Positions 1-64,000 of a stretch of 64,000 nucleotides of DNA are shown piece after piece. Position 1 is the stretch's first letter. The number at the start of each line of letters is the position of its first letter. Position numbers and translations under genes: made by a program. The stretch lies in assembly GCA_001643675.2 (NCBI GenBank), contig LSRY02000003.1, forward strand, positions 992,001-1,056,000, read 5' to 3'. The notes under the pieces are model-generated. The model did no database searches, was not told where the DNA came from, and saw only the letters and a program-made list of their open reading frames with translations. The stretch is from Monocercomonoides exilis PA203 (Eukaryota; Protista; Preaxostyla).

Positions 1-49
1 ATAATAAACATATAAGGGGTGAATTTTTCGTTTTTGTCACTGACACCAA

Positions 50-340
50 AAATTATTCAAAATGGGGGAAAATACAAATTTTCAAGCTTTTTGTGCACAA
101 AGCATGAAAAAATTATATAGCTCATAACTTAATTTAGCTTTCTTAGATTTCAAAATAAATTTGATTTTCATATCCGTATACAGGCATCGTTGAAATCAAA
201 ACATGAAGTTTTTCACATATCGCGAATGTCAAAAAATGAACCCATTTTTATTGTGTTTTTTGATCACAAAAAGTTCATCTAGAATGCATAATTTTACATG
301 AAAATGCCTCAAGTCAAATATCATGTCCCAAATGAGAATT
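50..340 (+). repeat. Diverged dispersed repeat, homologous to the reverse complement of ~56175-56460; probably subterminal transposon sequence
   Basis: Colinear shared blocks (ttcaagcttttt, agatttcaaaa, tttgattttcat, acaggcatcgttgaaa, caaaaaatgaac, tttttattgtgttttttg) in inverted orientation, roughly 70% identity by eye. Confidence 0.7.
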
Positions 341-699
341 TTTACATTCGAAAAAACAAAATTTGCATGCAAAATAGTAATATATGCATTCATATCAATT
401 ATTGTTTAAAACCTTACAAAAGTCTATTCACTTTCTCATGAAATTATGTGAAAGTTTTTTTTTTTTTTTTTGAATAAGAGGAAGAAGCACGTTTGCAAAT
501 TCCCTTCCAACCAAAAACGCTGTATATGGGTACAATATGGTGATATGAGATTTTTCTTTTTCCAACATAAAGACAATTTTTATGAATTATAATGTTGTTG
601 TGTGGTGCCATTTTTTCAACGAAAATTGTTTGCAACAAAATATAATTTTTTGAAAAATCTCTCTCTTTCATATATTTATGGGTTTGATCGAAACAAAAA

Positions 700-2162
700 A
701 TGGAACTTGTTCCTATTTATTTTGGAACAGAAAGTATTTCTGAACAAAATAAGGTGTTCTATAATGAGTATTCAACGTGGACTTGGTTTCTCACTCATAT
801 TCTGGAAAATAAAGTCCCTATATGCCCAAAACATCGAATCCAAAAGAATTGTTATAAGACAGTATCAAACAACAGATTTTGGAAGTGCCCAAAATGCACA
901 GAAAAAACATCAGTCTACAACAATACTATTTTTGAAAATATGAAGACTCCATTAGGAACAACATTCTTAATTTGTTTGTACTACTGGCTAAAAATTCCAA
1001 TTATAACAATATCAACAAAATTTGGAGTTGGAAAAAAGATAGTGGGATTTTGGAGGAGTGGCATTCGTGTGTGCAATTCAAAATTGTGGAATTCTTCGAA
1101 GAAAGTTGTTGGTGGAGAGTGAAAGATTGTAGAAATAGATGAGGTGATATGGAGAAAACGAAAATATGGAAATGGGAGCAAGAAAGATCAGACATGGATT
1201 TTTGGAGTCGTTAAAAGGCTCGAAGGCGGAGGAGCAGAATCTCCTTTATGACCATTGGACCAAATAGAAAAAGAGATTCATTGATCCCTGTAATCCAAAA
1301 ATTCGTTCTCCAGAAAACAATGATCAATTCAGATGAATGGAGAGAGTATTTATGTTTGGAATCTATTGGATATTGGCATAAAACCGTCGGTCATAAGAAA
1401 GAATATGTGAACAAATAGACTCATTCCTTCACAACCATTATTGAAGACCTATGGTCTCATTTAAGAGCGTCGTTCACACGTCTTGGAACAAGATAATAAT
1501 TTATTTCTGATCATATCGCAATGTATTTTGTGAAATCCTCGATGAAGTTGAGCTTTTTGGAACTAATGAAGCATGTTTCAAAATATAAACCAGAAAAAGA
1601 AATAGAAGAAATGGAACATGAAGAAGAAGAAGAAGATGATGATGATGATGAAATTGACGAAGATGTGCCTTTTATTTGAAGATACAGTTTGTGCAAAAAA
1701 TACAGGACAAGATCGATATTTCAATTACCGCAAGAAGAAAAATTCTGATAATTTTCCTCAATATTCATCTCGTCTACACAAACTCACGTGTCATACCAGA
1801 CTTTTAAAATCGCCTCATTCGTACTCAGAGAAATCAATATTTAATATTTCGGAGAAATAGGATTTCAAGTTTCTCCGAGATTTTAATCATTTGTTTTTTC
1901 TGAGCATAAACGAGGAAGTTTGGAAAGTTTTGTATATCAATTGAGTTTGTATAAATGAGATATATTTTGAGGAAATTTGTCAGAATTCTTCTTCTTGCGG
2001 TTATTGAGATATCGATCTTGTCCGGTATTTTTTGCGATGTCCGGTATTTTTTGCACAAACTGTATATTGGGAAATGATGAAAATGAGACTGATAAAAAAA
2101 TGGAAGAAGATGATTCAGATGGTGCTGGCGATGGAGATAGTGCTTCGGAATATTCTCCATAA
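700..2162 (+). pseudogene. Merlin/IS1595 (ISXO2-like) DDE transposase pseudogene, interrupted by a MITE in its acidic tail
   Basis: N-terminal Zn ribbon (CPKH...WKCPKC) and HTH-like region. After an in-frame TGA at 1120 it reads KIVEIDEVIWRKRKYGNGSKKDQTWIFGVVKR, then INSDEWREY and HKTVGHKKEYV, typical ISXO2/Merlin motifs. Several stops and frameshifts. The acidic tail resumes after the MITE (EDILGNDENE...SEYSP*). Confidence 0.85.
1685..2062. mobile_element. Foldback MITE (Tc1/mariner-type ends), copy 1
   Basis: TA|CAGTTTGTGCAAAAAATAC...GTATTTTTTGCACAAACTG|TA. The whole element is an imperfect palindrome with a TA duplication and is homologous to 24731-25106. Confidence 0.85.
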
Positions 2163-2799
2163 TTAAAAATATATTTATCTTTCCTTTAAATTTTAGAAAA
2201 TAATATTTTTCATATCAAAAATTTCATATTCCCAATATAATTTTTTGAAAATTTATTTTTTGTTTTTTTTTGTTCATAAACAAGTTTCCGTTCAGATTTA
2301 ACAACATAGTTGTGCTTCACTTGATATTTTCGATGCATCTATACCAAAAAATATCAAAAACTCACATGATTATATTGTTCCTTAATTCCAATTCAATTTC
2401 AAAGCATTTGGATGAGAGATGAAAAAAAAGAAGAATACAATCATTTGGATAGAACTTGGAAAGATAAATTTTTTCAAGCAAAGAAAGTGGATGACAACAT
2501 CGAAAGAAGGATATTTATGTGGGAATAAAGGATGATGGAGAAAGGAGCACTGGGAAACAATGGAAAAGGAGAATGGTAGCATCAGTGATTGGACAATCTT
2601 CTACTTTTGCAATAGGGAGGGTGTATGTGTTCTTTTGAGGTTTTTTTTTTAATCAATGCAAAACGAATTATTTTTATGTGTTTTTTAAATCATTTTTCCA
2701 TTCCAGCAAACAGCATTTTTTATGTCGAGCGTCATTCCTGGTGACAATCCATTTCACTCAGCATTTTTGATGATTTAATGGTTTCTTCTTCTTCTCCTT

Positions 2800-5060
2800 C
2801 TCCTTCGATCTCTTCATTTACGATTGTTTTTTGACTTAGCTGATGGAAAGAAGGCCTTCTTCGTATTTGAGAATTTGTTGTTTGAAAAGGTGTAACACAA
2901 TTGCCTCAAATTCACATATTGCGTTTCATAATAAGTTTGCCATTTTTTTTCATTTTTCAATTTCCGATATATTTCTGTTTTGTAATTTTTTCTTCCATTG
3001 GATGGCTGGCTTGCATTCGTTTTCAACCAGAAAGAAGTGCTTCTTATTTTCATTAACACAGAAATCGGACTCTTCCACTTTTGACACACCTTTTGGAAAG
3101 AATGCTAACTTTTTATTCTTCATCTTCTTCAGTTCTTTCACTCATTGCTTTTTCCTTATACAACGTTGTCAAATGCAAAACGATTAGTTCACAATAAGGC
3201 TTCTTTCTCACCTTTGCCATTTATCTTCATACGAAGAGTTCTTCTGACTCATTTCATTTCATTTGTAACAAACATCTTCTTTTTCCATATTTCTGTTCAG
3301 TTTGGGATATTGAGGCACTTCATCAAACAAAACAGTTCGCACATGATCAGACAACACACAACCATCTTCAATGATGTTTCTTGTTTCTTCGAAGAAACAG
3401 GTTCATTCCTTTCATCTGAGCATCCTCAAAGAAAGAAAGTTCAAAATCAACAGAGCCAAGCCATGGGTGAATCATGATCAGTCGGCAGACGATAACCATA
3501 TTTCAAACAGAACGGAACAAAACTCTGTCTCAAAAGCACACAAAATGGATGTGTTGTTGGATGCCGAATGTGTGATTGCTCACTTGGAAGAGAAAAAACG
3601 AATTTGATGATGAGATGAACGATGTGGAATGCTTGAATTGAAGAAAATAGGAGAATGGGATGATGAATGAATGGAGATTGTTGTTATGAATGAAATAAAG
3701 AGAAAGAGAGGAATTCCGAGATGATGGCAGAAACGAGCTGGGAGAGAGGAAGAAAAATTAGAAAATGTTTTGAATAAAAGAATTTATTCGAAAAAATGTC
3801 ATATTTGCACATCATTCAGATAGATCGTGATAAGATTCAATATCAACATTTTCTTCCTTTTCTTTTGCATCACTATCTTCATTAAACAAAATGTGAGAAT
3901 TTCAATCAAAACATCTTCTTCTTCCTCTGAAATTTGAGGGGGCGATGTTATTCTTTCCAAAATCTTCAAATGGAAATTTATCCTTTTGTTTGAAAGGAAA
4001 CATTGAAGAAGAAAGAAAAATGGCAAAAGAATTCCTTTTCACTTTCTCTTTCTTCAACTTCCCATTTTTTCTGTTTTTTGTTAACGACAATTGTTTTAAA
4101 AAGTTTCTCTCCTTCTTTTTCTTCTTCTTTGACTTATTTGAAGAATCTAACGAGGAAGGCAATAGAATCCTGAAAACAAATATGATGATATGTTTCAAGA
4201 AATGTTAGTGAAGTTAGAAGAAGCGATGAGGAAGATAATTTGGAATGGAGAGGAAGAAAAAGAAAACAGGTTACGTTGAGAAGAAATCCTTCAAACAATC
4301 ATTATCAATTCAAACAGAATTCAAGAAACACATCAAAAAAAGACTTCTTTCTTTTGCTTCACCCAAAGCATGCTCAACTTTCTTTCAATCACCACTGAAG
4401 TTTCTGTAGCTGCGCATTGTGTCTTTTCAGCTTGTTCAGCAACTGCAAAAGAAAATGATTTGACAAGAGATGTTCTTTGCACAGAAACCAATGCAGAAGA
4501 AGAAACACTCTGAGAATGTCAGATGAGAAATGAGTGAAAAGACAGGTGCTTCTTCTTTTACTGAGTGTGCTGTTCGCTGAGGATAAAGAGAAAAAGGCAG
4601 GGTTGATGATACATTCAAAAAGAGATGTCCATTTATTCTCATCAGCCATTGTGATTAGATGTGGTAGACATTGAAATTCAATTAAGAGTATCTGGCTTGC
4701 TCCGAGAAGAGAAAAGTGTGTGCAATAGGAAATATTCGGACTATGAATCCGAATTCCTTTCCGCTATCTTCATTCTTTTGATGAAGCAGCAGAATTCTCT
4801 GAATTCTTTCTATTTTGTTTTTGATGAACAATGAAAGTGTTGTTGAATTGTTGTGCTTCCTGGATGCTTTTCATGGCACAGCTGCCTTCACGACATTTTT
4901 CATCTGATCTCCATCAATTGAAGAAAAATGGATTATTGGCGTTCATAGCATTTGATTTTCACTTAAGAAAAATGTATTATTCAGTCACTGTTACTGTTCC
5001 ACCAATCATTTGTCCAGCCATCCTTGAAGTTGGAGATGACATTCTCGAATTTTCATAATT
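2800..5060 (-). pseudogene. Heavily decayed coding sequence; C-terminal fragment weakly PH-domain-like
   Basis: Coding-like composition but many stops. Fragment SKVEESDFCVNENKKHFFLVENECKPAIQWKKKLQ resembles the last strands and Trp helix of a PH domain. Confidence 0.3.
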
Positions 5061-5457
5061 TGTTTATTTTGTGATGAAACCATTTTGTTATTTCATTTTT
5101 CTATTTGACTGATTTTTGAATTGAATTATTATTTTTTTATTTTCGTTGAAATTCCTTTTAAACATCAGAAAAAAGCTCATCTCTGAAATTTGTGGATGTC
5201 TGATTCATAATTCTTTGTGTGTCAAAATTTTGGACATAATTTTTTCTTTGTGAATTTTGTTCCACACAATTCTCTCAAAGATTTTTCTAAACTTATAAAT
5301 ATTTCAAAATTCAATATAGTACTTCAATATCAGTTTTGCAATTATACGATTGCAGAAAAATTTTGGAACAAATCATTGAATTGTTTAGAAATTCTTAAAT
5401 TTCACCCCATCCACAACTTTAAAGAAAACGCATATGATTATGGTTTATTGATCAAAA

Positions 5458-7282
5458 ATGGCTTATTCAAACAGCTTTTTCACACAGGTATGGATTGTGG
5501 AATGAACAAAAAAATTGATTTATATATGAAATATATATCTATTTTATGAATTATTTTAAAATAATATTGATTCTGGATTTTTTTATAATTTCCAGGCACA
5601 GGAGTGTAATAAGTTAGCTGTTTCAGCTGAAAATGCCAAAGATTATCGATTGGCTTTTGAACACTATAAAAGAGGATGTCAAGCATTGAGAATCGCATTT
5701 AAATGTTTGCTCTTGCTCTTTTATGAAGAAAAGAGCACACAATTTTTTTATAAAAAATAATTAATTTCCTAAAGATGAAAACAATTATGAACTAAAGGAA
5801 AAAATAAAAGAGATTCTGACAGATATGTTAAAAAGAGCCGAAGATATTCATAGAGCGCTTCCTCAACTCGAGAAAGCCAAAGAAGAGCCTCCAACGACAG
5901 ATGAGCAAAAATATAAACCGTATATCAATAAATTGAACTTTTTTATTCACATATTACTGATCCACTTCACATGATTTTTTAGAAAAGGCTCTGGAGATGA
6001 TGATGACGAAGGTTTGAAAGATGCTCTGGAAGGTGCAATTCTTAGAGAAAAGTCAAATGTTAAATGGAATGACGTTGCTGGATTAGAACAAGCAAAGCAA
6101 TCTTTGAAAGAAGCAGTCGTTCTCCCAATAAAGTTTCCAGACTTATTTGATGAAAAGCGAAGGCCATGGAAAGGAATTTTGCTCTATGGGGTTTGAGGAG
6201 AAAAAAAATTTTTAATGTGTCTTTTTTAAAACAAATGTCTTTCATGAAATTTATTTCATTCAATTTTTTTGAAAAGCCACCCGGAACAGGAAAATCATAT
6301 TTGGCCAAAGCTGTTGCGACAGAAGCTGATGCAACATTCTTTTCTGTTTCTTCTTCAGATCTGATGTCGAAATGGGTTGGGCAAAGCGAACGGTTTGCAA
6401 ACTCTCTGCTTGAATTGGCACGAGAGAACAAGCCATCAATTGTGTTTGTCGATGAAATCGATTCGATTGCCGGAAAGAGAGGAGACGCAGAGTCAGAAAC
6501 GGCAAGAAAAGTCATGAGGGAACTGCTGGTGCAGATGCAAGGCTTCGACATTCAGAACGACGGGATCATGTTATTGGGCGCAACCAACAAGCCGTGGGAT
6601 TTGGATTCAGCAGTCCTCAGAAAATTCGAAAAGAAAATTCTAATACCTCTTCCAGAGGCAAGCGCAAGAGAAGAAATGTTCCGCATTCATTTGGGAAACA
6701 CAACAAACACTTTGACAGACAAAGACTTCAGATATTTGAGTGAAAAATCCGAAGGGTTTGTAATGCAATTTTTGTTACATGGAGAATGTCGAATAAATTT
6801 CATATTATTTTTCTTTCTTTCTTTCTTTTTTTTTTTGGTTCATGTAAATATTATTGTAATAATTCCTTTTATTTGAAAAAAATATAAAATGAATTGTTTT
6901 CCTTATCAGATATTCTGGGCAAGACATTCACATTGTTGTGCGCGATGCGCTGATGCAGCCGATTCGGCGGCTCGAGTCAATCACACACTTCAAAAAGTAC
7001 CGCGTCAGAGACGCTGATGGCACTACAACAGAGAAATGGGTGGGTGTGTCACCAGCTGAGCCAGGCGCAGTGGCAATGAATTTCATGAGCATACCGTCGA
7101 AAGAGCTATGCGCTCCTCCTGTCACACTGGTTTTTATTTATTTATTTATTTGCTTTTTGCGTTGTGTAATTCTTTTTTAGGAGGACATGCTTTCATCTCT
7201 AATGCAAATCAGACCTTCAGTCAAGCCTATCGATGCTGAGCGCTGTGAAAGATGGGCGAAAGAGTTCGGAATACAAAGGTAG
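5458..7282 (+). CDS. VPS4: Vps4-type AAA ATPase (MIT + AAA + Vps4_C), 7 exons
   Basis: Exons approx 5458-5487, 5596-5704, 5775-5919, 5983-6190, 6277-6755, 6910-7129, 7181-7282, all with GT-AG introns. MIT domain ([27 protein letters not shown]), Walker A GPPGTGKS, Walker [24 protein letters not shown], beta-domain [10 protein letters not shown]-terminus WAKEFGIQR*. Confidence 0.93.
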
Positions 7283-8495
7283 GGCTCATTCACTCACAGC
7301 AAAGTTATCTCTTTGAGTTGACGAGCGCATTGAACTATTAAAGTTTTAAAATATATATATATATATATAATTTATTACATCTTTCTTTTGCTTGTTCGGT
7401 TTTCTTTTCTTTCTTTCTTTTTTTTGTTTGAATGAAAGCTGCAGAAAAGAAAACGAGAAAAGGTGATGAAATTATCACTTTTCCATTGATTATTTTTTTC
7501 TGTTATCCATTTTGAAGACATTTTGAATTCATTTTGAATTCATTATTAAGCAATTTTAAGCCATTTTGTATTTGTTTTTTTTGCTATTTTTAAGTTATTT
7601 ACATCCATTTTGGAATCATTTTGAAACTTTTCTCATTTCAATTCAAGCACATTTGTGCGTTTTCGTTTTTTTACAATTTTATCTTTGACTTTTTAATTGA
7701 TTTTTGTTACAAAAGAAGATGTAAGTATTTTATGACCATTTTAGCGGAAAATATTTAAACGGACAGAATTATATCACAATGATAATAAAAAGAAAAACCT
7801 TTCAATCTTCATGAACTGGGTGAAGTGATATAAGATTACAATAATCAACAAATTCCGAATATTTCTTATATTTTCTTCTCTCCTTTAAATATCAAATTTT
7901 CTTTTTGAATATCCAAATTCTTCTTCTTCTCTTTCTTGTTCCTTGGCTTTTGTGGTGAATCTGAGTTTGCCTGTTTCATAAATATCAAAAACTTCTCAAT
8001 CACTATCGGCCCATTCGACAGATATTTTTGTACTGATCTGTTCACAGCTTCTTTGGACGGGCTATCGCTTTCTGCTTCGGAGCAGCAAACTCTGTACTAT
8101 CACTTGCTGCTATGCCAATAGCCATCGTGGAGAAAAAGATGCATACGAGTACGAGGCTCACTCCTCAGATGGGGCAAGGGCAGAAAGTGAAGAGAGGGAA
8201 GAGAAAGAGGAAGTACGAGAAAAAGGGTGGCCTGCGGTGATTGTGATTGTGTCAGCGCTTATTGCAGAAAAAATAAAAGGTTTTTACGAAAATAGGAAGA
8301 AGAAAAAGAAGAAATTCAAAAAAAAATTATTCTTCGTGAATCAAAGATATATATTCAATATATTTCCAATGCGAAATTGAACAATAGAGAAGACCTAATC
8401 TAAAATCAAAAAACATTAAAATAATATGGGCCGCAGGAATTTTTCATTTCCCCATTTTTCCTGCATCCGCAATTGTGTCGAGGAGCTTCCCCAAC

Positions 8496-11400
8496 ATGAA
8501 AGCCGCATGCAATATTGTTGCGTTGTTGTTGCTTGTTGTTAGCTGCTGTAATGACGAAGGCATTACAGAAAGGCCATATCATCAAAAATGGAACAAAGAG
8601 ATGCAGAGAAGCAAGATCAGCATTGCAGATAAAAATAACAAGGGAAACATTAATTTTTACAATTCATTGGAAAAAGTTATAAAACCAGCTGCCAATCATA
8701 TTTACAGTGTCCAAACAAGTCTAAATATCATCAATACCTCCTTGTGTGTGAGCCTTCTCAACATCATCCCTCTCACTGGTTGTCCACTCCTCACTGCCCA
8801 ACACCACTCCACTGCCTCCATCTGCTCCTCCACTTGCACCATCCACCCACCTTCCCTCACCAACCACCACTACCGCCACTGCCCCCTCTTCCTCTCTGCC
8901 CATGCCTCCCTCGCCCTCACAAACTTCTCCCTCACCACCCACCAACCTGCCATCCTCTCCTTCCCCCTCTTCTCCACCCCAAACAATCTCCTCCCACATG
9001 CCCACTCCCCAATCCCTGCCTCCTTCTCCATCTCCCACTCCTCATTCTCCTCTTTCGTCTCCCTCGTCCAGCCCTTCCTTTTTTCTACTTCTTCCCTCTC
9101 TTCCCCTTCCCCTTCTCCATCTCCATCTCTTTCCTCTTCTCCTTCATCTTCCTCATCCTCATCCTCATCATCTTCTTTTTCTTCCCCTTCCCCTTCCCTT
9201 TCCCCTTCGATTTCCTCTTCCTCTTCCCCTCTCCATATCCATCACCAATCCCATCCCCACCTCCAAATCCACCTCAATCTCCATCTCTCAAACACCCTCT
9301 TCTCCAACATCTCCTCTCCCCAATCCCCTCTATCTCTTCCATCCCTTCCCTCCCACTCACTCAATTCATTCATCTCAACCACTTCTTCCTCTTCTCTCTC
9401 TTCCACCAACACCAACGCCAATTCAACCCCCTCCTTCTCCCTTCACTCATCTCTCTCCTTCCACTCAACCATCTTCAAACACACCCACAACCCCATCGAT
9501 GGAACCATTCTCCCAAATCTCAACAGCCCATCCACTTCTCTCTCTGCCTTCAACGCCTCTTTTCTCCACCAAACTCGCTCTTCACCAAATGCTGCTGTTG
9601 TTCATGTCGGATCTGAATCTCAAAGAGTGAAACCTGGAAGATTGACTTCTTTTGATGTGAACAGTCATCGCTTTGAATGGTGTGAATGGAACGATTCAAA
9701 TGGAGGAAACGATCATGGAGGAGCACTTAAAGTTTTTTGTGTAAATGCCAATCTCACAATCACTTCTTGCTCGTATAGCAAATGCTCAACAACAAAACAT
9801 GGAGGAGCGTTATATTGTGATTATTTGTTAAAAGTTGATATCGCAAAATCCAATTTCACAAGCTGTTCAGCTGCTCATGCAGGAGCTGCTTATTTATATT
9901 GCAATCAACCTAATTCTGTTTGGACATTCTCAGAAAACAGAGTCGAAAGTTGTAAAATAACAGATTGGTGCGGAACTGGTTGGTACTTTTCCCTCTATAG
10001 CATGCCCTCAGATGCTCAATTCCTGTTTTCCAAATGCAAGTGCATTGCAAATTCTGGTGGTAATTCTGCTGGTTCTCTCACATTTCTAAGTCCACCACAC
10101 AATAAGCCAAATCAATTTTTGGTTGATGATTGCCAGTTTATCAAAAATGAATTGACTGCCTCTTCTAATTATGGAGGCGCCGCCATTTACTGTTATGCAA
10201 CATATAACTGGATGAGCGGAAATAAATTCATCACATTCTGTTTCTTCGATGGAAATACAGCAACTAATGGCAGGGGAAATGATGTGTTCTTTTACGGAAG
10301 TGATATTACACAATCCCCATTCCAGCAATGTGGATCAACAACAGAATCAAAAAGAGTCTGGAATAATGGACAAGCAGATAATACCGTGTATAATGGCTGG
10401 CTTCCGATCATCGACCAGAACAAAATAGTCTCAAATGGTGGAAGTGATGTCGATGCCTGTGGCAAAACACAGCAAAGCCCCTGTGCCACAGTGGAGTATG
10501 CCCTCGGATGCATTGCTCCCTTCAGCGATGCCTCCCTCTCTCTTCTCATATCCACTTTCACTCCCACAAAGACTCTCACATTCCGTGCCCCAAATACAAG
10601 AATCACAGGAAATGGCACAATTGCCACCACCATCGCCTCCAGTGGCATTCCCCAACCACAAAACCCACATTCACACTCATCACACTCATCACAATCAGCA
10701 TCATCATTTTCTTCATTTTCATCAATATCAACATTTTCTTCACCAGATCCATCTGCCTCGTCTGCCCTCTTCCAACAGACCCAGGGCTCCCTCACAGTCT
10801 CTGCCCTCGCCCTCGCCCACAACTCCACAAATCAAATCACCCCCATCCTCTTCCACCTCTCCCAAAACTCCCCTTCCCTCAACCTCAACACAACCACCAT
10901 CACCGGAACAACCTCCATAACAATAAAAACACCCCTCTTCTTCCTCACTGCTGGCTCCCTCGCCCTCAACCACACAGCAATCACCAGTCTCACCCTCAAC
11001 AGTCAAAGCATCTTCCACCTCACCTCCCTCACAAATCCCCTCACCCTCAACTCCTCCAGCATCACCCACATCACCTCCACAGCCACCCCCGCCAGCTGTG
11101 TCCTCTCCTCTGCCACCTCCCCTGCCCTCTCCCTCTCCCTCTCCCTCGCCAACTGCACCATCACAAACATCAACTCAGCTCCACAAAACCAACAGACTGC
11201 CACCAATGGCGGGTGCATCTCATTCGCCTCATCCGTCTCTGCCAATACGTTTTCGGTGAGTGACACCACCTTCTCCAGCTGCTCTGTGAGCGAGGATACA
11301 AGTTCTGGAGGAAGAGGCGGTGCTCTCATGATCGAGTTCAATGAAGGCTCACAAGTGTCAGAATCCTCCTTTTCCATAACCAATATCGTGTTTTCAGCCA

Positions 11401-14400
11401 ACAAAGCGAGTGTTGGAAGAGATATGTATTTTGTGTGCGAATCATTTGTCGCTTCTGTGAAAGAGCCCATGTTCGCCTTCATGAGAAGCATCACTCAGAA
11501 AGACAACTCAGTTGTTGGACATGACAGAACAGAAGCATTCGGTGATTGGAATGTTGATTTGTTCATATTTCTCGATGGATACTTTGATGATACAATATTT
11601 GTGGATGGAATATCTGGTGTTGAGGAGGTGTATTGCGGGTTGGAGAAAGCTCCATGTTTGAATGTGAATTATGGAATGGGGCATTTGAAAAAAACGCTGA
11701 ATGTTAAAGAGGAGATTGTTGTGTGCGAAAAATCGAATTTTACTGGATGTGTGGATGTGAGTAATATGTGTGTAATGGCCAAGGCCGAAACAATTGTGCA
11801 GATTGAATGTCAAACAGAAGCGAGTGGATCTGAGGAATGTGTTCTGAAATCATCATCACTGACAGAAATACAGTTCATTGGAATTGTTATTCCATCGAGT
11901 TTTAACAGAACAATCACATCAGTGATTGAATCAAATACTCAAAATGGTGAATTGCGCATGAAGAACTGCGCAATGAGTGTGATTGGAGGGAAGGGAAACA
12001 CAATTGGGTTTTTCTTGATCAAATCAACAGGGAAGATGATTGAACTGGATTCTGTCACGATATCAGATGTAAAATCCACTGTTTCATTGTTTTCAATTTC
12101 GCTTTCGTCTGGAAATGTGAATGATCAGAACTACAAGATGAAACTGTTGAATTGCACACTGGAAGGTTTAGAGATTGATGGAGGTGAAGAGGCAACAGTG
12201 TTTGGAGGGAGTGTGGGAGTTTGGATGGTGATGAATGGAAGTACAATTGATGGGGCATTGTCGGAGAAGAGCAAAGAAGGAGGAGCACTGAAGATAGTGT
12301 TGAGTGCAGAAGGATACATTACAATTGAAGAGAGCTCATTTGTTGGATGTGTTTGTGAGAATATGAGTGAGGGAGGTAAAGGAGGAGGGATATATCTGGA
12401 TTGCAGTTCATATGAAGAAGCATTTCAACTTTCATCGATATCATTTTCTGGATGCTCAGCAACAGTTGGGAAGAACATGTTTGTGAAGAGTGGGAATCTG
12501 GTAAACAGTGTGAATGCAGAGCGTTTTGCATTTGATTGTTCAGATTTCGAAGAGGATGGGAATGCATTTGTTGGGGAAGATGGGAAATATGGAGAAATGG
12601 ATCTGCGAGTGTTTCTTGTTTCTTTGAAGTGGATGGCTGTGTCTGTATCGACTGGTGGACACGACACATTGGGATGTGGAAGTGAAATATTCCCATGTGA
12701 ATCGATGAAAAGTGGAATTGACCACATTGATAGAAGTGGAACAGATGGAGTAAGGAAAGTGAAAGTGAAAGATGAAGTGACAGTTGAAGATATTTATTCC
12801 TTCACAGATGCACTTGCGATTGATGGATGTGTGAATGAGGGAGATGAAACCAAGCACAAGCCAATTCATTTTGAAGGTCCAATCAAAGGGAATTCTGCAT
12901 CATCTGTTATTTCATCAATTCAGCCACTCGGCTTGTTATCTTTGAAGTTACAGATTCCAAGTCAATTTGAGCCAAATATGAATACGCTGATCTCATCGAG
13001 TGGGATTCTTCAGCTCGTTAACTGTTTATTTGAAATTCAATCAGCAACAAATATTATTCAATATTCGTTGATAACCACAACAAGTGGAAGTTGCACATTG
13101 AATGGATGCAGTTTGACAGATTGTTCGTTTGTCATATCTCCATTGGTATTAGCTTCTTCTGTTATATTTGAAAACATCAACTTTACAAGTATTGCAAACA
13201 CTGGAAGCGGTGAAGGAGGTGTTGCAAAAGTGATATTGCAAGGGAATGAAGATTTGGTAATCAAATCAACAAATGCGTCATTTTGCTCGCTTTCATCAGG
13301 CAACGGAAAAGGAGGGTTCTTGTATTTGGGTTGTCAAAATTGTTTGAATGAGAAGCCATTTATTTTTGATACTGGCGTAACATTTGAGAACAACAATGCA
13401 GCCATTGGAAAGAATATGTTCATTTTGGGAAAGGATTTTAATTCTTCTGTAACAAACGATGCGTTTAAGTTCGATTTTTCTCAAATGATAAATGATGACA
13501 ATTTGTTTGTTGGAAGTGATGATTTTCATTCAGGCAAAGATTTGTTCATATTTCTGATTCCATACAACTCAATGGAGATATTTATCTCATCAGAAGGATT
13601 TGATGTGGCGCGTTGTGGAAGTGAGGAAGAGCCATGCTTCACAATGTGGAAAGGGATGAAAAATGTGGAAAAGGAGATTGGAAATAAAACAATTCAGATT
13701 GAAGAATCAACTATTATTCAAGATTCATTCAACATGTCCAATTATCAGATCAAAAAGAGTGTAAAGATGGGAGAAGAAGATACAAAAGCCAAATTGAATT
13801 TTGAAAAAGCAATTGGAAGTCAACTGGAATATTTCATGGGAAATGATGATCATTTTGAATTGGCAAATATCCAATTACAACCATCAACTGGATTTGACAA
13901 TTCAGCCATAACAATTATTTCAAACAAAGGAGGAGATTTGGTGATACGCGAATGTTCATTCTATTCAGAAGCAGGAGTGAACAATGGATTTGATTGTGTA
14001 TTTGTGGATGCGATTGGAGGCAGTGTGGAAGTGAATGATTTGTCGATGGAATCATGCAATGTTGGAAACAATATTTTTGTCATTCATGATACTGGAATTA
14101 CTTGTTATTTCTTGAATGTTCGAGTAGAATCGTTGAATGAAAGTGGAGGTTGCATTTTATCGATCAAGAAATCTGAACAAGGATTGAAGATAAATGAAGG
14201 AGTAAATGAAGATGGTGCAAATATTGAGATTGGCAATTCATCATTTTCGGGAGTGAAGAGAATTGGAAATGGAGCAAGCATTTTGGAATCAAAGTGTGAG
14301 AATAAGATTTGTTTGGTTGTGAAGGAGAGCAGCATTATAGAAGATAAAGCAGAATTGGGTGAAAAAGGAGGGGTAATATTCTTCACATTGGGTGCATCTG

Positions 14401-17400
14401 GATCAATGAATTTGATTGGCTCAACAATCAGCCATTGCAGCTGCAGCAACAATACAGGGAAAGGAGGAGGAGTGTATTTGGCAACAAAGGAAAGAGGAGA
14501 ATTGAATTTTTCATTTGTGGGTATGAAATTCAGTGCGAACACAGCAAAAGTGGGAAATGACATTTTCATTGAATGCTTTAACATATCTTCACAGATCAAT
14601 GAAACCCAATTTCAATTTGATCTTCGAGAAGGCAACTACAATCGTAGTAATGCAATATTTGGAAGAGATGACTGTGATTATCCAAGTGACACCGACCTAA
14701 TTGGATTTGTGACGATTCATCAGAGTGATACGATCATTGTGAGCAGCTTGAATGGATCGAATGAAAAACAGTGTGGAACAAGCATGCTTCCGTGCTATTC
14801 AATTGAGCATGGCCTGATTCATTTGACTTCTGATTTCATAAGTCAAATGATTGTTGTTGAAGAGAGTGTGATTGGCGGAGAGATAAATCTGGAGGAAATG
14901 AGTTTGAGCTCGAAAAGCAGAGGTTTGTGTGAAGTTGAAGTGAAATCAGGAATTGAAAGAACGAGAGAGACTTTGATTTCAACAAGAGAAACAGTCTCAT
15001 TGGTGAGAGTGAACTTTGTATTTGATTCGAATTTCATCTCTTCTCATGAATCATTTATATCACCAGAGGGAGGCATTCTTGAAATGATGAATTGTTCATT
15101 CAGTTCAAAACTACTGGTGGAAGATGGAAATGCAGAATTTGCAAACATTCCATTTCATCTCATAAATATGGCAAAGGGAGAATTACAACTTGATGGATGC
15201 ACAATATCAAATCTCATTCTTCATGAATCTGCATTATTTCTCTCATCACCACTTCCATCAGTGATTTATTTATTAACAATTTGCAATTCAACAACAGAAA
15301 CCTCTTTGATAGATGCTTATGAATGTGGACAATTAACAATTAAAGATTTCAATACAGAAAATATCACAGTTGAAGGAAATGAAGAATCATTGATATCTTG
15401 CTTGTCAATGAAAAAGACGATGCAATTGGCAAATTGCACAATGGGCGGAGTCAGTTCAAAGACAACAAAAGGAAAATTGATGAAACTTGAGGATTGCACA
15501 GATGTGAAAATGGATAGTTGCATTTTTGATGGAAGTTCAAATGAAAGAAATGAACAATATTTGAATGAGGAAGAAGATATGTGCAGATGGGAAGGATCTC
15601 TTGTGGATATTGTGAAGAGTTCTGTGATAGTGAAAGATTCAACAATCTCGAATTCACCAGAAGGTGGAATAACAATGAGTGGAGGAAATGTGATAATTGA
15701 GAAAGGTGAGTTTTTGAATAACAATCCATCGATTGAAGGATATCCATCACTGAGAAGAAACATCATCTGTTCAGATTCAGGAACATTGAATGTGATGAGT
15801 TTGAAAGGAGGAGATGGATTGAAGGATAATACATCTCTTTGTATGTTGAATGAAGGGTGCAGTTTTGAAGGTATTGTTTCAGAGAGAGATTCATCATTCT
15901 TCATTCCAGTGTTGGAAAGCGTGGAAGCAAAAGAAGAGACAGATAGAATGAAGCTGACATTCAAAGGATTGCTTCTTATTCCGTGCAACTTATCATTTTC
16001 AGTTGTGAAGAGGAAGGGAGAAGAGAAAGAGATTGAACATTTTGATTTTGACTCAAATGGGTTTTTGTCAGAAAGAGAAGCAGAAGGAAGTGTGGCAAGA
16101 GATCTGATCAGTGGTTGTGGAAATGAAATCGAAGTGAGCGTGTGCGTTCTGTTTGGGAATTCAAATTCTCCTTCTTCGACAAATTCATTCATCTTGAAGA
16201 ATGCAACTGTATCTGAATCGAATGGAGATGGCAATGTTGTGAAAGGAGACAACAAAACAAATTCATTGTGGATTGTGATTGCTATTATTATATTTGTTCT
16301 TTTTATTATTCTGATAGGATTTGTTGTTGTATCAATTCGATGGAGAAAGGCAAAGAATGAGAACAAAGATCTGAGAGAGATTGTGAACGATAACATCAGA
16401 AAAGATCCGAAGGCATTTGAGATGGTGACAATGGAGATGTCGCCTGAGGAGCAGTGGAGGAGGGCAGAGAAAGAGGCAGAGAAGAAGAATGAGGAGAGGA
16501 TAAAGAAGAGGGTGTATGAAAAAAGCTTGGGACATTCAGAGTCATCGGAACATTTATTGAGTGAGAGTGGTTCCACTGAATATATTCTGGGGAGGGATTC
16601 AGACAAGATTCCAGAATGGGTGCTGGAGAAAGTTGATGAAAAAGAGGAAGAGGAGAAAAGGAAGCAAACACCATCGCCATCCATCTCATCCACTTCAACG
16701 ACAGATACGTCAGACACAGAATCCACTTTTGTTCGGAGAGAGGACTTGTGCCCAACCACTTCGTCCATGTCGAATCTGGTGGATGCAATGGCCTGTTCAT
16801 CGCCTTATGAAAAGCTGATTGTAGATTTGAGGGATTCGCTGTTCATGTTGCTTCATGGGAGGAATGAGAAAAAAGATCTGGCGATTGGCACATTGAAGGA
16901 GAGGGAGCTGACAGGAGCGCAGATGCTGTTCTGGGTGGCAAATGGAGCGTTGCACTCGCTTGAAGATGAGGAAGACGAACTTCCCTCTTTGCGAGACCTG
17001 AGTCCGCACATTGTGCTGTTCTCGGAGCACATGGTGATCTGCATTGCGCTCCACTCCGACTGCTCCTCTTCATCTGATGATTCGGATTCATCCACAATCT
17101 CATCAACCACGATTGTGACATCTGCAAGTGAGGATGATGATGATGATGATGAAAGAGATTCTCTGCCATCATCAGCGTTTGAGGATGAGGAGGAGAAGTG
17201 GAAGGAGTGCTTGAGGTGGAAGGCGCCCGAGCTGGTGATGAACAGGAAGATGGGAGCAACAGAGAAGTCGGTGGCATTCTCGATTGGGATGATGCTGTGG
17301 GAGTGTGTGACACTCGAGATCCCGTTTGGAGAATACGAAGGGGAAGTGGCAGGGCAGAAGATTGCTGATGGAGAGAAGCCGTATGAGAGGGGGATTGAAG

Positions 17401-17648
17401 AGAGTGAGTTGAAGAATATGGTGAATGCGTGTCTGTCAGCAGAGCCATCGAAAAGGCCGACACTCACAGAAGTGAAGAAAGAGCTGGTTGGGCTGTTTCC
17501 AGATGGGATATTTGTTGTGACGATGACAGATGCAATCATTCTTGAGGAAAGCAGCGAAGAGCAGGATGAAGACAGAGGGAGCAAAGAATGTGAAAAAGAA
17601 GGGAAAATGGAAGTGAATGAGATGAAAGACAAGTTTGGCAATGGATGA
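8496..17648 (+). CDS. Large single-pass surface protein with beta-helix/pectin-lyase-like (GGA-motif) repeats and a cytoplasmic kinase-like (pseudokinase) tail
   Basis: Intronless ORF. Signal peptide MKAACNIVALLLLVVSCC from ATG 8496. Repeated GG(A/G)xY/F...F..N.A..G.(D/N) and CG....PC modules. TM helix LWIVIAIIIFVLFIILIGFVVVSI. Kinase C-lobe motifs LRDLSPH, WKAPE, FSIGMMLWE..TLEIPF, P.KRP. Confidence 0.88.
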   Translation: MKAACNIVALLLLVVSCCNDEGITERPYHQKWNKEMQRSKISIADKNNKGNINFYNSLEKVIKPAANHIYSVQTSLNIINTSLCVSLLNIIPLTGCPLLTAQHHSTASICSSTCTIHPPSLTNHHYRHCPLFLSAHASLALTNFSLTTHQPAILSFPLFSTPNNLLPHAHSPIPASFSISHSSFSSFVSLVQPFLFSTSSLSSPSPSPSPSLSSSPSSSSSSSSSSSFSSPSPSLSPSISSSSSPLHIHHQSHPHLQIHLNLHLSNTLFSNISSPQSPLSLPSLPSHSLNSFISTTSSSSLSSTNTNANSTPSFSLHSSLSFHSTIFKHTHNPIDGTILPNLNSPSTSLSAFNASFLHQTRSSPNAAVVHVGSESQRVKPGRLTSFDVNSHRFEWCEWNDSNGGNDHGGALKVFCVNANLTITSCSYSKCSTTKHGGALYCDYLLKVDIAKSNFTSCSAAHAGAAYLYCNQPNSVWTFSENRVESCKITDWCGTGWYFSLYSMPSDAQFLFSKCKCIANSGGNSAGSLTFLSPPHNKPNQFLVDDCQFIKNELTASSNYGGAAIYCYATYNWMSGNKFITFCFFDGNTATNGRGNDVFFYGSDITQSPFQQCGSTTESKRVWNNGQADNTVYNGWLPIIDQNKIVSNGGSDVDACGKTQQSPCATVEYALGCIAPFSDASLSLLISTFTPTKTLTFRAPNTRITGNGTIATTIASSGIPQPQNPHSHSSHSSQSASSFSSFSSISTFSSPDPSASSALFQQTQGSLTVSALALAHNSTNQITPILFHLSQNSPSLNLNTTTITGTTSITIKTPLFFLTAGSLALNHTAITSLTLNSQSIFHLTSLTNPLTLNSSSITHITSTATPASCVLSSATSPALSLSLSLANCTITNINSAPQNQQTATNGGCISFASSVSANTFSVSDTTFSSCSVSEDTSSGGRGGALMIEFNEGSQVSESSFSITNIVFSANKASVGRDMYFVCESFVASVKEPMFAFMRSITQKDNSVVGHDRTEAFGDWNVDLFIFLDGYFDDTIFVDGISGVEEVYCGLEKAPCLNVNYGMGHLKKTLNVKEEIVVCEKSNFTGCVDVSNMCVMAKAETIVQIECQTEASGSEECVLKSSSLTEIQFIGIVIPSSFNRTITSVIESNTQNGELRMKNCAMSVIGGKGNTIGFFLIKSTGKMIELDSVTISDVKSTVSLFSISLSSGNVNDQNYKMKLLNCTLEGLEIDGGEEATVFGGSVGVWMVMNGSTIDGALSEKSKEGGALKIVLSAEGYITIEESSFVGCVCENMSEGGKGGGIYLDCSSYEEAFQLSSISFSGCSATVGKNMFVKSGNLVNSVNAERFAFDCSDFEEDGNAFVGEDGKYGEMDLRVFLVSLKWMAVSVSTGGHDTLGCGSEIFPCESMKSGIDHIDRSGTDGVRKVKVKDEVTVEDIYSFTDALAIDGCVNEGDETKHKPIHFEGPIKGNSASSVISSIQPLGLLSLKLQIPSQFEPNMNTLISSSGILQLVNCLFEIQSATNIIQYSLITTTSGSCTLNGCSLTDCSFVISPLVLASSVIFENINFTSIANTGSGEGGVAKVILQGNEDLVIKSTNASFCSLSSGNGKGGFLYLGCQNCLNEKPFIFDTGVTFENNNAAIGKNMFILGKDFNSSVTNDAFKFDFSQMINDDNLFVGSDDFHSGKDLFIFLIPYNSMEIFISSEGFDVARCGSEEEPCFTMWKGMKNVEKEIGNKTIQIEESTIIQDSFNMSNYQIKKSVKMGEEDTKAKLNFEKAIGSQLEYFMGNDDHFELANIQLQPSTGFDNSAITIISNKGGDLVIRECSFYSEAGVNNGFDCVFVDAIGGSVEVNDLSMESCNVGNNIFVIHDTGITCYFLNVRVESLNESGGCILSIKKSEQGLKINEGVNEDGANIEIGNSSFSGVKRIGNGASILESKCENKICLVVKESSIIEDKAELGEKGGVIFFTLGASGSMNLIGSTISHCSCSNNTGKGGGVYLATKERGELNFSFVGMKFSANTAKVGNDIFIECFNISSQINETQFQFDLREGNYNRSNAIFGRDDCDYPSDTDLIGFVTIHQSDTIIVSSLNGSNEKQCGTSMLPCYSIEHGLIHLTSDFISQMIVVEESVIGGEINLEEMSLSSKSRGLCEVEVKSGIERTRETLISTRETVSLVRVNFVFDSNFISSHESFISPEGGILEMMNCSFSSKLLVEDGNAEFANIPFHLINMAKGELQLDGCTISNLILHESALFLSSPLPSVIYLLTICNSTTETSLIDAYECGQLTIKDFNTENITVEGNEESLISCLSMKKTMQLANCTMGGVSSKTTKGKLMKLEDCTDVKMDSCIFDGSSNERNEQYLNEEEDMCRWEGSLVDIVKSSVIVKDSTISNSPEGGITMSGGNVIIEKGEFLNNNPSIEGYPSLRRNIICSDSGTLNVMSLKGGDGLKDNTSLCMLNEGCSFEGIVSERDSSFFIPVLESVEAKEETDRMKLTFKGLLLIPCNLSFSVVKRKGEEKEIEHFDFDSNGFLSEREAEGSVARDLISGCGNEIEVSVCVLFGNSNSPSSTNSFILKNATVSESNGDGNVVKGDNKTNSLWIVIAIIIFVLFIILIGFVVVSIRWRKAKNENKDLREIVNDNIRKDPKAFEMVTMEMSPEEQWRRAEKEAEKKNEERIKKRVYEKSLGHSESSEHLLSESGSTEYILGRDSDKIPEWVLEKVDEKEEEEKRKQTPSPSISSTSTTDTSDTESTFVRREDLCPTTSSMSNLVDAMACSSPYEKLIVDLRDSLFMLLHGRNEKKDLAIGTLKERELTGAQMLFWVANGALHSLEDEEDELPSLRDLSPHIVLFSEHMVICIALHSDCSSSSDDSDSSTISSTTIVTSASEDDDDDDERDSLPSSAFEDEEEKWKECLRWKAPELVMNRKMGATEKSVAFSIGMMLWECVTLEIPFGEYEGEVAGQKIADGEKPYERGIEESELKNMVNACLSAEPSKRPTLTEVKKELVGLFPDGIFVVTMTDAIILEESSEEQDEDRGSKECEKEGKMEVNEMKDKFGNG

Positions 17649-19370
17649 GAGATGAAAACAAGAAATAAGTTCAAAAATAAATGTTTAATAAGAATGATAG
17701 TTTTTTCATCACGTTTGCTGAGATTTTGATTAAAATTAAAATAGACTTTAATAAGTTTTGATATATATGTGATGGTAAGTTGAAGGCTAATGGTGATGTG
17801 AATTTTGAGATTTGAATGTTTTAAAGTGAGTGTATGATGATTTTTCGCAGATGACTTTTGAAAACTTTTTTAATGTTTAACATGCTAATTTGAACAAATC
17901 ATATTCAAACATGAAAAAAGAATCGAGAAAGTATTATTTTTATCTCGAAATGAAAAATGTCAATGTTAGATTTGCAGTTATCAGAAACAATAAAACAAAT
18001 TGAAAAAGGAATGTTCAAAATCAACTCTTTTAAAAGGCAATTAACTTAGTTAAATTCGTGGGAAAATATCCAATTTTAAAATTAATGAGGTAATTCAAAA
18101 ACAAGTTTTCATTGTATCTTCATTTTATTATTTTTTTTTTCTTTTTTTTTTTTTCCTTCCTCCATATATATAATATATTAATAATGAATCCGAACGTTGT
18201 CAGACATTTCATAAAAAATTGTTGGTTTAGTCATCTGAATTATTGCATACTATTTTTTTTATTGGGATTCAAATAACAATTTTTAACAAAATAGAACTTT
18301 AACATATTTATTCAATAAAATTTCAAATATTAGATCAATTTGAATTATGTCCAGCTTTTTTGAATTGACTGAATCAATTCTGATTTGGCTCAATCTTATT
18401 TGTAATTAAAAAATAAAAATTTATATAACAAATTTGATCATATTTGTGAAATATTTAACGTGTATTTTAATGTTAAGCAATTTATTTTTATCAACATTTT
18501 TATCCGTTATTCGCATGGCAGTTTGCTATATATGGTTGGTATGCATTTAGCTCTTCGATGTGAAAAAGTCCGAAATTATTAAAGTTATTTTTATTGTTTT
18601 ATCGTACGAAGGAACAAATTGCGAATGTTTTTGCTCCTTCAAACTTTTATAATCAACGATTTTTTTTAAGTTCTCCTAATCTTATATTTCTCCTTTGCTT
18701 TGATTATGTTTTTGATATTTACTAAGTCTTTCAACAAAATTTTCGTTGCAGACAAATTTTTTTAAAACTATTTTCGTTATCTATTAACATATTTCTTATT
18801 ATAAAAGCTATTAATAGCATTGTGGAGTTTGTATAAATTTCTATAGAGTTTGTTTTTTTGATTTCTGATGTATTTAAATTTAAGTTTTATTTATTACGAT
18901 TAATTCTTTTTAGCATTTCAAATCAATCATCAATAAAGAATAAAAAAAGAATATCCATTTTTATTTGTGTTTTTATTGTTTGAACAGCAGCTAATGTTGA
19001 ATATCGAATTTTGAAAACATCGAATTGGTGAAACTTTGCTTTTTGAAAATGAAATCACAAATATATTGATTCAAATACATTTGAAATGCATAGTTTTATG
19101 GAAATCTTTTGATAACTTAGAGTCGAAAAACAACCAAAAATTTTTGATCATTTTCCCAGAAGTGAATCAATCTGCATTGATTCAATCAATTCAAATAAAT
19201 ACAATTCATTTCGAATTTTTGTCTTTCTTTTTGGCTTTGTTAAGGCAAATACCATGTGATTTTCACAAACTGGATAAGGTCTAATATTTGTTAATTACTG
19301 ATTAATTTTTAAAATGGGTTAGAATCAGTTTTTCATACGAAAATACATTGTTGGAAGTTGTTAGGATAAG

Positions 19371-20708
19371 ATGTATTGTGCTAAAAATGAAAAATGTGAA
19401 AGAAACATGGTGAAAAAAATGTCAAAGAGGCCATATGATTCGATGTTTCTGACGTCTTTTCCACCAAATGATAATTGCACAGATGCAAGTAAAGAGCAGA
19501 CAAAGTCTTACATGTTCAGCTCGAAATTGCTCGCCCAAAAGGAGATACTTTCGCAGCTTGACTGTGAACTGGAACAAATGAAACGAAAATACGAATCGTT
19601 AAATCAAGCTAGATATCGACAAAAAAGGCGGCTGGAAGACATGAAAATGGAGTTGAGCAACAAAGGGAAGAAAGGGCATGGATTGGGGTTTGAAACGGTT
19701 GGGGTATATAAGAATAAGGCGGATGTCCAAGCCAATTCGACAAAAGAAAATTTAAAAGAATTTCAATGGAAAGGAGACGTAACGTTGCGTTCAGATTTAA
19801 GTTTGTCCTTGAATAAGAACACGAAATTTATGGAGGTTTGCAACAAAAATTTTTGACATTTTCATTTTCAAAAATTATGAAAAATTCAACATTCAGGACG
19901 ATGGATGCATCATGAATGTGAGTGGTGCTCATTCAATATGTGCGATGAGTGCTGTATTTGATGGCCACTCATCAGACGGGAAAAGTGGGAAAAGTGCAGC
20001 GAAATTTGCTAAAAAAAATCTTCTTTCAGTTTGAAAAAGAAAATATTGAAATTTATTTGTTGTATTTTGTTAAAAAAATTTTTTGTATCTTTTTATTTTT
20101 TTTCAATTTGACTCCAAAAGACGATTTTATCGAATTATGATAGAGAACACAGGAAAGGGGACCCTTTTGATATTAATATTGAAAAAGTTCTTGGTGATTC
20201 ATTTGAGGTTTTAAAGAATATCTGTTTTTTCTTCAAAATTTACGGAATATTTAAAAATTCAATTTTTTTAATGTGGAACGGAAATTATGTATTTTATATT
20301 CACTTGAATATTTTCATAATTTCTTTCTTACTTTCTTTCTTTTGTTTTCAAAGGAAGTAGAAGAGAAAATGCTGGATGAGGAAGAGGATCTGTTTGAAGA
20401 AGCGGGGACAACAGCAAGCGCAGTGATTGTTCAAGCTACAGGCAATGAGCAATACGACCCGATTGGCCGGCCAATTGCTTCGAGCAGCTTGAGCTTGGAG
20501 GGAGAAAAGAGACAAGAAAATCAGAGTGAATTTGATGTTTTCCAGTCGGGGAATTGCGAGCTGTTCTGTGCAAATGTGGGAGACTCAGAAGTTTATGTTT
20601 TGTATGAAATTTCAATTTTACAAATTGAGTTAATAATTATCGCAAAAATCATTATTTGATTTCAATACAATTTTATAAAAATTTTATTTATTTATTTATT
20701 TATTCACC

Positions 20709-20742
<34 letters not shown>

Positions 20743-23700
20743 TCCTTCCAAATTATATTTTCTGCAGCCCTTCAGACCCAACGAGCCAGCCTGTGAAGCT
20801 GACCACTTGCCACAACGTGTTCAACAAAGAGGAGGTTGAAAGGTGTCGCGATTCAGGAGCAGAAGTGGTTGAAGATGACGGAACAGAATACGGAAACAGA
20901 GTGAATGGTTTGTGAGAATATTTGAAAATGTTTCGTTTTCAAAAAATAAATAAATAAATGTGTTGCTATATTTTTTGTTATTGTTGTAGTTATTTTGTAT
21001 TCCTTATAAATGCATTTATTTTTGATCGTTTCTTTTTATTTTTTTTTTTGTATTTAATTTTTTAATTTTATCATTGAAGGATTGCGAGTGACTCGCTCGC
21101 TGGGAGACTTTTTTTCGGCGCCGACAATTTCGCAGCCGTTTGTCAGCCACATCAGCATCACGCCTGAGACAGGATGTGGGGCAGGGTTTGCCCGGCTGAA
21201 GGAGAAGAAGAAGAAGGAAGCCGAAAGCAAGAAGAAATGTGAAGAAAAAGATGGGGGAGACAAAAGTGCGAAGGGGAAAAGCGCGAAAAAGCAGCCTTTG
21301 AAGATGAGCCACACACAGGATTTGCCGGAGAAGGCAGAGGGAAAAAATGGAAAGAAGGAAGAAGAGAAAGAAAAGGAAAAAACAGAGAGAGAAATCAGCA
21401 AGAGAATAATCCCTCCTCCGCTGTGGGTGGTGATGGCAACAGATGGGGTGTGAATGATAAAAATAGTTTCTTTCTCTCTTTCTTCTTTTTTCTTTTAAAG
21501 TTTTTTATTTTTAAATGGAAATATCTTGTCATTATGTTTAGTCTTTTTTCATTGAACATTTTTTTTTTGAGTGAAAAGAGAGTTGGGGTTGATTTGATGT
21601 ATTTAACAATTTTGTGCTTGTTCTGGGTATTCATTTTGATTTCATAATCAATCACTATTTTATTAAACCTATTTTTATCTTTTATTTTCTTTTTCTTTTT
21701 CTTTTGATTATTTATCAATGGATTTCTTGTAATTCCCAGCTGTGGAATGTTATGAGTGCATCTGATGTTTCTCAAGTTATTCAGAAGAAATGCAAAGTGA
21801 AACTTTCATTTGAAGAGGAAGCCTCAACCGACGCTCCATCAACAGCTGGATACTCAAAAGTGCCTGGAAGCATTGCATCATCAACACCTTCTTCTTCTTC
21901 TTCTTCTTCTTCTTCTTCTTCTTCTCATTCATTGACTTCGATTGTTCTGCCTTCAGGCAAAATCGTCAGAGCCAAAAAGCCTCTACTTCCAAATGTGTCG
22001 TTCCCTGAGCAGTTTCCTTCAGCCAAGGAAATGGCATCTGCACTCATTCATTCAGCGCTGGAGCGATACGACAGCCCAATTGCAAAGTCCTCTCCACAAG
22101 GCTCACCCCAACAACACCAGACTTCTGCATCAGCTTCCATTTCTGCCTCTTCTCCTTCATCTCTTTCTTCTTCTCCTTCTCTTTCTGATAGCCAGAGGTT
22201 GCCTCAAACCTCAACCATTTCTTTGCCTGTTCGCGACAACATTGCAGTTGTGGTGATGAAGCTGGAGTGGATTCCGGCTGTGACAAAAGTGGCAGCGTCG
22301 ATCGGCCGCAAAGCAGACAACATCTTTCTCTCGTCGCTGACACTTGGGATGAAGCCGAAAAGAGGCTATTCGCTTGTCCCGCCTCAAATTCCTCCTCAGC
22401 CTTCTTCTGCTTCTTCTTCTGCTTCTTCTGCTTCTTCTGCTTCTTCTGCTTCTTCTTTATCATCAGCAGCAGCAATTCAAGCTCCGTCTGGCACAAACAC
22501 ACAGTCTGCTGCTATTCCATCGAATGAGAAAGAGAAACCTGATGTTTTGAATGAGAAAGAAGCAAAAGAACAAAATCAGCCAGAAATAGAAAAGATGCAA
22601 ACTTCGTCTGAATCTGCAGAAAAGGAAGAATTGGCGATGAAAACTCAAACAGACACTTCTGATCAGATGAATGGAGACAAAAATGGAGAGAAAACCGTTT
22701 CATTTTCTGAAAGTGACAAAAATTCAGTTGATCAGAATTCTGAATCAGTGCCATTGCAACAGGAGGAAACAGCTAATAGAGATTCAATTGAACATGAAGA
22801 AGAGAAACAGACTTCGGAGAATAAGAAAGAAGAAAGAGCAGAAGAGAAAAATGAAGAAGAAAAAGAAGAAACAAAAGAAGAAGCATTAAAAGAAGGGGAA
22901 AATGAGAAAGAGGTTGAAGAGGAAAAAGAAGAAAAGAAAATTGAAAATGAGGAAGGAGTTGAAGAGAAGGAAGAAAAGAAAGAAGGAGAAGAAGATGAAA
23001 AGAAAGAAATTGAAGAAATTGAAGAAACAAAAGAAGAGAAAGAAGAGAAAGAGGTCGAAAAGGAAGAAGAAAAGGAAGAGAAAACAGATGAAAAAGAAGG
23101 AGAAGTTCAAAAAATTGAAAAAGAAAAAGAAGAAGAAAGAAAAAATGATTCAGAAATGAAAACAGGTTTGTCTGAAGAAGAAGAAGCAAAAGAATTGAAG
23201 GTTGAAGGAAATGAACAAGAAAACGAACAAGTTGAAACAAATGAAACAGAAAATGATGAAAAAGAAGAGAAGAAATTAGAAAAGTTGGATGAAGCAGCAG
23301 AAGAGAAAAAGGAAGAGAAAAAGGAAGAGAAAGAAGAGAAAGAAGAGAAAGAAGAGAAAGAGAAAGAAGTTGAAGAGACTTCAAAAGAACAGATTCAACA
23401 ATCAGAAGAAAAGAACGAAGAAGAGAAACAGGATGAAACAAAAGAGGAGAAAGAAGAGAAAGAAGAGAAAGAGGATAGAAAAATGGTAGAAGAAATGAAG
23501 CAAGATATCAAAGAAGGCAAAGAAGAAGAAGAAGAAAATGAAAAAGTTGATGAGAAGAAGAAAGAAGAGGAAATTCTGAAAGAAAAGAAAGAAGGAGGAG
23601 GAGGAGGAGAAGGAGAAAAAGGAGAAGAAGATACACAAAAAATTGAAAGTCAGAAGGAAGAAGCGCAAAAAGATGCTGAAACAACAGATTTGGATGCAAA

Positions 23701-23833
23701 TTTTTCAGAGCAAGCAGAAAATGCGAATGGAATCGAAGAAAACAAAGAGAAAGATTCAGAAGCGTTGCCAAGTGATTCAAAGGAGGAGATCAATGAAGAG
23801 GAAGCAATGAAAGAAGGAGAAATTCGAGCGTGA
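19371..23833 (+). CDS. PP2C/PPM-family protein phosphatase, multi-exon, with long Glu/Lys-rich C-terminal tail
   Basis: Motifs in order across GT-AG-bounded exons: MED, VFDGH (~19955), GTTASAVIV, FCANVGDS, RVNG, LRVTRSLGDF, VVMATDG|LWNV, DNIAVVV. The last exon (21740-23833) ends in an acidic low-complexity tail. The start codon and some splice sites are uncertain. Confidence 0.88.
20717..20741. repeat. (CA)n microsatellite in a PP2C intron
   Basis: cacacacacacacacacacacaca. Confidence 0.85.
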
Positions 23834-24730
23834 GCAAAGAAATGTTTTTTATTTCACAAAAATACGACAAATCATACCAGATTACTCTTTGCTTCACTTT
23901 TCTGAATACAATTTTTATTATGAAAAAAAATAAAAATTTTCTCAGAAATTGAGAAATATTTGATGTTTTTCTTAAAGTTACAAATCAAATCAATTGAAAT
24001 AGAAAATGTATGAAATTTGAAAATTATATGAGCATGCACTTTGATCATTAATGAAGATGGCAGAATCCAAAAAAAAAAAAAAAAAAAGTACCTGAATTTG
24101 TAATTTTTGTTTTTAAATTTCTGTTTAATATGAGTAAATTTCTAAATGGGGAGGAGAGAGAGAGAGAATGTTGAATAAAGTTCATTAATAATTATTGAGT
24201 ATTTTTGAAATTAATCTGTTCTTCAAATGTTCATAAAATTTTATAAGAAACTGTTCGATTATTCTTCTCAGCACACAACATCTTATTAATTTTCTTCAAT
24301 ATCTAATGATATGATTCTTTTCGAATGACATTAACATCAGAAAAAATGCAAGAGTTTTTGTTATATTTATGAAAAGCTTGGGAAAAGGTTTCATTTCACA
24401 AGCCTCATTGAAAGCCAAATCACAAAAATATATTTTCTTACATAATGCATGTGTGAAACGTTCTTTAATAATAAGGAACGAAATGTTTCACTCAAAGAAT
24501 ATTGTTCCACTAGTTTATTCTCTAAATTTTCTCAAAAATTTTTTTGTTATTCTAAAATTTAAATGCATGAGGTTATTGGAATTGAAATGATACAACTGAG
24601 GAAAAGTTTTGAACAACACATTGTTTTACTTTCATAAATGGGGAAAAACATGTCACTTCAGGAATTTTGATTTAACCTCTGTGACATGACAAGAGAAAAT
24701 TGAAACAATGACAAAATGACTGACACGATA

Positions 24731-25106
24731 CAGATATCGCATAAAATACCGGACATCGCACAAAATACCGGACAAGATCGATATCTCAATAACAGCAAGA
24801 AGAAAAATTCTGTTAAATTTCCTCAAAATATACCTCATTAATACAAACTCACATGACATGCAAGACTTTCAGGACAGCTTCGCTTGAGCTCAGAAAAAAT
24901 AAATATCGAAATTTCGGAGAAATAGGATTTTGATTCTCTCCGAGATTTAAAAAATTATTTTTTCTGAGCTCAAGCGAAGCTGTCCTGAAAGTCTTGCATG
25001 TCATGTGAGTTTGTATTAATGAGGTATATTTTGAGGAAATTTAACAGAATTTTTCTTCTTGCTGTTATTGAGATATCGATCTTGTCCGGTATTTTATGCT
25101 TATCTG
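24731..25106. mobile_element. Foldback MITE (Tc1/mariner-type ends), copy 2
   Basis: TA|CAGATA...TATCTG|TA. Near-perfect arms of ~135 bp around a central spacer (cggagaaataggatt...tctccg) that is shared with copy 1. Confidence 0.88.
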
Positions 25107-25687
25107 TATTAATGATTTGTCAAAAAGGGTTTTTAATGACGATTTCATAATTCTTAATTACATAAATCATTAATTTGAAATTCAATATATAACAATTCTC
25201 ATTATATTGAGAAAATGTGTCATTATTTTTCATATCGTAACTTTGTTCGAAGAAAGATCTTTTTTTTCATAATAGTGGTATGAGCAATAAAAAAGCTCAA
25301 ATATGAGTAAATAAGTGCGGTGTGAAAGAACTGTGTTCAAATTACAAAAAAATAAGTGAGTTTGAGAAAATCACAAAAATGCCATTATTATATTTATTTT
25401 TAAGATATTTTTAATATTTTAATTATTTGATATCCCAGCACCCAACAAGTTTAATTATTGTTTGCAGATAGTTGAAATTTGAGTATGATTTAATTACATA
25501 ACTTTTTTAAATGATTCGTATGAACTATCACTGAAAAGAAACGGTTTATTGATTTATAAAATATGATTCGAAATTACAAAGTTTTTTATTTTGGAAGTTG
25601 TTTCTTTGAAGAATTTATTATATTTTTGTTTGATTAATATTATAATTTTTGTAATTTGAGAATTTTAAACAAATTTTAAAACATATA

Positions 25688-28010
25688 CCATCGGTGGAAA
25701 ATGCGGTCACTGGTGGAAAATCCGGTAGTTGGCAGAATCGAATTGTTGAACATTTTAACATTAAAAATTCATTTGCTCTCGCACTGAACAATTTGGATTT
25801 TGTTTTTTTTGAGAGTTAGAGTTAAACTTGGTTGAATTAAATTAAAAAAAAAACATTATTCATTCACAACTTCATTATTTTTCTTTGAAATGAAATGAGA
25901 TAATGATGAATTAGGCGCTGAGTTTCAAAAAACGAAAACTGGCAACCATATTTATGTGCAGCAAAAAATGATCCTTCTTTTTTTTTCAGTTGTGATTTTC
26001 TGAATAGAGTTCGTCATCTATTTTTCTCCTTTTGCATGAACGAAGCTGTGTAGTGTTCTCAATGCTTTTTGTCTCTTTCCTATCATAAATATAACTAATT
26101 TCCTTTCCATACAAATAATCATCATCTATTCTTTCTCTTCTCAATCTAATTTTCTTTTTCTTAACGTCAACTAATTTCTTCAATATACTTTGTTTATTTT
26201 CCTTTTCTTTACTAATTTCGATTTTTTCTTCCTTCTTTTCTTTCGGCTCCTTTTCAATTGTCTTTTTTTCTTCGCTTTTTTCTTTTAGTTGACGTTTTTC
26301 CTTTGGAGAAAAATCTCCAAATAAATCCTTCTTCATATCATTTGAAATATATTTTGATGAGAACTTTTGAGAAGATGAAAGCGGACCACATATCCTTGAC
26401 AGCACAGGAGCGGCGCACACCGGATAAACTCCTGAATTCGAAAATGAAGATCTTTTGACCGAAGGAGTTGTTGCCGCTGTTAAAGCTTCTGGCAAAGCAT
26501 CTGCCAAAGCTTTTCTATATGAAGAGGTTGAAAATTGAGTTGGCCTTGCAAAAGAGTTTTGAAGAACTTGTTTGAACCTTGCAAACACACGGTTATCGCA
26601 AGGTTGCAAAAGGTGAGTCATGTTAGAAGGGAAAAATTCAACGATGAAATTTCTTTGTTCAGCAAACGCAATCACTTCTGAATCGAAGTGAGTTCGGTGA
26701 TTATCCAATAAAAGAAGAGCTTTTTTCGAAGATGAGAGTTTTAGTTTATTTGCAATTAATGGAAGCCATTTCTTTGTCATTATCCTTCGAAACAATTCAG
26801 CAGATATCCATCCAGATGAAGACCCCTCATAAGATACATTGAATGAATAAAAATTAGAGAATTCCTGTGGAATTTTTTTCGAGGGTATATTAGTATATGA
26901 GGAAGATGTGAGCAGTCTGCGCAAATGCACACACAAATAGTTGCATTTTCCATTTTTGGCAATGAAGATGGGGAAGGAGGTGATTGGTTTTTCAGGCAGA
27001 CTACCAGTTTTTCTGTTCCATCACCTACACGAAACGAAGATTCGTCAAAATTGTAAATATCAGTCTCATTAATTCTATTGGCTGTGATGATGGAGGACAA
27101 CTTTTTGAACCACGAATGCATTGCTTCTGGAGATTGTGCGTTAATTTTTGCAATTTCCATCGGCCTGGAAATTGAAGTCCTTAAAATTGAACAACTTTAA
27201 ATCAAATCATACGCATATTTGGAATTGACCTTATTTCATATTTCTTCGCATTCGCAATCTGAATTCACAATGTCTTGTATCTATAATATATAAAAATATA
27301 AAACAAAATAATCTAATTCTTCAGACCATTGCTTGAATATCCTTTAGTCGGATTATTTTTTTTTCGGATAAAAGTGCAATAACCTGATTTTCAACAGTTT
27401 CCAATTGTTTTTTTGTAATAATTGTAGGTCTGCCGACTTTGCCAACTTGCCGTTTTGCTTTCAAAGCAGCCATTCCTCTTTCCCATGCTCCATTCGAAAT
27501 AGCTTTGGATCCTACAGCAGTTTTCCACGTGACAGCATATTTCTTTTTGATTTCAAAGACTTTTTGGGAAGGAGAAGAAAGATTTCGGTAATCTGATGCT
27601 GCCATAAGCCTGTGAAGTTCTTTGGAAGATATTTTTTTGTAATTTCCATTATTATTCATTTGATCAAAAATTGAATTAATTATATAAATAAGAATTTTAA
27701 TGAAAGAAAGCCAATTTTTAACAATCAAGAATTAATATATGTGAAAAAATAGTCATTTGCTTTAATTTTCACATAAGAAGAAAATTCATTACTTTTATTT
27801 AATCAACAAAAGTTAGTTTTTATTTCTTCGGAACTTGGAAGTTTTTTCGATGATTGCAGTAACAATCTTTCAAGCTGTGCAGGGGTTGAGCTTTTGAAAG
27901 ACGTTTCGTTCATTATCTTAAAAATAGTCAACTTATTTTCTGTTCTTTTTGGTTTTCAGATAACTTGGACTACCGGATTTTCCACCAGTTACCGCATTTT
28001 CCACCGATGG
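25688..28010 (-). mobile_element. pogo/Tigger-like (DDE_1) DNA transposon
   Basis: ~42-bp TIRs CCATCGGTGGAAAATGCGGT(C/A)ACTGGTGGAAAATCCGGTAGT with TA on both sides; transposase gene inside. Confidence 0.92.
25986..27659 (-). pseudogene. pogo-family DDE_1 transposase, frameshifted
   Basis: Motifs GRPT, IYNFDES, SSGWIS, LLLLDNHRTH, FPSNMTHLLQPCD. Probable intron ~27281-27325 and a frameshift near 26880. Confidence 0.87.
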
Positions 28011-28199
28011 TAAATATAATTCGAAATATAAATGAATAAATAGACTTTCAAAAGGAAATGACGAATTGTTTGATAAGATAATAAGATATCAAAGAAATTC
28101 TGTGAAAAAATAAAACATGAGGTTAAAATTTGCTTTTTCATTTTAAAAGTTTTTTTTATTTATATTGTTTTTTTTTTTATATAAGGATCTTTTTGTGAA

Positions 28200-31100
28200 T
28201 GTTCAACGTTGATTCGCATATAGAAACAAAAAAATGACGTTTGAGAAGAGCCTGATAAGATGGCAGAAGATATTAAATGAAGAACAAATGGAGAATGAAC
28301 AGACGCAAAAATTGAAACAAATGGATTAGATAATATTTGAGAGATGAAAATGGTATTTTGAAAGAAGGAGGAGAAGTTACAGAAGAGAGAGCGGAATATT
28401 GAAGAAATGGACGAAAAAGAAATCTGACAAACTTTCGATAAAAAAAGAAATTTGATGAGGAAGACGTTTGTAATAGGCAATTCGATGAATTAGATGTCAG
28501 CATAACATTAATCCCCTTTTCATTGTTTGCTTTTCTTTTATCTTTTGTTCTGTTGAAACACTTTATGTCTTCTGTTTTGATAGTTCTCTCATCAATATCC
28601 AACGCCAATCGAAACAACTTCGTCTTTCAGAAAGAAGAAGGACAATGCGTCCCAAGTGATTGCGCCAGATGTTGAAGAAGATGAAGAAGAAGAAGATACC
28701 GTTGAGCTTAATGTATTAGAAGACAATGATCTGACAGTAGGAGCAGAAGAAGATGAGATGTCTAACCTGGAGAACTGAAGAGGAGAGGAAGGAATGGCAT
28801 TAGATGAGGGTGGATAACCAAAAGAGGAAGAGGAGTAGGAAGAAGAGAAAGAAAAAGAAAAAAAGATGATAAGGAAGAAAAGGAAGAGGAAGAAGAGGGA
28901 AAAGAGGAGAAAGAAGAAGTGGAGTTGCTATTTGTGATTAAGACTACTGTGGATGCAGCGATGATGTGGATTGGAAGAGAAAGCAGAAGAATAATAAGAA
29001 TGATAAGAAGAAGAGGAAAAAGTGTTATTTCTAAAACCATGATAATTATTTTTATTCTTATAAGCAATTGTTTGAGAGCGAAGATGTTTGCTTCTGGATG
29101 AAGAGGCATTATTCATTTGGTTCAATTGTGTGTAAAAAAAAAATCCAATTGTTAAACTGATGTTGCATCAGCTGTTTGAGATCGTGTGTGGTGAGGAGAA
29201 GGAAACTGGGTGGCTATATCGAAAGAGGGGGAGTTAGGAGTAGGATGAGTGGAGGTTGAGGTGAAGGCGGAGGAGGGAGAAGGATTAGATAAAATTGAAG
29301 AAGAAGAGGAGGATGAGGAGGAGGAGGAAGAAGAAAATGATGATGATGAAAAGGAATTGAAAGAAAAAGAGAATGACGTTTTATTGAAAATTGATCATAA
29401 AGTGGTAAAATCTGCACAAAAGAGGAAACATGAAGAGGAAAAGCACAAAATTATCTATTTCAGTTCAAGGCGATGGTGATAACAAATCAGAATATAGCTT
29501 TGGATCAGCGAAAAACAAAAAATGATTAAAGCAGCATCAACAACGAAAACATCAAAAGAATGAAGACGATGAAGCAGAAGTTGAGCAGACAACCATCGTC
29601 ATTCATCCCAAGTTTGTCTCACATAAGCTTTCATTTCGTTTTTTTACTCGTATCTCTGGATTCCACATTTTTCCCCTCCTCTTCTAACTGTTTTCTAATC
29701 TGTTCAATCTGGGCGATGCTCTTCTGGCACAGAAAATGGATTTTGTGAAGCCAACGGAACTCATCCTCCTCTTCAGCCATGCTGCTCATGCTTCCATCCT
29801 CTTTCAATTACTCTCTTCACTCAGTCACGCTATGCCCACTCTGCTGCAGAGAACAGAATCATCATTGATGGAAGAAGAAGAGGAGGAGAGGAGAGAGGAA
29901 GGTTTTTTCAAAAAATCAGGAAAAGGAGATGCTTATAAAGAAGATTCTTCAACAATTAGAAGCATTGAACAAAGACCTATAGCGAATGAAAAACTTGTCA
30001 GTTTCTGAAATGATGGAATTACTGACAAAACTTGAGAATTCTCTTCTTTCTCAGCTTTCTGAAGGCTCATCATTCATCTACATGCTTTCTCCAACAGCTG
30101 CTCGTTCATGTTTCCACTCTCTTCTTGTTATTCTTGTGTGAATTCGTAGTGCTTCACTTTTTCTTTCGCCTTCGCTCAGAAGGATGAGCTACGATAACAC
30201 AGCTCTTCTTGCTCTGCTCTACACACTCGTATTGACTGAGTGGAGGACGCTGCCGCTTCAACTTTCTATATCACAGAAGATAAGAGAAATCATGAAGAAG
30301 CACAAGAAGCTGTGGAAATCAAGTTATGGAATAGAGAAAGAGGAAAGAAGAAGCGAAGAACCAGACTATTAAAAAAAGAAATGACAGAAAAAGGCAACAA
30401 GGCGGTGGAAACAGCTTGCGAAGAAAACAACGGAAAACAATCTGTATCTCTTTTCTCCAAACCCACAACGCGTCATTCACACTCAGACCCAATCAGAAGC
30501 TAAAGCAACAATACCTTCTCGCTCTCTCCGTCTTTCCCCGCACTCAGCCATTAAATTGCACCTTATCAACCACATCCTCCCAAACTGAGCTATCCTCCTA
30601 ATGCCATTCAACATCCTTATTTTCATATCCAATTGCAATTTCAAACACAAACTCTTTATCCATTCTCCTTCTCTGCAACATCTGCCTACCAGCATGAATA
30701 TTAATATCAGTATCAATAGCCATCTTATCCCTCCTCTTCCTGTTCGATTCTCTATCCTCCTGCACACACCTTCTCTCTTGCAATCCAATTCGTCCTGTCG
30801 CCTTCAACTTCTCATTCCTCTTCTTCCTCTTTTTCCTCTTTTTCTTTTCATTTCTCTCCTCATCATTATTTGCCACTTCTGATTGATTCCTGAATACTTT
30901 TTTGCTTCTCTCTTCGATTTTTCACATAATGTGTCTGTGCCTGTTGTGATTATTATCATGCAAAACTTCAATTCCCGCTCGCCTACTGCAGAAAAACTTT
31001 CTTTTCCTTCTCTCTCTCTCTTCATCTTCTTCTCTTTGTTTTTCCCAAGCTTTTCTTTCTCTCTCTCTTTCTTGTAATGGTTTTGATTTATTATTTTAAA
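28200..31100. pseudogene. Decayed host-gene-like fragments (acidic/low-complexity) carried inside element A
   Basis: Coding-like Glu/Lys-rich stretches with many stops; no intact ORF. Confidence 0.4.
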
Positions 31101-33516
31101 TTAATTGTTTATTTTGAAATGCATTTTTTCTTGGATATATTTTTTAAAATCAGCGTTTGACAGAATATTGAAATGAACTTATTTCTTATCAATGTGAATA
31201 TTAGATGTTATTTGTTCATTTATTAATTTTTCATGATTTATTCAATGATCGCTTTTATATTTTGATTAAAATATGTTGAAATACACAAATATGATAAATA
31301 CGAAAAAGATGGCTGTTATTGGTGGTATTTTCTGTTTTATATTGTTGAAGAAATCAACAGAAATATACTCACTGCTTGGAATAAAAATATTAGAAAATAC
31401 AATTGAATAATAACAAAACAGTATGACACAACGTTGCAGTCTTCGCACCCTTCATTAATCATATTTTTAATTAAATAAATCGACAATATTCACAAATTAT
31501 TTCCTTATTCGTTTTCCTTTCTTCTTTTCATCTTTTCAAATAAATGAAATTTTACTTTGTTCATTCAACCCTCTTGTTTCATAAATCAAATAAAAACAAA
31601 TGCTAATCAAGCAAAAATATAATAAATTCTTCAAAGAAACAACTTCCAAAATAAAAAACTTTGTAATTTCGAATCATATTTTATAAATCAATAAACCGTT
31701 TCTTTTCAGTGATAGTTCATACGAATCATTTAAAAAAGTTATGTAATTAAATCATACTCAAATTTCAACTATCTGCAAACAATAATTAAACTTGTTGGGT
31801 GCTGGGATATCAAATAATTAAAATATTAAAAATATCTTAAAAATAAATATAATAATGGCATTTTTGTGATTTTCTCAAACTCACTTATTTTTTTGTAATT
31901 TGAACACAGTTCTTTCACACCGCACTTATTTACTCATATTTGAGCTTTTTTATTGCTCATACCACTATTATGAAAAAAAAGATCTTTCTTCGAACAAAGT
32001 TACGATATGAAAAATAATAGATGGTATTGGAATAAGAAAAATTTATTGAAATAAAAATAATAATTCAAATAACCGAAGTATATTCTAAGCCAATGCGACA
32101 GACCGACATTTTTTAAACAACTCGACAACAAGACCGACAATTTTGTCGAGTTTAATTTTTTTATTATTAAAAAGATTTTTTCATTTTATTTTTATTTTTT
32201 GTTAATGAAAAACGAAACAAAATCTTTTTATAAATATTTTTATCGACAAAAATATAAATAATTCAAAATGGAAATGATAAATCAAATATTTTTCTTTTTT
32301 TTATTAAAAATTCTTATAATAAAAATGGGTTATCGGTAGATCTTTGTCGAGATCAGTCGAACGACAAAGATCAGTCGTTTGACAAAGATCAGTCGAGTTG
32401 TAAGATATAAATGTGAATAAATGATTTTTTAACAATTGTTTATTATTTTTTATTTTGAGACTTTCACTCATTTGAAGATTTCACTTTTTTCTCATTTTTG
32501 AATCATTCTGGCTTTGATTTCTTGTTTAGAAGTTCAATGATTTGGTTTAATTTTATTTCAAATGTTGCATTGTTCAAACAAGATTTTTTCATCAATAATT
32601 TTAAAAAGGAAATGGAGTTTTGCATATTTCAAACAATTCTCTTTTATCTTTTTGGTTTTGATTTTTAATACAAATTTGATCATCGTTTCAAAAATGACAT
32701 TTGATTGTTGTAGTTATTCTATGAAATGATAAAGTGGTTATTTGGAGACTATTATTGTTTCTAATAAGTGTAAAAAAATTCTTTTGTTCAAAGTTAAAAT
32801 TTGCACAAAAATATATGATGAGTTTCTTTTTCTATAACATGAAACTGTGATAACATATAAGTGAAGGAATATTATTTTCTAAACAAAATAAGTGAATGAA
32901 ACGAAGTTCAGAAAATTTCGTATTATCCAGAGAATGAAATGTTGCTCTATTAGAGTGACTTCGTGAGATGGCATGAATATTAGGAAACCACAATGATGAA
33001 GAAGGATCAGATGGAGCTTCATGCGAAGCCGAAGAGAACAGTAGAAAAGAAAATGGCTGAAATGTAAAAATAGTCTGATGGAGTGAAGAACATCCCATTT
33101 ATCGGAAAGAAATTGTTTGAAAGAAGAGAGAAGGCAAAAGAGGGAAGAATGAGAATGAGAAGAAGAGGAAGAAGAAATAAAAGATTTGTATAAAAATCAT
33201 GTGATGAAGAGGAGGAGAAGAAGGAGAAGGAGGAGGAGAAGAAGATAGTGACGAAGAAATTTGACAAGAAAATGGTAATAAAGTTTAGGAAGATGTGTGA
33301 AATAGAAAAGAAGATTATCATTGAATGAAATTCACCACAAAATCAAATTATTTCTGAAAAAATTCAAAAATATTAAATCGCTAAATAAAAGTCACTCAAA
33401 AAGTGCAATGAAACAACAATTACATAACAAAGTTCTTTTCTTTCTCCTTCTCTCCTTCTCTCCTTCTCTCTCTTTCTCAAAAAAACAAAAATAAATAAAA
33501 AATTTAATCATTTCTA

Positions 33517-35050
33517 TCAAACCTGTCTTTCTCTCTTAACTCCATCAATTGTAAACTCCCATCTTCCTTTTGTCCTTTCCTTCTCTTCCACCCTCTCGTT
33601 GTACTTCAAATCTCTCAACAGCATCTCAGCATCTGCAATTGGATCCTTCGAATGAAGCTGCTTGCTCAGCGTGGCGATTGCTTCGGGTGAAAAATCCTGA
33701 AAGGGAAGAATGAGGGAAGGGAAGAAAAGGGAAGTGAAGAGAATCGAATGGAATGGTTGATATTTCATTTATACACATAGAAAGAAAAAATTAAAGAAAG
33801 AAAGATGATCATAATAATATTAAATAATAAAAATAAATGACATCATTTAAAATTGCAACATATATATAAAAGAATAATCACAAATAAATATCAATTCTAT
33901 GATTTCAATAAACAGAATTAACACAACCTTCAGCTTGTCAACATTCCAAGCAGCTAACGCTCTCAGCATCTTTGAATTCATCAGCATCGTTGCTGTCTGC
34001 ACAATCGGATCATTCTCATCCATACTCACACTCACATCTCCATTTCTATTGATTTCACTTCCTTCTCCTCCTTCTCTTTCTCCTTCTCCTCTTCCTTCTC
34101 TTCCATATACATTCCTCGATGTCATCCCTCTCTCTTTCGCCTGTCTCACAGCAGAAAGAGGTGGAAGCACCATTCTTCTGCTTCTTCCGCCTCCGCCAGC
34201 AGATGAAGCTCTCATTTGAGAAGAAGAAGAAAAAGAAGAAGCATCAGAAAATGGACAGAAATTGGCATTGGTGTTTTTCAGTCTGTCTGTTGCTTCACAC
34301 ACAATCACATCTGAATCATCAGAAGCAAACGGATTGGTGAAGCGAGGAGTAAATTGGGGTTGATTTTGGCTCGAATTTTGTGTTTGTGTTTGGTCTTGGA
34401 AGAGAGGGAAGTCTCGGCCAACAGGACGGCCTGGAGTGAATGTGGAAGAAGAAGAAGAGAAGGAGGAGGAAGAAGGAGAAGAAGGTCGACGAAGATCGGG
34501 AAGTTGTTGTCTTGATGCTGATGATGGACGTTGTGATTCTTCTTTAATGAAATGTTAATGTGATGTTGATATGGATAAATAAATAAAGAAGAAGAAGAAA
34601 GAAGGAAATAAATAAATCAATAAATCAATAAATCAATAAATCAATAAATCAATAATAAAAAGTAGTAAATTAATCAATTCTATTTAAAAACATACAACGT
34701 TATGTTCCATCGACACTTTGTGCGAGTGGGAGCAGGCGAGCGGTGCGTGCGGGAGAAATACCGCAGAAGAGAGAAGCAGGAGGAGTGGAGAGGAGCCTGG
34801 CAGTGGAGAAAGGAGACATCGGAGTGAGCTGGGAAGAGCGGGAGGTGATTGGATGAAGGGAGGAGGAGGAGGGGGTTGGGTTGGATAAGGTGACTGAGAA
34901 GAGGTGAAGGAAGGATATGAGAGCAGGAGGAGGAGGAAAAAGAGAAAGTTAAGGCACTTGCGATATGAAAGATGGAGTTGTGGAGTGTAATGTGAGGTGC
35001 TGTGATGAAGTTGTATGAAATGAAAATTGAGTGCCAATGGAAGATGGCTG
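33517..35050 (-). pseudogene. Intron-containing host gene fragment carried as hAT cargo
   Basis: Exon-like blocks (ORFs 33847-34308 and 33517-33768, the latter ending ...GRWEFTIDGVKRERQV*) separated by AT-rich intron-like stretches; upstream part degraded. Confidence 0.5.
34614..34655. repeat. (AATCAATA)n tandem repeat
   Basis: About five 8-bp units. Confidence 0.7.
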
Positions 35051-35346
35051 TGTAGAAGCGGGCTTAATCAAATGAACTGGTCAAATAAAAGAGGAAGAGG
35101 AGGAAGAAGAAGAATAGAAAAATATTGATGCATGAGTTATTTTTCTTCGAGCTTATTTAATATCAACGTTAAAATTATCGCTATTTATCAATTCCACATC
35201 AACAGCAAATATATCACAAAAATCTTCCATTCAAAACCATTGAATTTATCACAAAACAACATTCAAATTGATTCCTTTCATATATCTTCTCCAGTTTTTT
35301 CACAATTTTCTCATTTGTTTTCAAAACACAAAACATATTATTATTT

Positions 35347-35593
35347 GAGATATGGTATATCAGCTATAGATCCATCTCGATTAGGTCAATCAATATTATC
35401 GATTTATGAATATCTGGTGGGTGTTATCATCTTGTATATTAAGTTGAATAGGAAATGATAATAAGATAGAGATCGGGGGTTTAGACTGGTACTCTTAGGG
35501 GTTTATCATGATTAGATTTTCAGTGATGTTCTATAAAGAAGGGGTATTGATTGGTGTAATCGATATGTATCTATAGCTGATATACCATATCTC
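35347..35593. repeat. Terminal imperfect palindrome/hairpin (~247 nt), mirrored at 40391-40637
   Basis: GAGATATGGTATATCAGCTATAGAT (35347-35371) pairs perfectly with 35569-35593; pairing continues inward with mismatches. Confidence 0.85.
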
Positions 35594-35814
35594 CTAGGAG
35601 GAGAATTAGCTAAAACATTAACCGAAAGTGTTCAAGTTGGTAAATTAATGGTGAAATTGTGTGAAAATTGATACTATCGTTGATGAAATACATGAGTTTG
35701 TAATAACAGGTATATGTGTTGAATGTGTTTGTTGATCGTTGATGAAATCGTTGGTGTGATCATGAGTGAAATCGTAAATAAAAATAATTGATTTTGTTTT
35801 TTGTTTTATAGCAA

Positions 35815-36066
35815 ATGGGTCGGAAGAAGATATACGCAACTGTGGAAGAAGCTAAAGAGGCTCAACAGAAACAAATTAAACAGTTTCAGGAAAAACGAAA
35901 AGAAGAAACTAAGTATTACAACGAACATGTATCTGAGAAACAGAAGAAGTTGATTAAGATATTGAGGAGAAAGCTTATCGAAAGAGATGAGTTGTTAGAT
36001 GAGTTGATGGAAAAAGTTAATGGTTATTTGCATGCACAGGGTGGACAGGTTAAGCTGGTCAGGTAA
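35815..36066 (+). CDS. Small basic coiled-coil protein (83 aa), putative DNA-binding; encoded in the left TIR
   Basis: Intact ORF MGRKKIYATVEEAKEAQ... with a GRKK/GRPK-x-Y-x-T-x-EE-type N-terminus, preceded by TTTTATAGCAAATG. Confidence 0.65.
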   Translation: MGRKKIYATVEEAKEAQQKQIKQFQEKRKEETKYYNEHVSEKQKKLIKILRRKLIERDELLDELMEKVNGYLHAQGGQVKLVR

Positions 36067-36972
36067 TGAGCAAATTGATGAAATATAACAGACCACACTC
36101 GTTCGTTGTACCGTTAGTTGAATCGCAACGAACGCAGACGAAGTCTGCTTGAGGTGCTATGCACCGAAGTTGCTCAAGGAGACTTTGTCTCCGTATCAAA
36201 CAGTAGTCACGATGACATTGTGGTGGATTGCCAACATCAATATTTTTTGAACAAATGGCAGTATGGTGGATTGCCACATTGATGTTTTTCACTTGATTTG
36301 GGTGTTGTTTTGGTGTATTTACTCGGAAAAAGTGTAAATCGGTGTCCAGGATACCAAATTGTGGCAATATCTGAGACTCAGCGGAAGGGAAATATTGACT
36401 AAAATCTCCGTGCTGGAAGCGTGTCCAGGTGTCCAGGTGTCCATGATCTCCAGATTTCATCTGAAAAGAGCTGCCAACATGCCATTTCTGCCAACATGGG
36501 CATTTTACCCCAAATTTGCTATAATTTTGAGTGTTTTTATTTATTTTCGATAATGTTGTCATCTTGCCACATTGCTACATGGAATCGTTGATGTTACACA
36601 TTATTTATATTGTTAGTGGCACACATTAGTTATATCGTCCGTGACACACATCAGTTGCATCGTCGGTTGTTAAGAACAGTTATCACACTGCACCGGGTTG
36701 ACAGTGCAGGTAATGTGAGTGATCTGTGGCTGGGAAATATTGGGTTAAATCTCCGAGCTTGTCACCTGGACTGGGTGGACCGGGTCAAATATATTCTAGA
36801 AATTATGTGGGCAAACAAGCAAACTGAGCAAATTGGGAAAAATACATTTAATGTGAAAATTAACTGTTTTCCGTCAAAGTTCGACATTAACCTCAACATC
36901 ATCTTCCCCGTTATTTCACGTTTCAAAAATAAATCTGTTTCAAAAAAAAATTGTTTTTTTTATTTTTATAAA

Positions 36973-39313
36973 ATGACAAACCCCCAAACAGACTCTGACA
37001 ACGTAATCCAACAACTAATTGATTCAATTTCAACAGAACAGCAAACGCTTGGAGAACGAATGAAAGATCACCTTGTTAACTTGTTCGACTACAAGAAATA
37101 CTCTGACAAGAAGCAGGGCCAACGACACACTGGAACAGCTGTCGATATCAGGAAATGTGAGGATTTTTGTGTCGTTGATGTTGATATCAACAAATCCCTT
37201 CAAACTGAACAAACGAAAACCATCAGGAATTCCATTCTCGAGAAACTCCCCCGAAACGTCGGACTTGCACAAACAGCTCATGGTGGTCTTCACATTTATT
37301 GTGAGCTATGTGGTTATCCCCTCAAATGTTCATCACAAACGAAAGTGTTCACGAGTCCAGAGAACGATATCGACATTTTGTAGGTATTGGAGATGGAAAA
37401 CAGAGGCTTGTTGTTCAAGCTGACTCTTCATTCAGAGAGATGAAAGATGGCAAGAGAATCATCACCAAATACATTCCCCTCAACAATTACAGACAGCTCA
37501 CAGATCTTTCATCACTCGAGAGTGTTCTTGACGTTTTCGGCATTGACCTCAAAACAGAGAATACATCAGCGACAATAGCAGCTGAACCACACAATCTTCT
37601 CACACAAGATGGTGTGGTTGATATGTCTCCAACTGTCGCTCTTGCTCTTGTCGATGGACTCAAAGATGTTGAAATACATAACGACACAGGTTCTTTGTCA
37701 TTTGATTCTGAGTTAACTCTTTTACCGTTGTTTGCAGCTCTCAACTCTCTCTTCAACATTAACGGTTTCGACAACCAATCGATTGATTTTCTGTACAATC
37801 AAATCAGAGAGACAGCTGCTCTAACAGCAAATGCAATCACTCACTTTGAAGAGAAACGAAACAGGTTCAGAGATAACAAGTCGCATCCATTTGTTCTTTA
37901 AAAGATTGTCAAGAAATGGAATCCAACATATTACAACGATGTGATTATTCCACTCCTCAGAAAAGAGAATGAGCAAAAGGAAGAACCTCCACGAGAGATT
38001 ACTGTTCATGAAATAGATCTCAACTCATCGTTCTCATTCTGTGAAATTAGGGATCAAGCTTGTCGAAAGCAATACTCCTCACTGTCTGAAGTCGCTGAAG
38101 ATCTCACAAAAGTTTTAATGTTTGTCGAAGCAAGGATGGAATTCATTGTGAAAGAGTTTGATATTCACACCTCTTGTTATTCAATTACATTCAAGACAAA
38201 ATTAGCAATGTCCGAACTGTTCAAAACAATAAAACTCTGGCATGATGATAAAAAGACTCTCACAGTTGAGACAGCTTTCATACAATACTCTCATGTTCTA
38301 TCGATTGATAGGGTGAAGTTCTTTTCAGATTACACTCGGATATTCTCTCTGTTCCATGGGTTCAAATACCAAATGGAAAACGAACAAAATGACGAAATCA
38401 TCAAACCATTCCTCGATTTCACACGAGAAGTTATCGCCAACAACAACGAAGAACTCTATCAATACATCCTCTGTTGGATTTCGTCAATTGTTCAAAATCC
38501 TGGTAAAAAAGCAGAAACATCACTTGTTCTCAAAGGTTTGCAAGGTATTGGAAAGAACGTCTGGACAAATGTACTTGCTGAACTGTTGGCAGGACATTCA
38601 TGTTCAAATGTCACAGAGATTGCAGAACTGTCAGGACAGTTCAACTCCATCGTCGAAGGGAAAATGCTGATTGTTCTTAACGAATTGAAGAATGTTGGAG
38701 ATGATCGAACAGCTAACTTTGATGCGTTGAAGAGTATAATCACGGATTCAACAATCAGAATCAACGAGAAGAATTAGCCAAGAAGAACAGCTGAGAACGT
38801 TGCAAATTTCATATTTGTGACAAATCACACATTCACGGTTAATATTGAGATTGGTGACAGAAGATATGTTGTTAGTTATTGCAACTCAAAATAGAAAAAC
38901 AATCTCATATTCTTCAAGGATTTCACAAGCTCTTTCGACAATGAATTCTATGAACAACTTCTCTGTTATTTCCTCAGCAAAGATCTCTCCAATTTTAACA
39001 CAAGAGCTATTTCAACAACGGAGGCGAACGAAGATATCATTGCAGCATCACTCTCTATCATCGATGTGTTCTGTCAGGAGCATTTCAATAAACTCAAAGA
39101 ATGTGGAGATGTTCTGAAGCACTATGTTTCAGACCAGTTGAATACAAGAACGATCGCTCATTCCAACTAGCAATTATAGACAGATGTGAGCACAAGAGAA
39201 TGGGTGGAAGAGATGGCCGAGTGTGGTGTTATAAACTCAAGCCAGAGTATGAACAACTCCTCAGACGACGAGAAAATGAAGATGACATGGACTGTTCTGT
39301 GGAAATCAACTAA
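36973..39313 (+). pseudogene. Fused primase-polymerase (Prim-Pol, AEP) + SF3/D5-like helicase (DUF5906-like), ~780 aa, disrupted
   Basis: AEP motifs FCVVDVDIN and AQTAHGGLHIYC. Walker A KGLQGIGKN, Walker B LIVLNE, motif C NFIFVTNH, Arg finger GDRRY. Frameshifts at ~37378 and ~39100; in-frame stops at 37899, 38775 and ~38892. Confidence 0.88.
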
Positions 39314-39917
39314 ACATATTCGTTTTTATGGAATCATTAATACATATACTATACAACTTGTGTGCCACTAACAATATAAATAATGTGTAACATCAACGAT
39401 TCCATGTAGCAATGTGGCAAGATGACAACATTATCGAAAATAAATAAAAACACTCAAAATTATAGCAAATTTGGGGTAAAATGCCCATGTTGGCAGAAAT
39501 GGCATGTTGGCAGCTCTTTTCAGATGAAATCTGGAGATCATGGACACCTGGACACCTGGACACGCTTCCAGCACGGAGATTTTAGTCAATATTTCCCTTC
39601 CGCTGAGTCTCAGATATTGCCACAATTTGGTATCCTGGACACCGATTTACACTTTTTCCGAGTAAATACACCAAAACAACACCCAAATCAAGTGAAAAAC
39701 ATCAATGTGGCAATCCACCATACTGCCATTTGTTCAAAAAATATTGATGTTGGCAATCCACCACAATGTCATCGTGACTACTGTTTGATACGGAGACAAA
39801 GTCTCCTTGAGCAACTTCGGTGCATAGCACCTCAAGCAGACTTCGTCTGCGTTCGTTGCGATTCAACTAACGGTACAACGAACGAGTGTGGTCTGTTATA
39901 TTTCATCAATTTGCTCA

Positions 39918-40169
39918 TTACCTGACCAGCTTAACCTGTCCACCCTGTGCATGCAAATAACCATTAACTTTTTCCATCAACTCATCTAACAACTCATCTC
40001 TTTCGATAAGCTTTCTCCTCAATATCTTAATCAACTTCTTCTGTTTCTCAGATACATGTTCGTTGTAATACTTAGTTTCTTCTTTTCGTTTTTCCTGAAA
40101 CTGTTTAATTTGTTTCTGTTGAGCCTCTTTAGCTTCTTCCACAGTTGCGTATATCTTCTTCCGACCCAT
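39918..40169 (-). CDS. Second identical copy of the 83-aa basic protein (right TIR)
   Basis: Translation identical to 35815-36066. Confidence 0.65.
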   Translation of the reverse strand: MGRKKIYATVEEAKEAQQKQIKQFQEKRKEETKYYNEHVSEKQKKLIKILRRKLIERDELLDELMEKVNGYLHAQGGQVKLVR

Positions 40170-41399
40170 TTGCTATAAAACAAAAAACAAAATCAATTAT
40201 TTTTATTTACGATTTCACTCATGATCACACCAACGATTTCATCAACGATCAACAAACACATTCAACACATATACCTGTTATTACAAACTCATGTATTTCA
40301 TCAACGATAGTATCAATTTTCACACAATTTCACCATTAATTTACCAACTTGAACACTTTCGGTTAATGTTTTAGCTAATTCTCCTCCTAGGAGATATGGT
40401 ATATCAGCTATAGATACATATCGATTACACCAATCAATACCCCTTCTTTATAGAACATCACTGAAAATCTAATCATGATAAACCCCTAAGAGTACCAGTC
40501 TAAACCCCCGATCTCTATCTTATTATCATTTCCTATTCAACTTAATATACAAGATGATAACACCCACCAGATATTCATAAATCGATAATATTGATTGACC
40601 TAATCGAGATGGATCTATAGCTGATATACCATATCTCTATTATTCTGGTAAAAAATTTTCAAAAAATTTCAAAAAAATAAAAAATAAAGAATAAAAAATA
40701 AAAAAAAAGAAAGTAACAGTAAAATTTAGGTAATACTGATATATTCACGAATTGCAAAATTCGGGAAAAAACAATCATATCAATCTTTTCGACAAATGAA
40801 TATTTTCTCGACAGACAAATTGCACGCAAAAAAATTGTGTCGCAGAGGCCTAGTTTATTCCAGATAACACCAGTTTATTCGAACCAAAAAAGTATATTCC
40901 AAAAAGACCAAGTATGTTATAATTAATCCCTCAACAAAAATTTTTATGATCCTTTTTGTCAATTCGAATGAACTAAAAAATCAGAATATTTTTTGATAAA
41001 AAGATATTATTAACACATGAATGTTTAATCCGAAAAATTTTGTCTGACAGTTATGGTCCAAAATAAAAAAATGATAATCTGAAAATTCATTCCAAAGGAT
41101 TGGAGATCGAATGGAATGGCAATTAATTCTACAAAACCTAAAAGACAATATTTATCGAAAAATGAATAGAACTAATGAAATGCAATATTTGAGGGGTTTC
41201 ACTCAATAAAAGAAGAAGCGTTAAGAAAGCGAGGTAAGGAAGCTCTATCTATCAAATTATTCTGAGAAAAGAATCAATGTTTTGAATTTAAACCAATATT
41301 CAAAGTTGTTTACGAAAAAAAGACATCTTCTCGTAAATTTTCAAATATGAAAATATGTATTGGAACAGAAAACTGCAAAGGAGAGAGCTCGCCTGCTTG

Positions 41400-42700
41400 A
41401 GTTTTCAATTTCTTCACGGTCACTTGCTGGTTCAAGTAATGGTTTGTTGTGTTGTGATATTGTTCCAGTCACATTCAAAATGAGGAACCTCCTATTTATT
41501 TCGTGTTCAGCAGTTTTATATGGCGGAGGGATGAGATTTTATCCTGTTCAATCAGAAGCTCCAAGCACAATCATTATTGTTATTTCTTCTTCTTCCACGA
41601 TTGCAGATGCACAACAACTTCCACTCCATATGGCCATGATGTGTATTTGGAAGATTATAACAATCTCTTTTCGCCGAACAACCCGTTCTACAAATCGTAC
41701 ACAACGAATACAAATGATACGAGAGTGTGTTATAGATATGTGCAATCAAGCAGTTGGACGTATCAGCATAAAGAAAAGAAGGATTGGCTGAAAGAAAGGA
41801 TGAAAGATCGGTTTGTTGGAGTGGGTGGGGATGACGCAAGTGATCTGTGTGGTATGAGTGAGGCAACACCTTGCAAAACTGTAGGGAATGCAGTGGAATC
41901 GAGCATATTGGGACTGAGCTCGACAATCACATTGCTTGATGGGAGGCATGGGAACGAAGTAGAGTCAATCATTGTTGGGGAAAAGAAGATTTCAGTTTTG
42001 GGGAAAGGGAAGACAGTGAGTGTGATTGGAACGAGTGCACTTTCTTCGCCTGCAGCTACTCCGTTCAGCATATCTATTGGCCAACTGGAGGTGGGGCATG
42101 TGGGGATCGACCACGACGCAGCAAGAAGCTCATCGCCGAGTGTGTTAATGGTTTCGCTCTTTAATGAGCTGAGAACGCATCGCAGACGAGCACAGCCATC
42201 TTGCGCCAATTCAAGCAGCGTTCTCACTCCCTCGTGCAGCATGCCATCCTCTATATCCATCTTCACAGCCTCTTTCTGATTGCATGGGCAGCTTGTTGGC
42301 TGAATTGGATAATACAGACACTTCTCTATCATCAGCCAGAGATTGAAGACCTTTCTCTTTTCAGACATAACAGATTCCTCTATTTTCATATAAACCATAC
42401 TGTTTCTCTCCCTCCCACTCTTCTTCTTATTCTTCTTTATTGTCATCTTTGTTATTATTGGCCACCTCGAACATTTATTTTTTGGTTGCCATTTCTTTCA
42501 AAATGTTGAATATACAGGAAATACAGGGAATTTTTCGAGTTCAGGAGAATGCAGATAACAGACGATGTGGCGAATTTATTCACTTGGTGTGAGTAGAATG
42601 GCTCAAAGACAACTAGAACAACTAGTTCGTGTTCAAACGGAGTTTCGAGTGGAGGTGCGATTAGCGTACACATATGAACTGTCATCGAAAACCCTTTCAG
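41400..42700 (+). pseudogene. Fragments of the beta-helix surface-protein family carried in element B
   Basis: GHDVY...NPF...RVC...DWL...VGVGGDD..LCG..E.TPCKTV module, homologous to the module at ~10270-10500. A separate N-terminal fragment at ~42560-42690 (NLFTWCE*NG...GVSSGGAI) is homologous to 50290-50400. Confidence 0.75.
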
Positions 42701-43260
42701 TGAAACATTATTCACCCAATTTTATTTACGCAAGCAAATGGATATTGTTTTTGGTTTTTTTTCATGTTTGATCATAAGTGTGAAGAATAGATAGAAAGAA
42801 TAACAAAAAAGAATTAGCAAACATTTTGAAATGATCAATTCTATTTTGTTACTAACTGTAAGTCAATTTTTGATTGCTTTTATTTGTTGCAAATTGAAGA
42901 ATATTTTATATCATCATTCATTTAAAATAACATTTCAAAAATTTTTGATCATAAAACATTTTAAACAAATCTTATCAATTAAATAGTTTTTTCAAAAATA
43001 TAAGTGAGATTTATTAACGCATTAATGCTGTTTAAGAAAGTGATTCAAGTGAATTTTTTTGAATACCACAATAAATTTTCTTTGAAAAAAGTTTTTCCGA
43101 AAAGACAGAGTTTATTCCAATTAAATATTTTTATTCCAATAAAAATAATTTATTCCGAATAAACTTTGCTTATTTGAATAACTTATTATTATTCGAATAA
43201 AACCTTAATATTCTCATTGTATCTAATGACCCTTATAATAATCTATTTAAAATATTTTTA

Positions 43261-46200
43261 TTATATATTTTTTTCAAAAAGTGCTCTGGAGAGCCAGATA
43301 TTTTTCTCCCCGATTTATTTTTGGCATAATGAAACTTGAAGGACATCAATGAAACCTTATAATATTCATAAATTTTTATTAATCTGTTCTTTCAGTTTTT
43401 ATTTTAATTGATGATAGTTTATATGTTTGAAACAAATGGATAAATAGTCAATGAAGTTTTTCAAAAGTCGAAAAATAGCCTAAACTTAGAGAGTTATAAA
43501 CACACTCAAGTTTTTATCCTCAAATTTTGTCTCTTTTTTGTAATATGTGCATTCATTCGTTTGGTGTCTTTGCAAAAATACTCTTTTTTTATTCTGAAAA
43601 GTCTTATTTCGAGAGAATTATTAATTTGAAAATTTAAGATCAAAGTGATCATTGGATCAATATTTTTTGTTTAATAAATTTTCTTACTCAATTTAAAGTT
43701 CTTATGTAATTTTTTTCATGCTTTCATAACAAAGGGATTATAATAATCTAAAATAACTTCAATTTTTTCTTGGAGTGATAAAATTGTGAAAAATAACTGA
43801 TGTGCTTTTAGTTGCAGTATGCCTTATTTTTGAGTACCGATAAATTATTGAACATATCAACAGAAAAATAATAGTGTAATCTTTTCATTTGATAAACATG
43901 AAAAAATGACTTGAGAAAAACAACCAAAATAAATATTGCTATTTTTTTTTTAAATCTGAATATGTGAAAAATTAACAAAATTGTTTTTCCTGTTATGATT
44001 TTTTTATCCATATGGCTGATGCTTTCTGTAATCGAACTTTTGTTCGAGTTTTGATCAAAATTTTAATCTCTATGGGATTTTTGAAGATTTATGTTTCTGC
44101 AATAACAACATCATAAACGACGTGTATTATCAGTTTAGTTCATTTTTTCTGTTACACACATTTATTGTGAAAGAAATAATACTTGAGTCAAAGAATTATT
44201 TCAGGAGTTTCTGCATTGAAATAAAAGGAAATCTTTCATGTTCATAACAGGAAAACCAAAAGTGATTCATTTTTTCATGATTATTCTGCATTCATTTGTA
44301 TTTATAAATCATTTTGTTTTGATCAACTTTATTAAACATTTTCGAAACTATCTTTGAAAAAGTGGGTTGATCGAACATATCTAAGGCGTTAACTTTTGTT
44401 TCGATTCTTTTATCAGTTAATATTCCAAGTTGAGTATTAATTTGTTGTGGAATCTTCCCAATGATAAAAATTCACTTTTCATACGATCTTGGATTAAAGA
44501 AAACCATTTATTGAAACGGTTAGCATTTGTATTAAGGATGTGTTGATCTGTTGTTTTGTCGATCAAAAAATATCAAGAAATATGTTCTTTATCATTCTGA
44601 CTTTAACTTTGGCAATTTCACAAGCAGTGAATGCAGAAGTGCAATATGAAGTCTATGTGAAGCAAAGTGGAGATGACAACAAAAATGGAACAGGAGTGAG
44701 CAAGGAAAGGAAATCATTGAAAAGTTCATATGATCTGCTTAGAGATGATAAAACATGCAAGATCTATGTTGTGAATGATGTAGATGCACTCACAGCAGAG
44801 GTTGTGACTTTCAACAAGAGCAAAGGAATTACTGTTGAAGGAATAAATAGTAATGGTCATGGAAACGCAATGGTATCAGTTCAGTGTGACGTTCATCCGA
44901 AAACGAATTTATTCACTTGCTATGAAACTCTAGACATTTTTTATCTTGAATTCTATTTCCCCTCAACTTTTGAAGACAAATATTCAGTCTTTAATGGACA
45001 TTCACTAATTCATGCTTGTGACAATTCCAAGTTAACTATTAAAAATATCAAATTCGTTCGTCCACAAGAAACAACGCAAGAAATTGACATTATCCTTGTC
45101 TATTCCTCTGGAAATTCAGTCATATTTGAAAACGTTGAATGCACCGATGATAATAATAATGTGAAATTTGTCAGATCCTGTTTTGCTTTATACGCAAAAT
45201 CAATAATTCTATCAAATCTTTCACTAAAAAAAATGGAATCACTGGCAGCTCAAGTTATAAAAATTCGTGATAGCGATAATAGCAGTACAGATGTTACTCT
45301 GAATGCTTGTTCTTTGAATGAATGCAAAGTGGACATTTTTGGAGTTCTTGACGTTGAATTCAAAAATAACAAAAGCACATTTTCAATAGAAGATAAAGGA
45401 ATTACTAAATTTTTTTCTTGTTACGTTTTCAGTTCTGAATATTCTGCAGCCATATGTTTACGTTTTCAAAATATTATTTCTGGCGATCAACTTAAATGGC
45501 CAAAGGATGGAAGAAACCTTTTATTTTTCAATTGCACTTCAGAAATGGGAGGATGTCAGAGAAATGCAGAAATTGACCTCAGATTGGACAATTCAGCCTT
45601 TATTGAACCAATTGCACTTGCAATGAAGAAAAGCTTTGCAGCAAATTATACTCGAGAACGAAATCTGTGGTGTGTAACAACTTACAGAGAAAATGACATC
45701 CTTGTTGATGTTGTTGGGAAATATATCGATCCAATTGTTCCACTGAGAGAAAATGTCACAACAATGTATGTTGAGGAGGGGGGAAATAAAAATGGATTGA
45801 CAGTTGAAACGTCAGCAAATTCTTTAAAAAGAACATACGAAGACTTAACGGATTCAGGAAGTTCTGATTCATACACGATAAAAATTTTGAAGGGAAAAAT
45901 ACCATTAAAAGCAGAAATGGTTAGATTTCATAAATGCAATGAAATCACCATTGAAGGATTTAACGACAATGGAAAAGGAAATTCAATAATTGACATTGAA
46001 TTAGGCGTTTTTGATTCCTTATTTCTATTCAATTACTGGCATAAACTTGAATTGAAACACTTAGCATTTATTATTAGAACTCCTTCGAGCGAAATATGTG
46101 AAATCATTTATAATTTATATGTTATTTATGGAAATGGTGATTTGATAATTGACAATTGCAACTTTATAAAAAAAAAAATGTGGAAGGAATATTGGATATC

Positions 46201-48756
46201 ACTCTCATAAAAGCCTCTGGGAATTTATTGTCAATGAATTCAGTTGAATGCATGGAAGTTGACACCATTTATTCTTTTGACCATTTATTCGACATGAGAG
46301 TTGATTCGATTTTGTTGAATAATGTATCAATGAATAATTTGGAATCAAAAAATGGACCTATTTTCTATATCCAAACGAATTCGTTCGAAACAAATGTCGT
46401 TTTAAATAGAAGCACATTCATAAAATGCAAATCTGAATCTTTCGGAGTCATTCTCTTTGAAATGCGATACGCAAGTTCAATTAAAATTGTGGACGGTGGC
46501 GTTACCAGTTTTTCTTCGTGTTGCTGTAGTGGTGATTTTTGTTCAGCGGGGATCTATTTGAAGATACCATATATTCTTTCAGCAGAGCAGTTTGTCTGGC
46601 CCAAAAACGGAAGGAATTTGATTTTTGAAAACTGCACATGTGGAAAAGGAGAGACAAAGAGAAACACAGGACTCTACATATCGATGGGCAATAGTTCGTT
46701 ATTTGAGGAAATGGCAATTGAAATGAAAAAAAGTTTTGCAATGAAATACACACTCAAAAAGGATCAATGGCTTGTAGTTGGCAGAGAAACCAATGGAAGT
46801 GAATTTGATTTTGTTGAGATGTTTTTTTCCCGAATAAAGATTATGTATGTTAGAAGTGATGGATTAGGTGACGGATGCGAAGTTGACAATCCATCCGGTT
46901 CGTTGAGTGCTGCCTTAAATAAACTGTGTGCAATTGACAGTCCATTTGGATATGGTATTAAAATTTTACATAACGTAAATCCTTTGGTGGTGTCTCCTAT
47001 TTCCTTAGGCCATGACTTAGGACTAATGATTGAAGGAGTCAATTGCAGTGGAGAGAACAATACAGAAGTTGTTATAAACTGTGATGGATCTATTTCAACT
47101 GTTTTATTCTCTTGTCAAAAATCCCTAGAATTTAAGTATCTTGCTTTTCAATTCTCAGCAACAAAAAGGAATTGGAACTCATTGATCAGTGCTGGATCAG
47201 GTTCAATTTCATTGACAATATCAACATGTCGATTTGTCAGAATTGGATCACAAGCAAAAAGAGGAAAGATATCAAATGATGATGGAAACAGCCCCTTGAC
47301 AAGCAGTCTTGTGAGCGTGACATCTGGTAGTGTGGAAATGGACACAGTGAAATGCACAGATGAAACCTCATTTGTGGCATTCTCATCATCACCATTTTCA
47401 TTTTCTGGAGCCCGTGAAGTGTCATTGAGTGGAATGGACATCAGCAAAGTGAATGTGGAAAGTGGAGCAGTAATCAGCATCAATGATGGGAGCGATTCAT
47501 ATTCGAAGGTTTCAATCGAAGGATTGAATGTTTTGGAAGTGAAATCGGAGAAAGGAGCAGCAGCAGGGTTGGATATCACCCTCAGTTCAAAAGAATCAAG
47601 AGTGGCCATTGGAAGGTCAAGCAAATGCTCATTCAAGTCGTGTTCAGCACCAGAAGGGAAATCAGGAGCAATATTTATTGACATGCCCAAGGCAACATCG
47701 AATCTTCAGCTTCCTTCTGCTAACAATCTGGAGATAGACAGCTCAAACACAGCTGGCTCAGAATCAACTTCTCTGTTCATTATCGCGCCAGATTTTGACG
47801 AGTTCTGCAAACAAGAAGATGCCTTTGAGTTTGCAAATGATTACGATGATTCCGCTGTTGGGTGGGTGGAGGGAACAAAAGATGCAGATACAGAGCCTGA
47901 GGATGTGTATGAGAAGTACATCAAGGGAAAGAAGGATCCAGTGCCACATCCACAACCACAGCCCGAGCCTGTTCCAGAATCTGAATATTACACAGGAAAA
48001 AAAGATAAGTCGAAGACAAACTCAGGAGTGATTATTGTTGCAGTTATTGTGCCATTAATAGTTGTCATAGCAGTTGTGGTATTTGTTATTGTTATCTTAT
48101 ATAAAAAGAGGTCTGTGAATAAAGATAACAACGAAAAGGAACAAGAAATGAAGGATTCTTAGAAAACTATATTTTCACGATGAAACAAATGTTGTATTTC
48201 AATGTGTATTCATCATTTTTCAATTTTTTTATTTTTCCTATTGATTTTTTCATGTTTGATTTTTTTTATTCAGAAAAAATTCACAGTTAATCAAACATGG
48301 AGTTTTCTTTTTCATTTAATCATTTTTCTTTTTCTGGACACTTTTCTTTTTTGTCCTGCCCACAGCTTCACACAAGCCTGCGTGATATAAAAAATAATGG
48401 AAAATGTTAATTATGTTTAATGTTTCTAGTTGTGATTTTTTTTCGAATTTTCATGATTTCCCAAATGATCAAAGGTTATTATAACTTTATGTTTCGATCA
48501 TGGATTTACTGCTCTTCAAGTTTATATTCATCACCAAAAGTGAAATGCTACAAAAACATTATTCATCATTTCTTTCTGAGAAATCTACTTGTTTTTAACG
48601 TTGACAACTTCATTTTAAACCTTTTCATCTCAAATCACTTATTTTTCAAAAAAACAAAACTATTAAGATGGTGTCAATACTTTATCGTTGCCCAAAAAAT
48701 TAATCGGGACCAAAATTATCTGGCTCTCTAGAGCACTTTTGAAAAAAAATAAATAA
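43261..48756. repeat. ~70-bp imperfect inverted repeats flanking the 44582-48162 gene (possible old TIR element)
   Basis: TTTTTTTCAAAAAGTGCTCTGGAGAGCCAGATA...CCCGATT at 43268-43315 versus the reverse complement of 48700-48749. No TSD seen. Confidence 0.55.
44582..48162 (+). CDS. Type I surface protein with three ~380-aa beta-helix-like repeats; frameshift at A11 (46168-46178)
   Basis: Signal peptide MFFIILTLTLAISQAVNA. Repeats begin VYVKQSG / MYVEEGG / MYVRSDG and contain WPK(D/N)GRNL.F.NCT...MKKSFA. Pro-rich stalk, TM VIIVAVIVPLIVVIAVVVFVIVILY, short tail. The two ORFs join if the A run is 12 (or 9) nt. Confidence 0.8.
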
Positions 48757-48800
48757 CAGGGAACCTTCAAAATATTATAATATACTATTTCAGAAAATAT

Positions 48801-51690
48801 GGGTCATTATTTTTCTTATCGAAACTTTGTTCGAAGAAAGATCTTTTCTTTCATAATTGTGGTATGAAATGAAAAAAGTGAAAAACACATGTTTATAATT
48901 GAATAGAAAAAGAATGGTGATAGAATTACAAAAAAAATAAGTGAGATTGAGAAAATCGAGATAATTCCATAATAGGATTTATTTTTTCAGAATTTTCTAA
49001 TGTTAAAATTATTTAACATCACGACTCCTTACAAGTCCAGTTATTGTATTAAAATACTTATAATTTGAGTGTGATTTAATGATATTACTTTTTTATATGC
49101 TTCAAATCACTTATCATTTGAAAATAATTGTTTTATTGATTTATAAAATTTCTAAGCGAAATTGGTGAAATTATTCTTTTGTGCAATATTTTTCAAGACT
49201 TTTTATGTATTTACGAACTTTTTGAATTCAATTTTGGACGAATTGTGATATTATAACGATGTGATGATGCAGCAAATCTTTTGCGATGTGAAATAGAGCT
49301 TACAGATTTTAAAATGAATTTTCGATTTTTTTTGAGACGAAAAAGGAAGAAAATGAAAATTTTTAAAGGACAAAAACAATAAGAGGAGTTGGTTCTTTTC
49401 ATTTTTTAATTTTTAAAAGGATTTAATTTTTATTTATGTTTTATCATTTAGATATTAGGATCTTTTTTCAAATGTTTTCAGCCAATTGGCACACACGAAA
49501 TGAAAAAAAAGGAAAGGAGATGAGAAATTTTGTGAGGAATTAAAGGAACAAATCGGTTGAGTTGAAGTGGATTGAGCTGATTGGAGATGAAATTTGGAGA
49601 ATTGTGTGTGGTTTGAGAGGAAGTATGGTTGTGATGAAGGGAGTGTGTTGTGGAGATGGGGAGAGGCAAGGAGGCAGGGGTGTTTGAGCTGGGCGGGTGT
49701 CGAGGGGTGTTTTGGAACATCACGCTGAAAAGGTTTAAAAGGGGAGGAAATGTGTGTGGGAGACTGTTTGGAGGAGAGGGGAGGATGGGGCAGACGAGGA
49801 GTGAGAGAGAAGGCGGAGGAGGAAGAGGAAGAGGTGAAGGAGGAGAGAGAGGAGGACCACGAGAAGGTGGAGGAAGAGGAGGAGAATGAAGAGGAGAAGG
49901 AAGAGAAGAAGAAAGTGAAGGAGGAGGGAATGTATTTGTGTGTGAGTCAGATTTCTCATCTTTTTATATTTCATCAGCCCCATTTCTGTCGCCTCCCTTG
50001 ACACCCCTTGTATCTCTTTCCAAACTGACCTTCTTCAACATCTCGACAAATCCACAGAAAACAAGACAACTGGCTGAAGGGCCGAGCCAAACCTCGTTTT
50101 TGATGAGTGGATGTGAATTTTCATCGGTGTGGGATGTTTATGATGGGGGCATTGTCCCTTCACTGAACAGCCCCTCATCATCCTTGTCTGCCTCGAACAC
50201 CTCGTTTGTCGGATGCTATCGGTCTCAGAATGTTGCAATCAGCGGGAGTGAAGGAAATCCATCGAAGCCAGCGAGACAGAATCAGACAGACGATGGGGCG
50301 AATTCTTTCACTTGGTGTGTGTGGAACGGCACAAAAACCACTGGGACAAGTAATTCTTATACAGATGGAGTTTCGAGTGGAGGGGCGATTAATATGTATA
50401 ACAAAGCATCGGGAACGGTTTCAGTGAAATTTTGTTCGTTCAATGACTGCAATGCAGACTTTGCTGAGGGAGAAATAATGTGCTATATAATCAATTCAGT
50501 CAAGATTGAGAACAATTCGTTCAATGCATGTTCTGCTCAAAATCGTTATGGAGGAGGGATGTATGTTAATTCTATTTCGTCATGTGTCAATATCAGTGGT
50601 TGCAAATTCCAGAAATGCAAAGCATATTGTGATGGAGGAAGGTTTTTTTTGTCAACTTTTCAGGTTTCTGGAGCAGACTGAATAGGAACAATAAATAAGT
50701 CAAACGTTTGTGAATGAAACGAAGTTTTGCAATAAAGTAAATTCTTTTTTTTTGGATTTCATTGATTTAACATATTTTTCCTCACCTTTTTTGTTTGTTT
50801 TATCTATTTTTCTTCATTTCACATGTTCATTGATCAATGAAAATAGAAAAATTGCTGCAGCAAGTTATATGTTATAAGAAACATCAAAATAATGTTTTTT
50901 GTTTTATAAGTTCTTCTATCAAATATATCAAAAACATGTTGATCTCATAAGAAAACAGATAAATGGATTATCTCATCAACATAAATAAAGTGTTAATATC
51001 AAAAATAATGAACTTTTTCATAAAAATTAATAATGTTCAATGATTGAAATAAAGAAAAAGCAAAAAACGATGAAAAATAAAATAACATCTTTATTTGACT
51101 TTGCTGTCTCTTTTCAATATTTATCCAAAATGATCGTAATGATAATATGTAATTATCAAGATTTGACCTCACTTTCATCTGATTACTCGTTTCATCATTG
51201 AAAAAAACAAAACATTTATTTTCATGAACACTTTGTAACTTTCGAACATCTCTATTCGTTCAAAATTGAATTCAAAAAGTTCGTAAATACATAAAAAGTC
51301 TTGAAAAATATTGCACAAAAGAATAATTTCACCAATTTCGCTTAGAAATTTTATAAATCAATAAAACAATTATTTTCAAATGATAAGTGATTTGAAGCAT
51401 ATAAAAAAGTAATATCATTAAATCACACTCAAATTATAAGTATTTTAATACAATAACTGGACTTGTAAGGAGTCGTGATGTTAAATAATTTTAACATTAG
51501 AAAATTCTGAAAAAATAAATCCTATTATGGAATTATCTCGATTTTCTCAATCTCACTTATTTTTTTTGTAATTCTATCACCATTCTTTTTCTATTCAATT
51601 ATAAACATGTGTTTTTCACTTTTTTCATTTCATACCACAATTATGAAAGAAAAGATCTTTCTTCGAACAAAGTTTCGATAAGAAAAATAA
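48801..51690. mobile_element. Long-TIR non-autonomous element A2 (same family as element A) with surface-protein cargo
   Basis: ~430-bp apparently identical inverted repeats 48807-49236 / 51261-51690. Left terminus GGGTCATTATTTTTC; the right end lacks the last few bases. Confidence 0.8.
49480..50681 (+). pseudogene. 5' fragment of a beta-helix surface-protein gene (cargo of element A2)
   Basis: DGGIVPSLNSPSSSLSASNTSF and NSFTWCVWN...GGAI match DGTILPNLNSPSTSLSAFNASF and HRFEWCEWN...GGAL of the 8496 protein; truncated and frameshifted. Confidence 0.8.
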
Positions 51691-51869
51691 AAAAATATTA
51701 TTTTTTAATTTTTTAATTTTAGTGAAAAGATCTGGCGTTTTTTGTTTTATTTTTCAGATCAAAGACTTGCTCATATTTCAATGAGCTTTTTGTTTTGAGA
51801 TTTTTAAGTGTTGTTATTGTTATTGAACATAACTTCTTTAATTTTTTGATAATTTTTCATTGTTTAACA

Positions 51870-54800
51870 TAGGCCTTTGCGACAAGGTATTATTTCGCGA
51901 TGCGTGTCGGTCGATAGAATGAACCTGTGTCGAGGATTTTTTTTTTTTTTTTTTTTGATGAGAGAAAAAAGGATTCTTTTTTTATCTAATTAATCTGTAA
52001 TTTTCAACTTGTGTCTGAATTTCTTTCTGACTGAAAAATCCCATTTTTTCATGATCAAACAATAAAATTTGACTTTTTCGATAGTTATTTGTTGATTAAA
52101 CGACAACTTAGAGGGCAAATAATTAAAATAGCAAAATTTAGAAAATAAAACTGTTTATTAACAATGGAAGATGAAACAAAAACACAAAAATTTTTTATCA
52201 AACCAAAAATAAAAAAGAAATTGAAGTGTGATGGCAATTGTCAGATCTTTGAATATTTATAGTGTAAGTTCAGACAATTGAGTTATATAAAGTGAAGAAA
52301 ATTGAGGCTATGCTATTTATTTTTATTTCATTCTATCTGTTAATATATTTCTGCATCTTTCAATTATCTTCATTTAACGCTGTAAATAGACTATAGTCAG
52401 TTCATAACAAAAAAATTGATTTAAAACATGCATATGCAATTGAAAGTTGATGAGTTGAAGCAAAAATTGAAAAAAAGTATTTCTGTTATTTAAAGAAGCA
52501 GTAGAAAAAGACGAGTTGTTAACGTCACAGAGCATCATCCTGTTGCTCTTCATTCACTCCTTCCCGTCCTCTTTGTCAGCGCTGTTGTATGTCTCAAAAG
52601 AAAGAGACTAGATGCCCTACACATTGCCGAACATGACTCACTCTTATTCAGACATCCACTTCCGCTAGCTTTAAACAGGCCATGCAGATCTTTCAGGAGA
52701 AAAAGAAGGCAGAGACGTAGAAGAAAAAGACTGGAACATTACTGTCTGTTGGAGTTGGTGTTATAATTGTTGGGGCAAAAGCTGAAATAATGAAAATGAT
52801 ATTGATGATGTGCTTATTGAAAATGTTGCTCCTGAAAGAGCTTTGTCGAATGTTTGAAGAGAATTGTTGAAGAAGAAGAAGCAACTAGAGTGAGAAAAAA
52901 AGGTGGATACGATAATTGCTGATTATTTTGTGTTAAGACTGCAGAATTTAATGGAAGCAATTCCTTAGAAAACAATGAAATGGACACAGTACATTGAGAA
53001 TGAAGACACCTTGAAAGAATTGATATAGATTGATAAAACGCAATTGCTGTTGATGAACAGATCGAACACTTTGACTGATTATTTTGTGCATATGTGTTTT
53101 TTGGGCGCTATCTGTGATTGGAGAAAGAATAGGAACATTGCAAGTTGCAGAAAGAACTTCAATCCTATGAAAAGTTGACTGAGAATCAAAAGTGGATTGA
53201 AGCAAAGCTGGAGTATCTAAAGATTCACTCCTAAAAGTTGCATCATTAACTTCCTCCTTATTTGATGCCAGTTCTCTTTCTCTCTCTTAAACTCTTCATC
53301 TTCATCTTCATCTTCCTCTGTATTTCGTCCTCTTCTTTCTCCAGCGCATTTCCGGACACCAGAAAGCGCTGCACATCTGTAAGCTGTATGCCACCTCAAT
53401 CTCTGCCATCTTCGTTAGCAACGCAGCTGTTTGACCCAGCGCCTCAATCTGCTTCTCATTCAGCAGCTTCCACATCTTTCTTCGGCTTGTAGTGAATCTC
53501 TGTAAACTTCTCGTCCTGCAGCCTTAACACTTCTTCTTTTTGCTCAAATCGAAGAAGGCTCTGCTCGGCCTCCTCCTTCTTCCGCTTCTTTGCAAGTTTC
53601 TTCTCTTCCTTCCTCAACTTCTGCTTTTCATGATCAACAATTCTCTTCTGTTCTTCCCTCTGAATCTTCTCAATGGACTTGTTTTCTTTCCCTTCTCTTT
53701 GCAGTCTCCAATTACTTCTGCTTCGCTTCCATTGTTGCATCTCTCTGTTTTTCCTTCTCTTTCTCTCGCTGTTTCTGAATCTCTCTTTTTCACTCAGCCA
53801 TTCGATCTCCTTCGTTCACTCACCCTGCTGCGAGCTGCCACAATCTGTTGTTTTTTGCGTCTTATTCGTCTTTCGAGTCATCTGCTTTTTCTTCATTTGT
53901 TTCTGTTTTGCCTTTTTTGTTCTTTGTGTCATCTTCTTCAATCGGTCTTGTAAACAAAGCATTTTCTCTTACCCCTCCCTCTGACCATTTCTTCCGCTCA
54001 ATCTTATCATTCCTCTTATTCCTTCAGAAGTGCTTGTTCATTGCGATTCCCCAGATCTCCGCAAATGAATACTTCACATTGTCTCTCATGCACTCGTCAT
54101 GTGTCTTCTGCTCTATCGTTTGCAGATTCCGCACATTCTCCTTCATGTCGCGCATCCTGCTGCTCCTCAGTCTCTGGCTGGTGTGCTGCCAGATCCAGCT
54201 CTCTCGCTTCCTTCTCACTCTTGCCAGCACATTCTGGATCTCACACTGCAACAATTAACGAAGCTGCTTCAACCCCACTTTCTGTCCGATGACAATTGTG
54301 TCCAGCATCCAAAGTCGAGTCGAATCGACGTTTGCAGATGCAGATGAGGGAGAAATTGAAGGTGATTGCAAAGAGATGTGTAAATCATGGATGAAAAAGA
54401 TGCAACAACGTTTGAAAAAGTTATAACGGGAGATGAAGATGGAAAAGGCAAAGAAGAAGAGGATGAATTTGATGATGAAGATGCACTGCTGTTTAGAGGG
54501 AAAGCCGTTTGAGGAAGAGTTTGTGTCTTTTATCGTGTCACTTCAGTTCTTGCCTTCAGTTGCTGATGCTACTGTTGTTAAATGAATAACTGATAACGCA
54601 GTTGAGTGCAGTAATAGATAGGTTTTGTTTTGCTATTTATGAATTTGCTTCGCTCAATGGAATAGACTTTTCGCAAGTCGACAACAAACTGAAAAGAGGT
54701 CGGCTCACAATATATTGTGCACATTGTGAATGTGATGCAGATAATATTGATGGAGAAAGTGTTTACGTTGAAGAAATAGCAGAAGGATGTGATGGTTGGT

Positions 54801-56013
54801 TTATTGAGGGAGAAGTGGTTTGAAGGTGAAGCTAAAGAAATAAATTAAAAATTTTTGCTGGAAATGTTTCTGTTGTTGTTGTTGTTGTTGTTGTTGTTGA
54901 AGCAATTGGATGTTTTGCAGGTTGTTTTGAACCTGAAAAAGCACTTCCTGTCACTGCAGCTGCGATTTGGACCAAAAATTATAGCAAAATTAGATGATGT
55001 TCTGGGATGTGATTGATGTGATTGATGTGACAGAAGAAGATGAAGAAGAAGAAGTTGGATTGGAAAGAGAAAAAGAGGAGATGTTGGAAAGAAACGAAGG
55101 AGAGGAGTTCATTAGAGGTGGAAGTGGAGGAAGAGAAGAAACAGAGGAAAGAACAAAAAAACAAAATAAATGATCACCTTACAGATTGCTTATCTTTTTT
55201 TTTCATAATGTTTTCAATGTTAATTCAGCTCTCTTTATCAAAATTGTGTGTTATTTCTTTCTCTTTTTTCCTGAATTACAATTGAATTCAAAACATCTCA
55301 GAATTTATGCTTCTTCATTTTATTCCAATTTGTGTGAGATGTTTGCGTGTTGCAATTGAATTATGATGTGTAAATTATCGCAAATAATGTTAAATCCTTA
55401 TCTTCAGTTTTGACAATTCAGTCAAACTTCATTACTTATCCATCTTATTTGACAATAAAATCAATTATTCCTACCAAACCTTAAGTGCATGTTCTCCCTT
55501 TTTTGACATCAAATTTGATGTTTGTTCACAAAACAAAAAATATGTGATTTTTATGGAATGCAATCAAAAACTGTTTTTTATTTATATCATTAATAACATT
55601 AACATTTGAAAGGAGATGAAATGTTTTGCAGAATGAGGTCTTGGACTGATTATAATATGTGTCAGACAGATAAACACTCAATTTCTTAAAAGAACAAAAA
55701 AATATTTCAAGTGATAAATGTCATTTTTAACAAAATTGCAATGAAAGTCAATATCTGAATAAAAAGAAATGTTTTCGAAAAAATCATATTTATTCGACAG
55801 ATAGATCTTTTCGAACGATTGATCTATGTAGTTCGACTGATCTCGACAAAGATCTGTCGATAACCCATTGAAATTATTAAATATCAATAAATTAAATATT
55901 TGTTTGTTGTTATCTTATAAAAAAAAAATAAATTAAAAAATAAAAAATAATTGAATAAAAATGGAAAAACTTAATCTTGATTTGTTGTTTTTCCGGTTAT
56001 CAAAAAAAAAAAA

Positions 56014-56046
<33 letters not shown>

Positions 56047-56124
56047 AAAAAATAAATTAGCTGACTGTTTTGTCGGTCGACTTGTCGAGCCATGAAGAAA
56101 ATGTCGGTCTGTCGCAAAGGCCTA
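51870..56124 (-). mobile_element. Non-autonomous hAT element with captured host sequence
   Basis: Perfect 15-bp TIR TAGGCCTTTGCGACA. Perfect 8-bp TSD GTTTAACA (51862-51869, 56125-56132). Subterminal CGAC repeats at 55790-55862 and 56060-56115. Confidence 0.92.
52500..55210 (-). pseudogene. Decayed coiled-coil host gene fragment(s) as hAT cargo
   Basis: Broken minus-strand ORFs 53456-53740 and 54024-54254, rich in E/K/R/Q heptads; multiple stops. Confidence 0.5.
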
Positions 56125-56174
56125 GTTTAACACTTCGTTTTTTTGTTATTTTTTTTACTTCACTAAATTTCAAC

Positions 56175-56460
56175 AAATTGGGAAAATTTTTTCACTTCAG
56201 GTATTTTCATTGAAAAAACATGCACTTTTCATTGACTTTCAGAGAACAAAAAACACAATAAAAATTTGTTCATTTTTTGGTATTCGTGAAATGTCAAGAA
56301 ACTTTATGTTTTTTTTTCAACGATGCCTGTTTTCTGAAATGAAAATCAAATTTTTTTTGAAATCTGAGAAAGTGAAATAAAGCTATGAGTGAAGCAATTT
56401 TTTAATGCCTTGTGCAAAAAAAGCTTGAAAGCCCGTATATTCCTCCAAATGGAAGATTTT
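56175..56460 (-). repeat. Diverged inverted copy of the 50-340 repeat
   Basis: Same colinear blocks as 50-340, on the opposite strand. Confidence 0.7.
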
Positions 56461-57463
56461 GTAATGATTATTGAGTTGCTTTGTTTTAAAATGTTCAAAA
56501 ATAGTTGAAAAAAGGATTGAAATGATCAACACAAAATTATTGAAATTGAACAATATGATTTGAAGCAATGGAAGTGAAAAAACGCAAAAACAAGTGTTTT
56601 TGAATTATAATCACGATAATAAAAATATAAAGATTTTCTTCCTTTTGCATATCTTTATTTATTGATAATTAATATGGGTGATTTTTTTTGATACAGTTTG
56701 TCCCAAAAAAAAGTTGATCTGTCCTTTTTTAATGTTGAGCATCCCGCAATGAATTAAAAATTAATTTCCCACATTCGCCTTTCGTCATAATTAACATTTT
56801 ATTTGCAAGGCGTTTAACTCTGTTTCAATAATAAAAGCAAGATTTATTGAACGTTTAAGTATTTTTCTTTGGATATATCAAGGGATGTTTGATTGCAATA
56901 CATTATTTATTCAGCTTTATCATTTTTGTTGTTTGTTAAGTTTTATTGTGAATCCATAACAGACTCACTTCTTTTCGAGTTATATTTTTATTCATAGGAA
57001 AGATAACTTTTATAAAATAATATGTCAATTCAGATATACTTTTTTTTTTATATTTTTTTCAAATATCAAATCAAGCGGATGGAATTTTCATGAAAAAAGG
57101 AAAACTGTGCAATCATTCTTATAACTGAATGCTAATTTGAATCTTTGTTTTTTAAAACAATTTTCAATACTGTCAATAATTCTCTTTTGAATCAACTGTT
57201 CATATTTTTTATTCTTTTTGATTAATTGTTTTTTATGACAATATTATATATGAATGTTTATGAATTTTTTTCTTCCTTTTGTTATATTTTGAGATTATAA
57301 AAAACCAACAAGCCAATTTACTTTGTTATTAATAAAGATCGTTGATTAAAATATAAGAAATAAAAACCAAATGATATGAGATAAAAAAATGATAAATATA
57401 AATCAAATTGAATCATTCTTTCGGTTATAAATGAAGTATGAATAAATAAGTGTAACGAAAAGG

Positions 57464-57771
57464 TTAAAGGTCTTTCTTTTCCAAAACCGGTGGCCATATT
57501 TCATTCTCAACATTTGCAATTGTTCTTCGCACTTCTCTTGCTGGTAAATCTTTGAAGGTCTCGATAAGCACGGAAATAAAATGATTTTCTCCTTTCAAGA
57601 TGAAAGAGCTTTCTTCTGTTCTTTTTTTCCAAAAACCAAAAACGTTTTCTATTGGATTTAGTATTGGTGAATAAGCTGCATTGTATAGCACATGATGACC
57701 GGCTTCCATAATTATTGCGTCTGAATCGAGATGATGTATTGAAGCGTTGTCCATCAGAATCACCGATGATC
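57464..57771 (-). pseudogene. Tc1/IS630 (DDE_3) transposase 3' part, split by the hAT insertion; upstream part continues at 63971-64000 and beyond the window
   Basis: VILMDNASIHH...VLYNAAYSPILNPIENVFGFWKK. Removing the hAT joins LLSIKVHG to SSVILMDN in frame. Confidence 0.88.
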
Positions 57772-58060
57772 TAAGCCTTTGCGACATACAGACTCTGTCA
57801 AATTGATTCGACAATTTGACCGACAATGAATTTCAAAACTCTTTTAAGAATCATTTATTTGGATAATTTGAAAAATTGGATAACATTTTATTTCAAATAT
57901 TTTTTAGCTCTATTTTATTTTATGAATAACAAAAATGAATAATAAAACCTGAAAATGCTAAAATATTTTTTTTGACGAATCGACAGATCTTTTCGACTTG
58001 ATCATGTCTAGATCAGTCTGTCTGTTGAGATCAGTCGGTTTGTCGAGATTATATGAAAAA

Positions 58061-61000
58061 ATGAGTGAAATGACTAAAAATGACTTTATCAAAGAATTGC
58101 CGATTGAATTACAAAAATGCGTGTCAGCGAAAAATATTGTTTGGCAATCTCATTTTATCCCAGCATGTATAATTATTTATTTTTTAAATATGATTCATCC
58201 TTGCAGCTTGAAGCGTTTGAAAGAAAAGTTGAGGAATTAAAGAACAATGAATGCACTTTCGTGGAATTTATTAGAACAAAATCATCCAATGGCGGAAATT
58301 GTATGTTTCTTATTAAATATCACTCAGATTAATTTGCATTTTTCTGCTTTAAAACAAGTCTTCAAACACCCAAACAATACTGGAGAAGAAATTGGAAAGA
58401 TTCATTTTGAAACATGTAATGGAAAGCTTTGGCTTTCATATACTCCTGTCAAGACAGATGGATCTCTTAAAAAAGATGGACATATTTATTTCTTGTGCCC
58501 AAACAGCAAACAAGGAATCAATTGTGCCATCTCCGGGCGAAAAGGATGCGATAAAGTTGTGAATCATCGATGCGCATTGACAACTGCATCAACAATTTTA
58601 CCATATTTCAAGTTTCATCCAATTTCAAGATTGTCTGAAGCGTCAGCAAAGAAAATTGTTCCAACTCATTTTCAATTTGATTCGTTGGTTGAGCAATATT
58701 TTCATTTAATTGGTCATTGCAACATTGCTTTTCTTTCTGCTTACTCCAATGAATTTAATAAATTTATATCTTCATTAATTATTGTATCTCAACATAATCC
58801 ATCTCTTTCACCTACAACCATATTTCCAACTCTCACATATAGAAAGCTGACAGCACTTATTCAAGAAGAAGGAAAGAAAAGAATTTCTGAACGAAATGCA
58901 AAAATATTCAATTCAATGGTTGCCGTAATGATGGACGGAGGGATAGTTGCTGGAAAAAAATACACTGTCATCACAATTGTTCCGTTGCAGACAAAGGCAT
59001 CTCCATTTTTCTGGAAAATTGAAAAGGCATGTTTCACAACCACTGATTATTTCAATCTGGCTAGTGATATTATTGGAGAAGTTTCGAATTTGAAAGGAGA
59101 AGTGCGCTGTTTTTGCACGGACGGCTTGCTTCCACAAAAACTCGCAATTCAAAGCTTTGCAGATCATTCGAAGTTGTGCTCAGACGAAGAAACACCGAAG
59201 AAAATTTCACCCATATTTGTTTACTGTTGTTACCACTTAATCAATCTAATTGTCATACGCCTTTTTAAGGATAATTCATTTTTCGTTCAATTAAAGGAAG
59301 AAATTACATCATTTTCAAAGTTAACAAGAAAATCATCAATAAAGAACCCGTTTTTACCGAAATGCCCTTCTTTCATAGAAACGAGGTGGCTTTGTCTTTT
59401 CGAAATATGTTGTTTTATAACAAAAAATCTTCACAATGCGTCATTTACAGATTTTTTATCCAAAGAAAAAATTGATGATGTGATCCGATGTGAATTATTA
59501 CTTGCACCTCTGAAACAACTGCAGTTATTATTTGAAAACGATGAAACAAAACTTGGCGATGTGTTTCCCAATGTTCTGAAATCCATTGCACAATACATGT
59601 GGTTGCAAGATCTTGAGGAATTTTCTTCCCCCGATTGGCAATATGGAGTTTGCTTTATTGTAATCCAACTGTTCAATTCATTTTTAGGGAAAGAACGAGG
59701 AGATCAAATCGCTTTGGCTCATTCCTTAACTCCAATTGGTATGCTTGAATATAGAAACGGTTTGCTTTCAGAGTCTTATTCAACAGAACTTATGACATTG
59801 AAAGAAAAATACAGGCTGTTCAAATGTTCATCTGCATTTTCAAAGGATTCAGATCAAACTCAAATTCAAAGGATGCGTTGCAACACATCTATTCAATCCA
59901 CAAAAGATTTTATGCCAAGTGACTCTGTCTTTCTTTGTCCTTCTAAAGAAATTCCAAATACTGTGTTCACAAAGAATCAATAGAAAAAGTTACGAACATT
60001 TTCTCATGTAATGGAAGATAAGAACAGCGAAAATGGATTTTTTACAGACAAACAATATGCGCTTTCATTTTTTTCAAAGAGTGAAAAAACTAAATTTCCA
60101 ACAAATTTTCCTCATCCAATATTCTCTTCTCCGTTATCGGTTGAGACTTTTTATTCTGCTCTCCAATTTATAAGCCCAGAAAAAGATAAAATAGCAGACG
60201 CAATTACTGAAACACAAGTTCAACTTCAGCCGCTTCCAAAAGATTTGCACTCCATATCATCGACTTCACCAATCTATACACCAAACAACAGATTGCCACA
60301 TTTATTAACTCTTTTGACAGAAAATTCACTGATTGAAAAAGAAGCAATTTCAAATGAAGATGAAAACCTTGATGAAATTGATTTCGACGAAGCAGGCATT
60401 ATTCAAGCAGAAAATAATGCAGCTGATGATGAATTCGAGGTTCATTCTCCTTTATGTGTTAGAAGTGAGTAAGAGTCATCATTTTACGAAACAAGAAAAA
60501 ACCATTCACTCCTTGAAGATCATGACATGCAATCAACTTCAACAAAAAAAGATGAAGACAAAAGCTCAGATAATGTTGAAAACACTTCAGAAGATGACAA
60601 AGACGTTGAAGAACTTGGCGCAAATGAATTTTCAGTCATTGATTGCACAATGTCAGCAGAACAAATCAAGAAATCTCTATTCAAAATCCAACAAACAATC
60701 AGTATGGATTGGTTTCTCAGATTAAAGTCAGCATTCAATGATTATCTTCTAAAAAGTAATGTCTGAAAGCTTCTTGCTATATTGAGAGCCTCAAAGCATT
60801 CTTTTCTTCAATTTTTCTGGACGACTCTCTGCACATGGAACATTATAATTCTCAAGTTTTCTATTATGAAATCAGCAAGCAAGGAATTATTCCAACAATT
60901 TTTGCCAATATTTGTTATTCTTTAACAATGTTTCCCTGTAGCGAAGCATCTTGTGAGAGAATTTTCTCTCGCTTAAGACGAATTATTGGAGACAGAAGGT

Positions 61001-61130
61001 ACTCGCTTTCACCAGAAACACTTAACGCATTGCTTCTTTTATAAAGAATCTTTTTGAAGATAAAAGATTTGAGAGCGAAAGCAATCCTTTCACTTTTCAG
61101 TGATGAGTTCGGAGAAATGTGTGAAACCTG
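58061..61130 (+). pseudogene. hAT-family transposase pseudogene
   Basis: Motifs VMMDGG, FCTDG, YCCYHLINL, ETRW and the dimerisation motif PCSEASCERIFSRLRRIIGDRRYSLSPETLNALL. In-frame stops at 59981, 60470, 60764 and 61042, plus a frameshift near 60830. Confidence 0.9.
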
Positions 61131-61959
61131 ATAATAATGCCTTCAAAATATTGCAGTTTTTTGAACAATGTTTGGATTTTTTTCCTTTTTAATTGTTTTT
61201 ATATTGACTTTTTTTATTTGACATCAATTTAAGCATAAAGCAATAAAGAAGAAGACAAATGAGTTACAAAAACAAGGCATGCTTTATTTTTTTATTGAAT
61301 CATCTGAAGACTGTGAATGAATGCTTGAAAATATATTTATTTATTAAAATAAAATAATAATCTTAGCTTTCACTTGCTATTCATCCAAATCGATGCGTTC
61401 AACAATGTTCGTTGAACTTTCGTTTCGAATTTGAACATTTTTCGTTCTACTAAATGACAAGTGATTTTTAAAACTGACAATAATTGCTGTGAGCCATGTA
61501 TTTTCTGAGATATTGTATTTTTTCATATCACCAAATCAAACGAACGTTTATTTGCAACAAAGAACACTTTTATTCATTCAGTTTTGTTATTTTTGTGTAT
61601 TTATCTTCGCAATATGTTTCAATTGTTTATTGACGTATATATATATGTGCAATTATTGTTTTCAATGTGTGAGAACAATTGAATAAAAATTAATGTCAGA
61701 AAGCAAAATTAAAAAAAATTAGAACTTCTCCAAGTTCAAAAGAAAGATTGGAAAACATGTCTCTAACTCGATAATTTCACCAAAAAAGAAAATCCACCAG
61801 GACATGTCATGTTAATATTAAAGGTGTGCTGTTATTGATACAAATTAATAATAAATAACAATAAAAATAAATTAATAAAGAAAATATTGTAAATCTTCTT
61901 GATAACTGTTGAAAATGACATAACTTTTTTGACGTTGTTCATTATTTTGAAATATCAGT

Positions 61960-62950
61960 TCCCTCTGTTATCTCGCAACCATCTCAAGAAACGGCTCATC
62001 AGTTACAATCTTCTTTGGTTTTTCTCCGAATCGTATCTCCAGCAACCTGTTTCACACCACCAAACGGGATTTCCAGCTCCACACACTCCTGCAGCATCAT
62101 CCCCATCGAAAACACAACCAACTTCTTTGTTTAATGCTTCTTCATCCCCTCCAGCAGCTCCAGCGTCCTCCGCCGCAAACTCTTAATTGATTGTCTGTTC
62201 CCTCAAATGCTGATGAAGGCAACTGTATGTTTCTCCATTCTTGTTGAACGCTGAGCAATCAGAGGAAGATGTGACAATGGCGGAGGTGGATGATGCAGAT
62301 GAGGAATCTGAGTCTGATGAGAAGTCCGAGTGGAGCGCAATGCAGATCACCCTGTGCTCTGACAGCAGCACGATGTGCGGGCTCAGGTTTCGCAAAGAGG
62401 GAAGTTCGTCTTCCTCAGCTTCAAGCGAGTGCAATGCTCCATTCGCCACCCAGAACAGGATCTGCGCACCTGTCGCCATCCTCTCCTCCACAGTCACGAT
62501 CGCCATCTCCTTCGTCTTGTTCCGCCCATGCAGCAGCATGAACAGCGAATCCCTCAGATCCACAATCAGCTTCTCATGAGGCGAAGAACATGCCATTGCA
62601 TCCACCAAGTTTGACATCGATGAGGTAGTAGGACACAGATCCTCTCCACGAACAAAAGTTGAATCTGAATCAGTTGAACATGTTGAAGAAATTGATGGTG
62701 ATGGTGTTCTCTTTCTTGTTTCATCATCATCTTCTTCCTTTTCCAATACCCATTCTGGGATCTAATCCGAGTTATTCCCCAAAATATCTTCTGTTGAGAA
62801 AATTTCGCTCAACAGATGTTCTGATGTCTCTGAATATTTAACATTTTTCTCACATATTCTCTACGATCCATTCATTATTTTTCTCTTCCACTTTGTCCTC
62901 CTTTCTCTTTTGAAACTTTTCCAGCATCATCTCCATCGCTACCACACAAT
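61960..62950 (-). pseudogene. Cytoplasmic pseudokinase-tail fragment of the 8496-type receptor family (hAT cargo)
   Basis: TPSPSISST...STFVRGEDLCPTTSSMSNLVDAMACSSPHEKLIVDLRDSLFMLLHGRN is nearly identical to the translation of 16670-17080; flanks degraded. Confidence 0.9.
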
Positions 62951-64000
62951 CGGCTTTGGACGCCACTCTTTTGATCAAAAACTTATATATTGTCTGACCC
63001 TAAAATCTTTAAAAAAGCCTTCTTTCAACTAACAGTTAACAAATAAAAAATTTGAAGCACATACGACATAATCAATGCAATATTTTTTTTTACACTTTCC
63101 CAAATCAACATATATATCTTCTTGTTTAAATTTTTCATGAACAAACTTGATCGAAATTTCTGTCGTTTACAAAGAACGAGAAATTTACAACCAATTGACT
63201 TTTCAAACCATTTTATTAATATTTCTTATTCTGGAATATCAGAAATTTGAAAAAGGAGTCAGCAACTGAAAGCTACACTGATTTTTTGAAAAATATTTCT
63301 ATTGTTTGTAAAAAAATATTATAACAAGAATTAAGTTAGACTAAATCCTTGTAATGATAAAAAATAAGTTAATAATATACAATTATATTTGGAAATGAAG
63401 CAATTATTATAAGAAAATCATTAAACAAAACTTAATTCAATCAAATTTTATCAAGATAAACTTTCAGATAAACATATTTGTAAATTTGAAGATCAAAAAA
63501 CACTATTCAACCAATTTCTCAGATAAATTTGAAAAAATTACTTTATTTATCTTGTGATAAAACAATTGTGCAGAACAATATAGAAAAAATTATAAGTATA
63601 TCTTATTTGAATAATTAAACGAAAATAGAAAGACAAAGACGATTTATGATCAAGATTGCAGATTAACAAAGAACACACAGTTTATCCACTGATTAACAGA
63701 GTGCAAACCAAGCCTGATGGAGTTATTTCAGGAAAAGCATTTTGATCTATCCCTTTATTTAATTAGACATCAGAACAATCAAAACAATGGAGAAAATAAT
63801 GCAGGAATATATATTAAAATAAAAAAAAATGAATAATTGACAATTATTTATTTCTAAAAAAAGTTTATTATCAAAAAACAATCTATTCTTATTTATTAGA
63901 AGTTTGTCGACATTCCTATGCAAATTCGACCGACTCAATTCACAAAAAATTTAATTGTCGCAAAGGATTAGATGATCCATGGACTTTAATTGATAGCAAA

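Follow-up and report, generated by a model that had tools for sequence, protein, structure and literature searches.

A decayed 5.3-kb element with long inverted repeats in Monocercomonoides exilis, probably derived from a Maverick by gene loss

A 5293-nt element of Monocercomonoides exilis (positions 35346 to 40638 of the window, i.e., of the whole 64,000-nt stretch of DNA analyzed) is a dead copy from a multicopy family bounded by terminal inverted repeats (TIRs). Its replicase gene, predicted to encode a primase-polymerase (Prim-Pol) joined to an SF3 helicase, is broken; dispersed copies share one terminus, and the same gene lies inside a Maverick elsewhere. The evidence leans towards a family that descends from a TvMav3-like Maverick/Polinton, lost the genes for pPolB, integrase, ATPase and capsid, and spread by its own primase-polymerase-helicase together with the integrase of a helper Maverick.

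The two inverted arms account for 48% of the element, in agreement with an earlier note that had described inverted repeats of 1280 bp making up about half of it: positions 35347-36625 and 39359-40637 are reverse complements, with 1279 of 1279 bases matched and no mismatches (Table 1). The termini read ATTATT/T-GAGATATGG ... CCATATCTC-T/ATTATT (slashes mark the boundaries), and the terminus is a AGAGATATGG-type end with a short tandem repeat (AGAGA right, TGAGA left), as in the 1-3-bp feature of Polintons and Mavericks. The hallmarks given for Polintons are an AG-type end, TIRs of 100-1000 bp and a 6-bp duplication (PMC4196379); the arms are long TIRs that slightly exceed the quoted range, and the element falls short of the 15-25 kb of a Polinton/Maverick. 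Scanning the element with Rfam gave no matches.

Table 1. Coordinates of the features of the element (window positions)
Feature	Position	Strand	Remarks
Left ATTATT copy	35340..35345		candidate 6-bp target-site duplication, within ATT microsatellite
Left terminal inverted repeat	35346..36625	+	35346 is the sole mismatched terminal base; 35347-36625 equals right arm
Terminal foldback, left	35347..35593	+	stem 49 nt (35347-35395 with 35545-35593), loop 149 nt
Arm ORF, left	35815..36066	+	83 aa, basic, helical, open
Degenerate 52-nt direct repeat	36363..36414	+	arm copy; second copy 36709-36759 in core, 73% alike
Unique core	36626..39358		2733 nt
Prim-Pol (pRN1/NrS-1 type AEP) + SF3 helicase + C-terminal domain pseudogene (predicted)	36973..39313	+	about 780 codons
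Right terminal inverted repeat	39359..40638	-	terminates TCTCT (5'-AGAGA on minus strand)
Arm ORF, mirror	39918..40169	-	same 83-aa ORF
Terminal foldback, mirror	40391..40637	-	247 nt
Right ATTATT copy	40639..40644		candidate duplication partner

A 6-bp target-site duplication (TSD) had also been claimed, and it is one of several readings of the site. The ATTATT pair is perfect, and the probability of a random 6-mer match given the flank composition is about 0.001, but this reading requires one mismatch at the terminal base of the element. An 8-bp duplication, with boundaries one base inward, likewise requires one mismatch, and a 3-bp duplication is also possible because the insertion site, a single locus, is an (ATT)n tract; the length is thus ambiguous between 3, 6 and 8 bp. 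The flank consensus of other copies finishes in A in all four sequencing runs, which come from one sample. A fresh insertion combining a terminal mismatch with perfect arms is unlikely (about 1.6%, from an upper bound of 0.23%). Arm identity need not reflect panhandle replication, since the arms of two further long-TIR elements in the window are also 99.1-99.8% identical.

Each terminus carries a 247-nt foldback whose stem is 90% complementary over 49 nt, consistent with the hairpin-type ends reported previously. The predicted DNA folding energy is -40.0 kcal/mol, against -12.0 ± 2.7 kcal/mol for 100 dinucleotide shuffles (z -10.4), and the 3' end of the element is able to fold onto the inner stem. 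The small basic ORF noted earlier in each arm is 83 aa long and 88% identical to MONOS_17995. A phmmer search with it returned eight non-self matches, six of which align as one family of distant homologues while two are long repetitive proteins; against Pfam and PHROG it gave nothing above cut-off, and its Atlas scores were 0.85 or lower. Of the other stop-to-stop frames of the arm, the longest (171 aa) has no Pfam match.

The central gene carries the annotation MONOS_6054, 'putative Poxvirus D5 protein'. It contains in-frame stops at 37899, 38775 and 38892, and its frame is broken near 37380 and 39100; with three stops and two frameshifts in its replicase gene, this copy is dead, and the term 'self-replicating' used for it in the earlier note does not apply. 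A ciliate-type code (TAA/TAG read as Gln), as used by Streblomastix, was rejected as the source of the stops because a host frame of 3086 aa is open under the standard code, one of the stops aligns with a non-Gln residue of a paralogue, and both frameshifts persist under that code. Of the M. exilis gene models named 'Poxvirus D5 protein', those examined are likewise genes of mobile elements in a state of decay, and the annotation of one places false introns across its breaks.

A near-intact paralogue (P0003) was used for structural comparison (AlphaFold model, mean pLDDT 86.1). Residues 367-757 of the model matched the NrS-1 helicase (Z 26.2, rmsd 4.3, 367 aligned), and residues 26-196 matched a pRN1-type Prim-Pol (Z 10.2, rmsd 3.5, 151 aligned). 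The AEP DxD and GGLH motifs, Walker A and B, motif C and the Arg finger are kept across 40 aligned homologues. The modeled fold class is therefore that of a Prim-Pol plus SF3 helicase, as had been proposed from the DNA.

The genes expected of a complete Maverick were sought by a Pfam scan of nine reading frames over arm and core, with stops read as X and the three sense frames of the gene scanned separately. No integrase, polymerase or capsid family was found in these frames, which bears out the earlier description of an element lacking all three; the single row at E ≤ 0.1 was DUF6033 (E 0.037), which is under cut-off. Protein-primed PolB had no Pfam match, and there is no space for it beyond the helicase gene. 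The rve (c-) integrase gene is absent from the element frames, and the capsid and A32 ATPase module had no match there. As regards Polinton-like viruses, the element has a predicted primase-helicase replicase; neither a major capsid protein (MCP) nor a packaging ATPase was found in it. The SF1 (Tlr1-like) helicase with inactive pPolB domain of transpovirons is likewise missing, the modeled helicase being SF3 and its N-terminus a Prim-Pol.

The expectation of a multicopy family was confirmed. The replicase gene family of M. exilis comprises at least 11 gene models on nine contigs, ten of them being 81-95% identical to the element's own gene; the copies form a star-like clade with support of 100 (FastTree, 5 of 5 rows used), and each annotated copy looks truncated, split or altered. 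In contigs built from raw reads, breaks at 35347 with unlike flanks were present in 11, 10, 4 and 5 contigs in the four runs (flank agreement 0.49-0.56), the two higher counts belonging to the deepest runs, and every flank stops at the same base. A non-autonomous Maverick derivative would leave copies scattered in this way, each with the same precise end. At a second locus, on a contig of 978,991 bp, the helicase gene (KAH7819005.1) adjoins the small ORF (KAH7819006.1), with consecutive accessions. From this one adjacency and the contig joints, other copies may be equally minimal. Deletion joints in other copies fall on the 52-nt direct-repeat motif.

Read depth also bears on the arms. In run X2 the median depth was 209 at 13 arm deletion joints (the best-supported 15 of 65 minus two, a choice that favours high depth) versus 103.5 at six core contigs, i.e., about twofold, and in run X1 the corresponding values were 69 and 30. 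Two arm or junction contigs (records 9 and 10) were at single depth. Alleles at 36450/36451, which are absent from nearly all other contigs, recur at the mirror positions 39534/39533. Depth along the core was even over its whole length. Summed depth in X2 was 8,169-10,840 at the termini versus 1,155-4,311 in the core, a ratio of about three that is above the expected twofold, although depth is no copy number; some ends may therefore belong to elements with other cores.

The link to Mavericks comes from a TvMav3-like gut element (L008), which contains a full-length homologue of the replicase (40% over 670 aa) and so agrees with the Polinton/Maverick affinity suggested earlier. The adjoining ORF in L008 is pPolB-like (Atlas 0.92, DNA_pol_B_2), a name that rests on motifs read by eye and on Atlas, there being no match to Pfam, PHROG or PDB sequences. 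L008 also has an A32-like ATPase (Pox_A32, E 0.0023, under cut-off) and a DUF4108 (E 5.7e-6, slightly under cut-off). In TvMav3, a primase gene is present in 91.8% and DUF4108 in 58.8% of copies (PMC12289875, Suppl. Table 5). A Trichomonas vaginalis protein (P0046) within a cluster of 198 sequences is 43% identical to the replicase; it may be either the 'Maverick DNA primase domain protein' or the 'Poxvirus D5 protein' of the table in PMC12289875. The L008 context and the replicase tree (FastTree, with long-branch warnings) both point to a Maverick origin of the retained gene; the grouping of M. exilis with Streblomastix in that tree (support 91) is a hint only. The replicase belongs to the ordinary genes of TvMav3-like Mavericks, and descent by reduction is for that reason simpler than the distinct replicon envisaged in the earlier note. 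The primase-helicase may be accessory rather than a stand-alone replicase, because it sits beside pPolB in L008 and TvMav3.

The foremost alternative, although an unlikely one, is ordinary decay, in which a normal 15-25-kb Maverick family left the 5.3-kb copy, and some others, as internal-deletion remnants, and the replicase was merely left behind without ever driving a minimal element. It is favoured by the homologue inside the full Maverick L008, by a helicase-only relative (L001/L002) that adjoins Pox_A32 ATPase and HNH genes, by the frequent lack of some genes in TvMav copies (PMC12289875), by the six MCP matches listed for M. exilis (PMC10120064, Tables S1 and S4) and by termini deeper than the core. 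However, the small ORF adjoins the helicase at the second locus, the Pfam frames held no other Maverick gene remnants within 5.3 kb, and core depth is even throughout. The at least 11 helicase gene models against six MCP matches (obtained by different methods), and the absence of M. exilis by name from the best 120 of 527 A32-ATPase matches, argue weakly in the same direction.

The elements behind the six MCP matches are possible helpers, so that the helper Polinton postulated earlier has candidates, but one with the same ends was not found: the 25-nt terminus, used as a DNA pattern, had no matches in the viral contigs. Protein queries A1, P0178 and P0101 gave no loci there either. In genome contigs A1 gave one locus and P0046, P0303, P0082 and P0010 gave none; metagenome contigs gave seven loci, three of them close and none with readable TIRs. 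Four matches of P0304 were rejected, as only a low-complexity tail aligned. Of 73 full-length homologues, 39 lay on contigs that exceed the gene by no more than 600 bp, compared with 30 of 114 A32-ATPase controls (p 0.002 for all rows; p 0.003 for the 19 and 13 rows from Logan only; p 0.22 for the other 54 and 101), in a test confined to proteins with an initial Met, of at least 730 or 290 aa, from outside named genomes. Short metagenome contigs were nevertheless rejected as evidence that minimal elements occur elsewhere: one protein from such a contig (P0070, contig of 2786 bp) hardly differs from that of L008, whose gene lies inside a Maverick. In the literature covered, which left out most subscription papers and Repbase, no description of this element was found.

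If the family did arise by reduction from a Maverick, an excised or copied strand would form a panhandle through its 1.28-kb arms. The SF3 hexamer would load at an arm, and the Prim-Pol would prime de novo or extend the 3' foldback, which would make terminal protein and pPolB unneeded. Copying of the panhandle would equalize the two arms, private changes included, and an rve integrase supplied in trans would recognize the AG...CT ends and leave a short duplication. The 83-aa protein might bind DNA or coat the ends, which is the weakest step. After a burst the copies would have decayed, and in this one either a late mobilization in trans or gene conversion on the spot would have kept the arms perfect.

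Three other origins were considered. It is doubtful that gut metamonads harbour a distinct class of eukaryotic mobile DNA, namely linear replicons with hairpin ends and neither integrase nor capsid, in which a single NrS-1-type primase-polymerase-helicase copies the element from self-priming ends, and which live as satellites of Mavericks or gut giant viruses and invade chromosomes in bursts. Slightly less plausible again is an integrase-free mobile replicase, in which the Prim-Pol/helicase would replicate the element straight into a broken chromosome, ATTATT being microsatellite microhomology. An integrase was not found in the element, the site is an ATT tract with several readings, and such mobility has been proposed for AEP genes flanked by repeats and, in Bodo saltans virus, for 11 additional AEP-SF3 genes (10.64898/2026.10.13.758929); yet the flanks all break at one base, as from integrase or transposase chemistry, and the AG dinucleotide end and candidate 6-bp duplication fit the Polinton hallmarks cited above (PMC4196379). 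A transpoviron-like satellite or linear plasmid, i.e., a hairpin-ended episome made by rolling-hairpin synthesis that travels in Maverick or giant-virus particles and integrates by accident, is very improbable. Its size and TIR layout resemble those of transpovirons (PMC5499653), the 3' foldback would suit it, and large gut DNA viruses have been linked to metamonads, the hosts named in the relevant part of the egovirus preprint being Parabasalia and not oxymonads; against it stand a helicase of the SF3 and not the SF1 type, the absence of a resolvase or nicking enzyme, the lack of relatives in viral contigs (three protein queries and one DNA pattern) and the truncated, split or altered appearance of all annotated host copies.

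An assembly artefact that mirrored one arm is scarcely credible: the arms are identical in an assembly made with Canu and then put through ten Pilon rounds (PMC8767320), and junction reads cover the left side only, but the 2.7-kb spacer is unique, the flanks differ yet carry the duplicated 6-mer, one raw-read contig each (records 17 and 4) spans the outer and the inner junction of the left arm with no differences, reaching 29-30 bases into the arm and branching exactly at its border, and arm variants are at twofold depth. At worst, polishing might have erased a few differences between the arms.

Mobile replicases that consist of an AEP only have already been put forward in a 2026 preprint (10.64898/2026.10.13.758929). 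If the minimal layout is common to the copies, the family would be a chromosomal, multicopy Polinton-class element cut down to its ends and a primer-independent replicase, and as such would allow concrete tests of the independent mobility proposed for AEP-SF3 replicases and of a route from Polintons to capsid-less satellites. It would also name part of the unclassified repeats, given as 35% of the M. exilis genome (PMC8767320).

The favoured reading, reduction from a Maverick, can be set against known systems. The NrS-1 phage polymerase-helicase, pRN1 ORF904, SaPI5 PriRep1 and poxvirus D5 share the predicted protein fold and domain order, but the likeness is of proteins only (17-21% identity), the genes being those of a phage, a plasmid, a satellite and a poxvirus. 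Non-autonomous derivatives of DNA transposons include MITE-like and deletion forms, which likewise keep the cis ends, lack the integrating enzyme and leave many decayed copies, whereas the M. exilis element retains a full replication enzyme and an ORF in its arms. Transpovirons are also small, TIR-bounded and capsid-less, and are thought to derive from Polinton-class viruses via gene loss (PMC5499653); they have an SF1 helicase fused to an inactive pPolB, in contrast to the SF3 and AEP domains with intact motifs of the M. exilis family, and occur as free linear DNA carried by a giant virus. TvMav3 Mavericks and L008 share the Prim-Pol/SF3 helicase family and TIRs, with the AG-type end and, as a candidate, the 6-bp duplication described for Polintons, but are 15-26 kb rather than 5.3 kb long; TIRs of TvMav3 are 100-130 bp (PMC12289875) rather than 1279 bp, and the M. 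exilis element lacks pPolB, integrase, ATPase and capsid and has a gene inside each arm and a terminal foldback. The repeat-bracketed AEP-only replicases of Polisuviricotina (10.64898/2026.10.13.758929) also place an AEP(-SF3) gene between repeats with no integrase or capsid, and are suggested to be mobile; the cases presented there are single ones in viral contigs or a giant virus, whereas the M. exilis family is dispersed over host chromosomes, is bounded by long TIRs with a sharp end, and has a candidate TSD.

The closest homologues of the central gene are Monocercomonoides exilis proteins. Alignment to one of these, the near-intact paralogue P0003, showed the reading frame interrupted by three stops (37899, 38775, 38892) and by two frame breaks, one near 37380 and one near 39100; the existing annotation of the gene itself (P0004, MONOS_6054) puts gaps across its breaks. 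The host uses the standard genetic code, under which a 3086-aa frame stays open; the stops are therefore real, and the replicase cannot be made by this copy of the element.

The Prim-Pol/SF3 helicase identity proposed in an earlier note is supported by catalytic motifs kept across the family alignment and by a structure model of P0003 (built from a 40-sequence alignment; mean pLDDT 86.1, pTM 0.56). The model aligned structurally with the helicase region of phage NrS-1 (E 5e-19 with Foldseek; Z 26.2, rmsd 4.3, 367 aligned) and also resembled the SaPI5 primase-helicase, ASFV PrimPol and vaccinia D5. Residues 26-196 of the model fitted a Prim-Pol domain of pRN1 type (Z 10.2 and 9.5, rmsd 3.4-3.5, with ~150 aligned) and, at Z 7.9, the polymerase of NrS-1. 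Enzymes of the NrS-1/pRN1 Prim-Pol type can start and elongate DNA strands with no need of a protein primer.

The long inverted arms, the terminal foldbacks and the small basic ORFs described in that note were all recovered: the first 247 bases of each arm form a foldback (z -10.4 vs 100 shuffles) whose 49-base stem is 90% complementary, and each arm also holds an open, lysine/arginine-rich ORF of 83 aa. Pfam scans of the central-gene fragments and nine further frames (stops as X) found no integrase, polymerase or capsid, in keeping with the claim of an element that lacks integrase and capsid; an Rfam search of the element gave no match. ATTATT is present in both flanks (6-mer match by chance ~0.001), and the note reads the pair as a 6-bp duplication. 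That reading costs one terminal-base mismatch (the left end has T, whereas A would be expected from the right arm), and 3-bp and 8-bp readings (the latter with one mismatch) also fit because the site is an ATT tract; the length is therefore ambiguous at this locus.

Features of the element, its surroundings and one relative (window positions unless a contig is named)
Feature	Position	Description
Whole element	35346-40638	
Left arm	35347-36625	reverse-complement of right arm, 1279 bases identical
Right arm	39359-40637	reverse-complement of left arm, 1279 bases identical
Unique core between arms		2733 bases
Central gene	36973-39313	aligned to P0003
Long-TIR element 1	25209-32018	arms 415 bp, 99.8%
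Long-TIR element 2	48793-51690	arms 446 bp, 99.1%
263-aa frame in long-TIR element 2	49890-50681	
Nested pogo/Tc1-like element	25683-28015	47-bp TIRs, 96%
580-aa frame	58241-59983	hAT-like transposase motifs by eye
Dispersed repeat ends related to the 580-aa frame region	near 50-318, 32039-32390, 55804-56460	
MITE-like palindromic unit, two copies	1693-2065 and 24728-25099	~340 bp, ~80% alike; arms of the second 96% complementary
C-terminal kinase-like regions	16467-17329 and 62060-62897	paralogous, 72% alike, opposite strands
Helicase relative without Prim-Pol domain	contig L001 1150-2649	between Pox_A32 ATPase and HNH gene

Among the other repeats, the two long-TIR elements are related (76% alike), share sequence that reaches ~13 bases beyond the inverted match on the left, and yielded no transposase of their own. 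The 263-aa frame resembles, by eye, a piece of a large host protein (8388-17648), and is possibly a Pack-type capture. A DDE_1 transposase lies in several minus-strand frames of the pogo/Tc1-like element (E 2.6e-16), and Pfam gave no transposase match for the 580-aa frame. The kinase-like regions belong to a large host membrane-protein family.

Homologues of the central gene occur in Trichomonas vaginalis (a cluster of 198), Histomonas, Tritrichomonas, Streblomastix and ~100 metagenome clusters. Contig L008 encodes a homologue of full length (40% over 670 aa), whose neighbours are DUF4108, a pPolB-like gene of 837 aa and an A32-like ATPase, the DUF4108 and Pox_A32 scores being just under or under the Pfam cut-offs; on L001/L002, a helicase-only relative is flanked by a Pox_A32 ATPase and an HNH gene. 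In T. vaginalis class-3 Mavericks, a DNA primase gene is present in 91.8% and DUF4108 in 58.8% (accessible text of PMC12289875; also PMC7845603). Because of these neighbours and this primase frequency, the central gene is of Maverick stock. L008 1-9384 is itself a TvMav3-like Maverick from a gut protist; its place in a Bacilli MAG from sheep colon is likely a case of bin contamination.

The primase-helicase family includes at least 11 gene models of M. exilis, spread over nine contigs (with P0003 and P0123 taken as a single model); the other ten have 81-95% identity to this copy and appear truncated, split or altered, and a tree placed the five M. exilis copies used in it in a star-like clade. 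Contigs from four DNA runs on a single sample (11, 10, 4 and 5 of them) leave the element at 35347 and continue into unlike sequence; this exact end is thus common to many insertions. Summed core depth in raw-read contigs, some tens of times single-contig depth, hints roughly at tens of copies. A second locus has a helicase (KAH7819005.1) and a small ORF (KAH7819006.1) under consecutive accession numbers on the same contig, suggesting an equivalent layout, with adjacency seen on one side only. The unusual minimal build is fully documented at this locus, with hints of it elsewhere: the element described here at 35346-40638 is the fully documented case.

On balance, we favour a replicase-only, non-autonomous Maverick derivative. 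Its arms would pair into a panhandle, which we liken to the racket intermediate quoted for Polintons (available part of PMC4196379); the Prim-Pol domain would start synthesis de novo or from the 3' foldback, the 83-aa arm protein may bind DNA, and the rve integrase of a larger helper Maverick would insert the element. One cluster of six M. exilis major capsid protein hits (PMC10120064, Tables S1 and S4, as accessible) could, by the positions of its members, bear on the helper. That the element is instead a plain deletion remnant of full-length Mavericks is unlikely. That it represents a separate class of satellites, hairpin-ended and replicase-only, is doubtful. Self-insertion without integrase is also doubtful. 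AEP-only elements bracketed by repeats have been reported, with their own mobility proposed (bioRxiv 10.64898/2026.10.13.758929, section 13, in the part available). An episomal, transpoviron-like satellite is very improbable. An artefact is hardly credible: raw-read contigs (records 4 and 17) cover two left junctions with 0 differences. The element is real, multicopy, dead at this locus and of Maverick descent. The left flank (35157-35345) is itself repetitive (depth 1,587-1,871 in runs X1/X2), and the alignment of a paralogous contig (run X4, record 26) ends at 35345, the pattern expected of an empty site.

Arm divergence is <0.23% (95% bound) although the core has decayed, and copy-specific alleles are present in both arms. 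Late movement in trans can explain near-identical arms around a decayed core, but the terminal mismatch would then have a probability of about 1.6%; in-place gene conversion would account for both the arms and the mismatch. The arms of the two long-TIR elements are likewise 99.1-99.8% identical. Thirteen arm deletion joints, among the best-supported of 65, stood at ~2x single depth (median 209 vs 103.5 in run X2), unlike two arm contigs at single depth. Such depth is expected if each variant fills both arms of one element, and is moderate evidence that it does.

A literature search, with Repbase and subscription papers outside its scope, found no account of this element. The accessible text of the M. 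exilis genome paper (PMC8767320) names no such family and leaves repeats making up 35% of the assembly unclassified; that of the egovirus preprint (10.1101/2024.03.23.586382) mentions neither Monocercomonoides nor oxymonads. The element differs from Polintons, PLVs and transpovirons in lacking their defining genes (definitions in the available parts of PMC5499653, PMC3671162 and PMC11296320). Primase-helicase end modules linked to TIRs are described in the last of these, as far as accessible, and the element would function like the end-plus-replication module of a Polinton.
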